64,000 nt of DNA from an uncultured Phycisphaerales bacterium (GTDB lineage Bacteria > Planctomycetota > Phycisphaerae > Tepidisphaerales > Tepidisphaeraceae), in the NCBI GenBank assembly GCA_963758525.1, contig CAVWVQ010000003.1, positions 4,256,001 through 4,320,000 of the forward strand. The letters run 5' to 3'. This document shows, piece by piece, positions 1 through 64,000 of the stretch (its first letter is position 1; the number at the start of each line of letters is the position of its first letter). The translations under genes and the position numbers were made by a program. The notes beneath the pieces are model-generated. The model saw nothing but the letters and a program-made list of their open reading frames with translations. It was not told where the DNA came from and made no database searches.

Positions 1-669
1 CGAACCGTCTGGCTCGTCCTCTGGCGACCCGCCCGGGCAGCCGCGGACGTCAATCGATCCGTAAGCTATCAAGACGCGCGACGCTTTCAGCACATCACCG
101 TCATGCTTGCGTTCATACCCCTGGCATGCTCCGCGATCTGGGGAGCCTGGGACACAGAACTCTTTCACGTGCATGGCTTCTCAAACGGGCCGCTCGGTTG
201 GACTTTGGAGCTGGGCGTGATCCCTGTCGGCTTGATGTCCATGTGGTTGTTCCTCTTCGCCGCGACCGGCGCACCCAGCTATTTCTTTCATCCGCGATCG
301 CTGCCTCCGGAACGGCAGAATCGCGCCATCGCGTTGAGCTATTATGCATCTGCCCCGCTCGCGTTGACGCCGATCTTGATCGCCTTCGCTGCGTGCATCG
401 GTGCCCTCTACGGGACCACATTCAGAAGCGGATTTCTGGACGAGGGAGTGTTGATCGCGCTGGTGCAGGCGCTGTTCATTCTGATGGTATTTTCCCTCTG
501 GCGCGCACCGTTGACGTTTCTTTCCCGCTGCACCGGCTGCTCGAGGTCGCGCCTCTGGGCGTTTGCGTTGTATCTGCCGATCAGTTGGACGCTGCTCGGC
601 GCATTCTTCCTCGCCGGCATTCCCGCCGCATACGTGTTTGTCTCAGTCGTCATATTGAGCCTGCGGTGA
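1..669 (+). CDS. Multi-pass membrane protein, 5' end probably outside the window
   Basis: Frame of ORF 103..669 is open back to the window start; several hydrophobic helices. Confidence 0.6.
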   Translation, partial: RTVWLVLWRPARAAADVNRSVSYQDARRFQHITVMLAFIPLACSAIWGAWDTELFHVHGFSNGPLGWTLELGVIPVGLMSMWLFLFAATGAPSYFFHPRSLPPERQNRAIALSYYASAPLALTPILIAFAACIGALYGTTFRSGFLDEGVLIALVQALFILMVFSLWRAPLTFLSRCTGCSRSRLWAFALYLPISWTLLGAFFLAGIPAAYVFVSVVILSLR

Positions 670-681
670 TGGCATCTGCGA

Positions 682-1941
682 TCAGTTCACCATCAGATCA
701 GCCGGATCGCGCAGCAGCGCGCCCACCCTGGTAAGCCCTTCAAATATCCGCATGTTCATGGCGTTCTCGACCGCCTGGCCCGAAAAGATTCTCGCCAATC
801 GTTTTTGAATGCGCTTTCCCGCGCGAGCGCCGATGGGGTTGTCTTTATATTTTTGGCCGGCGCGATAGAGGTTGAAGAGCCGGCCGTCGTACCAACTGTC
901 GATGACCGGCTGCCACAGGCGCATCTCGCGTCGCAAGCCCTGCTCGTATTGACGCATCGACCGCGCGGAGTCGGCTTCGATTGCACCGGCGAGATCGAAC
1001 GCGCTGCGCATCCCAAGATACAGACCGGTGGAAAAAACCGGATCGATGAAACCGGCGGCGTCGCCGATCAAAGCCCAGCCGGGACCGGTCATCCGGCGGG
1101 AGATGATCTGATAGTTGCTGTACCGCACCACCGGCGTAAGCCGGATTGCTCCTTCGCTGTACCGCTTCAGGGACGGCTCGTCGCGCAGAAAGTTGTCATA
1201 TTGTTGCTCGATGGTCTGCCCGTAAGCACAGAGGTGCTCCGGCTTGATGACGATGCCCAGCGACACTCTGCCGGGAAGCGGAATTCGCCATCCCCACCCT
1301 TTGCTGAGATAGTCGACGTGGATGTGACCCGGGTCGCTGAGCACGGTTCGGTCCAGGTGGGCGAACAGCGCCACGTCGTCGCGCCCGCCGCGATCTGCCG
1401 GCAGCTCGAGCAGTCGGGCGATCGCCCGCGATCGCCCCGAAGCATCGACGATCAGATCCGGAGCGTCGGCAAAGAATCCGTTCGTTTCGCAAGACGTGTT
1501 CGTCGAAAGGCGAACCGTATTCGGAATGTCCCCTTTTTGCAGCCGGGCGGTGACGTTGAACACGCTCACACCCGCTTCGCGGGCGGCGTTGAGTATCGCG
1601 GCGTCGAACAGATCGCGCGGCGTGTTGTACGAGTAGTCAGGCAACCGCCCCTGGGCTGCCCGGAAGAAGGAGGGAATCACCTCCGCCTCCCGCAGGCAAA
1701 CCGTCGCCCCCGGCTTGAAGACGCTGAATGACTTCACCTTCTCTTCCACGCCCAGCGTGCGGAGCATCGGCACCACCGCCGGCAGCAGCGACTCGCCGAC
1801 AATCAACGGCGGACGCTTATCACTGTGGAAGAGGCCGACCTTGTGCCCCTTCTTCGCGAGCAATGCGCCCAGCGTCGCGCCGGCCGGACCGCCGCCAAGA
1901 ATCGCGATGCTGCGGATTGCGTTTGTCGACACCGTCATCAT
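682..1941 (-). CDS. FAD-dependent oxidoreductase, flavin-dependent halogenase-like
   Basis: GGGPAG Rossmann motif, VGESLLP, WGWRIP (WxWxIP) and GDAAGFIDPVFSTG. Confidence 0.8.
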   Translation of the reverse strand: MMTVSTNAIRSIAILGGGPAGATLGALLAKKGHKVGLFHSDKRPPLIVGESLLPAVVPMLRTLGVEEKVKSFSVFKPGATVCLREAEVIPSFFRAAQGRLPDYSYNTPRDLFDAAILNAAREAGVSVFNVTARLQKGDIPNTVRLSTNTSCETNGFFADAPDLIVDASGRSRAIARLLELPADRGGRDDVALFAHLDRTVLSDPGHIHVDYLSKGWGWRIPLPGRVSLGIVIKPEHLCAYGQTIEQQYDNFLRDEPSLKRYSEGAIRLTPVVRYSNYQIISRRMTGPGWALIGDAAGFIDPVFSTGLYLGMRSAFDLAGAIEADSARSMRQYEQGLRREMRLWQPVIDSWYDGRLFNLYRAGQKYKDNPIGARAGKRIQKRLARIFSGQAVENAMNMRIFEGLTRVGALLRDPADLMVN

Positions 1942-2030
1942 CGTACCGCGCAGTGACCTCAGGCGTCATGCCGCCGCGCCACGTGTCGCCGCCTCGGAGG
2001 GCAATCGCATGTGGACAAAACCGGCTCTGG

Positions 2031-2144
2031 TCCCCTCTCCCGGTACTCCGGGAGAGGGTGAGGGTGAGGGTGATTTCGAGCACCAATGGCACTGGACATT
2101 TCAAATCACCCTCACCAACCCTCTCCCGGCGTACCGGGAGAGGG
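2031..2144. repeat. Paired REP-like palindromes (CCCTCTCCCGGtactCCGGGAGAGGG family)
   Basis: Two inverted hairpins flank a short spacer; a related hairpin lies at about 22991-23020. Confidence 0.7.
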
Positions 2145-2253
2145 AGCAGAAGCCACACGCAATCGCCCTGCGCCGCCCCGCGTTTGCTGCTTGCGGGCGC
2201 GAGAATTTCCGGGGAGCGTCTTCTTGCCTCCTCCCCTCCTCCGAGCAAGCCAT

Positions 2254-3683
2254 TCACGCGAGCACTGATCGAATCACATTTCCATACACGTCGGTCAGGC
2301 GAAAATCCCGCCCGGCAATCCGATAGGTCAGTCGTTCATGATTCAGGCCCAGAACGTGCAGAATGGTCGCCTGGATGTCGTATACGTGAACCGGGTTTTC
2401 AACGATGTTAAAGCCAAGCTCGTCCGTCGCGCCAAATGAAAAGCCTGATTTGATCCCGCCGCCGGCGAGCCACATGGTGAAGGCGTTTGGGTGGTGGTCG
2501 CGACCGAGGCTTCTTCCCATGGACGGATTGGATTCGACCATCGGCGTCCGCCCGAACTCGCCGCCCCAGATCACCAGCGTTTCATCGAGCAGGCCGCGCT
2601 GCTTGAGGTCCTTCACCAGCGCGGCCGCCCCCTGGTCGGTCGCCTGGCAATTTTTGGTGTGATTGCCCAGGACGTCGGAATGCGCGTCCCATCCCTCGTG
2701 ATAGATGTTCACGAAGCGCACGCCGCGCTCCACCATTCGCCGCGCCAGCAGGCACGCGCGGGCAAACGAGGGCTTGGCGGGATCGCATCCGTACAGATCG
2801 AGCGTGGACTTGCTCTCGGTCTTGAGGTCCATCAACTCCGGCGCGGATGTCTGCAGGCGATACGCCATCTCATAGGATGACAGCCGCGTGGCGATTTCCG
2901 GATCGCCTTCCGATGCCAGCCGCTTCTTGTTCAGCGTATCAATCAGATCCAGCGAATCGCGCTGCAGCCGTGCATCGACGCCCCGAGGGCTGGCAACGTC
3001 GAGAATCGCGTCTCCCGCGTTGCGAAAGCGCACGCCGGCGTAGAGCGTCGGCAAAAATCCGCTCGACCAGTTGGCTGATCCCCCGCTGATTCCCGCGCCG
3101 GTCGACATCACCACAAATGCCGGCAAATTGCTCGATTCGCTCCCCAGCCCGTAGGTGACCCACGAACCGATGCTGGGCCGGCCCGGCTGCGAAAAGCCGG
3201 TGTTGAGCAGAATCTGCGCCGGAGCGTGGTTGAACTGATCGGTGTGCACGGATTTGATCAAGCACACGTCGTCGGCAACGCTTCCAAGATGCGGGAGCAC
3301 TTCCGCCAGTTCCGCGCCACATTGTCCATGGCGTGAAAACTTGAAACGCGGGGCCAGCGCCGCGGCATCCGATCGGATAAACGCGTACCGCTGGCCGCCA
3401 ATGATCTCCGGCGGAATCGGACGCCCCTCGTACTTCACCAGCGCCGGCTTGTAGTCGAACAGATCGAGATGGCTCGTGCGCCGGCCATGAACAGATGAAT
3501 CACGCGCTTTGCCGTGGGGGCAAAGTGAGGCTGCTTCACCGCCAGCGGGTCGACCCGCGTGGATGCGCCTTTGGCAAATGCTTCGGTGAGAAGCGACGCC
3601 AGCGCGATCTTGCCGACGCCGATGCCGCACTGACTGAAGAAATGCCGCCGCGTTACCGCCAGCGGATCGATCGGTTTATTCAT
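2254..3683 (-). CDS. DUF1501 family protein with Tat-like N-terminus (frameshift near 3480)
   Basis: MNKPIDPLAVTRRHFF...VIHLFMAG joins SHLDLFDYKP...ARRMVERGVRFV, WDAH, WGGEFGRTP, GRDHHP. Confidence 0.85.
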
Positions 3684-3720
3684 AGCTTCCGTCCTCGTGC
3701 ATCGTTCCTGTCGAACCCAA

Positions 3721-3976
3721 GTAGGGCGGATTTCATCCCGCCGTTCTCTGCGATACCTCAAGCTCCCCAAATCCCGGCGGGATCAATCCCGCCTACGAAA
3801 GACCCCTCAAGTAGGGCGGGATTCATCCCGCCGTTCTCTGCGATACCTCAAGCTCCCCAAATCCCGGCGGGATCAATCCCGCCTACGAAAAACCCCTCAA
3901 GTAGGGCGGGATTCATCCCGCCGTTCTCTGCGGTACCTCAAGCTCCCAAATCCCGGCGGGATCAATCCCGCCCTAC
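3721..3976. repeat. Three tandem ~90-bp units, each a GTAG-family REP doublet
   Basis: GTAGGGCGGGATTCATCCCGCC...GGCGGGATCAATCCCGCCTAC starting at 3721, 3811 and 3901 with near-identical spacers. Confidence 0.9.
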
Positions 3977-3986
3977 AAAAACTCGA

Positions 3987-6900
3987 TCAATTTCGCGTGA
4001 TCGTTTCGTCGAGATTCAGCATCGCGCGGGCCGTCGCGATCCATGACGCCTGGCGGGCAGCCTCCGCGCTCTTGTCGCCCGCCAGCGGCTCGGGGTCCAA
4101 TTCTCGCGATTCGAACCGCTGTTCCTGCGCCGCGTGAAAACTCAGCACCACCGCCCGCTCGTCGTCGGTGGGCATGCGGGACAGACATCGGCGGAAGAGG
4201 AACGTCACCCTTGCCGCGTCATCCCCGCCCTGTGCCGCGGCGAGTTTGCCCAGTGCCCGGCCGGCATCGACAAACACCTCGTCATTGAGCAGTGTCAGCG
4301 CCTGCAGCGGGGAGTTGGACACATCCCGGCGGGCGATGCATGCCTCGCCGCTGGGCGCGTCAAACGCCGTGAACATCGCATAGGGTGTTGTGCGCTTCAT
4401 GAACGTGTAAAGACCACGACGATAGCGGTCTTCGCCGGTGCTGACTTTCCATTCAAATGGCACGTACGCGCCATCGGTGGTAACAGACGCCGGCTGCGGC
4501 GGAAAAACGCTCGGTCCGCCGATTTTTCCTGAGAGAAGACCGCTGACGCTCAGCGCATAGTCCCGCACCAGCTCGGCCTCGAGACGCAAGCGCGGCGCGC
4601 GCGCCAGCAATCGATTCTGCGGGTCGCGCTCCAGCAATTCCGGCGAGACGCGCGATGATTGCTGATACGTCGCGCTCGTGACGATCAGCCGGTCGAGCTT
4701 CTTGAACGACCATCCCTCCTTCATGAATTCCACCGCCAGCCAGTCGAGCAGTTCCGGATGGCTCGGACTCTCTCCCTGGTAGCCGAAGTCCGCCAGCGTC
4801 GTGACGATCCCCTTGCCGAAGAACGCGGCCCATTGCCGATTGACGGTCACGCGCACCGTCAGCGGATTTGCCGGATCGACGAGCCAGCGCGCGAAGCTCA
4901 GGCGGTCGTGCGGCGCGCCCGGTGGCAGGGGCGGCAGGATCGACAGCACGTTCGCCGATACCAGATCCGTCGGCTGCAGATATTCGCCGCGGTGATGAAC
5001 GTGCGTGGGGCGCAGCTCACTTGCCGGTCGCTCTTTCAGCACCAGAGTGGTTGGGTCCTTGGGCAGGCTGTTGTGAAGAGCCGCGATCTGGGCGTGTTGC
5101 GCGGCGAGCTCAGGCGCGACCGAGAGAAAATGCGCCATCAACTGATCCCGCTGCTCGGCCGATCGATCGGCCGCGGGATGTGTCAGAATGGCTTCGATAT
5201 CCGTCGGAACGGTGGGGGCCTCCAGCACGCGCGGATCCGAGGTCACCGAAATGCGGAAGCGCCCAGCGGCGCTGAGAAATATCTCTCGAAGATCATGCTG
5301 AGCGACAAGTCGCCCGCGTTTTCCAGTGGCTTGGCCAAGGTGAACAGCGCGGTCTGCGCCCGGCCCTGGCCGCCGCCGATCGCCCAGCCGCTCAGCGGAT
5401 CAGCGTCTATTGCCCCCGTCGCGGGGCTGCCTTTCTCGGCGTAGGTCTGCACCGCGCCACCCATCGCCACCGGTTGGCCCGAAGCGGTTACGGTCATCGC
5501 GGACAGAAAGAAGCTCCCAAAGGGCCCTTCATAATAAATCCGGCCCGGCCCGTGATTTGGCAGACTGTCGTCCGGCAACGCTTCGAGTCGAAGCGCCGTG
5601 ATATTCCTCAAGTCGGTCGCATACTTCAGGTCGTACACATCACGTTTAGTCTGGTCGCCGCTGGCGAGCACTGAATTGTCGTCCAGCAGATGAAGTGTCG
5701 CGGCGTTCGCCTTGAACTGCGTCGGCTTCAGAATCGTCCACTTCACCGCTCGCGCAGTCTCTTTCGCGAGCCAGGCGTTGTAGCTTTTCTCCAACGCGTC
5801 ATGCCGTCGCTCCGCCAGCGGCCGATCATCGCGGTTGGCCGGAAGCTGCCCCAGGCTGACGCGGAATCGTCCCAGCAGATGCGATTTGCCGAAATCCTGC
5901 TCGAATCGAATCGTCCACCGCGCTCCGGCGGATCCTGCTGGCTTCGCAAGACGGAATAGGGCGGCCTGCTTCCCCGGCCCACCCTTGCCGTCGATCGCCC
6001 AGCCGGTCTGCGGATCGTCATCGATCGCGCCGGCGACTGGGTAACCCTGCTGGGAGAAATCCGCCTGTGCATCGGCGATTGTCAGACTTTTCTCGGGCGA
6101 CTCGTCCGTGCCCGATTCCGCGATCGAGACGGAGATTTTCGAGAGCACAAAGTTGCCGTCGTCAGCCCGGCCCGGCCCCTTATGCGGCAGGGACGGATCA
6201 TGCAGCACCTCCAGGCGCAGCGCCCCCACAGCGGTCAAATCTGAATTGAGGACCAGCGTATACGTGTCCCGCTCCGAGGGCTTCCCGCCGAAGAGGATGG
6301 AGCCATCGGGCAGCACCTTTGCGGTGGCGCCGCCGGCCGATGTCACGCGGATCGGCGCGGGGGTCGTCCACGTCAGTTGTTCGCCCGGCACGGGAAACTG
6401 ATTTGCAAGATCCGCGGTCTTTGCGGCAATCTGCGCTTCGATCGCTTTTCGCCTGGAGTCAATGTCGGCTTGCGCGACATCAATGGTCGGCTCGTCGCAG
6501 TTGTTGAAGAACGCGACCACCTGGTAATACTCGCTCTGCTTGATCGGATCGAACTTGTGCGTGTGGCACTGCGCAGCCGAGCGTCAGACCCAGCCAGGTT
6601 GTGGCCGTCACGTTGGTGCGGTCGATGACCGCCTTCCAGCGAAACTCCAGCGGGTCGATGCCTCCTTCCTCGTTGAGCATTGAGTTGCGGTGAAACCCCG
6701 TGGCAATGCGCTGGTCGGCGGTTGCGTGGGGAAGCATGTCGCCGGCCAATTGCTCGACCGTGAACTCATCGAACGGCATGTCCGCATTAAGCGCGCGAAT
6801 CACCCAGTCGCGGTAGGGCCAGATCGACCGCTCGCGATCCTTTTCGTAGCCGTTGGAATCCGCATAGCGCGCCAGATCGAGCCAGCGCCGCGCCCACCGC

Positions 6901-7571
6901 TCCCCATAGCGGGGGCTGGCCAGCAGCCGGGCCACCACTTTTTCATACGCGTCCGGCGATGCATCGGCGATAAACGCGTCCACCTCCTCCGGCGACGGGG
7001 GAAGGCCGATGAGATCGAGCGAGACGCGACGAATCAGATTCGCCCGATCCGTGGCAGCCGACGGATGCAAGCCCGACGCTTCGAGCTTCGCAAGAATGAA
7101 CCGATCGATCGGATTCCTCGCCCAGCCCGCCTGCTTCACCTCCGGCAGCGGCGCCTGCACCGGCGGCACAAACGCCCAATGCTGCTTGTAGAACGCACCA
7201 CCCGCAATCCAGCTTTTCAGTGTTTGCTTCTCCGCCTCGGTCAGCGGGTTCTTCGTTCCCGGCGGCGGCATCACCTCGTCCTGGTCATTCGAGAAGATGC
7301 GCTTCAGCAGCGTCCCGCGCTCCGTGTTGCCGGGAACGATCGCAAACTCGCCGGACTCGACTTTCGCCAAAGCCGTGTCGCGCATGTCCAGCCGCAGTTT
7401 CCCTTTGCGCGCCGCGTCGTCAGGACCATGACACTTCAGGCAATGATGCGCGATGATCGGCCGAACATCGTTCGTGAAATCCGGAGAATCCGCCATCGCG
7501 CGTGCGGTGCATGACACGAAACCCGCCAGGGCTGCCCAGAGAATAAGAACTTTGTTCGCTCGCATACGCAT
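3987..7571 (-). CDS. PSD1/planctomycete cytochrome c domain protein (DUF1549/DUF1553), frameshifts near 6570 and 5245
   Basis: CLKCHG haem motif, [30 protein letters not shown](A/Q)[32 protein letters not shown] across three ORF pieces. Confidence 0.85.
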
Positions 7572-7983
7572 AGCTTGCTTGATTGTAATACCCGGCGGCA
7601 AACATTCTGTTCGGTCGGATTCCGCGTCTTCCACTGCGACCGGATTGCGATTCGTCGTCAATCCACGTCGATTGTGACGCTCTCAAAGCCAACGGATTGC
7701 TATCCGTTGGGAATTGATCAAACGAATCCGCTTTTACCGCCAGTTCGGCCTGCGCGCCGGGCGCCTTCTTATCCTCATGCGACATCGCGCGACAGATTTT
7801 GCAGCGCCGCATGTCGCATCCGCCACTCAACTGCTTGCCCTGCCGCGGGATGCTCTCCAGTCTGGCGCGACACCGCGCCAACAGTTGCGCGCCGTTTGCT
7901 GAAAACGGGGTATCCCGCGCACTCGTCGTCCACCGTGCAACTCCTTCGCCGCTCTCCAGCCGCGCCAGCCCAAAAGAGTGATT

Positions 7984-8106
7984 GCCACGAAACAACACAA
8001 ACGACACAAAAAAGAGATGCCGCGCACGAGAGCAGCTTCCGATTCACTTTCTGCTCTTGCGCGTCGCCTCTCTCTTTCCCTTTTTGTGTTTTTGTGTTTT
8101 TGTGGC
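7984..8106. repeat. Intergenic inverted repeat (CACAAA-rich arms)
   Basis: gccacgaaacaacacaaacgacacaaaa ... tttttgtgtttttgtgttttgtggc. Confidence 0.55.
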
Positions 8107-8769
8107 CGTTCGCTCTTTGATTCCAGCGCGCTCGGCCATGTCTGCGCGTATCGTCAATCAGAGTGCGACTTGGTGCTGAACCCGCGGCTGTCCCCGCCGA
8201 TCTGTTGTGATTGCGTGACGGTATCCTTTTCGCTCGCCCCCGTGCGACATTGATTGGCCTCCGGCTTCTCCTCTGCCAACGATTCCGTCTGTTCCAAAGG
8301 CGTAGGGTCCGCTCGGCGGCTCCTAAGGTACGCCTCGAATGGCCGAAAGCGTCGAGCCGCCGTGCGGACCATTCCTCGACTTCCGCGAGAATCCTCGACG
8401 GCGCTCTCTGCTGTCCATAATGAGTTATCCATTCAACCCGTTTCTAACAGCTGTCGCAGACGGTATTCCACCTTGATTGCGAACTCCTGACTCCTTGCTG
8501 AAATCACCATTCGCGATGCGACGTTCACTGTCGCCCGAATTTTGCAATCAGAACGTCCAGACCCCAGCTTCCCCCGTAAAGTGGCACGAAATGGCACGAA
8601 ATGGCACATTATTTTCCGAGCCCGACCGTGCTTTCAGCGGATTTTCCTCCTCGTTTAGCCGGTGGGCATGCCCGCCGTGTCGCCGCAGGCGAAACCGATT
8701 TCCAAAACCACGCAGAGTCCTGCGCTATCCGATGCGCCGCGAAAACTTCTAACCGGACGAAACTTGCAA

Positions 8770-9246
8770 CGGCTCACCATCACACATGTTCGGCGATGGG
8801 TGGAACATCACCATCGGGTGGGATATGGATCGGTCTATCAGGGCCGCTACAAGTCCTTCCCCGTCCAGGACGATGCGCACTTCTCCACGCTGGTGCGATA
8901 CGTTGAGCGCAATCTGCTGCGGGCCAACATCGTCACGCGGGCAGAGGACTGGCGATGGTCCAGCCTTGGCCAGTCGATGCACCCGGCGACCGAGGAGGTG
9001 CCGCGCATTCCCCTCTGCCGCTGGCCGGTCCGACGGCGTCGCGATTGGGTCGAATGGGTCAACCAGCCGCAGACCAACGCGGAGATGGGTGCGGTTTTCC
9101 ACGCGATCAGGCATAATCGTCCGTACGGTTTGCCCGCATGGACCACCAGGATCCAGAGACAGTTGGGACTCGGCCCGTTGCGGCCGCGCGGCAGGCCGAG
9201 CGAGCAGAACGCAAAAGAATTGGACCGTCCCGTCAGGCGTTCCTGA
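8770..9246 (+). pseudogene. 5'-truncated RAYT/IS200-like Y1 HUH transposase
   Basis: LTITHVRR..GSVYQGRYKSFPVQ..RYVERN..DWRWSS..RPRGRP is similar to 42136..42806, but the N-terminal HUH half is missing. Confidence 0.75.
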
Positions 9247-9259
9247 TTGCGTGGAAATC

Positions 9260-9699
9260 ATGCTGACGAAGCACGAAAACCGCCTGTGGCTTATGGGCGT
9301 ACCTCTTTGCCTTGCGATTTCACTTGCCTTGTCCGCACTATGCCGGCAAGCCCTGTGGGTCGAATCGCGACAAATGCGAATTGGAGTGTCGAAAACCATC
9401 ACTACCACAAATGCGACCGTTGGCAGGCGCAGTTCGACGCAGAAAATGATGGAGAGTTCAATGCTGTGGCAGCCGTTGAGGCGCTTCCCGAAACGAAGAG
9501 GCTGCAATCGTTGATCGACAAGGCGTCCGACGTTTCCGTCATCTGTGGAGACGGGCCGTACAATGGCAGGGACTTTTGGCTCGTGAATGTTTACATCATT
9601 GACAGCCACCGAGTTGGAAACCTATGTCGGCAATATCGTTACAATATTCGAACGGGTATAGTAACCCCGGTTTCGCCCGACGGGACCTCAAAACCATAA
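9260..9699 (+). CDS. Hypothetical exported protein (possible frameshift)
   Basis: Hydrophobic N-terminus MLTKHENRLWLMGVPLCLAISLAL in one frame and a globular C-terminus in ORF 9247..9699. Confidence 0.35.
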
Positions 9700-9992
9700 G
9701 TACTCGTACTGTCGATTCCGGAGCGCGAAAATGTGAAGGGTGGCACTCGCGCTCTTTCTCGACCCTGCATCAGAGGATCATCATGTTGTGGGTCAGGACT
9801 CGCAATCGCATGTCGCGTTTGCGGCTGGCGGGTTCTACAGAGAGGTTGCAGTGATGCTTCGGCTCACATGACTTCCTCCTTTCGCGAGCTTAGCTTGGCG
9901 CAATCCCTCTTCGCGTTCGCCGCATCGCCGTTGTGAGAGAGTTGTTCTGCCAGACTCAATTTCCCGAGATGATCATCAGTCGGAATCTGCTT

Positions 9993-11042
9993 TCATAGCA
10001 ACCGCTCGCCCTTGCCGCGCGGGATCAGCGTAATGATCTTCTCCACAATCTGCTCGACGGTGATTCCCTCCGCCTCGGCGTTGAAATTGGGAATGATCCG
10101 ATGACGCAGCACCGGGGCGGCGACGGCTTCGATGTCTTCGATTGTCACGAAGAGCCGGCCGTGCATCAGGGCGCGGGCTTTGCCAGCGAGAATCATGTTC
10201 TGCCCGGCACGGGGGCCGGCGCCCCAACTGAGCCAATGACGGACAAAATCGCTGGCGCCGGGTTCATTGGGACGCGTGGCTCGCACCAGGTCGATCGTGA
10301 AGGCAAAAACGTGATCGCCGACCGGCACGCGACGCACGATGTCCTGCAGTTCCATGATCCGCCGGGCGTTGATCACTTTCTTCACCTTCCCGGCGGGGAC
10401 GCCGGTCGTGCGCTTCAGCACTTCCATCTCTTCGTCGCGCTTCGGATAATTCACCATCACCATGAACATGAACCGGTCGAGCTGCGCCTCGGGCAGCGGA
10501 TAAGTCCCCTCCTGCTCGATCGGATTCTGCGTCGCGAGAACGAAGAAGGGAGTTGGCAGATCCATGGTGTGACTGCCGGCGGTGACCTGCTGTTCCTGCA
10601 TCGCCTGGAGCAACGCGGCCTGCGTCTTGGGCGGCGTGCGATTGATTTCATCCGCCAGCAGCAGGTTGGCAAAGATCGGCCCCTTGAGAAATTCAAAGCG
10701 CCGCCGACCCGTGTCGGGGTCTTCCTGCAGGATATCCGTGCCGGTGATATCGGAGGGCATCAGGTCGGGGGTGAACTGGATGCGACGGAAGGAGAGCTCC
10801 ATCGTCTGCGAGATGGTCGAGACGAGCATCGTCTTGGCCAGCCCGGGAACGCCCTGCATGACGCAGTGTCCGCGCGAGAAAATCGCGATCAGGATTTCCT
10901 CGATGACCCGGTCCTGGCCGACGATCACCTTGGATAATTCTGTTTTCAGCGCGTGATACGTCTCGGCCAGATACTTGGCGGCTTCGACATCGGAGTATTC
11001 CGAGATCGAGGTTCCGGACGGGATGGAGGAGGGGTCGGGCAT
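9993..11042 (-). CDS. moxR: MoxR family AAA+ ATPase
   Basis: GVPGLAKT, RIQFTPDLMPSDITG, LADEINRTPPKTQAALL, ATQNPIEQEGTYPLPEAQLDRF. Confidence 0.95.
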   Translation of the reverse strand: MPDPSSIPSGTSISEYSDVEAAKYLAETYHALKTELSKVIVGQDRVIEEILIAIFSRGHCVMQGVPGLAKTMLVSTISQTMELSFRRIQFTPDLMPSDITGTDILQEDPDTGRRRFEFLKGPIFANLLLADEINRTPPKTQAALLQAMQEQQVTAGSHTMDLPTPFFVLATQNPIEQEGTYPLPEAQLDRFMFMVMVNYPKRDEEMEVLKRTTGVPAGKVKKVINARRIMELQDIVRRVPVGDHVFAFTIDLVRATRPNEPGASDFVRHWLSWGAGPRAGQNMILAGKARALMHGRLFVTIEDIEAVAAPVLRHRIIPNFNAEAEGITVEQIVEKIITLIPRGKGERLL

Positions 11043-11043
11043 T

Positions 11044-11360
11044 TCAGGGTTGGGGGGTCAGGGTTCAGGGTTCAGGGTTCAGGGTTCAGGGGAAAACCCG
11101 AATGACGAAACCCGAAATCAGAATCAAGTCCGAGTGACGAATGACCGAATGACGAAACCCAAGGCTAAGATACTTCAGTGGGCGCCGAGCAACCAATTGG
11201 TTAGGAGCAAGCCTCGCGTCTCGCGATTGCGGGAGCACCGGCATTGTTTCGGGTTTCGGATTTCGTCATTCGGATTTGATTATTTGATTCTGGTTTCTGG
11301 TTTCGTCATTCGGGTTTGCTTCGTGTGATTCGTTTGACTCTGGTTTCTGGTCATCCGGTT
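11044..11360. repeat. (TCAGGGT)n heptamer tract plus AATGACGAA/TTCGTCATT inverted-repeat element
   Basis: Tandem tcagggt, then aatgacgaaacccgaaatcagaatcaa ... ttgattctggtttctggtttcgtcatt; same family at about 17545-17760 and 24305-24570. Confidence 0.8.
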
Positions 11361-11374
11361 TTTGTGGAGGCGGT

Positions 11375-12317
11375 TCACGGCTCTAGCACCTTGGCACTTT
11401 GAATCTGCACTGCTGCTTTCGGATCGGGGGCGCTGCGGATAAATCGCACGCCGGGCGCTCGCGGGCTCGCGGCCAGCCCATGCGGGCCGGCCCAGAGCCG
11501 CTTGCCGTTGGATTCCACGACGGCCTGCTCGCGATTCATGATGATGCGCACGCGGATCGTTCCTGGATTCAGCGCGGCGGCGGTGGTGGGCAGCACGCTT
11601 CCGTCGAGCACGACCTGCTGGGACTTGCCGCGCAGGCTCCAGAGCAATTCGTGCGAGCTGGTGGCGCGGTCTTCGCTGAAGTCGCCGGAGGTGGAAACGA
11701 AAATCTGTGCGACGAGGTTGTCGCTGAGATGAGATGCTTTCAATTCGACTTCAAACGCGAACGGCTCATCGGGGGAAATCGGGGTTGAAAGCACGATCCC
11801 GCCGCCCGCGGTCTGCCCGCCGGCGATCGGGCGCAGCCCGCCGGTGGAATCGAGCGGCAGACTGCCGATGACGCGCCAGCCGGCAGGGACGGCGCCGCTG
11901 AATTTCGCGTCAGCCAGTTCAGTGGGGAAATACAGGGCCGCCACATCACCACCGGACGAATGGCTGCCGCCCTCGCGCGGCATGAGGTGGTATCCGGTCC
12001 AGCCCAATGCCGCGATAATGCCGATGCTCGCCAGGACGGCGATGATCGCCGCCGTGGGAATGCCTTGCGCTTTTCCCGGCTCGCGATCCTGGTCCAAACC
12101 TTCCATCAGCTTGCGCGTGAAGCCGGCCCCCGCGAATATCTCGGAAGCTTTTTCCGCTCTCCAGGTGCTCGCGTGCGGAGAGCAGCAGTTGGTATTCGTC
12201 GCCGGCCGATGAGTTGACGCCGATCTGCGCGACCGCCTCGCGCAAGGCGCGCTGCCCGGGCCGGCACAGCGCCTCGGCCAGCAGTTGAGCAAACGGATCT
12301 GTATCGGTGTCAGTCAC
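11375..12317 (-). CDS. Probable anti-sigma factor, single TM (frameshifts near 12260 and 12130)
   Basis: Overlaps the ECF sigma stop; short N-terminal domain, one TM (AAIIAVLASIGIIAALGW) and a beta-rich extracytoplasmic domain. Confidence 0.55.
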
Positions 12318-13054
12318 GTGCGATCAATCCTTCTCATCGGGCGCACCACCGAGCGGGCCAGCCGCTTGAGGCCGTGGAACATTCTCGACCGAAGCGTCAC
12401 GGCCTTGGTGCCGGTGATGTCTTCCATCTCCGCATACGAAAGATCCTGGAAAATCCCCAGCACGATCACTTCCTTCTGATCCGTCGGCAGCGTATCGAGC
12501 GCCACCAGAACGCGGGCGATTTCTTCCTGTTTCTCCACGTCGTCGGTTGCCCTTGCCGCCACCTGGTAGGGATCGCCGCTGATGTCCATGCCGTCGAGAT
12601 GGAGCTCGGTGATGTTGCGGATCGGACTTCGGCGTCTGCGGCGCGATTGATTGATTGCCAGGTTGCGGGTGATGGTGAAGAGCCAGGTGGAGAACTTCTG
12701 GGGATAGCGATAGGTCAGGCGGAAGCGAAAAGCGCGGAGAAAAACCTCCTGGCCGATCGACTCGACGTCCTCAAGATTGCCAAGCATTCGATACAGATAA
12801 GAGAGCACCGACGTGCTATAGCGTTCGTACAGGAGTGAAAACGCCTGGCGATCGTCCTCCTGGGTTCGGCGCATCAGATCTTCATCGGAGGAGCGTCCCA
12901 ACGGCGCCGACTTCAGATCGTCATGTCCGACGGGGACGGCAGGGGGCGGCGCCGGACGCGCGGGGGCCGGCGGGGGGGCCGCGGGAGGCTTCGGCGCACG
13001 AGCGGCGCCGTTTCGGGTGCCGTCTCGAGCATGTCGGTTCGTTTCCGATCGCAT
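12314..13054 (-). CDS. ECF RNA polymerase sigma factor
   Basis: AFSLLYERY, QEVFLRAF, FSTWLFTITRN, LSYAEM..VTLRSRMFHG (regions 2 and 4). Confidence 0.92.
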   Translation of the reverse strand: MRSETNRHARDGTRNGAARAPKPPAAPPPAPARPAPPPAVPVGHDDLKSAPLGRSSDEDLMRRTQEDDRQAFSLLYERYSTSVLSYLYRMLGNLEDVESIGQEVFLRAFRFRLTYRYPQKFSTWLFTITRNLAINQSRRRRRSPIRNITELHLDGMDISGDPYQVAARATDDVEKQEEIARVLVALDTLPTDQKEVIVLGIFQDLSYAEMEDITGTKAVTLRSRMFHGLKRLARSVVRPMRRIDRT

Positions 13055-13169
13055 GGAATGGCCAGCTTCCCGCCGCGCTCGCTCTGCCCGTGAATTGCAG
13101 CGCCGCCGATCCTAGTCTATCTGGTGCGCGGGTCAACGGGAGGGATGGTTCAAGCGTTCGCATTAAGTC

Positions 13170-13390
13170 ACCGAGGCACGAAGGCACGGAGGCACGGAGG
13201 GTGAGGAAGGGGATGTAATGAATCTTAAGAGATCCCCGAACAGACGATGCACGTTGGCGGAAGGCGCGAGGCCGGAAAAAAAGCCTCTGCCGCGCAGCGT
13301 CGTTCCCTTCGTGCCTTCGTGCCTTCGTGCCTTGATCCGAGGATTCGAGCTTCGTCATTCGGATTTTCCTGAACCTTGAGCCCTGAACTC
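13170..13390. repeat. Inverted octamer-repeat element (CACGAAGG)n/(CCTTCGTG)n
   Basis: caccgaggcacgaaggcacggaggcacggagg ... ccttcgtgccttcgtgccttcgtgcc. Confidence 0.65.
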
Positions 13391-13418
13391 TGACGCCCTC
13401 CCCTCGTTCTGCTATACT
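13390..13418 (+). promoter_or_regulatory. Sigma70-type promoter of rnpB
   Basis: CTGACG, 17-bp spacer, extended -10 TGcTATACT just before the RNA 5' end. Confidence 0.6.
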
Positions 13419-13424
13419 CGTTGT

Positions 13425-13936
13425 GGAAGCGGCGGTCGTGGCGGTCGCGTCCCCTTCGCGGGGGATGAGGAAAGTCCGAACTGCGGGGCTTCAATCCCCG
13501 GGGCACGGTGCTTGATAACGTCAAGGCGGAGCAATCCGACGGAAAGTGCAACAGAAAGATACCGCCCGCCGGCTCGCTGGTTTTGGGGCTCAGGGTGTCA
13601 GGGTTCAGGGTTCGAGATGAGGCAGCTTTCCTCCCACTGAACCCTGAACCCTGACCCCTGAACCTACAAAGCAGCGAGCCGGCGGGTAAGGGTGAAATGG
13701 TGCGGTAAGAGCGCACCGCGTTCGGGGTGACTCGGACGGCATGGCAAACCCCACCGGCAGCAAGACCGAATAAGCGGAGAGCCCTTGCCTCAGGGCGCTT
13801 CCGACTCACGTCGGAAACATCCGCGGGTAGGTCGCTAGAGGCGCGCGGCAACGCGCGTCCCAGAGAAATGATCGCCTCTCCTCGCGGCAGCAATGCCGTG
13901 GGGGGAAACAGAATTCGGCTTACACCCCGCCGCCCC
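13425..13936 (+). ncRNA. rnpB: RNase P RNA, bacterial type A, with extended P12
   Basis: GAGGAAAGTCCG, GGAAAGTGCAACAGAAA, GGTAAGGGTGAAA..GCGGTAAGAGC, GGCAAACCCCAC..GCAAG, AGAGAAATGATC, AACAGAATTCGGCTTA; P1 gcggcgg/ccgccgc. Confidence 0.95.
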
Positions 13937-13944
13937 AAACAGAT

Positions 13945-13983
13945 CGGCGGCGGCTCCCATCGGAGCCGCCGCCGTCTTTGTTT
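13945..13983. terminator. Intrinsic terminator after rnpB, probably bidirectional
   Basis: ggcggcggctcc-catc-ggagccgccgcc followed by gtctttgttt. Confidence 0.75.
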
Positions 13984-13997
13984 CAATCTGCGTCTGC

Positions 13998-14213
13998 TTA
14001 CGCATAAATGTCGAGCGACGCACCCAGGCCGGTCGCTGCCGCCGCCAATTCATCGCCCGCGTGTGCAACCGAGCTGTCGGCGGCCTCAAGCAGCTGCGCG
14101 GCGGAAGAACCTTCTGATCTTTGATTCTGCAGAATCCTTGCCGCCACGGCGATCTGCACGCTCGCCAGCGTCTTGGCTTGCTGAAGGTTGGTGAAGGCGG
14201 ATACAAGGTCCAT
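13998..14213 (-). CDS. Small YjfB-like putative motility protein
   Basis: 71 aa helical protein, MDLVSAF..SVQIAVAARIL..GLGASLDIYA; GCCGATAG lies upstream. Confidence 0.6.
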   Translation of the reverse strand: MDLVSAFTNLQQAKTLASVQIAVAARILQNQRSEGSSAAQLLEAADSSVAHAGDELAAAATGLGASLDIYA

Positions 14214-14278
14214 ATTGGCGCACTCAGCTATCACTATCGGCCCACGTACGCCCGAAAGCGAAAAAAATATTACGAATG

Positions 14279-14320
14279 GTTAGGTTTCTGTTTGACAAAC
14301 ACTCACCAAACGACGACAAT
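14279..14320 (+). promoter_or_regulatory. lexA promoter with two candidate LexA boxes
   Basis: TTGACA(14292)-17bp-GACAAT(14315); GTTAGGtttctGTTTG at 14279-14294 and its reverse-strand counterpart at 14296-14311. Confidence 0.65.
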
Positions 14321-14626
14321 GTGAAAGGACATGAGCCATGAGCGAACCGATCCTCAACGAACCATCGGTGTCCGGCGATCTGACGCGCGAGCAGGTCGAG
14401 GAACTCGTCGAGAACGATTCGTCCCTGGCTCCCGTGGCAACGTCGGAACTCATGGTGGAGTCCGCCGTGCTCGAACCCTGCGAGGTTCAGGCACTCCTCG
14501 ACGGTTTGGGCAGTTTGCTGGCCGATGCCGCGGAATTGCTTTCGGACACGCTCCCGGGCGCACTTCCGGCAACGCTGCCGGGCGATGGTGCAGCCAATCT
14601 CCCGGGAAATCTCAAGGACGGCTCTT

Positions 14627-15238
14627 ATGAATCTCACTCCTCGTCAGGTGGACGTACTGGTGGCGATCCGCGATTACCGGCACTTGCATGGCTATTCGCC
14701 AACCATGCAGGAGCTGGCCGACCAGCTCGGAACCAGCAAAGTCACAATCTTCGAGCACGTCGGCGCTTTGGAAAAAAAGCGGGTATTGCGCCGGGACCGG
14801 CACAAGGCTCGCTCTTTGGAGATCGTGGGGGATGAAAAGCTCCCCGACGAAAATCGCGGTACCAAACTGCCCCTCCTCGGATCCATCGCCGCCGGCTCTC
14901 CGATCGAAGCCGTCGAAAACCGCGAGGAACTCGATCTCGAACAACTGTTCAGCTCCCGCAACGGCGTCTACGTGCTCCGCGTGCGCGGCGAATCGATGAT
15001 TGATGACCATCTCTGCGACGGCGACTACGTTGTCATTGAGCGGCGCGAAACCGCCCGCAACGGCGAGCAGGTCGTCGCGCTGCTCGACAGCGGAGAGGCC
15101 ACGCTCAAACGCTTTTACCGGGAGGGGAGCAAGATTCGCCTGCAGCCCGCCAATCGGACGATGGAGCCGCGCATTGTGGACGCCGATCGGTGCCGCGTGC
15201 AGGGTGTCGTGATCGGTGTTTTGAGAAGTTACAACTAA
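14627..15238 (+). CDS. lexA: SOS repressor LexA
   Basis: MNLTPRQ wHTH (YSPTMQEL), IAAG cleavage site, VRGESM catalytic Ser, ATLKR catalytic Lys. Confidence 0.95.
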   Translation: MNLTPRQVDVLVAIRDYRHLHGYSPTMQELADQLGTSKVTIFEHVGALEKKRVLRRDRHKARSLEIVGDEKLPDENRGTKLPLLGSIAAGSPIEAVENREELDLEQLFSSRNGVYVLRVRGESMIDDHLCDGDYVVIERRETARNGEQVVALLDSGEATLKRFYREGSKIRLQPANRTMEPRIVDADRCRVQGVVIGVLRSYN

Positions 15239-15473
15239 ATAACTTTGCGCGATGACGCGCCTCCCAAAGTCGTCGCGTCGACACCCGGCGGTGAAGCGCC
15301 ACAGAAGCCGCGGATGTACATCCGCGGCTGCGAGCAGCTTCCGCCAGGCCGGACGAGGGATGCTCCGTCGATCGTCCGCACGAATTTTCTTGGTTCGGCC
15401 GGGATGCGCCAATATCCCTGCCGTCATCATTTCCGTTTTCCCGTCATGGAAGACGCATTGTGAAGGAGTGCCC

Positions 15474-15881
15474 ATGCCAGCAGCACCGCCCAAGCGCCCT
15501 GAGTCTGTTGAATCCTCTGGTCCCGCCTCGGCAAAGAGCGTCAAGCCCGAGCCCGAGATCCTGTTTCAGAAGTTCTTCAAATCCGTCGGTCCGCGCACAT
15601 ACGCCGCCCAGGTGAAGCGCGCCGGAAACGGCAACCATTTTTTGGTGCTCACCGAAGGCAAGCGCGACGACAAGACCGGCGAAGTCCGCAAGACGAAGTT
15701 GTTTGTCTTCAGCGAAGATTTCTCCGCCATGTTCCGCATGTTGCATGAAACCGCCCAGTTCATTAAGGCCAATCCCGTTCCCGACGATGTCCGTAAGCGT
15801 CGCGAGCGCCACTGGGCCAAAAACGGCGACGGAGACACCAGCAGCGCGCCCCGGCCGCCGAGAGCTCGCGCACGAGCTTGA
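15474..15881 (+). CDS. PUR/DUF3276-like nucleic-acid-binding protein
   Basis: RTYAAQVK..NHFLVLTEGKR..KLFVFSEDF pattern; SD AAGGAG. Confidence 0.7.
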   Translation: MPAAPPKRPESVESSGPASAKSVKPEPEILFQKFFKSVGPRTYAAQVKRAGNGNHFLVLTEGKRDDKTGEVRKTKLFVFSEDFSAMFRMLHETAQFIKANPVPDDVRKRRERHWAKNGDGDTSSAPRPPRARARA

Positions 15882-16312
15882 GGGCCTTGGGCGATTACGC
15901 ATCGCCGACGCCGCGCTGTGCGGGGCCGCACCGCTGCGCGGCGCCGTCCCTGCGTCTGGCACTGGGTCGCGTGGGTGACGTCTCTTTCCAGAGCAGAAAT
16001 GTCCAAGGCCCAATGGCCAACAAAGGTCCAAGGCCCAAGGCTGGTTCTCCCATTGGTCATTGCGATTGGGACGGACTAAAACGCGCAACACGGTGAGCTG
16101 GAAGCCCGTACCCGTGGCACGGGCATCTTGCCGGTGCTGGCCGCGCCGGACTGACCAGTTGCGCTGACTTGCATCGCCCCACGCTCTGTCTCTTCTTCGC
16201 CTCTGCCTGTGCCGAGCAACGCCAAAGAGTCTTTTCACCTTCGCGCCTTTTCGCTTTGCCGCTTGTCCGCAGTGTCTTTCACTTCCAGCGCTGATTTCAT
16301 ACAACATCCTTC

Positions 16313-17527
16313 ATGGCGATGCTTCACCTTCTCTCGCCGCGCGGCTTTCGTGCCGCGGCGGTGGCCGCGGGGCTCAAGACCACGGGCAAGGCCGACGTTG
16401 GAATTCTCACGGCGGTCCGTCCGGTTTCCGCCGCGGCGGTCTTTACGACAAACAAGGTGTTTGCTGCGCCGATTCAAGTCGGCAGAGAGCACATCGCCGG
16501 TGGGAAGCTTCAGGCAGTTGTCGTCAATTCCGGCAATGCGAACGCCTGCACCGGCGCCAGCGGGCTGCGGGATGCGCGGGCGATGTGCGCGTTGTCCGCG
16601 CGGCTGCTGGGCTGTGATGCGAAGTCGGTCCTGCCGTCTTCGACGGGGATCATCGGCCATCATCTTCCGATGGACAAAATCGAGCGGGGGATTGCCGGTG
16701 CGGCGGCGGCGCTGGGAGACTCCCACGAGCACGCCCTGGATTTTGCCGAGGCGATTTTGACGACAGACCTGACCCGCAAATCCGCCGCCGTCGAGGTGAA
16801 GATCGGCGGGCAGACCGTTCGACTCGCGGGCGTCTGCAAGGGGAGCGGAATGATCGGCCCGCGCATGGCCCCTGACGTGCCGCATGCAACGATGCTGGCC
16901 TATCTCACGACCGACGCCGTCGCCCCCGCGCGAATGCTGGGGAAATTGCTGGCTCGCGCAACCGACGGAAGCTTTAACGCCGTCACAGTCGACGACCACA
17001 TGAGCACCAATGACACCGCCGTGCTGCTCGCATCGGGCGCGTCTGACGCGAAACTGAATTCCCCGCGCGCGATCCGGCTGTTTGCCGATGCGCTCGACGA
17101 GGTCTGCCAGTCGCTGGCTTACCAGATTGCCGCTGATGGCGAGGGAGCGACGAAGGTGGTGAAAATTGTCGTGCGATCGGCCGACTCCGTTGCGTCTGCC
17201 CGTGCGATCGCCAGGGCGATCGCCAATTCGCCCCTGGTGAAGTGCGCGATGCATGGCAACGATCCCAACTGGGGGCGCATCGTTTCAGCCGCGGGTCTTG
17301 CGGGGGTGCCGTATGATCCGGATCGTTCGACGCTGACGCTCCAGCGAACCGCCGTCTTTCGCAACGGGCGGCCGCTGGTCTTTGACGCAGTCGAACTCAG
17401 CAAAGCGCTTGCCGTGAAGGAAGTGGTCGTCGATCTGACCTGCCGGCTGGGCACAGCGGAGGCAACCTGCTGGACGTGCGACCTTTCCAAAGAGTATGTG
17501 ACGATCAATGCGGACTACCACACGTGA
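16313..17527 (+). CDS. argJ: Bifunctional ornithine acetyltransferase
   Basis: NSGNANACTG, SSTGIIG, KGSGMI..ATML, STNDT, DGEGATK, DPNWGRI, INADYHT. Confidence 0.97.
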   Translation: MAMLHLLSPRGFRAAAVAAGLKTTGKADVGILTAVRPVSAAAVFTTNKVFAAPIQVGREHIAGGKLQAVVVNSGNANACTGASGLRDARAMCALSARLLGCDAKSVLPSSTGIIGHHLPMDKIERGIAGAAAALGDSHEHALDFAEAILTTDLTRKSAAVEVKIGGQTVRLAGVCKGSGMIGPRMAPDVPHATMLAYLTTDAVAPARMLGKLLARATDGSFNAVTVDDHMSTNDTAVLLASGASDAKLNSPRAIRLFADALDEVCQSLAYQIAADGEGATKVVKIVVRSADSVASARAIARAIANSPLVKCAMHGNDPNWGRIVSAAGLAGVPYDPDRSTLTLQRTAVFRNGRPLVFDAVELSKALAVKEVVVDLTCRLGTAEATCWTCDLSKEYVTINADYHT

Positions 17528-17939
17528 GCGGCGGCGCCCCAAAACCCGAATGACGAAACCAGAATCCCCGAATCAAACAATCAAACCAGAATGACGAATG
17601 ACTGAATGAAGAGGCGCGCGTGACAGTAGCGCGCGGTAATATCGGGGATGGCCGGTCTCCCGGCAGCTCGATGTTGCAATCCGCGACCAAGGGTTCGGTT
17701 CGGCTATTGGGTCATTCGTCATTCGGACTTGATTCTGGTTTCTGGTTTCGTCATTCGGGCTTCCGGCGCCTTGCTGCCGACGCGCACAATCTGCCGTTCA
17801 CCCGTTCCCCAATTTGTCCAATAATCCTAAAGCTTTCAGCGCGTCCGGGTCGATGAAGACCCCGGAAGTGGGGCTTTCGTGCGCCACGTCGCGGCCGAAG
17901 GATCGGCTGCTGTTGCCAGCGAACCAAGGAAGGTCGCCA

Positions 17940-19619
17940 ATGCGGACTATCGCAATCATCAATCAGAAGGGCGGCTGCGGTAAGACCACGACGAGCATCA
18001 ATCTCGCCGCGTGTCTTGCGCGCCTCGGGCAGCGCACATTGCTGGTCGACATGGACCCGCAGGGTCACTGCGGTGTCGGATTGGCCGTCCCCGAAGAGCA
18101 GATCGAACGAACCATTTTCGACGCGCTCATTGAAGAGCGCGACGGGAAGGTCGCGAAGATCACCGAACTGGTCTGGCAAATCGCCAGCGACTTCGATCTG
18201 GCGCCGTCCAACCTCAAGCTCGCGGCGTTCGAGCAGGTCTTCTCCGGGCGGCACGGTCGCGAGGACCGGCTGGCCAAAGCGCTGGAATCGGCCGCCTCCA
18301 CCTACTCGTGGTGCATCATCGACTGCCCGCCCAGCGTCGGGCTCATCACGTTCAACGCCCTGCGCGCCTGCGACGAAGCGATTGTGCCGGTGGAAACCGG
18401 CTACTTCAGTCTGCACGGGCTGACCAAGATGATGGAGACGCTCGAGGAGATGCGCGAGCGGTGCAGCAAGATCATCAACATCCGCGTCCTCCCCACGCTC
18501 TACGACACGCGCACCAAACTCGCCCGCGAAGTGCTCTCCGAACTGCGGGCCAAGTTCAAGAGCTATCTGATGGAGAGCACGGTCAACTTCAATACCAAGC
18601 TGAAGGAAGCCGCCAGCTTCGGACAGCCGATCACCGAATACGATCCGGGCAGCCGCGGGTACAAGGATTTTGTGAACCTCGCCCGCGAGTTGATGGGACA
18701 CCGTCCCGCCGACGTCGAGCCGGTGGCGGAAAAGCTCTCCCGTCCGCAGGAACTGGTGCAGCGCGCCAAGCAATTGGCTCAGTTGTCACAGTTTCAGTTC
18801 AAGGGGACGAGCATTCCGATGCCGACGACGGCCGCGCCGATCACTTCGGCGGCAACGACAGCGCCATTCTCCGCGCCCGCGATGACGATCAATCCGCTGC
18901 CGTCGGCTCCCGCGCGATTCCCCGAGGTGATTCCAGCATTCACCATCGACCGCCCGGCAGCTCCCATTCCGTCGCTTGCGCCGACGTCGCCCATGCCGCT
19001 GGCGGCTCCAGTCGCTGCGACGGCGCAGACTGCTCCGACGATGCAGGGTGCAGCGCCGGCGCAGACCGCGACGACAGGGCAGGCCGCTCCAATTACGCCC
19101 GCCGCCCGTCCCTCGAATCCGGTCAATCCCGATCCATTTGTTTCCGGACCGCTTCCAATGGCTCCCCGTCCCGCGGTGCCGCGGCCGCAAGTGCCGCCGA
19201 TGCCGCAGGGAATGCCCGCACTGCGGATCACTGAATCGATCGCCCCGATGTCGGCGGCGGCCCCGCGACCGTCGATGTTCATCGGCGCGGCTCCCCAGCC
19301 GATGCCGATGAAGACGACGGAACAGAAGCTCGAGGAGTTCTACGGGGTGAAGCAACTGGGCAACGAGGTCTTCTTCAGCTCGAGGTTCGAGACCGCCCGC
19401 CAGGTGCTGGTCGCCGGCGACTTCAACAACTGGTCGCCGATGGTCACCCCCATGCACCGCAACGAAAGGCCTGGCGAATGGACGATGAAGCTTCCACTGC
19501 TGCCCGGCCGATATCGCTACAGGCTGGTGGTCGACGGACGGTGGATGACCGATCCGCACAACAAGTACGTCGAGGTCAACCAGTTTGGCGAACTGAACAA
19601 CATCGTTGAGGTGGAATAA
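17940..19619 (+). CDS. ParA family ATPase fused through a Pro/Ala linker to a C-terminal CBM48/AMPK-beta-like glycogen-binding domain
   Basis: NQKGGCGKTT, DMDPQG, IDCPPS; C-terminus VLVAGDFNNW..W...L.LLPGRYRYRLVVDGRW..DP.N. Confidence 0.85.
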   Translation: MRTIAIINQKGGCGKTTTSINLAACLARLGQRTLLVDMDPQGHCGVGLAVPEEQIERTIFDALIEERDGKVAKITELVWQIASDFDLAPSNLKLAAFEQVFSGRHGREDRLAKALESAASTYSWCIIDCPPSVGLITFNALRACDEAIVPVETGYFSLHGLTKMMETLEEMRERCSKIINIRVLPTLYDTRTKLAREVLSELRAKFKSYLMESTVNFNTKLKEAASFGQPITEYDPGSRGYKDFVNLARELMGHRPADVEPVAEKLSRPQELVQRAKQLAQLSQFQFKGTSIPMPTTAAPITSAATTAPFSAPAMTINPLPSAPARFPEVIPAFTIDRPAAPIPSLAPTSPMPLAAPVAATAQTAPTMQGAAPAQTATTGQAAPITPAARPSNPVNPDPFVSGPLPMAPRPAVPRPQVPPMPQGMPALRITESIAPMSAAAPRPSMFIGAAPQPMPMKTTEQKLEEFYGVKQLGNEVFFSSRFETARQVLVAGDFNNWSPMVTPMHRNERPGEWTMKLPLLPGRYRYRLVVDGRWMTDPHNKYVEVNQFGELNNIVEVE

Positions 19620-21049
19620 TGGAACCAAACGATCCGAATCGCCGCGGCCTCAGCGAGATCAGCCATCTGTTTCTCAGCAGTGTTCGCGATCGTCAGACCC
19701 AGGGCGCTCCCCGGCCCACGCGCGTGCCGCCGCCCAAGGCGCCGGTCAATATCGACCTGGCTCCTGAAGAGCTGGCGCAATCCGCGCCCGCCCCCGCGCC
19801 GGCGGTCAACGCCTCCGACCCCGTTCATGCTCCGCCGATCACGGCGGTGCTCGCCTCGCATCTCAACAGCAAGCAATCCGAATACGTCATGCGCTATGCG
19901 CGGCACCTGGCCGCCCGTTGCGGCCGGGTCGGCGCCATCGAAGTGGGCGCCACCGATCTGCGGCTCATGTGCTTCGATCCCAGCGGCGCCCCCGGCGGTG
20001 AGCAGACTGCCGACGCGAGCGACGAACGTCAGGTTTCCGAAGCGCTGGCCGAGCTGAACTGCGATGTGAACCACTGGCTGGTGCTGGCCGCTCCGGTGCG
20101 CAGCGCCGAGGCGATGGAGCTTTTCGGCAAGATAGAGCGGTGGGTGCTCCTGAGCACGTGCGATCACGACGGGATCGTCGCCAGCTACCGCATGCTCAAG
20201 GGCCTGTCGGAGAACACCGCTTCACGTCCGCGACTTTCGCTGGCATTGCTGGATGCGACCGACGAAGCTGAAGCGGCCCGAGTTGCCGGGAAGCTTGGCA
20301 GCGTCTGCCGGGAATTTCTGGATTGGGGCCTCGAATGCGAAGGAACCATCGCCAGGTCCGCCCGCGTGGCGGAGCACGTGGTTCTCAACGCGCACTTGGG
20401 CGCGCCGTTCGCGGCGGTTGCGGGGTTCGTCGCGCAGTGCCAGTCGGTACAGCCTGTTGAGCCGCCGCAACCGGCGCCGGCCAAGGACCAAGCCATGGAT
20501 GAAGGCACGCGTCAGCTCATTGCTGAACTGGTGATTCCCGCCCAACCGGCGGCACAGGACTTTCCGCGCGTCGCCCAGACGCATGCGGAGCCCGCGGCCG
20601 AGCCGCAGCGGGAGATGCCTGGTGACGTGATCGATCTCGACGGCGCCGACGCGACGCCGGACGCGGTCATCAGCGCGATTCTCAGGCAATCGCCATCCGG
20701 CGCGATCGAATGTCCGGTGCGTGCGCCGATGTGTGCCTCGGCCCGGTTGGCCGTCACCCGCGACAAAGCCCTGGAGCTGTTTGCCGCGACCGAACGCGGG
20801 CTGGGAAATCTTCGCGGCATCGCCCAGGCGTATCGCTGGCTGCTGGAAAACCGGGCATTGATCGCGATGGCGCTGCCCCAACTGGCAGTCGACGCGACGC
20901 GTCTCCCGCGCCTTCGCCTGATTGTCGATCAGGCTGACCTCAGCGCCGAGTTGCTGCACCCCTTGTTCCAGAATGGACAGGTCACCGTGCAGGCGTTCCG
21001 CCGACTGCGATGGGGATCCAAAACCGGACTGCTTCTCGACGCCGCGTAG
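19619..21049 (+). CDS. Hypothetical protein, possibly with a degenerate MinD/FlhG-like domain
   Basis: TAATG coupling to parA; GLSEISHLFLS N-terminal motif; WVLLSTCDHDGIVASYRMLK resembles a FlhG segment; no P-loop. Confidence 0.6.
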   Translation: MEPNDPNRRGLSEISHLFLSSVRDRQTQGAPRPTRVPPPKAPVNIDLAPEELAQSAPAPAPAVNASDPVHAPPITAVLASHLNSKQSEYVMRYARHLAARCGRVGAIEVGATDLRLMCFDPSGAPGGEQTADASDERQVSEALAELNCDVNHWLVLAAPVRSAEAMELFGKIERWVLLSTCDHDGIVASYRMLKGLSENTASRPRLSLALLDATDEAEAARVAGKLGSVCREFLDWGLECEGTIARSARVAEHVVLNAHLGAPFAAVAGFVAQCQSVQPVEPPQPAPAKDQAMDEGTRQLIAELVIPAQPAAQDFPRVAQTHAEPAAEPQREMPGDVIDLDGADATPDAVISAILRQSPSGAIECPVRAPMCASARLAVTRDKALELFAATERGLGNLRGIAQAYRWLLENRALIAMALPQLAVDATRLPRLRLIVDQADLSAELLHPLFQNGQVTVQAFRRLRWGSKTGLLLDAA

Positions 21050-21570
21050 AGCCCGCCGGGAACCGCAGTCGGTTTTCGCTTGAGTTCCCGAAGCACGCCA
21101 CAGCAAAGTTCCCCCTGGTTAGCCGCGACGCGCAGCGGAGCGCGTCCGCCCGCAATGCGTCGTCCTCGCGGAGCTTTCCCGCATCGTCCTGGCAATTAAT
21201 TGCCACCTTCCAGAGTCCGGCGGAACACCGCCGGACTCTTTCTTACGCGCAATGAGCCGAGAAGGCGCGAAGCAGCGAAGACGAACGCGAAGCGCGTAGG
21301 GAACGAAAACGTCCGCAGCGCGGTGGGCTGGAAGCCGCTCCCGTGGCACGGGCAGCTTGCCCGTGCAGGTTGCGTCGGAACTGACGCACTGCGCTGGATC
21401 GCATCGCGGTGCTCTCCACAATCTTTCTCTTCTTCTCGTCTTCCTGCTCCGACCGACGCCGAAGCGTCTTCACGCTCGTAGTTCATTCGCCTCGGCGCCC
21501 CACTTGTCATTCTCCTGTTTTGGTTCGCGCTGTCTTCTCGCCCCGCGGTTTTCCGCTACCATCGGCTCGT

Positions 21571-22167
21571 ATGCCGCAAATCGGATCGTCTCTCCAGCAA
21601 CAGGCGTACACCGGCGTCGTCGTCCTCCTGCTGCTGTCATTCGGGGCGGGGTTTTTTGTCGGTCACCACGGCGGAATTTCCGCTCTCAGCGGAATCCCCG
21701 CCGGCGGCAGCGATCAGGATCTGGCCTGCTGGTTTTCTCCCCGCGGTGGATGCACCAGCGCGGCCGTCGCCGAAATCTCGCGGGCGCAAAAGACCATCCT
21801 CGTGCAGTCCTATACCTTTACCTCCCGCCCCATCGGCGATGCGCTCATCGACGCACGCCATCGCGGAGTGGACGTGACGGTCGTTGCCGACCGCAGCGAG
21901 CAACACGACTCCCACTCGGAGATTTCCACGCTCGACCGCGCGGGGATCCCCGTCTACATCGATTCAAAGCATGCTATTGCGCACAACAAAGTAATGGTGA
22001 TCGACGGCGTGACGGTCATCACCGGAAGTTTCAATTTCACCCACGCGGCGGAATTTGAAAACGCCGACAACCTCCTGGTGATTCACAACCATCCCTCAAT
22101 CGCGCAGGCATACGCCGACAACTTTCAGCATCACCTGTCACACTCGGACCGATACACCGGCGGATAA
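21571..22167 (+). CDS. Phospholipase D/Nuc-family endonuclease (single HKD)
   Basis: FSPRGGC, SYTFTS, AHNKVMVID..VITGSFNFT..NADN; N-terminal TM. Confidence 0.9.
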   Translation: MPQIGSSLQQQAYTGVVVLLLLSFGAGFFVGHHGGISALSGIPAGGSDQDLACWFSPRGGCTSAAVAEISRAQKTILVQSYTFTSRPIGDALIDARHRGVDVTVVADRSEQHDSHSEISTLDRAGIPVYIDSKHAIAHNKVMVIDGVTVITGSFNFTHAAEFENADNLLVIHNHPSIAQAYADNFQHHLSHSDRYTGG

Positions 22168-22172
22168 TCCGC

Positions 22173-22658
22173 TCAACCCCGGCGTGCCGCCTCGATGGCG
22201 GCGATGTCGATCTTTTTCATCGTCATCATCGCATCGAACGCCCGCTTGGCGGCAGCGATATCGGAATCGGTGATTGCTTGCGTCAGGGCGATCGGCGTGA
22301 TCTGCCAGGACAATCCCCATTTGTCCTGGCACCAGCCGCACGAGCTCTCCCGGCCGCCGTTGCCGACGATCGCGTTCCAGTAGCGATCCGTCTCGGCCTG
22401 GTCAGCGGTTGCGACCTGAAACGAGAATGCCCAGTTGTGTTTGACCGCGGGGCCGCCGTTGAGCCCGAGGCACGGGATGCCCATCACAGTAAATTCGACG
22501 GTCAACACGTTCCCTTTCTTCCCCGACGGAAAGTCTCCCGGGGCGCGATGCACCGCGGCTACTGACGAATCAGGAAAGGTCCTGGCGTAAAACCGCGCCG
22601 CCTCCTCGGCGTCGCCATCGTACCAAAGGCAAATTGTGTTCTTTGCTGGTTTGGCCAT
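22173..22658 (-). CDS. VOC/PhnB-like (3-demethylubiquinone-9 3-methyltransferase domain) protein
   Basis: CLWYDGDAEEAARFY, LNGGP, CGWCQDKWGLSWQI, MKKIDIA. Confidence 0.9.
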   Translation of the reverse strand: MAKPAKNTICLWYDGDAEEAARFYARTFPDSSVAAVHRAPGDFPSGKKGNVLTVEFTVMGIPCLGLNGGPAVKHNWAFSFQVATADQAETDRYWNAIVGNGGRESSCGWCQDKWGLSWQITPIALTQAITDSDIAAAKRAFDAMMTMKKIDIAAIEAARRG

Positions 22659-22837
22659 GTTACTTCTCCATTGAGATGAGCCACCCGAGGCCGCAGTCAA
22701 CGAGTCTTCGCGGTCGAAGGGCATTGGCTCGCCCGACATTTCCGCGTCAACGTACAGAAAAATTAGTACCATTCCAGCGCGGCGTCACTGCGCGTTGCCA
22801 GGTGGGTGTGGCGCTCGAAAGTGGCGATCGGCTCCGA

Positions 22838-22905
22838 GTAGGGCGGGATTCATCCCGCCGATTTGTTGGCCGGCTGAGAAAACGGCGGGATGAATCCCGC
22901 CCTAC
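22838..22905. repeat. GTAG-family REP doublet
   Basis: GTAGGGCGGGATTCATCCCGCCG...CGGCGGGATGAATCCCGCCCTAC, same REP as at 3721-3976. Confidence 0.9.
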
Positions 22906-23484
22906 GATCGCAAAATCTGCAATCGCCACAAATAAAAGTTACACCCTGCCAGGTGGGCGTGCCAGATGTTGCGCTCGCTCGCAACTCTTTCCCCCTCCCC
23001 TGGAGTACCAGGGGAGGGGGAAGCAAGACCAATCTTGATCGCGCTCCCTAGGCAACGTCGCATCGTTGCTGGTCGCGCGGAAACTGCCGCCGCGAGGCAG
23101 GAGTTGCGCCGGCGATCGCGGGCCGAGGGCACTGGTCCGGGAGGTGCGTCTTTCTCGCCAGAACACCCTAAGGCGATGTTTATTATCGGCTTACGTCCGC
23201 ATGTGACCGACGACCGCCGGAGCGACGGCGTGCGCGGCACGCGGCTTGATAAGCGCGGCTTGTCGCCGGCGCGAAGTCTCTCACGAGCTTCCCGACGGTG
23301 ACGGATCGAGAACGAAGGGCAGTGATGCGATCGGCGGAGCCGATTGCCGCGCGGCTCGCGCCGTTGCGGGCACTTCATGGATGAAGCGCTGCCAAGGTGG
23401 CGGCTGATCGACCTCTGGGCGATCGTCGCGGGAATCCGACGGGGCTTCCGTCCGGCGTGGCGGAAGCCCCTCGGAATTATTCAG

Positions 23485-24246
23485 ATGATCTACGGACTGT
23501 ACCTCTCGGCGTCGGGCGTCCTGGCAAATTCCTACAACGTGGACGTGCTGGCCAACAACCTGGCCAACTCCGAATCCGTCGGGTTCAAGCGCGACATGAC
23601 TCTCTTCCGCCAGCGCCTCACCGCGACCCAGCAGCAGCACAAGGCCGGCGATTGGAGCGATCCCCTTCTGGAACAGATCGGCGGCGGTTTGTCCGTCAAC
23701 CCCAGCGCGATCGACACGCAGCAGGGCGAGCTCGAATCGACGGGCAACGCACTCGATCTGGGGATCGACGGGAAAGGATATTTTGCGGTGAAAGACGCGA
23801 GCGGCACCCATCTCACGCGCGACGGGCGCTTCATGGTGGATGCCGACGGGAAGCTGGTCATGACCAACTCGCGCGCGAGCAAGGTGCTCGACACGCAGCA
23901 GCGGCCGATCGTGCTTTCCGTTGGAACGGCGACGTCCATCGGAAGCGACGGCAGCGTCACGCAAAACGGCAAAGCCGTCAGCAAAATCGGACTGTTCGAT
24001 GTGCCGGACAAGACAAAGCTGACCAAAGACGGCGCCGATACGATGGACTACCCCGACATGACGGATCTTCGCGCCGGCGCCGGCCAGATGCGCAGCGAAA
24101 TGGTCGAGCGGTCCAACGTCGATCCGACCAGCGAGCTGGCCCAGTTGATCGAAGCCCAGCGACAGCTCGAAGCCAACGCGAACATGATTCACTACCAGGA
24201 TGAGACGCTGCAGCAGCTCGTGCAGGACGTGGGGAAGATTAGTTGA
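23485..24246 (+). CDS. flgF: Flagellar basal-body rod protein FlgF
   Basis: DVLANNLAN..GFK, TGNALDLGIDGKGYF, TRDGRF, ERSNVD; lies upstream of flgG. Confidence 0.85.
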   Translation: MIYGLYLSASGVLANSYNVDVLANNLANSESVGFKRDMTLFRQRLTATQQQHKAGDWSDPLLEQIGGGLSVNPSAIDTQQGELESTGNALDLGIDGKGYFAVKDASGTHLTRDGRFMVDADGKLVMTNSRASKVLDTQQRPIVLSVGTATSIGSDGSVTQNGKAVSKIGLFDVPDKTKLTKDGADTMDYPDMTDLRAGAGQMRSEMVERSNVDPTSELAQLIEAQRQLEANANMIHYQDETLQQLVQDVGKIS

Positions 24247-24642
24247 GTGACAGCCGGGGCTTGGGATCCACCGGGTCCGGGGGGAAGGTAAAGCGCCCGC
24301 AAAAATCCGAAATGACGAAACCCGAAACCAGAATCAAATAATCAAACCCGAATGACGAATGACCGAATGACGAAACAGGGGATTCGCGTGGTGATGATCT
24401 GCCATTCGATGGACCGTGACGCATTTCCAACTGTCATTGCTCTGGGTGCATGAGCCTTCGAACTCCGTTTCGGTCATTCGACATTCGGGCTTCGGGTTTG
24501 ATTCTGGTTTCGGGTTTCGTCATTCGGATTTGCTCACTCGATTCTGGTTTCGGGTTTCGTCATTCGGATCTTGACGCGATCAGGTGCCCTCAAGTTAGCG
24601 CCGTAGAGCGTCCGATAACGCCTTGTAACGGGATGAGGAACC

Positions 24643-25449
24643 ATGGCTATTGCGGCACTGCACTCTGCGGCGACGGGACTCAGGGCGCTATCAACTCAGA
24701 TCGATGTGGTTGCCAACAATTTGGCGAATGCGGAGACGACCGCGTTCAAACGCAGCCGGGTGAACTTTGAGGATTTGATTTACCAGACCGTTCGCGAGCC
24801 GGGCACGCAGGATCAGACCAGCGAGATTTCGCCGTCGGGAGAATTCGTGGGTCTTGGGACCCGCATCAGCAATACGCAGCTTGATCTCACACAGGGAAGT
24901 CTGGAGAGCACCGATCGCGATCTGGATGTTGGCATCTCCGGCAATGGATTCTTTGCGGTCAAAATTCTCGACTCGATCGGCGGCACGGGCTACACGCGGA
25001 ACGGCAACTTCTTCATCAACGAAAACGGCGACCTCGTGCTGGGGATGGGCGACGGATATCGCCTGGTGCCTCCAATCACTGTGCCGGCGGGAGTCAGCGA
25101 TATCCAGGTGAGCCAGGACGGAACGATCGAGGCGATCAAGCCGGGGTCGAACACCAAAACGAAAATAGGCCAGTTCCAGCTCACCCAGTTCATCAACCCG
25201 CAGGGGTTGAAGCTGCTGGGAGGAAGCATCTACACGGCGACCGAAGCTTCGGGCAAGCCGATCACCACGAATCCGGAGCAGCAGGGGGCCGGATCGCTGA
25301 TGAGCGGTTTTCTGGAAGCAAGCAACGTCGATCCGGTGAAGGAACTGGTCACGATGATCAAAACGCAGCGTGCGTTTGAATTGAACAGTCAGTCGATTCA
25401 GACCGCCGACCAGATTCTGCAAACCGTCGGCAACCTGAAACGATCGTAA
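24643..25449 (+). CDS. flgG: Flagellar basal-body rod protein FlgG
   Basis: ANNLANAETTAFKRSRVNFEDLIYQ, YTRNGNF, LEASNVDPVKELV..QRAFELNS. Confidence 0.92.
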   Translation: MAIAALHSAATGLRALSTQIDVVANNLANAETTAFKRSRVNFEDLIYQTVREPGTQDQTSEISPSGEFVGLGTRISNTQLDLTQGSLESTDRDLDVGISGNGFFAVKILDSIGGTGYTRNGNFFINENGDLVLGMGDGYRLVPPITVPAGVSDIQVSQDGTIEAIKPGSNTKTKIGQFQLTQFINPQGLKLLGGSIYTATEASGKPITTNPEQQGAGSLMSGFLEASNVDPVKELVTMIKTQRAFELNSQSIQTADQILQTVGNLKRS

Positions 25450-25491
25450 ACAGTCCCTGTCTTCTCAGTGAAGCGACATGGAGGTCGCATT

Positions 25492-26736
25492 ATGAACGGC
25501 AGACCAATAGGAATGCGGAAAACGGTTCGTTTGATGGTGATCCTTACCATTCTGGCATGGGCCACCCAAACACTGTTTCACCAATGGGGCTATGGCGCCG
25601 AAGTTGCGCCGCAGGACGTGCCCCCCATGGCAAGCGAAAAGTTCGTGCCGGGGCCGCGGATGGATCGGCCGTCGGCTACGCTCGAGCTGCGTTCCGAAGC
25701 GCGGGTGAACGGCGCCGAGGTTCGGCTCAAGCAGATTTGCCGTTGGTCCGACGCCGATGCGCCGATGTTTGCCACGGCTGGAGAACTGGTCGTCTTACGC
25801 TTCGACGGCAACGCGCCGTTCAAGGCCATTACGCTCGATGATCTGCGAAAGACATTGGGCGACGCGGGCGTGAATATCGGCATGATCGACTTTGCCGGGC
25901 CCACGCAATGCACCGTGAGCCGGGCCGACCTGGAATATGATGCGAATACGGCGCTGGATCAGTGGATCGCCGCCCGCAAGCCCGAAGCGGCGGCACCATT
26001 GCCGGCAGCGGCGCCCGTCGCGCCCGTTCCCGCATCCGCTGCTGGCGCGTCCGCGGCGACTGATTCGAGCGCGTTGCCGGTGCATCCGTTGCGCGAACTG
26101 CTTCAGTCGGACCTTTCAACCCGTCTCAACATTCCGCTCGATCGGTTGCAGGTGAACTTCAATCCGGCCGACGCGAAGCTGCTGAATCTTTCCGAGCCCC
26201 AGTTCAAGTTCAACATCGACGGTTCGTTCAACAACAACCTCGGCGATGTCTCCTGGCAGGTTCTGGTTGTAACGGACTCCGGATCTAAAAAGGTCAATAT
26301 CGCCGCAAATGCCCGCGCCTGGCAAAACCAGATCATCTTCAGCAAGCCGCTCAGCCGCGGTGAACTGATTCGTGCCGAGGATGTCACCTCCCGCCGGCTG
26401 CTGGTCGATCGCCTTCCGAACGATCCGTTGCTGACCAGCGAGCAGGTCGCCGGGCAGCAGGCATCCCGCGACATCCAGACCGGACAAATCGCGACCGCAC
26501 AATTCGTCGAAGGGGTGCCGTTGGCGCGCGCCGGGCAATTCGTGACGGTTACGCTCAATTCAGGATCGGTGAGAGTCAAGTCCGTTGCCAGGGCAATGGA
26601 AGCGGGCTCCTACGGCCAGACGATTCGCGTGAAGAGCGAGGTGACCGATCAGACCTATGAAGTGGTATTGACTGGCCCGCAGGAAGCGACGCTCGGCCCG
26701 ATGGAAACCGCCGACGCGAAACTGGCGGCGAAATGA
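25492..26736 (+). CDS. flgA: P-ring formation chaperone FlgA (start uncertain)
   Basis: Signal peptide; C-terminal SAF/ChapFlgA region (GQFVTV..ARAMEAGSYGQTIRV); gene order. Confidence 0.8.
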   Translation: MNGRPIGMRKTVRLMVILTILAWATQTLFHQWGYGAEVAPQDVPPMASEKFVPGPRMDRPSATLELRSEARVNGAEVRLKQICRWSDADAPMFATAGELVVLRFDGNAPFKAITLDDLRKTLGDAGVNIGMIDFAGPTQCTVSRADLEYDANTALDQWIAARKPEAAAPLPAAAPVAPVPASAAGASAATDSSALPVHPLRELLQSDLSTRLNIPLDRLQVNFNPADAKLLNLSEPQFKFNIDGSFNNNLGDVSWQVLVVTDSGSKKVNIAANARAWQNQIIFSKPLSRGELIRAEDVTSRRLLVDRLPNDPLLTSEQVAGQQASRDIQTGQIATAQFVEGVPLARAGQFVTVTLNSGSVRVKSVARAMEAGSYGQTIRVKSEVTDQTYEVVLTGPQEATLGPMETADAKLAAK

Positions 26737-26858
26737 CCTCAAACAACGACGCGCGCCGGCAGTTTGTGTTTCGCGGCTGCCCAAAGGGCAGCGTCATTCT
26801 GGAGCGTGCGTGACTAACGCACGTTCAAACCGCTCATCCTGAATATTGCGGAGACTCC

Positions 26859-27649
26859 ATGAAACGAGAGAAATGGCTGCTGACCGCGATCGCGATCTGG
26901 TTTGCCGGCGGGAGCGTCACGCTCGCGGGTCAGCCCGAGGCCGCGCCCGCGTCGAGCGGAAAAGCGCACAGCGAGGATAACGTGCGGCCGCTGAACAACG
27001 ACACGCCGGCCCGCGTCGGCGCGCTGATGCAGCAGACCGGAAGTTCGCTGCTCAAGGCGAGCCTGGCGGTGCGGGCCGATCCATCGCAGGCGAAGCTCTC
27101 CGACGTGAGCTTTTTTGCCGTCCGCGCCCCCGAGCCGCATACGCTCAAGAAGCACGACCTGGTGACCATCGTCATTCGCGAAGAGAGCGAGATCACGTCG
27201 CAGTCCAACAAGGACGTGAAGAAGGAAGCGGATCTGACGGCGAAGCTGGACCAGTTCATCCAACTCGATCTGAAGAAGCTCGCGATCAAGGGGCTCGCCC
27301 AATCGCAGAATCCCGCAGACATTGACATCAACGGCATTCGCGAATTCAAGGCCAACGGCGAGATGGATCGCACCGACAGTCTGACAGCGCGCATCACGGC
27401 GGAGGTGCTGGATGTGAAGCCGAACGGCACGCTCGTCCTTCAGGGCGCAAAACGATCAAGACGGACGAGGAAGAGCAGCAGTTTATTCTGTCGGGAATTT
27501 GCCGGGTGGACGATGTCAGCGCGGATAACACGGTGCTGAGCACCCAGATCTTCGATCTCGATCTTCAGAAGAATCACAAGGGAGACGTGAAAGACGCGAT
27601 TACCAAAGGCTGGCTGCCGCGGCTGATGCAGTTCGTGAACCCGTTCTGA
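26859..27649 (+). CDS. flgH: L-ring protein FlgH (frameshift near 27445)
   Basis: DLVTIVIREES, ITAEVLDVKPNGTLVL, continuing in another frame to KGWLPRLMQFVNPF. Confidence 0.85.
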
Positions 27650-27666
27650 TGATTTGAGATGTTCGC

Positions 27667-28833
27667 ATGGATCAGAAGCTAACTAATTTTATGCTACGGG
27701 CCGTCCTTCGATGCGGGAGTGCTGTTACCCGTAGAAGGACTACGCCTCGAGGAGCGTTGCCCAAGTGGCGCAGCAGCGCTGTGGTGGGCTCGCTCGCGTT
27801 GCTGCTTGGAACGGCGCCGTTCGCATCAGCGGTGAGAATCGCCGACATCACGCGGCTGGGAGGTCAGCGCACCAGCGTGCTCACCGGGCTCGGGCTGGTC
27901 TACGGCCTTCCCGGCACTGGCGACGGCGGAGATTTTGCCGCGGCGATCAAACCGCTGGCGGGAATGCTCGGGAAATTCTCCGATCCAGTCACGATGGAAG
28001 AACTCAACAAAGTCCAGAACGTGGCGGTCGTCGGACTGGTAGCGACGATTCCGTCGAACGGCGTGCGCGACGGCGACCATATCGACGTACGGGTGATGAG
28101 CCTGGGCGCGGCCACGAGTCTCAAGGGTGGCCGATTGTTCGTCTCCCCGCTGCAATCGCCGATTCCCAACGGCGGTGTTTTCGCAATGGCGGAAGGTCCG
28201 CTCAGTATTGAAGACCCCACCGATCCGAACGTCGCGTTGGTTCGCGGCGGGGGGGTCATGGAAGCCGATCTCCCGGCCAAGTTCATCGAAAACAACCAGA
28301 TTACTTTCATATTGGAAGATCCCTCGGCCAGTTGGACCAACGCGAGCATGATTGCCAAGATCGTAAACGACGCGGAGGGGGCCAATGGCGAGACGCTCGC
28401 GGTTGCGGTCGATCCGAAGAACGTGATCGTGACAATTCCGCAGACGGAGCGCGAGCATCCCGACAGCTTCATCAGCCGAATCCAGCGTTTGCCGGTGCCG
28501 ATGCTTCCCAGCGAAGCGCGCGTGCAGATCAACGAGAAGACCGGAACGCTGATCGTGACCGGCGACGTCGAGATCAGCCCAGTGGTGATCAGCCACAAGG
28601 GGTTGACCATTACGACGATCGCGCCCGCTCCGGTTCCGACGCCTCGCAATCCGCTGGCGACCACGAAGGAGCTGGTTGCCCTCGATCCGGCCAATCAAGG
28701 CGGCGCCAAGTTGCAGGATTTGGTCGCAGCGCTCGAGCAACTGAAGGTGCCGGCGGAGGATCGCATCACCATCGTTGAAGAACTTTATAAGAGCGGAAAG
28801 CTGCACGCGAAGCTGGTTCTGGAGGAGCAGTAA
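27667..28833 (+). CDS. flgI: P-ring protein FlgI
   Basis: RIADI..LTGLGLVYGLPGTGD, NVAVV, SLKGGRL, INEKTGTLIV, GKLHAKL. Confidence 0.92.
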   Translation: MDQKLTNFMLRAVLRCGSAVTRRRTTPRGALPKWRSSAVVGSLALLLGTAPFASAVRIADITRLGGQRTSVLTGLGLVYGLPGTGDGGDFAAAIKPLAGMLGKFSDPVTMEELNKVQNVAVVGLVATIPSNGVRDGDHIDVRVMSLGAATSLKGGRLFVSPLQSPIPNGGVFAMAEGPLSIEDPTDPNVALVRGGGVMEADLPAKFIENNQITFILEDPSASWTNASMIAKIVNDAEGANGETLAVAVDPKNVIVTIPQTEREHPDSFISRIQRLPVPMLPSEARVQINEKTGTLIVTGDVEISPVVISHKGLTITTIAPAPVPTPRNPLATTKELVALDPANQGGAKLQDLVAALEQLKVPAEDRITIVEELYKSGKLHAKLVLEEQ

Positions 28834-28835
28834 CG

Positions 28836-28921
28836 GAGGGTTCAGGGTGTCAGGGTTCAGGGTTCAGGAAAGAACGGATAACCGTCTTCCTGAACCCTGA
28901 ACCCTGACACCCTGAACCCTG
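28836..28921. repeat. (TCAGGGT)n/(ACCCTGA)n inverted heptamer element
   Basis: gggttcagggtgtcagggttcagggttcagg ... cctgaaccctgaaccctgacaccctgaaccc. Confidence 0.85.
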
Positions 28922-28942
28922 GCAAGCGTCGGAGACGCGACC

Positions 28943-29440
28943 ATGAAAACGCCTCACATCAAGCCGCCCACGAGTATCGACACCGCCGCGCTGCTGGGCC
29001 GGGGACGCACGCTGGCCGCCAGGGGCGCCGCGGGGAGCAATCAGCACGATCAGCTCGTGCAGCAAACCGAAAAATGGGTCGCGCAGACGTTCTATGGAAC
29101 GCTGCTCAAGCAGATGCGCCAGAGCCCGTTTCACTCCGACCTGATGGACGGGGGCAACGGCGGCAAAACGTTCCAGTCGATGCTCGACCAGCGGCTGGCC
29201 GACCATATGTCGCGCCATGCCGGCGGCAAGCTGGTGCGGGCAATCGTCAAGAAAATCGAATCGGCCCAGGCCGCGAAACATTACGCCAAGGCCTCGAAAT
29301 CGAGCTCGCCAAAAGGCGCACATCCATCGTCTTCGCTGAAGCCTGACGCCCGAACCCCAGCTCTGTTGGCGCCCGCCAAACATTATCCGCATCAGCTCCA
29401 CAGGATTCACGTTCACATGGAAAACAAGGAGCATGCGTGA
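28943..29440 (+). CDS. flgJ: Rod-binding protein, FlgJ N-terminal-like
   Basis: FYGTLLKQMR..GGKTFQSMLDQRLADHMS. Confidence 0.75.
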   Translation: MKTPHIKPPTSIDTAALLGRGRTLAARGAAGSNQHDQLVQQTEKWVAQTFYGTLLKQMRQSPFHSDLMDGGNGGKTFQSMLDQRLADHMSRHAGGKLVRAIVKKIESAQAAKHYAKASKSSSPKGAHPSSSLKPDARTPALLAPAKHYPHQLHRIHVHMENKEHA

Positions 29441-29931
29441 TGTCAAAGACACTTGCCGATCTCGAGACGGTGCTGAAGCAAATGCTTGTCGAGCATCGAC
29501 GCCTGCTGGCGCAGCTCGACCTCCAGCAGGCCGCCATGAAGAAGTTCGATCTTCAAGGCATGGCGTCGGCGTCGCAGTTTCAGGACGGCTCGCGGACGCG
29601 TCTGGTGTCGCTCGACGGACAGCGTCGCAAACTCGCGGCGCAGTTGGCCCGCGATCTGCGGATTCCCGGCGAAGTGACCCTTGCCGGGCTGGCGGCGCTG
29701 CATCCTGCGCGTGCGGCGGCGTTGCTCCAGTTGCGGCGAGAGCTGCGCGAGACCATCGAAACGATTCGCGCGCGCACCAAAATCAGCTCGCGTCTGGCCG
29801 GGGCGGTTTTGGGACATCTCAACACGGCGCTGCGAATCTTCGCAGGCGCCGTGCAGAAGGCCGGGTTGTACACCAAGCAGGGGACGCCCCGGCTGGCATC
29901 GCGCATCGGGGTGATGGAAACGATCGGTTGA
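29440..29931 (+). CDS. flgN: Flagellar export chaperone FlgN
   Basis: Helical protein directly before flgK, ending Y...G. Confidence 0.7.
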   Translation: MSKTLADLETVLKQMLVEHRRLLAQLDLQQAAMKKFDLQGMASASQFQDGSRTRLVSLDGQRRKLAAQLARDLRIPGEVTLAGLAALHPARAAALLQLRRELRETIETIRARTKISSRLAGAVLGHLNTALRIFAGAVQKAGLYTKQGTPRLASRIGVMETIG

Positions 29932-29935
29932 TGCC

Positions 29936-31635
29936 ATGTCGCTGATCAGTGCTCTCAACATCGGAAGCTCTGCCCTGGCGGTGTCGCAGGCGCAGATCCA
30001 GACGACCGGCAACAATATCGCCAACGCCGGCAACGCCGATTATGTGCGCGAGACGGCACAGACCGCCGCCAACGACGACCAGCAGATTGCGCCGGGCAGT
30101 TTCTGGGAACCGGTGTCGACCTTGAGGGCATCCAACGGCAAGTCGACGCCGCATTGACGGGCAGATTAAACTCGAGCGTCAGCGACAATCAGGCCGCCAC
30201 CACCACCGAACAATGGCTCGGGCAGGTTCAGTCGACGTTCAACGCGCTCAACGGCGCCGATCTCTCCTCGCAGCTCAACACCTTCTACAACAGTTGGTCG
30301 AGCCTGGCGAACAACCCTTCGGATCCGGGCCTTCGTCAGGTGGTTCTGCAGGACGGGAAAGCGGTCGCCAGCACGTTTCAGACATTGCAGGGCCAGCTCA
30401 GCGGCATCCAGGGAAGCGTCAGCACGAGCCTTGGTTCGCAGGTCATTTCAGCCGACGGGTTGGCCGCTCAGATCGCTTCGCTGAACGGCCAAATCGTGAC
30501 AGCCCAGGGAGGAACCGGAGGGACGGCCAACGCACTGCTCGATCAGCGCGATGCCGCGGTGAAGAGTCTCTCGAAGTTGATGAACGTGACCACGGTGCAG
30601 CAGCCCAGCGGCGCGCTCGACGTCTACGTCGGCTCCGAGCCACTGGTCGCGGGGACGCAGAGCAACGGCGTCGCGGAAGCAACGCAGATCGTCAATGGCA
30701 AGGCGACGCAAGTGGCGATCTTCAAATCAAACAAGGAAACGATTCCCGTCACCTCGGGCCAGATTGGCGCGCTGGAGTCGGTCGGCGGGCAGATCAGCGG
30801 AGTGCAGGATCAGCTCAATTCGCTGGCGAATAATTTCATCTTCCAGCTCAACAAGATTCACTCCAGCGGGCAAGGTACCAACGGTTTTACATCCGTGACA
30901 TCGACCAGCGTCGTGGCCGATCCTACGCAGGCGCTGAACAGCGCTGCAGCTGGTTTAAAATTTACGCCGACCAACGGAAGCTTCGTCGTCCACGTCAAGG
31001 ACACCGCAACGGGCCTGGAAAAAAGCACGCTGGTGCAGGTGAATCTGACGGGCCAGCCGACCGACACGACGCTCAACTCGCTGGCGGCGAGCCTTGCCGG
31101 AATCCCCGGGGTGAGCGCCACGATCAGCGGCGGCCGCCTTACGGTTGCGGCAAGCAACAGCGGGCAGCAGATCACCTTCAGCCAGGACAGCAGCGGAACG
31201 CTGGCGGCTCTGGGAATCAATACGTTTTTCAGCGGCGATAACGCTTCCAATATTGCCGTCAACTCTGTGCTGGCAAGTTCGCCGACGCTCATTGCCGCGG
31301 CGCAGAACGGGGACGTTGGAGACAATCAGACGGCGCTGGCGATCGCGGCGCTGGGATCACAGCCGATTCCCACGCTGCAGGGCGCGAGTCTGAATGACAC
31401 CTACCAGTCGATGATCAACGGCATCAGCGTTTCGACGGCCGCCGCGAAGACCAACGCGCAGGCCGCGCAGACTATTCAGGACACGCTTCAGTCGCAGCGC
31501 GACGCGACCAGCGGCGTGAGCGTGGACGAGGAGACGGTCAACCTGCTTCAGCAGCAGACCGCATATCAGGCGGCGGCAAAGCTGATCTCCGTGACCGACG
31601 CCATGATGCAGACGCTGATGGGGATGGTGCAATAG
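29936..31635 (+). CDS. flgK: Hook-associated protein FlgK (frameshift near 30100)
   Basis: LNIGSSAL..TGNNIANA; FYNSWSSLANNP; SGVSVDEETVNLLQQQTAYQAAAK. Confidence 0.9.
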
Positions 31636-31637
31636 CC

Positions 31638-33582
31638 ATGGCAATTCTCCCACTAGGCGCGGCGCGAGTCAGCTCCCTGCAATGGGCGTCGGTTGCGCAG
31701 CAGCAGATCGACCAGACCGAACAGCAACTGCTGCAGTCGCAAAACGAGCTTTCGACGGGCAAGAAGGTCAACGTCGGCAGCGACGATCCCGGCGCTGCGG
31801 ACATGATCATGCAGCTCAACCAGACGCTCACGCAGCGTCAGGCGTACAGCGCGAACCTCAACACGGCGCAGAGCCAGCTTTCCGAGGTGGATTCCACGCT
31901 GGGCAGCGTGACCAACCTGATCCAGCAGGCGCAGCAGGTGGCCTCGGCGGATGTAAATTCGTCGGTCAGCGATTCAACGCGAAAGTCAGACGCGGACGTC
32001 GTGCAGAATATTTACAGCCAGGTGCTGAACCTGGCGAACACGAATTTCGGCGGCTCGTTTATCTTCGGCGGGGATAAAAACACGACCGCTCCGTTCGTCT
32101 CCGCACAGGGAGGCGTGCAATACGTCGGATCGACGACAGTCCTGCAAAACGCCGCGGCCGACAGCACGCTTCTTCCTTTGCAGGTTAGCGCTGCCACCAC
32201 GTTCGGAGCGCTCTCGTCGCAAGTGCAGGGGACTGCCGACCTGACGCCGACCGTCGACACGGCGACCCGGATCATCGATCTGGGGGGAACCGGCGGATCG
32301 GGAGTGCAGCTCGGGGAGATTCAGATCGGGAACGGCGTCACCAGCAAGATCGTCGACCTCAGCGGCGCCGACAGCCTTGGTGACGTGATCAACGACATCA
32401 ATTCGGCAGCGGTCGGCGGCATTACCGCGTCAATCAATACTGCTGGGACCGGAATCACTCTTAGCACCAGCGGGGCGGACAACATTACCGTGAAAGATGT
32501 CGGCGGCGGAACCACCGCTGCGGATCTGGGCATCGGGCAGGCCGCGGGCGCCGGACCGGGAATTTCCGTCGTCGGCACCAGCGTGAACGCGAAGGTAACC
32601 GGCCTGACGACGCTGGCCTCGCTGCGCGGAGGCGCGGGCATCGATCAAACGCACGGCCTGACGATCACCAACGGCACAAAAACCGCCACCATCGACCTGT
32701 CGTCGGCGCAAACAGTCGAAGACCTGCTGAACGCCATCAACGGCTCCGGGACCGGCGTCGTTGCGAGCATCAATTCTGCGGGGACGGGAATCAATATCGT
32801 CAACTCGATTCAAGGCACGCAGATGACCATTGCTGAGAACGGCGGGACCACCGCCGCCGATCTGGGCGTGCGCAGCTACAACCCCGCGACCCCGCTTTCG
32901 CAGCTCAACGGCGGAAAGGGCGTGCAAACCGTCGCCGGCGGCGACTTCCAGGTCACGCGCACCGACGGGACGAACTTCAGCGTCTCCCTCACCGGCGCAG
33001 ACGGTTCAGGACGTGATCAGCGCCATTAATCTTGCGTCGGGCGGAACCGCAACCGCCGGCGTTGGAGTCAACGCGTCGTTCGCGACCACCGGCAACGGGA
33101 TCGTCCTGACCGACAGCGTCGGGGGAGGCGCATCGCTCACCATCACCCCGCTCAACGATTCAACCGCGGCTGCCGATCTGGGTCTGACGGCGGCCGCCAC
33201 CTCCGGGGGAACTGCCATCGTCGGGATCGACGCCAACCCGGTCGAGACATCCGGAATCTTTTCCGACCTGGCGAATCTGCGCAACGCGCTGAATTCAAGC
33301 AATCAGCAGGCGATTACTGCCGCGGGCGCGGCATTGCAGAATGATTACAACCAGATCGTCACCGCCCGCGGCGCCAACAGCGCGCAGCTGCAGGCAGTCT
33401 CTTCCCGGCAGGGCAACATCACTGACGAGAACCTCGCGACCACCACACTGCTCTCTTCCCTGCAGGATGCGGACTACACCACCGCGGTGACCCAGTTTCA
33501 GACGATCCAGACTTCGCTTCAGGCAACGCTGCTGACGACGTCAAAGGTGCTCAGTCTCTCGCTGCTGAATTTTCTTTCGTAG
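31638..33582 (+). CDS. flgL: Hook-associated protein FlgL (frameshift near 32998)
   Basis: LSTGKKVNVGSDDP, FIFGG, C-terminus DADYTTAV..LSLLNFLS. Confidence 0.88.
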
Positions 33583-33856
33583 TGGAACGGGCTTTGCAAA
33601 TGAGGGACGATGTCTGCATTGCGATGATATAGGACGCATTCAAATGCAGATCGCGCAGCAAAAGATGCGCACGCCGGCAAGTCCGGCGCTCAGGACGCGG
33701 AGAAATGCAGAGTTGAGGGCGGCGGAGGATCCGCCGTGGGTGGAAGAAAGATGCACCGCACCGGGCAGGATGCCCCTGCGGGTTCAGTGCCCGTACCGGA
33801 TGGAACCGGAGGGTTTTAGACCGCGGCGACGAGCCGCAGCGACAAACGGAGTTCGC

Positions 33857-34306
33857 ATGGAGATCCAGACAACGCGTTTCGGACAGCTCTCGGTGGAAGA
33901 TGAACGGATCATGAGCCTGCCCAGCGGGCTGCTCGGATTCCCCAATCAAAACCGCTTCGCGCTGATTCAGACCGGAACGGAAAACTATTTCTTCTGGCTG
34001 CAGTCGCTCGACGACCCGAACCTCGCGTTCGTCGTCACCGACCCGACCATCTTCTTCAAGGACTACGACGTGCCGGTCCGCGAGGAGACGCAGCAGGAGC
34101 TGCAACTCACCGATCCCTCCTTCCTCCAGGTCTTTGTGATCTGCAACAAGGTCGGGGACTGGCTCACGGGAAATCTGCTCGGGCCGATCGTCGTCAACGC
34201 GGAAAACCGCCTGGCACAGCAGGTCGTTCTCACCGAGAAGAAGTGGACGACCCGCCAGCCTCTGCTCCGCCTCGCGGCGGAGCTGCCGTTGGCCAAATCT
34301 GCATAG
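33857..34306 (+). CDS. fliW: Flagellar assembly factor FliW
   Basis: MEIQTTRFG, GLLGF, FFWLQS..LAFVVTDP, TGNLLGPIVVN. Confidence 0.93.
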   Translation: MEIQTTRFGQLSVEDERIMSLPSGLLGFPNQNRFALIQTGTENYFFWLQSLDDPNLAFVVTDPTIFFKDYDVPVREETQQELQLTDPSFLQVFVICNKVGDWLTGNLLGPIVVNAENRLAQQVVLTEKKWTTRQPLLRLAAELPLAKSA

Positions 34307-34551
34307 GCTGCAGAGCGAATCACCGGGAGACGGCCCATCCTCCCGGCCTGCCCGCGCCGCACGCAATCCGTGCCGGCGGCGGCGCGGGATTTGTGCGAGG
34401 GCCGCGTCCACCAGGCTCTGTTGTTTCTTTGAGCCCGGTGGCGCCCCGCGAAACGGAAGTCGCGGGAACAAGGGCACGCGCCGCAATGCAGGCGCGGCCC
34501 GCGGGTTCGAGGGACGTTCCTCGAACCCCTTACCCAGGAAGGAGCCAGACA

Positions 34552-34803
34552 ATGTTAGTGCTCTCCAGGCAACGGGACGAGACAATCATGATCGGGGACA
34601 ACATCGAGGTCACCGTGGTCGATATCCGCGGCGACAAGGTGCGGCTGGGGATCAACGCCCCCAAGGAAATCAGTGTCCATCGCAAGGAAGTGTACGACGC
34701 CATCCGGCGCGAGAATCGCGCCGCGGCCCAGGTGAAGCCCGAGGACCTCTCCGGGCTCGGCAAGATGATGCCCAAGCCGCCGGACAAGGATCAGAAAAGG
34801 TGA
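34552..34803 (+). CDS. csrA: Carbon storage regulator CsrA
   Basis: MLVLSRQRDETIMIGDNIEVTVVDIRGDKVRLGINAPKEISVHRKEVY. Confidence 0.97.
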   Translation: MLVLSRQRDETIMIGDNIEVTVVDIRGDKVRLGINAPKEISVHRKEVYDAIRRENRAAAQVKPEDLSGLGKMMPKPPDKDQKR

Positions 34804-34945
34804 CACTCACGTGAGTGTCCGCGTCAGAAGAGTGATTCGGAACCATTTGTAAGCAAATTCGCCGTTTTTTCCGGGCCCCCGGATCGGGGCTCCTGCCGCC
34901 CGGGCATGTCGCCCGGGACGCCATTATCAATCATGGAGGATTGCT

Positions 34946-36376
34946 ATGGCCCGTATTAATACCAACGTCGCCTCTCTTATCGCCCAGCGCGGGCTGGCGC
35001 AGTCGCAAGGCGCTCTCAACACGTCGCTGCAACGCCTTTCGACAGGACTGAAGATCAACAGCGGCGCGGACGATCCCGCCGGGTTGATCGCCAGTGAAGG
35101 GCTGCGCAGCGAGATCTCTGGAATCAACCAGGGCATCAGCAACTCGCAGCAGGCCAGCAACGTCATCTCAACTGCCGAGGGCGCGCTGGGCGAGGTCGCC
35201 AATCTGCTGCTGACCGTAAAGGGGCTGGTCGTCCAGGCCGCCAACAGCGGCGCGCTCTCTCCGGACGAAATCGCCGCCAACCAATTGCAGGTCGACTCGG
35301 CCGTCCAGAGCATCACCCGCATCAGCAACACGACCACGTTCGCGGGGCTGCAGCTCATCAACGGCAACCTGGGCTACGTCACCAGCGGCGTCGACAACAC
35401 CAAGATCGACGCGCTGAACATCTCCCAGGCCGACTTCGGCACCAACTCAACGGTGCCCGTTGACGTCAACGTCCTCACCAGCGCGCGCACCGCCGCGCTG
35501 GAATACACCGCCAGCAGCGTCCCGACCTCCGTGACCCTGCAGGTCAGCGGAAACCTCGGAACCCAAACGCTGACGTTCACCAGCGGGACCACCGCCTCGG
35601 CAATCGCGTATGCCGTCAACAGCATCAGCGATTCAACTGGAGTCGCGGCAAAGCTTACCCAGGCCGGCTCCGTTGCTTCGGGTCTGACCTTCACCAGCAC
35701 CGATTTCGGGTCGAAGAATTTCGTCTCCGTCACGGCGCAGAAGGGGACTTTCAACACGGTTGACACTTCCGGCAATGCCAAGACAAGAGTTGTGGGTCAG
35801 GACGCGGTGGCCACCATCAACGGCGCGTTGACGACCGGCGATGGTCTGGACCTCAAGGTCAACACCAACGCCCTGGACCTGGACCTCACGCTCGACAAGT
35901 CGATCGGAATCGGCAAGACGAGCTTCGCCATCACCGGCGGCGGCGCGCTCTTCCAGCTTGGGCCGCAGGTGAGCAGCGGGCAGCAGGTCAGCATCGGCAT
36001 CCAATCCGTTGCCGCCAGCCAGCTCGGCAATTCGACGGTGGGATACCTCAACGACATCGTCACCGGCGGCGGCTCGACGCTCGTCGGCGGCCAGTCCGGG
36101 AAGGCCAGTCAGATCATCGAGCAGGCCATCACGCAGGTTGCCGATATTCGCGGACGCCTCGGCGCCTTCGAGGCAGACACGTTGAACACCAACGTCAACT
36201 CTCTGAACGTCGCGTTGGAGAACGTCACCAGCAGCGAAAGCCAGATTCGCGACGCGGATTTCGCCGCTGAAACGTCGAACCTGACCCGCGCTCAGATCCT
36301 GACCCAGGCCGGCACCAGCGTTCTAGCCACGGCGAACAGCACGCCGCAGCAAGTGTTGTCGTTGTTGCCGCATTAG
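34946..36376 (+). CDS. fliC: Flagellin
   Basis: MARINTNVASL..RLSTGLKINSGADDPAGL; IRDADFAAETSNLTRAQIL. Confidence 0.96.
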   Translation: MARINTNVASLIAQRGLAQSQGALNTSLQRLSTGLKINSGADDPAGLIASEGLRSEISGINQGISNSQQASNVISTAEGALGEVANLLLTVKGLVVQAANSGALSPDEIAANQLQVDSAVQSITRISNTTTFAGLQLINGNLGYVTSGVDNTKIDALNISQADFGTNSTVPVDVNVLTSARTAALEYTASSVPTSVTLQVSGNLGTQTLTFTSGTTASAIAYAVNSISDSTGVAAKLTQAGSVASGLTFTSTDFGSKNFVSVTAQKGTFNTVDTSGNAKTRVVGQDAVATINGALTTGDGLDLKVNTNALDLDLTLDKSIGIGKTSFAITGGGALFQLGPQVSSGQQVSIGIQSVAASQLGNSTVGYLNDIVTGGGSTLVGGQSGKASQIIEQAITQVADIRGRLGAFEADTLNTNVNSLNVALENVTSSESQIRDADFAAETSNLTRAQILTQAGTSVLATANSTPQQVLSLLPH

Positions 36377-36555
36377 GCGCCAAACTAGAGGACGGCGCGC
36401 TTCACCGGTACTCCTGCGGAGGAGGGGAGCCATTGATCTTACGGTGACGGTACGCCTCGAATACGATGAGGCGCCACGATCGCGGGCGGGACGATGTCGG
36501 GCACGACGCGGTAGCTGCTATTTAGGCACGACTCAAGGTCGTGATCGCACCTGGC

Positions 36556-37180
36556 AGGCTGTTAAGGTGACATCCATCTTTCTTGACGATGCTCATCCGC
36601 TGGATATATCATGCGACCATGCCCCGCACTTCTCGAGCAGCGATCGGCGGTCTGGCTTATCACGTTCTCAACTGCGGCAACGGCCGGCTGGAGATCTGGC
36701 GAGATACTTCGCCTGGCTGACCATCACGCACCTCAAGCGTTACCGTGCTCATTACCGTCGGACCAGCGGCCATCTGTATCAGGGCCGCTACAAGAGCTTT
36801 GTCGTCCCGGAGGACGGGCATTTGCTGACGCTGCTGCGTTGTGTGGAAGCCAATCCGTTGCGGGCGAAGATGCTGGAGCGGGCGCAGGACTGGCACTGGT
36901 GCAGCCTGGGCTGCGAGAAAGAGCTGGCACGAAAGCTGCTCGACGATTGGCCGATCAACCGTCCCCGGAACTGGACGGCGCTGGTCAACGAGCCGATCGA
37001 TCCCGCCGCTGCGAAACCGGTGGCGCTCAGCTTCGAGCGTGGCCGGCCGCTGGGCAGCGATCCTCGGACGCTTAAAATGGCCGGCCGAATGGGCCTGCAG
37101 CACACTCTGAATCCGCGAGGCAGGCCAAAATTGCGGAACGGTGACAAATAAAACGATGGATGTCACCTTAACAGCTTCCC
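36556..37180 (+). mobile_element. RAYT cassette copy 1, internally deleted
   Basis: Near-identical to 42072-42835 but lacks ~140 bp including the HUH motif; ends GCTGTTAAGGTGACATCCATC / GATGGATGTCACCTTAACAGC. Confidence 0.85.
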
Positions 37181-38227
37181 CATGTTGGGGAATCGTTTCG
37201 GATCGGGCTGGATTGCGTTCAACGGTCCGCCCCGCGCACCCTGCCAGGCATCATCGATATTGATGTAAGTCCATCCGTGATTCGCCAGCCCCGAGTCTGC
37301 CATCGCGTGCGCGGATCGCAGAATCTTGCTCTGATCGACGTTGCCGCCCCAGCAATTCCAACTGTTCCATCCCATCGGCGGCGTGAGTGCGATCTGCTCG
37401 CCGGCCACGATCTTGAATTTCAACTCCGCCGCCCCGTTTGCATTGGTGGCGCGAAAGGTGACGGGAAATTCGCCTGCGCTCGCCAGAGCGCCGCTCACCT
37501 GCCCGGTAGTTGCGTCGACGCGGAGGCCCGCCGGAAGGCTGTCACCAGAGAATGTCATTGGGCGATCGCCGGTTGCGGGGATCGTGTAGAGAAACGGGTG
37601 AGCGGGCCGCACCCCGAAGAGCGTCGGCCCATTGATTCGAGGCGTCCGCGGAGGCGGAGGGGTGAGGATGTTCAACGTCGATCCGGGTGGATCGACCGCG
37701 ACCGGCCGCGTTCCGTCGAACTCAATCTTCGCATCGGCCCAGTCGGCGTGGCAGAATTGGTTGCCGTCTCCAACGAGTGCAACGAGCAGCGTCAGAGCCT
37801 TCACTCCCGACAGATTGACGTCCGCTTCTTCGGCGGGCATCCCGGCAACGAACGCCTTGCTCTGCCAAAGCAGCTTGCCGTCGCCAACGACCTGAAATTG
37901 AACTGCGTCAGACGTTTTGCCCGCATCGTCGTCGATCCCGACCCAAGCCGTCAGTCCCTTCGCGGACCCCGCGAGATCGACGCAAAAAATGCCGGCCGCG
38001 TGCGTGCCCACGCCATGATCGAAATGTTTTCCGGCAATGGAAAGCGGGTGTCCGTCGACCGAGCGGTCCGCTTGAGCCGCGCCCCAGTCCTGTTGAACCT
38101 TGTGCAGATCAAGTTCGTCGAGCCAAACGGAATCAGAGGCGCCCATCGCCGTTGAACACAGCAGCGACATCGCAAGAAGCACGACGGGGAAACACTTTCC
38201 ACGAATCATTGATGGAGACATTACCAC
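37163..38227 (-). pseudogene. NPCBM + Ig + GH27 alpha-galactosidase, truncated at the C-terminus by the RAYT cassette
   Basis: GVGTHA..HADWADA (NPCBM), TPPMGWNSWN, YINIDDAWQG..RFP, then reads straight into the cassette end. Confidence 0.85.
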
Positions 38228-38430
38228 GGACCACTTGCTACTTCCCGGATAAGGATGCGTTGCACGCTGGAAACTGCGGCGGGGAGATCTGCGCGAATTT
38301 CCACGGCACCTTCTCGCTTATTCCTCGACCGAATTCGATTTAGAGATCCAACGCCAGGGCGGAAAGATAGACGTCGCAGCCGGGATTTGCCGGGACGGAA
38401 TCCCTGGACCTGCTGAGTTCCTGCTGGTCC

Positions 38431-39426
38431 TTACGGTTTCGAGCCCGAGGGTACGTTGCCAAGATTCGGATTCATCATTCTGGCATTTTCCAAGTCCTCC
38501 TGATCGTGCTTCAACTTCGCGTCTGCGTCAGCTGCTTGATCGTGCTGAACCCACACAATCGAAGCCGGCACCGCAATCAGCAGTGCGACCAGCGCGATCC
38601 ACCACCATAAGCGCGTTCTGACAAACAGCGCATCGGGACGGCCCAGAATGCGATCGCCAATAAGCACCCCGGCCATATGCACAATCACGACCGCCAGCAT
38701 CGAGACGGTCAACAGCGTTACGCTGTAAGCGGCCACGTCCACTCCCATGCCGCGCATGACGACGGCCGTGAGGATAAAAACACCCCAGAACGCGAGAATC
38801 AGAAGTCCCTTGGCAAGCGGCCCGACAAAAACCCCTTGCCATTTTTGCAGGTTGGACATTCGGCCGACTGATTCCGTGGCAATCGCGCCTTTGGGGAAGA
38901 GAATCTCGCAGGAATTGGGGTTTGCCGGGTCGTATATGACCGGAACCTGTTTGGTCCCCATCACCCTTCGAAGCAGTACTTCCGGGGTGTCACGCTTGAC
39001 CTTGTAGGTGAGCGGCCCGACTTGAAACGAATACGTGACGGGGCGAATGTCATGATTGGAAGCTGCACTGATTTTTACGATAGTCGCGATCGTCCGGACG
39101 CCGGTGCTTGAGAGTTTCCTGATCTTGGCGATCGCCAGCCAGATCAGGACGGGACCGGCGACGGTAACAACCAGCCCGAGCCAGAAATACGCCTGGGCCT
39201 TTCCCTCACTGGGTTGCGGGTCGGTTCCGAGCAGGTCGTGGTGAAACGCCGTCACGGCGATGAGCGGCACCCACGAAAGCGCCATCATGGCGGCAATGCC
39301 ATAGACCTTCCCAAGCAGTTTTCTCTTCAGCTCCGCCGAAGTGCCCACCTTTTCAATCATCGGAGGATAGTAATTTTCTTCTGACGCCTGGTCAATTGGA
39401 TCCTCCGATATCGTCGGAGATGGCAC
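38431..39426 (-). CDS. Membrane protein with DUF3592-like domain
   Basis: Several TMs; VTYSF..VPVIYDPANP. Confidence 0.6.
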   Translation of the reverse strand: MPSPTISEDPIDQASEENYYPPMIEKVGTSAELKRKLLGKVYGIAAMMALSWVPLIAVTAFHHDLLGTDPQPSEGKAQAYFWLGLVVTVAGPVLIWLAIAKIRKLSSTGVRTIATIVKISAASNHDIRPVTYSFQVGPLTYKVKRDTPEVLLRRVMGTKQVPVIYDPANPNSCEILFPKGAIATESVGRMSNLQKWQGVFVGPLAKGLLILAFWGVFILTAVVMRGMGVDVAAYSVTLLTVSMLAVVIVHMAGVLIGDRILGRPDALFVRTRLWWWIALVALLIAVPASIVWVQHDQAADADAKLKHDQEDLENARMMNPNLGNVPSGSKP

Positions 39427-40249
39427 GTCGATCGGCGGGCGTTACTGTAGAAATTACGCTAAGGCGGGTCGATCAAAATCCGGGAATCATTGATAAAGTG
39501 ATGGATCGACAGAAAGTGACGGTGCGCTCTGAGCAGTTCAACGCGTATTTTCAGAGGCGACTGGTTCGCCTGAAAACTGACTCGTGAGCTGCGAAGGGAG
39601 ACTCTGACGACGTTGCAGCCGTCCCCGCCGCTTAACGTTCCGAGCGAACATGGCGTCTGCGCCGCCCAGGATCAAAGGCGAGGTGATCCGCCGTACGCTT
39701 CCGGGGAACTCCTGCCGTGGGCGCCTGTTCCTGCGGTGCGGAAATTGCCATCGGCGGCCGACGCCGCGGGCATCGCGCGTTGAGGCCCGAAAGCACGCCA
39801 GATGCCGCTGTCGCGATCGACGCCAGTGGCGAAGGATGGCAAATCGCCCAGATGAGCGATGCCGCCAGAAGGATGTCAATAATCAAATTATTGCGACGCA
39901 TCGCGAGCCCCCGATCAGCGAGGTCGATTCGGTGCGCGATAACGGCGGACCATAATGCTCAATGCGGAGATGTCCCCAACGACAAAAAAACCGAGATACG
40001 ACTGCGCATGAAGTGCCACCGCGACCGGCAACAGCGCGATCGGCAACAATGCAAAAAAGATGCCGAGGTACAAAGCGTAGACCCTTGAATGCATATTAGA
40101 TCTCCATCGAAGTGACGTTGGTTTGATGCACCGGATTCGTCGGCGATTACTATTCAATCTACACCTCACTGGGGGCGCAACAATGGGGGAGATACATGAA
40201 ACGGCTGTCGGAGAAATCCCGAAAATAAGGCCCCCAAAGCGGACCGCCT

Positions 40250-40942
40250 CTATTCTCTGGTAGCGGGCGTTTCGCCACCGGCATATTGACTATATTGAAT
40301 AGCAACTTTCAGCAGGTCCCATCTGTCGTTGAGCCGAAGCTTTTTCTTGATCCGGGCTCGATACGTTTCGGCCGTCTTGAGACTCAGGAACATCGAGTCG
40401 GCAATCTCCTGAAGACTCATTCCTTGACCAATGCGGCAAAAAACATGCAGCTCTCGATCGCTGAGGCGTTCGGCAACCGGAACAGGACCGAGCGAGCGAT
40501 TTCCCGCTATGCGGTTCACGAGTCGGTCACTGATCGCAGCGCTGACGTGGACAATCCCGCTGTTGACGCGTCGAATTGCCTCGTGCAATTCGGGCGTCGT
40601 CGCCCGTTTCGTGAGATATCCGCTGGCGCCAGCACGTACAACTCGCTCGGCGTACACCAACTCGTTCAAATCTGAGAGAACCAACACACGTGCCTTGGGA
40701 AAATTGGCACACACTTCTCCCAAAACCTCGATGCCATCCTGCCATTCAAAGTTAATGTCCATGAGGATGACTGAGGGTACGCACGATCCAACGACCGTCC
40801 GGGCCTCTTGCAGCGTGGCAACGGCCCCGCAAACATGTGCGCCCAACTCCGCGTGTAGAGAATGAGCTAGCGCGTCTCGAAAGATAAGGTGATCATCGAG
40901 CAACATGAGTTGAATCGTCGGTGATGAACGGTACGGTTCCAT
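40250..40942 (-). CDS. NarL/LuxR family response regulator
   Basis: DDH, LMDI, GASGYLTK, LSDRELHVF..GQG..EIA..LSLKTAETYR. Confidence 0.9.
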   Translation of the reverse strand: MEPYRSSPTIQLMLLDDHLIFRDALAHSLHAELGAHVCGAVATLQEARTVVGSCVPSVILMDINFEWQDGIEVLGEVCANFPKARVLVLSDLNELVYAERVVRAGASGYLTKRATTPELHEAIRRVNSGIVHVSAAISDRLVNRIAGNRSLGPVPVAERLSDRELHVFCRIGQGMSLQEIADSMFLSLKTAETYRARIKKKLRLNDRWDLLKVAIQYSQYAGGETPATRE

Positions 40943-41524
40943 TTTCAGTCAAGTGAAATGTTCTCGACTTAGCACACCACTGAACTGTCACCCAAGTGAT
41001 TCTTAGCTTTTGGCTCGATTCAACCCCGGACGATAGTAATGGCCGTTTGTATAACCATGGATCCGCGACGATCTTGGATTTGGGCTGCGGTACGTGACCC
41101 GGTCATTCTGAAGTATGCGGCGAGCCCATTCGGGCAAGAATCCTTCCCGCGAAAAAGTCCAGGCCGCCCGTCAGACTGCCTGCCAGCCCGGTCCCAATAA
41201 GATTCGCTCGAAGTGAAGTCCCCAGGAGCTGCATCATCCAAGGCATTGGTCCATCCCCACACCGAACGGTGATGCATAACCTGCGTTTCGCCAAGCCCTG
41301 CTGGCACCCCTGCGCCAACGTACCGTATAGGCGTACGCATTGTGAAGATTCTGTTTCCGTTCTGCAATAGTAACGGGCCTGAAATAGTTGTCCGAAGAAC
41401 TTCGCAAAGGGTTGTGGGGGTCTGCCACTACAGGCACGTTTCTCGCGTAACGGTGTTTGGCGAAGCCCGGGTAAGAGAAGCGATGGCAAACGTGTGGCTT
41501 GACTTGACTAGTCCTTAAACAAGC

Positions 41525-41643
41525 GGGAGAACTAAAGGTGACGGGAGAACTAAAGGTGACGCGAACCTTTAGTTCTCCCAACAATCTTCAAGATCTTACG
41601 ACCTTTCTAAAGGGGAGAACTAAAGCTGACGCGGGAGAACTAA
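41525..41643. repeat. Array of GGGAGAACTAAAGGTGAC units
   Basis: Units at 41525, 41543, 41613 and 41633, plus an inverted copy at 41565-41579. Confidence 0.85.
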
Positions 41644-42071
41644 GGGACTGTAACAAAATAACTTAAACAATTGGTCTGCAATTTGCATGGCTATGGACGG
41701 TACGTACACGGAGGTGCGTAACGTGAGCATCACGGTTCAATTCAAGTATGATACACTGGCCGGTGCGATGAACGAACAGTTTCGACGGCGTTGGGCTGGC
41801 TGCGAGGCACTTGCAATGGGCCGGGGCGGCGTCAGTATCGTCGCGGCGGAGACAGGGATGTCGCGTAATACTGTTCTGCGGGGGATCGCGGAGATTCAGG
41901 AACATTTGCCGGAGTTGGCTGGCCGGATTGGCCAGGGACGCATTCGACGGCCCGGAGGCGGTCGTCGGACGCGCGCCACCGAGGATGCTTCGCTGCTGCC
42001 CGACTTGCAGGCTCTGCTGGAATCTTCGACGCGTGGCGATCCGACCAGTCCCTTGCTGTGGACCGCCAAGG
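41644..42071 (+). mobile_element. ISAzo13-family IS fragment (left end and transposase N-terminus)
   Basis: RRRWAGCEALAMGRGGVSIVA..GMSRNTV..RIRRPGGGR..RGDPTSPLLWTAK, cut by RAYT cassette copy 2; likely end GGGACTGTAACAAAATAA. Confidence 0.8.
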
Positions 42072-42835
42072 AGGCTGTTAAGGTGACATCCATCTTTCTT
42101 GACGATGCTCATCCGCTGGATATATCATGCGACCATGCCCCGCACTTCTCGAGCAGCGATCGGCGGTCTGGTTTATCACGTTCTCAACCGCGGCAACGGC
42201 CGGCTGGAGATCTTCCGCAAGCCGGGGGACTTCCTGGCGTTCCTCGATTTGATGGTCGACGCCAAGGAACGGGCGGAGATCGAAGTCTTCGGCTTCTGCC
42301 TGATGTCCAACCACTGGCACATGGTGGTGCGGCCGCGTCGGGATCAGGATCTGGCCAGGTACTTCTCCTGGCTGACCAACACGCACGTCAAGCGTTACCG
42401 TGCTCACTACCGGCGGACCAGCGGCCATCTGTATCAGGGCCGCTACAAAAGCTTTGTCGTCCAGGAGGACGGGCATTTGCTGACGCTGCTGCGTTATGTG
42501 GAAGCCAATCCGTTGCGGGCGAAGATGGTGGAGCGGGCGCAGGACTGGCACTGGTCCAGCCTCGGCTGCGAGAAAGAGCTGGCGCGAAAGCTGCTGGACG
42601 ATTGGCCGATCGACCGTCCCCGGAACTGGACGGCGCTGGTCAACGAGCCGATCGATCCCGCCGCTGTGAAACGAATGGCACTCAGCTTCGAGCGTGGCCG
42701 GCCGCTGGGCAGCGATCCTTGGACGCTTAAAATGGCCGGCCGAATGGGCCTGCAGCACACTCTGAATCCGCGAGGCAGGCCAAAATTGCGGAACGGTGAC
42801 AAATAAAACGATGGATGTCACCTTAACAGCTTCCC
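42072..42835 (+). mobile_element. RAYT cassette copy 2, intact, with 21-bp inverted ends
   Basis: IR at 42074-42094 and 42810-42830 around the transposase ORF. Confidence 0.85.
42135..42806 (+). CDS. REP-associated tyrosine transposase (Y1 HUH, IS200-like)
   Basis: MPRTSR..YHVLNRGN..FCLMSNHWH (HUH)..GHLYQGRYKS..RYVEANP..WSS. Confidence 0.9.
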   Translation: MPRTSRAAIGGLVYHVLNRGNGRLEIFRKPGDFLAFLDLMVDAKERAEIEVFGFCLMSNHWHMVVRPRRDQDLARYFSWLTNTHVKRYRAHYRRTSGHLYQGRYKSFVVQEDGHLLTLLRYVEANPLRAKMVERAQDWHWSSLGCEKELARKLLDDWPIDRPRNWTALVNEPIDPAAVKRMALSFERGRPLGSDPWTLKMAGRMGLQHTLNPRGRPKLRNGDK

Positions 42836-43317
42836 TAAAAGCCAATCAGCGTTGCAAGCAACCGAATCGCGCGCCGAACAGTAAGATCGACCCGCAGCAT
42901 CGCAACGATGGTTTGAGGAAGGCGCAAAAGCAAGGCGGCAAGATCGCTGAGACAATTGATAAGGATAATCAGAAACTCGATGAGCACGACCAAAATGAGG
43001 GGAAAAAGGCAGAGGACGACCAGAACGCAGCGAGAACTTCCGCTGACGAGTGGCAAGACTTGGAGGCGCAGATACAGCGCCTCCGGGACTACCAGAAGTC
43101 GCACCCCCTGCCACCTCCCAGACCAGCCCCAGCTCAGACTCCTAAGCCAAGTTCGTGGTTTGGGAATATTCGCGACTATCTGCATGACCACCTTCACGAA
43201 GATACGCCAGTTCTCAGAGGGGGCCAGCCGACTTTCCCGGGCGAGTGGAGCCCTGGATCTGGCACGGCTTGTCCGGATGCCGTCGGGATTCCTGATTTCA
43301 TCTTTGCACCAGCATAA
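42836..43317 (+). pseudogene. 5'-truncated ORF, possibly an orphan polymorphic-toxin C-terminus
   Basis: Reading frame starts inside the cassette end; lower GC; followed closely by a small TPR gene. Confidence 0.35.
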
Positions 43318-43322
43318 GTTAA

Positions 43323-43913
43323 ATGAGATCCATGGATTTACCGGACATCCTTAAACTCGCCCTTGATGCACGCAAACGGAGAAACGATGCGACGGCATGT
43401 GAATTGTTTTCGATCATGCACCTCGCGAACCCAGAAAATCAGCGCTACCAGTATTTTTACGGGGACAGCCTCCGCTTGCTTGCGCGGCATGCACAGGCCG
43501 AAAAGCAACTTCTTGCGTCCTACCGCCACGAGAATGCGAATCACTTCCTAGTCAGCATCGCGCTCGCACGACTTTGCGAAACCACCGGCCGGCTTTCGGA
43601 AGCTGAAGGATGGCTTCGAGTCGCAACGGAGTGCAAGCCCGACGATACCATTCCGTGGGTCTATCTAGGCAATTTCCTGTATAAGCAGGCCCGATCTCGC
43701 GAAGCAATCGAAGCGCTCAAGCACGGCATCGTAGCCAACGGTCCGCTGGACGAAGTTCACACTTGCATCGCCCTGTGCTATCGAAGTCTTGCGGAATACC
43801 GAGCGGCGAGAGAATCATGCATCGATGCGCTGCGGTATGACCCATCAAACGAGCCGGCTAAGGAACTTCTGGTTGATCTTGATGGGGTCATCGGCGTTAC
43901 TTCGAAGGAGTGA
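43323..43913 (+). CDS. TPR-repeat protein
   Basis: Repeated helical TPR patterns (YGDSLRLL..A, LARLCE..G..EA, LGNFLY, ALRYDP). Confidence 0.75.
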   Translation: MRSMDLPDILKLALDARKRRNDATACELFSIMHLANPENQRYQYFYGDSLRLLARHAQAEKQLLASYRHENANHFLVSIALARLCETTGRLSEAEGWLRVATECKPDDTIPWVYLGNFLYKQARSREAIEALKHGIVANGPLDEVHTCIALCYRSLAEYRAARESCIDALRYDPSNEPAKELLVDLDGVIGVTSKE

Positions 43914-43942
43914 ATTCGGATAGGGGGCCGTCGGCCTGCATA

Positions 43943-44065
43943 AAAACGTCTAACGAAAACGTCTGACGGGACGGGTCCAAATACCGAAACGTCTAACGGG
44001 ACGGAAACGTCTAACGGGACGGGTCCAAATACCGAAAAAAGTCTAACGGGAGGGGTCCAAATACC
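43943..44065 (+). repeat. Array of GAAACGTCTAACGGGACGGGTCCAAATACC units with variable 3' truncation
   Basis: Five head-to-tail units at about 43943, 43955, 43986, 44004 and 44034. Confidence 0.85.
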
Positions 44066-44331
44066 GAGTGACCGATTGACCCGGATTCGGTACCCAACGG
44101 CGTCGCTGATGCGGGGGAAGGTCTCTTTCGTGAATGGCAGTATGGATGGCCCACCGACCAAACCCGGCGTTTCCGGCCTGAACAAGGTATTGACCGGCGC
44201 GGTCGGCATCACCAAGGCGGCGTTGGTGAAGTAGTGGATAATTGATAGTGGCGAATGGATAGCGAACTGCGGGGCGCGGCTTAATTGGTCCGGATGATGA
44301 CGCGTGCGGAAGGTTCTGCGTGGATAACAGA

Positions 44332-44586
44332 ATGGATGGCCCAACGATCAAAGCCGGCGGCTCCGGCCTGAGGAAGGTGGTGACCGGCGCCGTCGGCATC
44401 ACCAAAGCGGCATTACACGTCGATCGCACCGATGAGGTGTTGATCAGAAAGCGTCGATCTCTCTGTACCGCCTGCCCAAATGCCAACGCTGGCTCGTCGA
44501 AGACCAGCCGATGCGTCGCCTGCTCCTGCTTCATCTGGCCCAAGACCGCCACCGCCTCGGAGAAATGTCCGATTAGTCGATGGTGA
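44332..44586 (+). CDS. Small Cys-rich protein (DUF6171-like)
   Basis: R..CTACP..C.ACSC..K...EKCP..RW; a truncated paralogous start lies at 44142-44234. Confidence 0.55.
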   Translation: MDGPTIKAGGSGLRKVVTGAVGITKAALHVDRTDEVLIRKRRSLCTACPNANAGSSKTSRCVACSCFIWPKTATASEKCPISRW

Positions 44587-44836
44587 AGTCCCTGCCGGCA
44601 TCGTGGACCGTTGATGGAGCGCAATGACTGGTGAGCAAAGACGACCGAGACCAAACCGGACTGCAATCAGGTCATCGCCTATACCAACGTCAATCAGGAT
44701 GCGCTGCTGCGATCACCGCCGACAACTACGATCCGGGCAATCCGTCCAACGTCGGCAAGGACTGGATCACCGACGATCAGTACGATGTCACGGGCCGCCG
44801 GACCGAGTCGATCGGCGCCTCGGCAATTCTCGCACA

Positions 44837-45632
44837 TCACCGCTTTCCCACGATCGCGGTGTCGTCGATTACCAGGTCCGAACCCGAATCGCTGTAGGTT
44901 GCGCTGATCCGGATTCGATAACGGCCGCTCTTCACATAGGCGTGGGCTCCGCTGACCGCAAAGATCTCCGAGCTTGCGCCCGGCGACACTTCGCCGCCGC
45001 CGCCCACATCGGTGAATGTGCCATCCGTGGTCGTGCCGTCTCCCCAGTCGATGCTCACCTCGGTCGGGGAGGCGTCCTCGGGTCCGACCTGTTCGCTGGT
45101 GAACCTCCCAAGCCGGCGGGTGAAACTGGTCCCGGCAGTGGTCGCGATCGTCAGGCCCTTTCCCCCAAAAGGCGAATCGGAATCCGCCCGGCTCAACGTG
45201 GAGTTCTGCGTCACGGGGATCGCGACCGTCGCTCCGGCCAGACGCTTCGCGTTGCGATACACCTTGATCACGGCTGAGTACGTGCCGGGTCTGGCGAAAG
45301 TCGGAACGTCAACGCTTAGGTTCAGGGCCCCCATATCATCGAAGGAGGGCGAAATCGACTGCGCCGGCTGGCCTGTGAACTTGACGGTCGCGGTGTATTG
45401 ATCGGCCGCCGCCTCGTCGAAGGCGCCGCCGGCAAACTCCGCAAAAATCTGGGCGACGCTTTCGCTTTCCCCGGCGACGATTCCCGCTCCACCGGGATCG
45501 AGCTGCACGGTTCGCGTTATCGCGCCGGCCGCGCCACTGAACAGGCATCGGGACTCCAGCGGTTCGACGACCGAGATAGGCGCGTTGGACACCCTCGACT
45601 GCCGCGTGCTCAAATGGCCGACGATGTGCAGC
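44837..45632 (-). CDS. Planctomycete extracellular protein with Ig/PKD-like domains (start uncertain)
   Basis: VEPLESRCLFS (LEPRxLL-like), IDWGDG, HAY..SG.Y. Confidence 0.65.
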
Positions 45633-46334
45633 ATCAGAGTCTCCTCGACCGTTACGGAATCACGAAACGGTATGACGCCCATTCGGCTCCTGCAAGCGGG
45701 GCGTTGCGACCATCTATCACCGCCTCCGTCGTTCCAAGCGACTGCGGTTGCGGAGAAGCCGGAGGGAGGCTGGACATAGTCGCCGTTGGAACCGGCTGAG
45801 ATCCGGCCCCTGCGGTCCGCGGTGGAACTTCGGATCGTTTGGGCGAATGCAGCCGTCGTCCTCGAGCGCGTACAAAACGCCGGGCTGTCTTTTTGCACCA
45901 CTCCATTCGCGCATTTCTCGCTCGTCCCATAAAAGCATTTCCGCTGCTAGGCAATTCAGCCTCGTTCGCAAACCCAACGGCCCCATAACGTTGCCGCAAA
46001 ATCCGTCGGTTTCGGCTCTAAAGTGAGGGTGTTATCGGGGTCGATGAAAAGCACGTCGGAAAAGGCCGCACAGGCCGCAAGGCCGGCGCAGGCCGTACGG
46101 ACTTGTCGGAAAGGAGCGCGCAAATGAACTGAACGGTCGACGTATCGGCGGCACGCGAGAGCGTCTGGCCGCATCGACCTCAGGCCGCTGGTGTGGCGTC
46201 CCCTGGCACTACCAGCATCGTGCCTCAATTCAAGGGAATGAAAGCGTCCGACGGAACGCAGACCGGAAGACGCAAAACCAAACGGAAGCTTCAACCCCCC
46301 AGCATCAAGCTTCCGTAGTCACGGAGAGACAGTC

Positions 46335-47744
46335 ATGAGCACTATAAACACCAATGTTACGTCGCTCATCGCGCAACGCGCGTTGGCGACGAACAACAAA
46401 AATTTGAATACGAGCCTTGAGCGGCTCAGCACCGGTTTGAAGATCAACAGCGGCGCCGATGATCCGGCAGGACTCATCGCGTCGCAATCCCTCGGCGCCG
46501 AGCAGGTTGGTCTCCAGGCTGCCATCAGCAACGCCACCAGCGCGACGAACGTCATCGGAACGGCCGAAGGTGGTTTGAACGAAGTCAGCAACCTGCTGAC
46601 GCAGCTCAACGGCCTGGTCAACTCCTCAGCCAATACCGGCGGTCTGTCATCAGACGAAATCGCCGCCAATCAGCTGCAGGTCGACTCGATTCTGAGCACG
46701 ATCAACCGTCTGGCAGGGTCCACCACATTCAACGGGAATCACCTTCTTGACGGCACGCTGGACTACACCACCAGCAGCGCCGCCGCGTCGGCCTTCTCAT
46801 CCATTGCGGTGAATCAGGCGACTCTTCCGCAGAACAAGACCGAAAGCGTTGTCGTCAACGTCCTCAACAGTGCCACCGTCGGCAATGTTCTCTTCACGGG
46901 CGCAGCCACCGTCAGCGCCACCACGCTGCAGATTGCGGGCGCCCAGGGCACGCAGCAACTGAGCTTCGGCAGCGGCACCACCGTGGCCCAGATCGCCACC
47001 GCGGTCAACGCCTTGTCCTCGACCACCGGCGTCACTGCCTCAGCCACGGCCGGCAAGCTCAACTTCCTCGCGTCCGCCTCCGGGTCAAAGAACTACGTCT
47101 CGGTCCAGTCCCTGTCCGGCACCTTCGCCATCACCGGCGGAACCAGCGGCAAGGCGTTTGGAAAAGACGCGGTTGTGCAGGTCAACGGAGCCCAGGCTCA
47201 GGCCAACGGCACCGCCGTTCACTACAGCAGCAACAACCTGGATCTGAACTTCACGCTCAGCACCGCGCTCAATGGCGGCAAGAGCAAGACGTTTGGAATC
47301 ACCGGCGGCGGGGCGACGTTTGCGCTCGGCGCAACGGTTTCCGACAGCACCAACGCGAGCATCGGCATCAAGTCGGTGTCCACCGGAAGCCTCGGCGACG
47401 GCACCACCGGGTTCCTCAACACCCTGGGCTCGGGCGGCACGAACTCCCTGAGTGCCACCAGTCTGGTCAACGCGCAGAAGATCGTGACCAACGCGATCAG
47501 TCAGGTCGCTTCGCTTCGCGGTCGGCTCGGCGCGTTCCAGGACTTCACGATCGGTTCGACGATCAACAGCCTCAACGTCGCGTATGAAAACGCGTCGTCG
47601 GCCAAGAGCGCCATTACCGATACCGACTTCGCCGCGGAAACCGCCAATCTGACCCGCAATCAGATTCTTTCTCAGGCAGCCACCAGCGTGCTGTCACAGG
47701 CCAACGCGGCCCCTCAATTGGCCCTCAAGCTTCTCGGAGCATAA
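46335..47744 (+). CDS. fliC: Second flagellin
   Basis: MSTINTNVTSL..RLSTGLKINSGADDPAGL; DTDFAAETANLTRNQIL. Confidence 0.96.
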   Translation: MSTINTNVTSLIAQRALATNNKNLNTSLERLSTGLKINSGADDPAGLIASQSLGAEQVGLQAAISNATSATNVIGTAEGGLNEVSNLLTQLNGLVNSSANTGGLSSDEIAANQLQVDSILSTINRLAGSTTFNGNHLLDGTLDYTTSSAAASAFSSIAVNQATLPQNKTESVVVNVLNSATVGNVLFTGAATVSATTLQIAGAQGTQQLSFGSGTTVAQIATAVNALSSTTGVTASATAGKLNFLASASGSKNYVSVQSLSGTFAITGGTSGKAFGKDAVVQVNGAQAQANGTAVHYSSNNLDLNFTLSTALNGGKSKTFGITGGGATFALGATVSDSTNASIGIKSVSTGSLGDGTTGFLNTLGSGGTNSLSATSLVNAQKIVTNAISQVASLRGRLGAFQDFTIGSTINSLNVAYENASSAKSAITDTDFAAETANLTRNQILSQAATSVLSQANAAPQLALKLLGA

Positions 47745-47812
47745 GAGGGCCCTACCCGAGACTCGTGAGGGATTGAGCTGACCCCCGAGTTTCACTTTTC
47801 CGACAAGTCCAA

Positions 47813-47849
47813 CCACCCCCGGTCCTGCGACCGGGGGTGGATTTTTTTT
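47813..47849 (+). terminator. Intrinsic terminator after the second flagellin
   Basis: ccacccccggtc-ctgc-gaccgggggtgg-a-tttttttt. Confidence 0.85.
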
Positions 47850-47906
47850 GGCGCGACGGGTTGTCGCCAATCAGTCCAAATACTTTGGAAGCCCGCGGGG
47901 CGCCCC

Positions 47907-47963
47907 GTAGCACAGCCGTCTCGGCTGTGACGCCAAAGCCACAGCCGAGACGGCTGTGCTACA
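47907..47963. repeat. Second GTAG-family REP doublet
   Basis: GTAGCACAGCCGTCTCGGCTGTG...CACAGCCGAGACGGCTGTGCTAC. Confidence 0.85.
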
Positions 47964-47990
47964 TTCCGCCTCTCAAACGCGTGAAGAGTT

Positions 47991-48254
47991 TTACCTTCCG
48001 CCTGCCCCGGCCGCGCCGCTGCTGCCGCCGCCGACGGCACCGTTGCCGGTTCCAGCGGTTCCGGTTCCTCCGGAACCAATGTCGGGGGCCCGCGTCGGGT
48101 TGTCTGTCCTCTGGTCCGAGTAGCCGCTCGGGGTAGCTCCGGTACCCGTCGGGTTTCCATTGCCGCTGCCTCCGTTGGCACAGCCGGCCAATGCGATAAC
48201 TCCTGCTAGGGACCCGACTACGCAAAATGATCTGATCAGAATTGAGCTGCGCAT
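47991..48254 (-). CDS. Small Gly-rich lipoprotein
   Basis: Signal peptide with lipobox LAGC and a low-complexity tail. Confidence 0.55.
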   Translation of the reverse strand: MRSSILIRSFCVVGSLAGVIALAGCANGGSGNGNPTGTGATPSGYSDQRTDNPTRAPDIGSGGTGTAGTGNGAVGGGSSGAAGAGGR

Positions 48255-48401
48255 GGTTTCTCCAAAGTTCTTGGCTGCTTTGATCCACTGGGGAACTGCC
48301 CAACGCATGCTCATGTTCAGCAAACCGAAAGCCTGACGGCGAACGCCGCTCCGATCGCCGGGCGGACCGCCCGCGGATTATCCTAACATATACCGTACAA
48401 A

Positions 48402-48641
48402 ATGCGGCAGCTTCAGGGTAAGGTGCGCTGCATGGATACGGCAGGCCTGACCTCCGAACAGCGCGATCGTTTGAAGCGAACGATTATTCTGCAACGCGAC
48501 GCGTTGTGGAGGATCCACAAACGTATGGAGGCAGTCGGCTGGTTTACAGACGATCCGCTCTATCAGGCCGTCCTTGCCGCATATCACGCGCTGCACGCGA
48601 CTGTCAACGTCATCACCGCCGCGTCCAAACGCCCGCGTTAG
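48402..48641 (+). CDS. Small hypothetical protein with upstream candidate LexA box
   Basis: 79 aa helical ORF; CCTAACatataCCGTAC at 48382-48398. Confidence 0.55.
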   Translation: MRQLQGKVRCMDTAGLTSEQRDRLKRTIILQRDALWRIHKRMEAVGWFTDDPLYQAVLAAYHALHATVNVITAASKRPR

Positions 48642-49018
48642 AGAAATCCGGTTTGGCTGTTCTGCGAATCCGCTTTGTCCAGGGGGGCGGCATCCTTCCC
48701 CGGGCTCCTTCTTACTAAACGACCGCGCGCGATCCCGCCGGGTCCGCGGGTCCCTAGAAAGCAGAACACGAATTGACACGAATGTCGCACGAATCCTCAC
48801 GAAGCAGGCTTCCCGCGTTTATTCGTGATATTCGTGCTTCATTCGTGCTGATTCGTATTCCCTCTTCCTGGGTTCGCGCGGCACTTGGCAGATGGACAGC
48901 GCGTGTTCGCGGACGGGCATTTAGAAAAAAAAAGCCGCTCTGGGCAAGAATTTTATTTTGTGCTTGACACGGTATCGCCAGTTGCGTTTTGGCCAAAACT
49001 GTGGCAAGAACTGACGAC

Positions 49019-49222
49019 TCAATTTTCGTCCCTAATTGCTTTGATTTCCGTTTCGATAGCGGTCAATTCACCTTCGGTCATGCGGTGATTTTTCCGCTCT
49101 GCCAATTTCGGCACTCCCCTGTAGACACCGAGATAAAATTGTTCTTCGGTGAATGCTCCGATTTTCTTTTCGATGATCCCCTTCGCTTCCCCCAGCGTAA
49201 ATCTGTTTCTCGCCTTTTTCAT
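49019..49222 (-). CDS. Small hypothetical protein
   Basis: 67 aa ORF MKKARNRFTLGEAKGII with SD-like AAGGGA. Confidence 0.5.
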   Translation of the reverse strand: MKKARNRFTLGEAKGIIEKKIGAFTEEQFYLGVYRGVPKLAERKNHRMTEGELTAIETEIKAIRDEN

Positions 49223-49799
49223 CTTGTTCCCTTTCCGTCGGCCTGCATGGCGGCGATGGTCATTTCTTCGTCGGCGGCGTTCAGTGTTGCGGCAAACTCT
49301 GCCATTCGCTGGTCTTCGGCCATACTGGTGAGCGTCGCTGCCAGTTGCGCGTTCCGCACGATCCACGCGGAGAAAACCCGTAGTGCATCGAACTGGTTCC
49401 TACCTCAAATACTTTCGCCGAATAATCTGTAGCGGCGTCATCGTCCCGACACATCGATTGCGGCCAATTATCTGGGGGATCGGCAAAAAAGGAAATCCAC
49501 ATCTTCGCGCGCGGTTAAAAATCGTAATTGCCGAAAATATTCAGGGTTACGGCGGTTCCTCTCCGTGCTAATTCCTGCGGAGTTGCACAGAAGGGCTTGT
49601 TTTGTAGGTTCAAAATAAAATGTTGCGCACAGAAGGCTTGTTTTCTACGTCTGCGGGAATGCTCTTGGGGTGCCCCGCGGAGTGACTGGCCGGGGTGTCT
49701 CGCCTCGGTGCGTCGGCCCCGCCAGCGTTGCGGTTTCCCGGCCCCACACCGCGAAACGATTGGATACTTGGGTCGTTTGTGCGATTGGATACTTCGCGA

Positions 49800-50180
49800 T
49801 CATGCGCCGGTGGCGGGCTCGTCGGGGATTTGCTTTTTTAATCCGTGGCACACGGGGCATTCCAAGTCGTTTCGGCCCGTTGCCCCTCGGTTCCCATAGC
49901 TCTTTGGTGGTGGTGAACCCGTGCCCCCGCAAGCGGGGCAATTTGGCAATGATGGGTCCACAGTTCCAGCGGCAACCACCTTGTCAATTGCGATTTTTGC
50001 TTCCGCAAGGGTCTGCGCCGTGGGAATCTGGATCAGGTATCGCGTCCGTCCACGGGCTGGCCGGATAATTCTGAATACCGTTCTAGGCTGCCCGCTTTCA
50101 CCTGCTTCGGGTGTCTCCCGTACTTGCTGAATGAAGTAGCCGTTGTGCTCAATCTGCTTGCCGATATTCTCTGTTTTCAT
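49800..50180 (-). CDS. Small protein with DnaJ-type zinc-finger motifs
   Basis: CPACGGTG ... CPVCHG. Confidence 0.55.
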   Translation of the reverse strand: MKTENIGKQIEHNGYFIQQVRETPEAGESGQPRTVFRIIRPARGRTRYLIQIPTAQTLAEAKIAIDKVVAAGTVDPSLPNCPACGGTGSPPPKSYGNRGATGRNDLECPVCHGLKKQIPDEPATGA

Positions 50181-50444
50181 TCTGCAAAGCTTATGCGTCC
50201 GCAAGGCCGATGCCCAGCCCCTAAAAGACTCACCGGGGGCCGGTTTCAGTCCTGAACGGGGCGCAAACGGCACTGTATTTCCGGTCCGGGTTGTCGGCGT
50301 CAATCGATTTGGCTACGCGCTGCTCGCCGTGGGTGGCAGCCGCGCCTGCTCGCTGCTTCAACAGCGTATTCAGCCTTCTTCCGCGAAATTTGACAGTAGA
50401 GTAGCCCACAAGATACTAGACGATCACAACGAAGGGATCGACCC

Positions 50445-51677
50445 ATGAACCGCAATGCATTCGCTGGGATCGTGGCACTTCTGCTTGTTCTGGCTTGGCC
50501 AAACCTACAGCCCACCTACGCCGGAGACGACGACAAACAGATCGTTGACTCGTTTAAGGCGTTCGTTCCAAAATTCATTGAGGGCTGGAAAAAGCATAGT
50601 ATTGATGTCTACAAAACTCCCGCTGTAGTCACGCACATTCGATTCGACGTAAAAAAAACGGACAGTGCGGTGAATCCGCTTGTGGGCGTGTTGGAATGGT
50701 GGCAGCCGAGCGCTACCGGGAAGTGCGACGACGAAAACCACGACGACCGGTCTCTAACCATACAAATCAGCGACGGGAAATGGGTGGTCACCGAGGCTAT
50801 TCTCACGATTCATATTTCCGGATTTCCACCGATGCATTTAGACCCGCCCGATGCTGAAACCGACACGATGAAAGAGGTTGCCGCAGACGTGCAGAAAATC
50901 GAGGAACCAGTCTCAGGAGGGGAGACGAAGGTTTCCGAAGACGATGAAGCGGCGTTTCAACGGTATCGTAAGGCGGCAGAGGCTGGGACTGCAGTGGGAA
51001 TGTATAATCTCGCAGGGCTGTACGACCTCGGTAAGTATGTAGGCCGGAATGATGCAGAAGCTGTTAAATGGTATCGCAAGGCATCAGATGCCGGCCTGGC
51101 AGTAGCGATGAACGCCATGGGCCGCATGTACCAGCTCGGCAGGGGTGTTCCTCAGAATGATGCAGAAGCTGTTAAATGGTATCGCAAGGCATCAGATGCC
51201 GGCCTGACAGTCGCGATGAACGCCATGGGCTGCATGTACCAACTCGGCAAGGGTGTTCCCCAAGACCATGGCGAGGCGTTAAAATGGTATCGCAAGGCAG
51301 TGGACGCCGGGGACGCGGACGCAATGGTAAACGTGGGTGTCATGTATGAAGACGGCTATGGCGTCGAAAAGAACGATGCGGAGGCGGTTGCGTGGTATCG
51401 TAAGGGAGCGGAAGCCGGAAGCGTTGGGGGGATGAATATCCTCGGACTGTGGTACCGGAACGGAAGAGTTTTGGCCCACGACGACGGCGAGGCAGTGAAA
51501 TGGTTCCGTAGTGCAGCAGTTGCTGGCAACGCGGACGCAATGAATAACTTGGGCTTCATGTACGCCACAGGCCATGGCGTGGTGCAGGATCAAAATCAGG
51601 CCGAAGTGTGGTTTCGCAAGGCCGCCGCGGCCGGAAACGAAATCGCAAAGGCTAATCTGTTGAAATTGGGGCGTTAG
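50445..51677 (+). CDS. Secreted SEL1-like repeat protein
   Basis: Signal peptide; about six A..NLG.MY..G.GV..D...A..WYRKAA repeats. Confidence 0.9.
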   Translation: MNRNAFAGIVALLLVLAWPNLQPTYAGDDDKQIVDSFKAFVPKFIEGWKKHSIDVYKTPAVVTHIRFDVKKTDSAVNPLVGVLEWWQPSATGKCDDENHDDRSLTIQISDGKWVVTEAILTIHISGFPPMHLDPPDAETDTMKEVAADVQKIEEPVSGGETKVSEDDEAAFQRYRKAAEAGTAVGMYNLAGLYDLGKYVGRNDAEAVKWYRKASDAGLAVAMNAMGRMYQLGRGVPQNDAEAVKWYRKASDAGLTVAMNAMGCMYQLGKGVPQDHGEALKWYRKAVDAGDADAMVNVGVMYEDGYGVEKNDAEAVAWYRKGAEAGSVGGMNILGLWYRNGRVLAHDDGEAVKWFRSAAVAGNADAMNNLGFMYATGHGVVQDQNQAEVWFRKAAAAGNEIAKANLLKLGR

Positions 51678-51701
51678 CTGCGAGCATGGTAACGTGGGGG
51701 A

Positions 51702-51914
51702 ATGGAATGCACGATGACGTTCCGCGTTAGCGATCAGGAGAAGCTCGACAAGGTTGTAGGCCGACTCTTGGATCACGCTGTCAATAGTGGCCATATGCCG
51801 GCGGGTGAAGCCAAGGAGATAATGGAAAAGCTGCTGGGTGAAATTGATACTTTGACCGATCCCGAAGTTGCGTTCATTCTTAATGGGGACCAAGGGGAAC
51901 AACCAGTGGTGTAG
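51702..51914 (+). CDS. Small hypothetical protein
   Basis: 70 aa acidic helical ORF. Confidence 0.45.
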   Translation: MECTMTFRVSDQEKLDKVVGRLLDHAVNSGHMPAGEAKEIMEKLLGEIDTLTDPEVAFILNGDQGEQPVV

Positions 51915-52035
51915 AACGTCACGGCCAATCCGCCTTCTCACCAGTTCCCGAAATTCTTCATCGGACATGTTCTGCAAGGCGCGAACCGCCCGCTCACGAG
52001 TTTAATTTGTGGCGATTCAGCAGTAGAATGATGCC

Positions 52036-52251
52036 GTGCCGAAAAAGACGATCAAAGTGGGCGATACGGTTATTCATGCTGAGAGTCACTATCGGGGAGT
52101 GGTCACAGCGGTTCATTCAAACGACACGATTAGCATCCGGCGCAGCGCCGGAATAACGACCTGGCGCAAAAGCGACGTTCATGCGATCGCTACCGCCGGT
52201 GTGGTATCCACGAAAAAGAAGAGGAGCCCAAAGAAGACCAAAAGCGGCTAA
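52036..52251 (+). CDS. Small basic protein, SH3/KOW-like
   Basis: IKVGDTV..YRGVVTAV..TISIR; Lys-rich tail. Confidence 0.45.
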   Translation: MPKKTIKVGDTVIHAESHYRGVVTAVHSNDTISIRRSAGITTWRKSDVHAIATAGVVSTKKKRSPKKTKSG

Positions 52252-52855
52252 GGCAGGCGACAGGTGGCGAAAACCTTCTCCCTTTTTGCGTAAAGACGAA
52301 ACGCAATTCCTTCCCGTCGCCCATTGGGCTGGGGCCGAGCTTTTCGACCGGCTCTCGTGTCCCACTGCGGGATCGCGCCAGTGACGGGATGGCGTTGGCA
52401 GCGCCCACGTTCGCTTCCCTCGCCGCGGCTCGGTTTCATCTGCTACGGCATCATCACGCGCGCAGCTACGGCGGCGGATCGTCACGGCATGATGCAAGAG
52501 ATAATCTCCTGGCGGGGCAAATAAATCTGGCGGCCGAATTTGTTCGGCCTGGGGGGCTTACGTCGCGTATGTCGCGTATAATGCTTCTGGTTCTTTTGGC
52601 GTCGGCTCCGCGCGTCGCGTTGTCCTGCCACAGAACGGCAAGGAGGTTTTATGAAGATCATGTTAGTCGGCGGGTCATTTGATGGCGAAATAGATTTGCC
52701 TGACTCAACAACCGTGGCACAGCTTCCCGATGTTCTTGTGTGCCGCTCAACTCTGGACTTTCCACACAACAACATTGAAATGCGGCGGGAAGAATATAAG
52801 TTGCATGATCCCCGCTCCACGCCAGCTATTTACAAGCATTAAGAGAGTCAGCAAC

Positions 52856-53893
52856 ATGAAATTCCGAAGGCAACCTGGACCTGCGTGTCTCGTGGCTGTA
52901 TTCATCGCGCTCATAATCATCTCAGGCTGCAAGAGCGAAGAAGAAAAGGCGCGAAAAGCAAGAGTCGTGCGCGAGGGGCGAGATTCGGCGTACGCTAAAG
53001 TCGTGGACCTGATAGAAAAGGGTGACCAAGCTGAGAGTGCCGGTGAACATCAATCCGCTATCGACAGCTACTTGTCCGCCGAGGACGCGGCGGAGGACCA
53101 AACGAGACAAAATGGTGATGCGAGATTTGCCGCTAAGTATGAAGAGGCTCGTCAGAAGTCTGACAAGGCACGTTCCGCCGACACAGCGGCGCTTGATAAA
53201 AAGCAAGAGCTTGAGCGTCTCCAGCAACTGCAATTTGCTCAGTCCGAACGGATCAAACGTGAGGCCAATGAAAGCCAAAGCGCGGACATTTTTACTGCCG
53301 CCCGCCAAGGCTATAGGGAACGCATTGAAGAACTGCTAATGGTCAGGCCAGAGTTGGTCAACGAGGAAGAGAACGGAGAAACACCTCTGTTCGAGGCGCA
53401 CACGAAAGAAACTGCCGAGCTGTTAATCAAACACGGCGCAAATGTCAAATTCGGTTCGGGTTTTAATAGAACGCCACTTCACGCGGCAGCCGAAAACGGC
53501 TGCGTTGACGTTGCAGAGGTTCTATTGCAACATGGTGCCGACGTAAATGCGCAATACGTCTACGGAACGCCTTTGCGCGCTGTGTTCCCCATCATGATTT
53601 GCGATTGGGCGCGACTGTCTCACGATGAACACGTGATATCGGACCAGCAACGTGCGATGTGCAGATTCCTTGTGGCTCACGGCGCTGATGTCAACGCCGA
53701 GTGTCGGTCGGAGACGTTGCTACATGAATTTGCATCAAGCAGCCGACCCCCTGAAGGATATGAAATCGATCTTGATTCTGTCCAATTCATCGTTTCGCTC
53801 GGGCCGTCGCCTTCCGTAATTGATGAGGCATATCGGCAAGCGGTGGTTGATGGAAATCAAGATATTGCCGACCTGCTTCGCGCGAAGAAGTAA
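52856..53893 (+). CDS. Lipoprotein with coiled-coil and ankyrin repeats
   Basis: Lipobox ISGC; GETPL, RTPLHAAAENG..VAEVLLQHGADVNA, GADVNA. Confidence 0.85.
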   Translation: MKFRRQPGPACLVAVFIALIIISGCKSEEEKARKARVVREGRDSAYAKVVDLIEKGDQAESAGEHQSAIDSYLSAEDAAEDQTRQNGDARFAAKYEEARQKSDKARSADTAALDKKQELERLQQLQFAQSERIKREANESQSADIFTAARQGYRERIEELLMVRPELVNEEENGETPLFEAHTKETAELLIKHGANVKFGSGFNRTPLHAAAENGCVDVAEVLLQHGADVNAQYVYGTPLRAVFPIMICDWARLSHDEHVISDQQRAMCRFLVAHGADVNAECRSETLLHEFASSSRPPEGYEIDLDSVQFIVSLGPSPSVIDEAYRQAVVDGNQDIADLLRAKK

Positions 53894-54722
53894 TTGCGGT
53901 ATCGTCCGACGGGTGGCGCTTTCGTCTTGCTGCGCCCGCATCATCCGCCCTCCCCTTGCGGCCGTGCCCCGTGGTTCCACGGCCACCTTTGGCCCACGGA
54001 CCCCGCGAGTCCAGTTGAGTCAAGAAACTCCTCAATCTTCAAAAAATGGTCAAAAAACGTGGAAAACGGCGGTCGGTCTTTCGGGGGAAAAAGTTGTAGA
54101 TATTTCGACTACCCCTTGGGGTCAACGGCGCTGGTGTGGTGAATGATCGGCGCGCGGTCCCTCGGATTTCCCTGGCTCGCGTCGCCCCCGAATTTGGGGA
54201 CACTTCACACAATGATTGCGAGTCGTCTTCTGGGGTCCGCGAAGCCAGTTCCCTTTTAGGATTTTCTACGGAAAAAATGCGCAAGATGGCGTGCGGTCGG
54301 TTGCGGTGTGTCATTTTCCTATTTCACCTCCCCCCTGGTGGTTGGATGCCACGCGGCGTTCTGTGCCTCGCCGGCGAAGCGGGTAGGTGTGGTGCCCGTC
54401 TACTGCGGTGGTGCAGTCGCGGCGGTGGGGACGACGTGGGAGCGAGTGAGGCAAGAACGGAATCGGCGAAACGAGCGTGAAACGGTGGTGAAAGCGGGTC
54501 GAAACCGGGGTGAATCGGGGGTGAAGCTCGGTCGAAACCGGGGTGAAGATGGGGCGAAATGGTGGTGGAAGTGGGGTGCCTGTTTCCGCCATCCACCGAG
54601 AGAGTCACCAGCGTTCACTTGCGGGCGCGCGCAATTATGTCGTGCCGATGGATTCGGCCCGACAGGGGGCGGGTGATTTCATTCCTACTCCCCCTGTAGG
54701 AGCGAATGTTCGTAAACCCTTG

Positions 54723-57386
54723 TCAATACTCATTTCCCTTTCCCACCGTCCCCCCTCTTTTCTCAAAAACACCCCCGACGGTGGGAACCGTGGAGGCTAC
54801 TTTTTCATAACGGAGGGGCCTCAATTTATCATCAGCCATGTGAGTATGAACCCGCGAAATGCCCTGGGGGGCGAATTTCTCAAACCACTTCGCCGGCTCC
54901 CCATGATCGACTTTCTTACGATTGCGGCGGTGCTCAAAGTCTTTGTTATCCATCATCGGGAAGTGGGTGTTATTGTATCGCGCCTCATGCTCAGCGGCGG
55001 GGACATCATCTCCTCGGCGCAGGTGCCGTAGATTCTCATAGCCATTGCTATTTTGGATGATCTGGTACTTTCCCACCTTGAGAAGTCCCCCCTTTGAGTA
55101 CGTCATTGACTCGGGAAACACGTCGGACCCGTCGAGGATACGATCTAAGAGAGTGTAAGAGGGATGCGTTTTCCTATCCCGGTTCGTTTTCCCTTCCTTG
55201 CCCCGCAGGGCATACACTGGCCCCTCTGTTGATATATTCAGGGCGTAGTCTGATTTCGACCAATAGGCAGCGCTCGCGAATGAGTTCCTTGCTTTATGTT
55301 CCAATTGAAACTCCAGCTTCAACCCATAGGGTTTCCAGAAATCATCAACGTGCATCATCGCCAATTCATCGACATTGGACGGTGGGTTGAGGCAGTCACC
55401 CTCATCCCACGCCTGCCCCCTCATGCCCGTGTAGCCTCGTTGTTGATTCTTCGCATCCCTCCATTCCCATTGCCGGCTCAGGATGTCCAAGCCCGGCTTT
55501 TTTCCCCGCCAATAGCACACTTTGCCCGGAGTGTAGATGCCGCCATCGGTGATACATTGACGGAGTCCAAGCGCCTTGGCCAGCATCCATACCCCAACTC
55601 GGGCCTTGGCGGTTATCACATTGCCCATGATGGAATTGCCAACGGAGAAATAGCGGGAAGCAAAGTCACCGTAGAGCGTATTCACGATCAGCTTCAACAT
55701 CGAATCCAGCCCGGCATACCGCACTCGTTCATCCTCAGAGACCGTCTTATCCTTTCCACGGTGCTTGTACTCCCGGCGACGATCTACCAATCGACCGATG
55801 AACCCTTCCAGCGGCACCCCGTACCATGCTCGCGAGCGACTGTCCCACGAATCTCCATTCTTTCGCGTCCCATATGAACCGTTGTGCCTCAGAACATCCT
55901 CGGACCACTCTTTCACACCCGCACGCCGATCGGACTTGAGATAGGCTGCGGCGGTCACAATCTCAAGGTTTTTAATCCCCGCCCATTCGGAATTGGAGCA
56001 TACTGCTCTCAATACTTTGAGAACGTCGGACGTGATGACGCCGTTCTCTATCTGCTTTCGAAGCATTACAAAATCACTGTTCACGTCGGATTCATCGTCA
56101 ACGGCAACGTTGCGGATGATGTCGCCAACCTTGGCCAGTTTGGAAAAGATCAAGTCTTGCTGATACTCCAACAGGCCCGATACGGTCGCACACCAGAAGC
56201 CGTCAATCAATTCATCCTGAAAACGGTCGAGCCACTTTCCGAAAGTTATCGGTTCATCATTCGGCGATCTGCTGAATGAATACGGTAGTCCTACCGGATA
56301 GATCAAGCCCCGCAGACTGGAACCATAGCATCCGGCAATATCAACATCCAAGCCTGGCCCCGCCCTGTATTCAAATGGGTTCTCATTCAAGCATCGCCCA
56401 CCTTGAACAAGTGCGTTGTAAACGCGCGACTCTGTAGACGGGCGTGATCTCCACCAGCGTATACCTGAGCCGTCAAGAGCGGTGAACATGAATCGTGCGT
56501 CGTCCATGAACCAGTTGAAGTCTTCGCCAACGTCACTGAGCGATTCCATCGTCTTGTACCTCTTTGTGGCACTGATGAAGGCCCATTGATCCTTCTTGTG
56601 TGCGCGCGCGTCGGGGTCGAGTATGCCCAGTTTGCGCACGCAGAACTTCATGGCCACTTCATCCGGTCCAGCCTGTGAGTAAAGCCATCGCTCGAAAGTC
56701 TTGGCCACCAACGATCCCACGGTCATCGGGATGTCATCTTCGGTCCACACTGTCTCGCCCATTCCAAGGCATTCACGTTGAACCGTATTGAAGAGAGAGA
56801 TAAATTCACGATGAACCTGGAGGAGCACGCGGGCATCGTCAATCGCGTATCTCAGCCATTCCTCGGGGGATTCCATCAGCCCAGTCCACATACAGGATTT
56901 GTATTTGTCCATGCTGCTCTTGTTCACCATTGGAATGCCAAGGGCTTCGGCGAATTTCACCAGTTTCGTTTTTCCGGCCCATCCAACGATGTCCTTCAAG
57001 TGAACACAATCGACGTTCCCGGAAAGATTGTTTCGTTGGCGGATGTCGCCGGCCTCGATAGCGGCTTTCCATCTCTCCCATCCGATGGCATATTCAACGT
57101 CTTTCGGTGTGAAGAACATTAGTAGACGGCACGGCCCTTCCCAATAGCGACCCAGCAGATTCGTAGTGTCATCGCGACTAGTATAGATGAGAGTGGCATC
57201 ATTTTCGTGTGCGGTCATGTTCAGGCGTGCCCGTATATATTCTGGAACATCATCCCGCATGAATACGGTGGTGCCATGTTCTGCGGATGCGAACGCCGTG
57301 CTTATCCATGGATCGGATAAGGATGTATCCCATTCGCTATCGGTGGCGATAAACGGCCCCTTCGATTTCCTCTTCTTCTTTACCAT
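54723..57386 (-). CDS. polB: Family B DNA polymerase, piPolB-like
   Basis: Exo DSEW / LKD / YAIDDA; QGGR; motif A DVDIAGCYG; motif B RR..K..LKLIVNTLYG; ITAKAR; motif C CITDG; LEHK; ALRG. Confidence 0.85.
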   Translation of the reverse strand: MVKKKRKSKGPFIATDSEWDTSLSDPWISTAFASAEHGTTVFMRDDVPEYIRARLNMTAHENDATLIYTSRDDTTNLLGRYWEGPCRLLMFFTPKDVEYAIGWERWKAAIEAGDIRQRNNLSGNVDCVHLKDIVGWAGKTKLVKFAEALGIPMVNKSSMDKYKSCMWTGLMESPEEWLRYAIDDARVLLQVHREFISLFNTVQRECLGMGETVWTEDDIPMTVGSLVAKTFERWLYSQAGPDEVAMKFCVRKLGILDPDARAHKKDQWAFISATKRYKTMESLSDVGEDFNWFMDDARFMFTALDGSGIRWWRSRPSTESRVYNALVQGGRCLNENPFEYRAGPGLDVDIAGCYGSSLRGLIYPVGLPYSFSRSPNDEPITFGKWLDRFQDELIDGFWCATVSGLLEYQQDLIFSKLAKVGDIIRNVAVDDESDVNSDFVMLRKQIENGVITSDVLKVLRAVCSNSEWAGIKNLEIVTAAAYLKSDRRAGVKEWSEDVLRHNGSYGTRKNGDSWDSRSRAWYGVPLEGFIGRLVDRRREYKHRGKDKTVSEDERVRYAGLDSMLKLIVNTLYGDFASRYFSVGNSIMGNVITAKARVGVWMLAKALGLRQCITDGGIYTPGKVCYWRGKKPGLDILSRQWEWRDAKNQQRGYTGMRGQAWDEGDCLNPPSNVDELAMMHVDDFWKPYGLKLEFQLEHKARNSFASAAYWSKSDYALNISTEGPVYALRGKEGKTNRDRKTHPSYTLLDRILDGSDVFPESMTYSKGGLLKVGKYQIIQNSNGYENLRHLRRGDDVPAAEHEARYNNTHFPMMDNKDFEHRRNRKKVDHGEPAKWFEKFAPQGISRVHTHMADDKLRPLRYEKVASTVPTVGGVFEKRGGTVGKGNEY

Positions 57387-57676
57387 AACGAATCCCCCTG
57401 GTACTTTGCACAATAGAAAAACCCAGCGGGTAGACCGTTGGGTTCTTCAATAGCTGGGATTCGTTCGGCGATGTGCCTATGTATTATTATCGTCCAATAG
57501 AGAATCTTCCTGTACGTCCCAGCTATGGTTCGTCAACGGGTCGTCCCGATAATATGTAATCGTCACTTTATGAAAACGTCAATAGCAATGTCATAAAGAT
57601 TAACGTTGTCAAGACATAGTTTCAGTATGCCGCCATGAAAGGCAAAACCCCGCTGGAGGTCGCGGGGGGTGTGGGG

Positions 57677-58042
57677 TCATTTTGTTATTATGTTTTCGGG
57701 GGCGTCCGACTGCTCGGGGAAAAACCTGGTTAGTTGCCGCGCCGACTTTAGAAAAGCTTCCTCGTTGTCGTAAGCGTTGCAAAGGAATATGTATTCAGCG
57801 GGCGGATTGGCTACTAACTTGAATCCGTTGTTTTGCAAAAGCAGCCGGATATGGGGGTTGTCCGCCTTTACCAGCAGAGAGACCATCCAGTACAAGGTCG
57901 GCTTATTGGCGTAGACCGGAAAGGTTATGCGGTATTTCCTTTGTTCGGTCAGCGCATCCGCAGACATTTCAAGCAACTGCTCCAAAAATGCTGGCTCGAT
58001 ACGAGAAGCCAGCCCGTTAAGTATGCGTTCGACAGTTTTCAT
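57677..58042 (-). CDS. Hypothetical protein
   Basis: 121 aa ORF between int and polB on the same strand. Confidence 0.5.
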   Translation of the reverse strand: MKTVERILNGLASRIEPAFLEQLLEMSADALTEQRKYRITFPVYANKPTLYWMVSLLVKADNPHIRLLLQNNGFKLVANPPAEYIFLCNAYDNEEAFLKSARQLTRFFPEQSDAPENIITK

Positions 58043-58146
58043 AAACTGTGTGCAGGGGTATTTTGGTCAGTGAGAACCGATTCCCCTATACGTGCGACTC
58101 AAGGGCAGGGAAACCACTTACCGCCTTCCCTCCTGTTGGTGCAACG

Positions 58147-58180
58147 AAAAGGCACGTATGCCATTTTGGCATACGTGCCT
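58147..58180 (-). terminator. Perfect 14-bp hairpin downstream of integrase
   Basis: aggcacgtatgcca-ttt-tggcatacgtgcct with a short T-tract on the minus strand. Confidence 0.65.
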
Positions 58181-58207
58181 ATATGGAGTGATGATCTGGC
58201 CAGCGGA

Positions 58208-59581
58208 TCACGCGGCGCTGCTCGTGGCGGCGGTGGCGGCGCTCGGGAAGTAATGACGATGCACGGCGTCACAAGCGGGGCGGACGATCTCGGGGTTTCT
58301 CAGAACGTAGTGGTCCTGCATCCCGCAAGCGTGCCCGGCAAGAATCTTCGGAAGTCGGGCGTCGGTGGTCCCCTGGCAAGCGGCGGTGTACGCTCCATCG
58401 CGCAGGTGACTGAATGAAACTTCAGGGCATCCTGCGGCCTTGGCCAGCTCGTGGAAACTCGCGGCCCTGGTGGTGGCGGAAGCGTAGCGTGTGCCATTCC
58501 TGCTGGCGAAAAGGTACTTCTCGTTGGGGCGCAGGGCACGGATGGCGGTGGTGGTCTCGGGCCATAACGTCGCGGCCCTGGGGATACGCTTGCGCTCCGT
58601 CTTCGCTCGGATCATCGCCAGTGCGCCGGCCTCAAGGTTCACGGTTTTGCGGGGCAACGGGCACAGCTCGCCCAGCGTCATGGCGGTATTCAAGCCGAAA
58701 AGAATCCACGCCCGCCACTCTGCTGATGCCACGCTCAGAATCCTGTGAAGGTTTTCTCGGCTGATAGGTTTCGGATCGACGGCGGGGGCGGCCTGTTCGG
58801 TCCAGAGAAGTTTCAAGCGGTCCAGCGTCGTGGTTATCTCCGTGGCGTTACTGGTGGGGTCTTTCTTCCCGAACGAAATCACGGCTTTGATCTTGGAGTA
58901 CATGAAAATCTTCGTGCCCGCGCTGGTGTATTTCGGATCGGACTCGACGGCGGTTCTGTAGGTATGAATCACTTCGTTAGTGAGGTCCGCCAACGTCTTC
59001 GCGCCCGTCATCGCGATGAAGCCGCTGAACACCCGCGTCGCTGCCGATTTATCTTTCGACGGGTTGGCGGTCTGATAGAATTTCAGGATCGCGGCCAGCT
59101 TGATCGACGGGCCGGCGGGGGCGAAATCCTTGTAGCGGGCAATCTCGGGTAGTCCAGTCATCCTGGCGACGTACTCGGGGCGTGTCAGAAGCATTTCGCG
59201 GACGTGATGCCACAAGGTCCACTCGTCCACCCGCTGGCCTACTTGAACCGGGCGCTCCTCGTTGGGTTGGATCGTAATCTCTTGCAGCGCGGTTCCAGCC
59301 TGCACGGCTTGGGTGAAGTCGTCGATTGCGCGGAGGGTGGGGGCGTATCCGTTAGCCTCGGCAACGGGGCGTCTGATGGTGATGATGTTCCCGGTGGGGG
59401 CGTGGTCCCGTTCCCATTCACGGAAGCGGTTCACGGCACGGCGTTCATCGGTCTCCGAGAATCGGAAGCCAGTGGCCACGATGCGCCAGCGGCCATCGTG
59501 TGACTGTTTGGCGAGTCCTGGTATGATTTCGCCCCATGTTGTCTGATACGGTTTCTGCTTGCGTCCGGTCTTCATGTTCAT
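58208..59581 (-). CDS. int: Tyrosine recombinase/integrase
   Basis: LNTAM.LGEL, RAKT, FSHLR, LAGH, DHY in tyrosine-recombinase order; adjacent to att. Confidence 0.85.
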   Translation of the reverse strand: MNMKTGRKQKPYQTTWGEIIPGLAKQSHDGRWRIVATGFRFSETDERRAVNRFREWERDHAPTGNIITIRRPVAEANGYAPTLRAIDDFTQAVQAGTALQEITIQPNEERPVQVGQRVDEWTLWHHVREMLLTRPEYVARMTGLPEIARYKDFAPAGPSIKLAAILKFYQTANPSKDKSAATRVFSGFIAMTGAKTLADLTNEVIHTYRTAVESDPKYTSAGTKIFMYSKIKAVISFGKKDPTSNATEITTTLDRLKLLWTEQAAPAVDPKPISRENLHRILSVASAEWRAWILFGLNTAMTLGELCPLPRKTVNLEAGALAMIRAKTERKRIPRAATLWPETTTAIRALRPNEKYLFASRNGTRYASATTRAASFHELAKAAGCPEVSFSHLRDGAYTAACQGTTDARLPKILAGHACGMQDHYVLRNPEIVRPACDAVHRHYFPSAATAATSSAA

Positions 59582-59727
59582 GCCTCGGCGGTAAGCGGGT
59601 CAACGGATCGGCCTTACACGCGGGGCATTATCAGGGCACTTCGGTTTTTGCTGGTTTTGCTTGGCAAAAACCTTGGCAAAAACTCAAAAACACCGTTCAT
59701 AAGTCGTTATTTGACAAGGGGCGCAAT

Positions 59728-59825
59728 AAAAAAGCCGCTCTGGGCAAGAGCGGCTTCGAATGGGGCTGTTGAAGAGTTCTTCGGGTTGTGGGAGGAAAAA
59801 CTCTTCACATCGGGGGGAAGAATGG
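59728..59825 (-). ncRNA. Putative small RNA (integration target)
   Basis: TACAAT -10 at 59836-59831, hairpin gaagagtt/aactcttc, terminator aagccgctct/agagcggctt plus U-tract; no convincing ORF. Confidence 0.4.
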
Positions 59826-60168
59826 GCAAATTGTAAAAGTGTCCAAATACCTGCTTCGAAGCAGTCAGTCGGACGAGAAACTATTCAACAACGCTTGTGC
59901 CATCATTGTGCCTGAGGCTTCGATCTGCGGTGGCACCGGATATAAAAACTTACCGCCCAATTATTTATGTGAATTCGCATCGCAGCTAAGATTCTGTCAC
60001 CCCCAGCAAGTGCCACAAACCGCCACGACACGATGGCTGGAATGTCGCAGTGAAACGCGACAGCGTCGTTCGGCGGGCCCATGTTTAGCGGCGACAGCGT
60101 GATAACTGGTCGGACGAGCCGCGATCTGCTATGTTTTTCGGTAGTCCTCCCACTCATTCCACGCTGAG

Positions 60169-61086
60169 GTGATCGTGCGCGTACTTGTGACCGGCGGAGC
60201 GGGGTTTGTCGGCTCTAACATTGCCAAGCGGTGCGTCGCCGACGGATACGCGGTGACTGTTCTCGATGACTTTTCGTCCGGTGAATGGCGGAACCTCATT
60301 GAGTTCCAGGGGGATGTCCTGACCCTCGATCTGGCTGGGAATGTCGGCGCGCTCGCCTCGGCCCAGCCGTTCCAATTGATCTTTCATCAGGCGTCGATCA
60401 CCGACACCACGGTGATGGATCAGCGCAGGATGATGCACAACAATTTGGAAGGGTTTCGCCAACTCCTTGACCTGGCGGTGAAATGGCAGAGCCGCGTCGT
60501 CTGGGCGAGCAGCGCAGCCACCTATGGCAGGGGGGCATCGCCCAACCGGGAGTCGCAGCCGCCCGCTCCGCTGAATGTCTACGGCTTCTCGAAGTTGGCA
60601 ATGGAGCGCTTGTCGCAGCACTACGAGACACGGCTCAAGCACCCGATCGTTGGCCTGCGGTACTTCAACGTGTATGGGGCCGGCGAAGCCCACAAGGGCA
60701 AATTCGCGAGCATGATCCATCAACTGGCCAAGCAGATGCGCGCTGGCAAGCGGCCGAGAATTTTCACCGATGGGGAGCAGAAGCGAGACTTCGTGTACAT
60801 CGACGATGTCATCCACGCCAACCTCGCCGCCGCACAAACCAATGATAGCGGCATCTACAACATCGGGAGCGGCGCGGCCGCGAGTTTCAATGAGGTAGTG
60901 AAGGAATTGAATCGCGTGTTGAACACTGACTTGCCGCCGGAATACTTTCCCAATCCATACGACTTCTTTCAAACCTGGACGGAAGCCGAGCTGAGCCACG
61001 CACGCGAAGGGCTTTGTTACGATCCGAAGTTCGACCTCACAAAGGGGATCGATGCGTACCATGCATCCGGAGCGCTGGGGATCTAA
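60169..61086 (+). CDS. hldD: ADP-L-glycero-D-manno-heptose 6-epimerase
   Basis: TGGAGFVGSN, ASSAATYG, PLNVYGFSK, GLRYFNVYG..E.HKG..ASM, RDFVYIDDV. Confidence 0.85.
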   Translation: MIVRVLVTGGAGFVGSNIAKRCVADGYAVTVLDDFSSGEWRNLIEFQGDVLTLDLAGNVGALASAQPFQLIFHQASITDTTVMDQRRMMHNNLEGFRQLLDLAVKWQSRVVWASSAATYGRGASPNRESQPPAPLNVYGFSKLAMERLSQHYETRLKHPIVGLRYFNVYGAGEAHKGKFASMIHQLAKQMRAGKRPRIFTDGEQKRDFVYIDDVIHANLAAAQTNDSGIYNIGSGAAASFNEVVKELNRVLNTDLPPEYFPNPYDFFQTWTEAELSHAREGLCYDPKFDLTKGIDAYHASGALGI

Positions 61087-61234
61087 GGCGATGAAGACGG
61101 GGTCTTCATTGGCAGCACGAAAAGTGGGGCCCCGGAAAAGCAGCACACCCACGTCGGCATCGTGCCGGTGAAAATCAGCGCCCGCTCTAAAGCGGTGTCT
61201 GCAACGCACGTTTCACAATTTACACTTCACCAGC

Positions 61235-61263
61235 TTGAGTTAGGATGATGTTAGGAATATCCT
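61235..61263 (+). promoter_or_regulatory. Promoter with candidate LexA box
   Basis: TTGAGT-17bp-TATCCT overlapped by GTTAGGatgatGTTAGG. Confidence 0.65.
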
Positions 61264-61272
61264 TCGGACGTC

Positions 61273-62525
61273 ATGGGTCTATCCCTCAAGCTCGCAATTT
61301 TGGCCGACGCGGCGAAATACGACGCGTCATGTGCGAGCAGCGGGTCGCTTCGTGCCAACCCCGGGCGAGGCATTGGCAACACCGAGAAAATCGGCATCTG
61401 CCATAGTTATACGCCCGACGGAAGATGCGTTTCGCTGCTGAAGATCCTGCTGACCAACTATTGCATTTACGATTGCCGATATTGCATCAATCGCGCCTCC
61501 AGCGACACGCCACGAGCGCGCTTCACGCCGGAGGAAGTGGTCCGGCTCACTCTCGAATTCTACCGTCGCAACTATATCGAGGGGTTGTTCCTCAGCTCGG
61601 GCATCATCCAATCGCCCGACTACACGATGGAGCAACTGGTGCGCGTCGCACAACTCCTCCGGGAGGTGCACGAGTTTTTCGGCTACATCCACCTGAAGGC
61701 CGTGCCGGGTGCGTCGCCGGCATTGCTCGCGCAGGCGGGGAAATACGCCGATCGACTCAGCACCAACGTCGAGTTGCCCACGGATGCTGATCTGGCCAGG
61801 CTCGCGCCGGAGAAGAAGCCGATCGAAATTCAGTCGGCCATGGCACAGATTCGGGATGGTGTTGCCGCATCGAAGGAGGAGCGGGCAAGTGACAGCCGCG
61901 CGCCCGGGTTCGCGCCGGCGGGCCAGAGCACGCAACTGATTGTGGGCGCTACGCCGAGCACCGATGCCACCATTCTTGCGACCGCCTCGCAGCTCTATCG
62001 TCGTCAGCAGTTGCGGCGGGTTTATTACTCTGCGTACAGCCCGATTCCGCGATCGGACGACCGACTGCCTGCGCAGTCTCCCCCGCTGCGCGCGAGCATC
62101 GCCTTTATCAGGCCGATTGGCTCATTCGCTTCTACGGCTTTTCGAGCTCCGAGTTAACGACGGCTGGCGAGCCGAACCTCGACTTGTCGATCGATCCGAA
62201 GCTCGCCTGGGCGCTGCGGCATCGCGAGTTTTTCCCGCTCGACATCAACAAAGCCTCCCGCTCCGCGCTCCAACGCATTCCCGGGCTGGGCGTGCGGAAC
62301 GTCGAGCGTATCTTGAGCTCCCGACGATTCCGCGCTGTGCGGCTGGGGGATTTGCAGCGCCTCGGCGTCTCCCTGAAGAAGCTACGGCCGTTTGTGCTTT
62401 GCGCCGATCACAACCCGGATGCGGCGATGATCGATCGCATCGATTTGCGCAATCGCGTTACGTCGGCACATCAGCAGTTGGAGCTGTTTCAGACACGCGT
62501 CGCTGTTACGAGTGGTGAGTTATGA
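61273..62525 (+). CDS. Putative DNA modification/repair radical SAM protein with HhH (frameshift near 62090)
   Basis: KLAILADAAKYDASC, GICHSYTPDGRC, CIYDCRYC, GQSTQ, DPKLAWAL, RIPGLG. Confidence 0.9.
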
Positions 62526-64000
62526 CAGCAATCGTCACCGCATGTTTTGTTCATGATTTTGAGGATTGGCGTGCTGAAGCGCGTCGGCTGCTCGCCGAGG
62601 GGATTAGGCCGGACGATGTGTTATGGAGCGAAGAGGCCGAGAATTTGTTTGGGACGAAAGTGACGCTTCGAGAAGCCGGCGGCAACGCTCAATTGGGGAC
62701 GAGCGCCAGGCCGCAACTGGAATTCCCGACTTACGACGCGGTGAAGAAACGCGCGCTGCGCGCCCGTTTCTTCTCGATTTCACGTTCCGCCTCAGTTTGT
62801 GAAAATTGCCCGCTCCGTCGTTTATTTCAGGGCTGCCTCGGCAGCCCGCACGTTGTACCGTGTCCTCTGGCGGCTCACGCACGGCGAGCCCGAACTGCTA
62901 AAGCTGGCGATCGATGACGACGTTCACACGCTGTTGCAAATGGAGAAAGCCGTTCGCCGCGACGAACACAAGATGCACGCGTTCGTGCGTTTCCGCCGGG
63001 TGGAATCCGAAGGCGGCGAGGAATATGTCGCCTGGCATCGGCCGGACCATCCGATCGTGGCGCTCGCGGCCCCGTTTTTCGTACGCCGTTTCGGAGCGAT
63101 GCGCTGGACAATCCTCACCCCCGATGCCAGCGCACGATGGGACACCGCTTCGCTGGAGTTCGGTCCAGGCGCGCCACGATCCGCGGCGCCGGCTGATGAT
63201 GAGCTTGAAGACCTTTGGCGCACGTATTACGGGGCCATCTTCAACCCGGCTCGCATCAAGCTTCGAGCGATGCGGAAAGAGATGCCCGTTCGGCACTGGG
63301 CGACTCTGCCGGAAACGCGGATGATCGATCGTCTTTTGCAGGAAGCGCCGGCGCGCATGGAGGAGATGATGAAACGGCAAGCCGACTGTCCGACTGCCGA
63401 GTCAGCGGCGGAATTTCTTCCGAAACGGATTGAATTGCCGCTGCTCGCCAAAGCGGCGAAAACCTGCAAGGGCTGTTCGCTTTACTGTCATGCGACTCAG
63501 ACCGTTTTCGGCGAGGGACCCGCCGACGCGCTCGTTATTTTCGTTGGCGAGCAGCCGGGCGATCAGGAGGATCTGGCCGGCAAACCTTTCGTCGGCCCTG
63601 CGGGGCGATTGCTGGATGAAGTTATGGTCGAAGCCGGCATCGATCGATCACAGGTCTATGTCACCAATGCCGTGAAGCATTTCAAATTTGAAGAGCGCGG
63701 CAAACGTCGAATCCATTCCAAACCCTCGGCACGCGAAGTTGCCGCCTGCAAACCGTGGCTCGAGGCGGAAATCGCCGCGATTCAGCCGAAGCTGATGGTC
63801 TGTTTGGCGCAACCGCCGCGCAGGCGCTGCTCGGCCCCGCATTTCGCGTGACGCGCGATCGTGGAAAATTAATTCCCTTTGAGAACGGCGCGTCGGTCAT
63901 CGCCACGGTTCACCCTTCGTCGCTGTTGCGAATTCCCGACCCCGAAGGTCGCGCGGAGGCCCGCGCAGTTTGCCGACGACCTGCGCGTGGTTGCGAAGCG
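62522..64000 (+). CDS. udgX: DUF4130-UdgX family uracil-DNA-binding fusion (frameshifts; runs off the window)
   Basis: HKMHAFVRF, LWRTYY..FNPAR, CKGC, GEQPGDQED, TNAVKHFKF..GKRRIH, TVHPSSLL. Confidence 0.88.

Follow-up and report, generated by a model that had tools for sequence, protein, structure and literature searches.

We identified a family B DNA polymerase (PolB) of the PolB_SITDG group in an uncultured Phycisphaerales bacterium, encoded on an integrase-bearing element bounded by direct repeats, and propose that it is the likely replicase of this element and that, with about even confidence, it can be predicted to start DNA synthesis de novo as the primer-independent polymerases (piPolBs) do. 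The two parts of this proposal differ in strength. Judging from sequence, the replicase role is very probable; de novo priming, which is argued by analogy with the piPolBs, could go either way. The window referred to below is the whole 64,000-nucleotide stretch of DNA that was analysed, and coordinates are window positions unless otherwise stated.

The polymerase gene (polB) occupies positions 54723 to 57386 on the minus strand, and forms one uninterrupted frame of 887 amino acids (57386 to 54723) with AGGGGG 8 nucleotides ahead of its ATG. The protein has an N-terminal 3'-5' exonuclease of the DEDD type followed by palm motifs A (DVDIAGCYG, residues 347–355), B (KLIVNTLYG, residues 565–573) and C (QCITDGG, residues 610–616); the PolB order and fold of these elements place it among family B DNA polymerases. 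It also carries an insert of about 170 amino acids at the TPR1 position and has no TPR2. Residue conservation was counted in 173 full-length relatives. The palm residues D349, Y354, G573, D614 and G615 are present in all 173, and K565, N569 and T613 in 172 each. The exonuclease residues are nearly as constant (D16 in 166, E18 in 164, D96 in 166, and both Y180 and D184 in 173). The position of the first motif-C aspartate is occupied by isoleucine in 159 relatives, valine in 12 and alanine in 2, and never by threonine. The palm and exonuclease motifs are conserved family traits, reflecting neither chance nor decay. An earlier note on this DNA, made from the sequence alone, had described the exonuclease motifs and motif B as intact and motif C as CITDG, and these counts bear out both readings. 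Its reading of motif A as DxDIAGCYG is likewise real and conserved, and this 'non-canonical' motif is itself piPolB-like, piPolBs having a motif A of the same kind (DYDLAGAYT in Escherichia coli, DYDLSGCYG in Helicobacter suis). The Pfam model DNA_pol_B_2 matches the query with an E-value of 0.0067, which is under the cut-off and, taken alone, weak library evidence. A PDB sequence search with the single query protein gave zero matches, and the best PDB sequence matches come from the fingers helices (Pol alpha, E 4e-5). An ordinary phage polymerase was considered and set aside, as tblastn found no match in 50,697 phage records.

PolB_SITDG was named by Kazlauskas et al. 2020 (PMC7544198) for a cluster of ten sequences from cyanobacteria, algae and the liverwort Marchantia. 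That work tied the cluster distantly to the RNA-primed main cluster, rather than to the protein-primed polymerases (pPolBs) plus piPolBs, and omitted it from the phylogeny; its text on the group and Table S2 give neither genomic context nor mechanism. We assign the query to this group because one homolog, P0050 (36% identity, 97% coverage, E 3.9e-161), is the Table S2 entry A0A2I8A685 of Nostoc CENA543, as judged by organism, length and, by eye, the first ~400 residues. The query also has the hydrophobic residue in place of the first motif-C aspartate (xITDG) that is the hallmark of the group, and falls in one clade with the listed Nostoc member in our tree. The proteins of two other loci (L004 and L011) have N-termini corresponding to two further listed entries (PMC7544198). 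We found 57 homologs at 28–60% identity, all unnamed or called hypothetical, and a profile built from 47 homologs retrieved 1,471 clusters at E≤0.001, the weak tail of which may include other PolBs, and 734 at 1e-30 from 1.84 billion representatives. Compared with the ten-sequence cluster of 2020, the group thus now comprises 1,471 clusters with members in Planctomycetota, piPolBs as nearest kin and a mobile-element context. The name of the group was already known, but the literature searched had nothing on its size, its kinship to piPolBs, its lack of TPR2 or its occurrence on minimal replicons. Title searches, with most subscription papers outside their scope, found no further literature on the group or its plasmids. 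The main text of PMC11551731 contains neither 'cyanobacteri' nor 'planctomyce', and nothing on cyanobacterial or planctomycete hosts was found in the available sections of PMC10079941.

An AlphaFold2 model (mean pLDDT 90.9, pTM 0.89) predicts that the polymerase folds as a complete exonuclease-plus-polymerase PolB. In structural comparison of the whole model (VIA wide), the top Z score belongs to Sulfolobus B1 (Z 12.9, rmsd 6.9, 418 residues aligned). The Z score of phi29 polymerase is practically the same (Z 12.8, rmsd 4.1, 485 of 571 aligned), and judged by rmsd this enzyme is the best whole-chain fit. The other top matches are viral PolBs of both primer types. A comparison of the predicted structure with phi29 polymerase had been suggested when the sequence was first read, and it does recover a PolB fold with that enzyme among the top matches. 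The A-to-B insert lies between motif A and the fingers and folds alone with a pLDDT of 91. Its profile weakly matches pPolB TPR1 (E 0.054, better than all 10 shuffles) and does not match the corresponding piPolB segment (E 0.31); folded alone, it gives a best VIA Z of 2.8 and a best Foldseek E of 0.13, with TPR1 absent among the matches listed. The whole A-to-B stretch spans 216–281 amino acids in PolB_SITDG versus 136–178 in piPolBs. The absence of TPR2 is seen in the spacing between motifs B and C, which is 49 in 156 of the 173 relatives, 50 in 2 and unmeasurable in 15, as against 60–74 in the correctly measured piPolBs, 75–90 in phi29 and PRD1, and 54–63 in Pol II and T4. The Staphylococcus epidermidis reference has its motif C at 759. 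Opposite E. coli piPolB there is an 18-residue gap between motifs B and C.

By sequence comparison, the nearest characterised relatives of PolB_SITDG are the piPolBs. We located E. coli piPolB through the coordinates in the supplement of PMC5695915 and added further references, giving 8 piPolBs, 12 pPolBs and 5 RNA/DNA-primed polymerases (rPolBs, a shallow set) for profile comparison; one partial piPolB (L104) was excluded, and searches for more diverse piPolBs yielded little. A profile of the 173-sequence family scores all 8 piPolBs at 10.8–59.1 bits and all 17 pPolBs and rPolBs at 9.1 bits or less. In hhalign, the family aligns colinearly with the piPolBs over residues 12–821 (Prob 98.8, E 6.6e-17), compared with E-values of 3.4e-4 against the 12 pPolBs and 2e-5 against the 5 rPolBs. 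A tree was built from anchored segments (47 rows, 251 columns), with the motif-A tail and motif-C columns removed and with only 8 piPolBs, 7 pPolBs and 3 rPolBs as references; rows P0158 and L143 were dropped because they had no anchors, and row P0054 is mis-anchored at motif A. In this tree PolB_SITDG (100/97) and piPolBs (100/97) are reciprocally monophyletic and join as sisters (96/92). However, AU tests fail to reject a grouping of PolB_SITDG with rPolBs (p 0.24) or with pPolBs (p 0.054). The two groups are therefore likely to be sisters, a placement that is favoured rather than proven. The proposal in the earlier note of a polymerase near the piPolBs but in a distinct clade agrees with these scores and this topology. 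The alternative raised there, that the protein clusters with ordinary PolBs, is disfavoured by profiles and tree but not rejected by the AU tests.

The same note had treated the protein as a candidate primer-independent polymerase; membership of the piPolBs proper is not supported by the published hallmarks. These are TPR2, SxTTDG and a KH-x8-KTRG sequence in place of KxY (PMC5695915), and the query has none of them and lies outside the piPolB clade. Loss of the first motif-C aspartate, which the note took as a marker of priming, is insufficient alone, since archaeal pPolBs also vary at this position (PMC5695915). One piPolB reference (Fusobacterium) itself departs from SxTTDG, reading VVTDG. 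De novo priming of DNA by piPolBs has been tied to Lys613 of KH-x8-KTRG (PMC5695915). At the priming-strand position PolB_SITDG reads E-H-K followed by KxxY, where E. coli piPolB reads K-H-E. The position of Lys613 is glutamate in 152 of 173 relatives, while K698 is present in 172. Because K698 lies two residues further on, it is on the same face of the strand as the Lys613 position, and could take the role of that lysine. Most relatives also keep the KxxY that resembles the primer-dependent PolBs (K711 in 137 and Y714 in 163 of 173).

PolB_SITDG resembles the piPolBs, and its elements resemble the pipolins that carry them (PMC5695915; PMC11551731). The two enzymes have in common a TDG motif C, a motif A of the type DxDLxG[AC]Y and a colinear arrangement of exonuclease and palm; the two kinds of element share a tyrosine integrase, direct repeats, plasmid forms that are circular, members in organelles and the lack of a primase. 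In contrast, PolB_SITDG has ITDG rather than TTDG, E-H-K...KxxY rather than KH-x8-KTRG, a longer A-to-B insert, no TPR2 and a separate clade. The polymerase thus resembles that of pipolins in context, yet the published hallmarks place it outside the piPolBs. With the protein-primed PolBs (phi29, PRD1, Bam35-like) it shares an exonuclease at the extreme N-terminus, an insert between motif A and the fingers, and a good whole-chain fit, but it lacks their DTDS and SLYP motifs and TPR2 and matches their profile weakly, and its element has neither a terminal protein nor inverted terminal repeats. The RNA/DNA-primed PolBs (Pol II, T4 gp43, Pol alpha, archaeal B1/B3) share with it the short B-to-C spacing and the fingers-helix PDB matches; unlike them, PolB_SITDG has no N-terminal domain, a large A-to-B insert, other motifs A and C, and no primase, clamp or helicase neighbours.

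The polymerase gene lies within an element of 10,822 bp (48928 to 59749) that is bounded by perfect 22-bp direct repeats, the likely attL (48928 to 48949, plus strand) and attR (59728 to 59749, plus strand), the latter inside a terminator hairpin. This is the only exact repeat of at least 12 nucleotides between positions 46000–54700 and 57400–62000, and it occurs in two copies in the 6.47-Mb genome. The element has a GC content of 54.7%, compared with 58.6% and 59.3% in its flanks. Adjoining the right repeat is a gene for a 457-amino acid tyrosine integrase (58208 to 59581, minus strand; Pfam PF00589 E 3.6e-6, just above the cut-off; phrog_216 E 1.1e-7), and between it and polB is an ORF of 121 amino acids with no family match (57677 to 58042, minus strand). 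Cargo consists of genes for an ankyrin-repeat protein (52730 to 53893, plus strand) and a Sel1-repeat protein with a hydrophobic N-terminus (50445 to 51677, plus strand). Within the right end, a 12-bp sequence is repeated in tandem (59660 to 59683, plus strand); this repeat and its look-alikes found by eye at 48990–49011 may represent integrase arm sites. Immediately downstream of polB, a tandem array of degenerate 11-bp units (54463 to 54578) is, as a guess, a candidate origin region. No primase, helicase, Rep or terminal protein was recognisable in the element with Pfam, or with PHROGs and NCBIfam applied to 26 ORFs of the window including polB. As in pipolins, tyrosine integrase and att-type direct repeats occur here and a circular plasmid form occurs in relatives, and no primase gene was recognised in the element. 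A scan of 332 neighbour ORFs of relatives likewise yielded neither a primase nor a Rep family, with a D5_N-domain gene at one locus (L011) as an exception to weigh. The element carries no virus-specific genes, whereas five relatives (L010, L013, L014, L092 and L093) have adjacent terminase or tail genes. A screen of 400 further genomes from the phylum did not find the polymerase gene in any of them.

Other repeats were noted in the window. An inverted repeat at 47981/59790 was at first considered as the element end and then abandoned in favour of the 22-bp direct repeat. A dispersed repeat of about 200 bp (48715–48925), with more than 15 copies in the genome, ends just outside the left att repeat, and a perfect hairpin with 23-bp arms (47903–47963) recurs at dozens of genome sites and is REP/MITE-like. 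Two related small elements in a flagellar region (36553–37180 and 42070–42835) have 28–29-bp terminal inverted repeats and are IS/MITE-like. Near 44 kb there is a short tandem array (43953–44069) and a duplicated 96-nucleotide coding stretch (44129–44414).

The host target of integration is likely the terminator of a conserved putative small RNA of about 110 nucleotides (59726 to 59840, minus strand), rather than a tRNA as in pipolins. The predicted RNA consists of a long stem-loop with a C-rich loop and C-rich flanks, and an intrinsic terminator. Matches were found at the loci of six of eight relatives (78–92% identity), upstream of an epimerase gene in four and elsewhere in two, and the similarity ends at the terminator. 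In an alignment of seven sequences, 6 of 24 consensus pairs show compensatory change, including changes in the terminator. There was no Rfam match at E≤1. A tRNA target was rejected, as no tRNA lies within the window and a tmRNA (contig position 4321607) lies just past it; likewise, none of 24 related loci has att repeats of at least 14 nucleotides at tRNAs within the stretches covered. Elsewhere in the genome we observed an array of about 15 tRNA genes (contig C3, 3764011–3766477) and five close tRNA-Ser(gga) calls (4444824–4445528).

The replicons of relatives are often far smaller. The query matches 8 cyanobacterial plasmid records, and a plasmid member used as query matches 10; by comparison, E. 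coli piPolB matches 47 plasmid records, none of them cyanobacterial. Among the 8 there are four complete circles, 4,576–5,943 bp in size; no replicon type is listed for them, and the polymerase fills half to two-thirds of their length. One TnpB aside, their other ORFs encode at most 145 amino acids. The short ORFs of the minimal plasmids match no Pfam family, although an ORF of about 90–100 amino acids recurs on small plasmids. The polymerases of these named plasmids form a subclade separate from the query. Terminal direct repeats, which from assembler behaviour we take to mark circular assemblies, occur in 14 of 75 loci; 12 of these are 4.6–6.2 kb with no other ORF above 221 amino acids, and many of the small circles among the 12 are near kin. 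The polymerase of the 4.6-kb locus L020 shares 36% identity with the query across its length.

Other relatives reside in larger elements. A scan of gene content at 14 genome or viral loci (covering 146 of the 157 ORFs listed and 4 more) found an integrase or serine recombinase near polB in 8 of them. P-loop ATPases occur at four loci (L022, L057, L072 and L090), and at L011 the D5_N-domain gene lies about 2 kb upstream of polB. A ResT/TelK protelomerase is encoded beside the polymerase at seven loci (L029, L038, L051, L056, L057, L092 and L093). L057 has terminal inverted repeats, and L072 and L073 represent one mirrored contig, which suggests hairpin-ended linear elements, two of them with terminase genes. 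In Cyanobacteria the polymerase also occurs in larger prophage-like regions (L007, L010, L013 and L014) with terminase, tail sheath or tube, or many small phage-type ORFs. Two loci (L026 and L034) are in plastid genomes; the L026 polymerase is apparently truncated and lies beside a serine resolvase between psbB and clpP. A 12.6-kb contig (L053) has two similar polymerase modules in tandem and may be a cointegrate formed from two small plasmids. Truncated or split copies also occur (L005 and L006). Tandem arrays occur in several elements, with no common unit, and no origin repeat is shared across them.

The gene content of the minimal plasmids is a better argument for primer independence than motif C. 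Several tiny cyanobacterial plasmids have no large native gene besides that of the polymerase and no recognisable primase, so the enzyme likely copies these elements, possibly primer-free. In the Phycisphaerales element, recombination between the 22-bp repeats by the integrase would excise a circle of 10,800 bp. No primase, Rep or terminal protein is recognisable on this circle, as on the minimal plasmids, so once the template is unwound the polymerase itself would synthesise a short DNA primer, and Lys698 may here stand in for Lys613 of piPolB. The conserved residues and modelled fold of the enzyme predict that it would both polymerise and proofread. Given the absence of TPR2, processivity may come from host helicase and SSB, or from the long insert and the C-terminal region.

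Several observations weigh against de novo priming, namely the absence of KH-x8-KTRG and TPR2, the AU tests, the D5_N gene, the four loci with P-loop ATPases, the separate subclade of the minimal plasmids, the near kinship of many small circles, and the fact that host primers can be borrowed. The strongest rival, which we consider possible but rather unlikely, is that the replicase needs a host primer (made by DnaG or, at the origin, provided by an R-loop or a transcript of RNA polymerase), that priming arose only in the piPolB branch, and that the TDG motif and motif A reflect ancestry common with piPolBs. The missing hallmarks, the retained KxxY, the rPolB-like short B-to-C spacing and the AU tests are consistent with such dependence, and host-primed plasmid replication is common. 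However, the nearest relatives prime de novo, and elements with no primase are found integrated, as circles and with protelomerases, in distant hosts and in plastids, for which a self-sufficient enzyme is the simpler explanation.

Less probable still is that the element itself supplies the 3' end, through a nick, a protelomerase hairpin, or a hydroxyl on the polymerase or a small co-encoded protein. The fit to phi29 polymerase, the insert at the TPR1 position, the seven protelomerase loci and the recurring ~90–100-amino acid ORF would accord with this, but hairpin ends are covalently closed and thus offer no free 3' end. The small plasmids are deposited as circular, the Phycisphaerales element has att-type direct rather than terminal inverted repeats, and neither a nickase nor a terminal protein was recognised. 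Protein priming goes with linear genomes (PMC5695915), and the query shows neither TPR2, nor a DTDS motif, nor a linear genome with terminal protein. Finally, although piPolB raises survival of DNA damage (PMC5695915), pipolins have been described as defence islands (PMC11551731) and some copies are truncated or split, it is very improbable that the polymerase is accessory repair or defence cargo on elements that replicate by unrecognised means or not at all, as it makes up half to two-thirds of 4.6–5.9-kb plasmids with no other candidate replication gene and its exonuclease residues are conserved.

Returning to de novo priming by the replicase, a wider reading can be offered, tentatively and at somewhat less than even confidence. 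PolB_SITDG may be a large sister lineage of the piPolBs that primes de novo without TPR2 or KH-KTRG. It may also be the only replication protein of self-synthesising elements that together form a superfamily not recognised before. Such a superfamily might range from cyanobacterial plasmids of 4.5–6 kb and plastid insertions to integrative islands, prophage-like regions and linear elements with a protelomerase.

This group bears on the standing question of how family B polymerases arrived at a protein primer, an RNA primer or no primer, and no primer-independent PolB group other than the piPolBs was found described in the literature searched. As a probable sister group lacking TPR2, with more than 1,000 clusters, PolB_SITDG can be used to test directly which features are needed for priming and whether priming is ancestral. 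The group also provides a candidate replicase for small cyanobacterial plasmids without a typed replicon, and a source from which unexplained ORFs of plastids and mitochondria may derive. Strand displacement like that of phi29 polymerase, and thus the biotechnological use that the earlier note envisaged, is less expected, since TPR2 is missing. If de novo priming is common to both clades, primer-free synthesis would predate the split of PolB_SITDG and piPolBs, and a one-enzyme replicon could be used as a cyanobacterial or plastid vector. If the primer instead comes from the host, the family would still be plasmid replication proteins of a new class, and would bracket the origin of priming in piPolBs.
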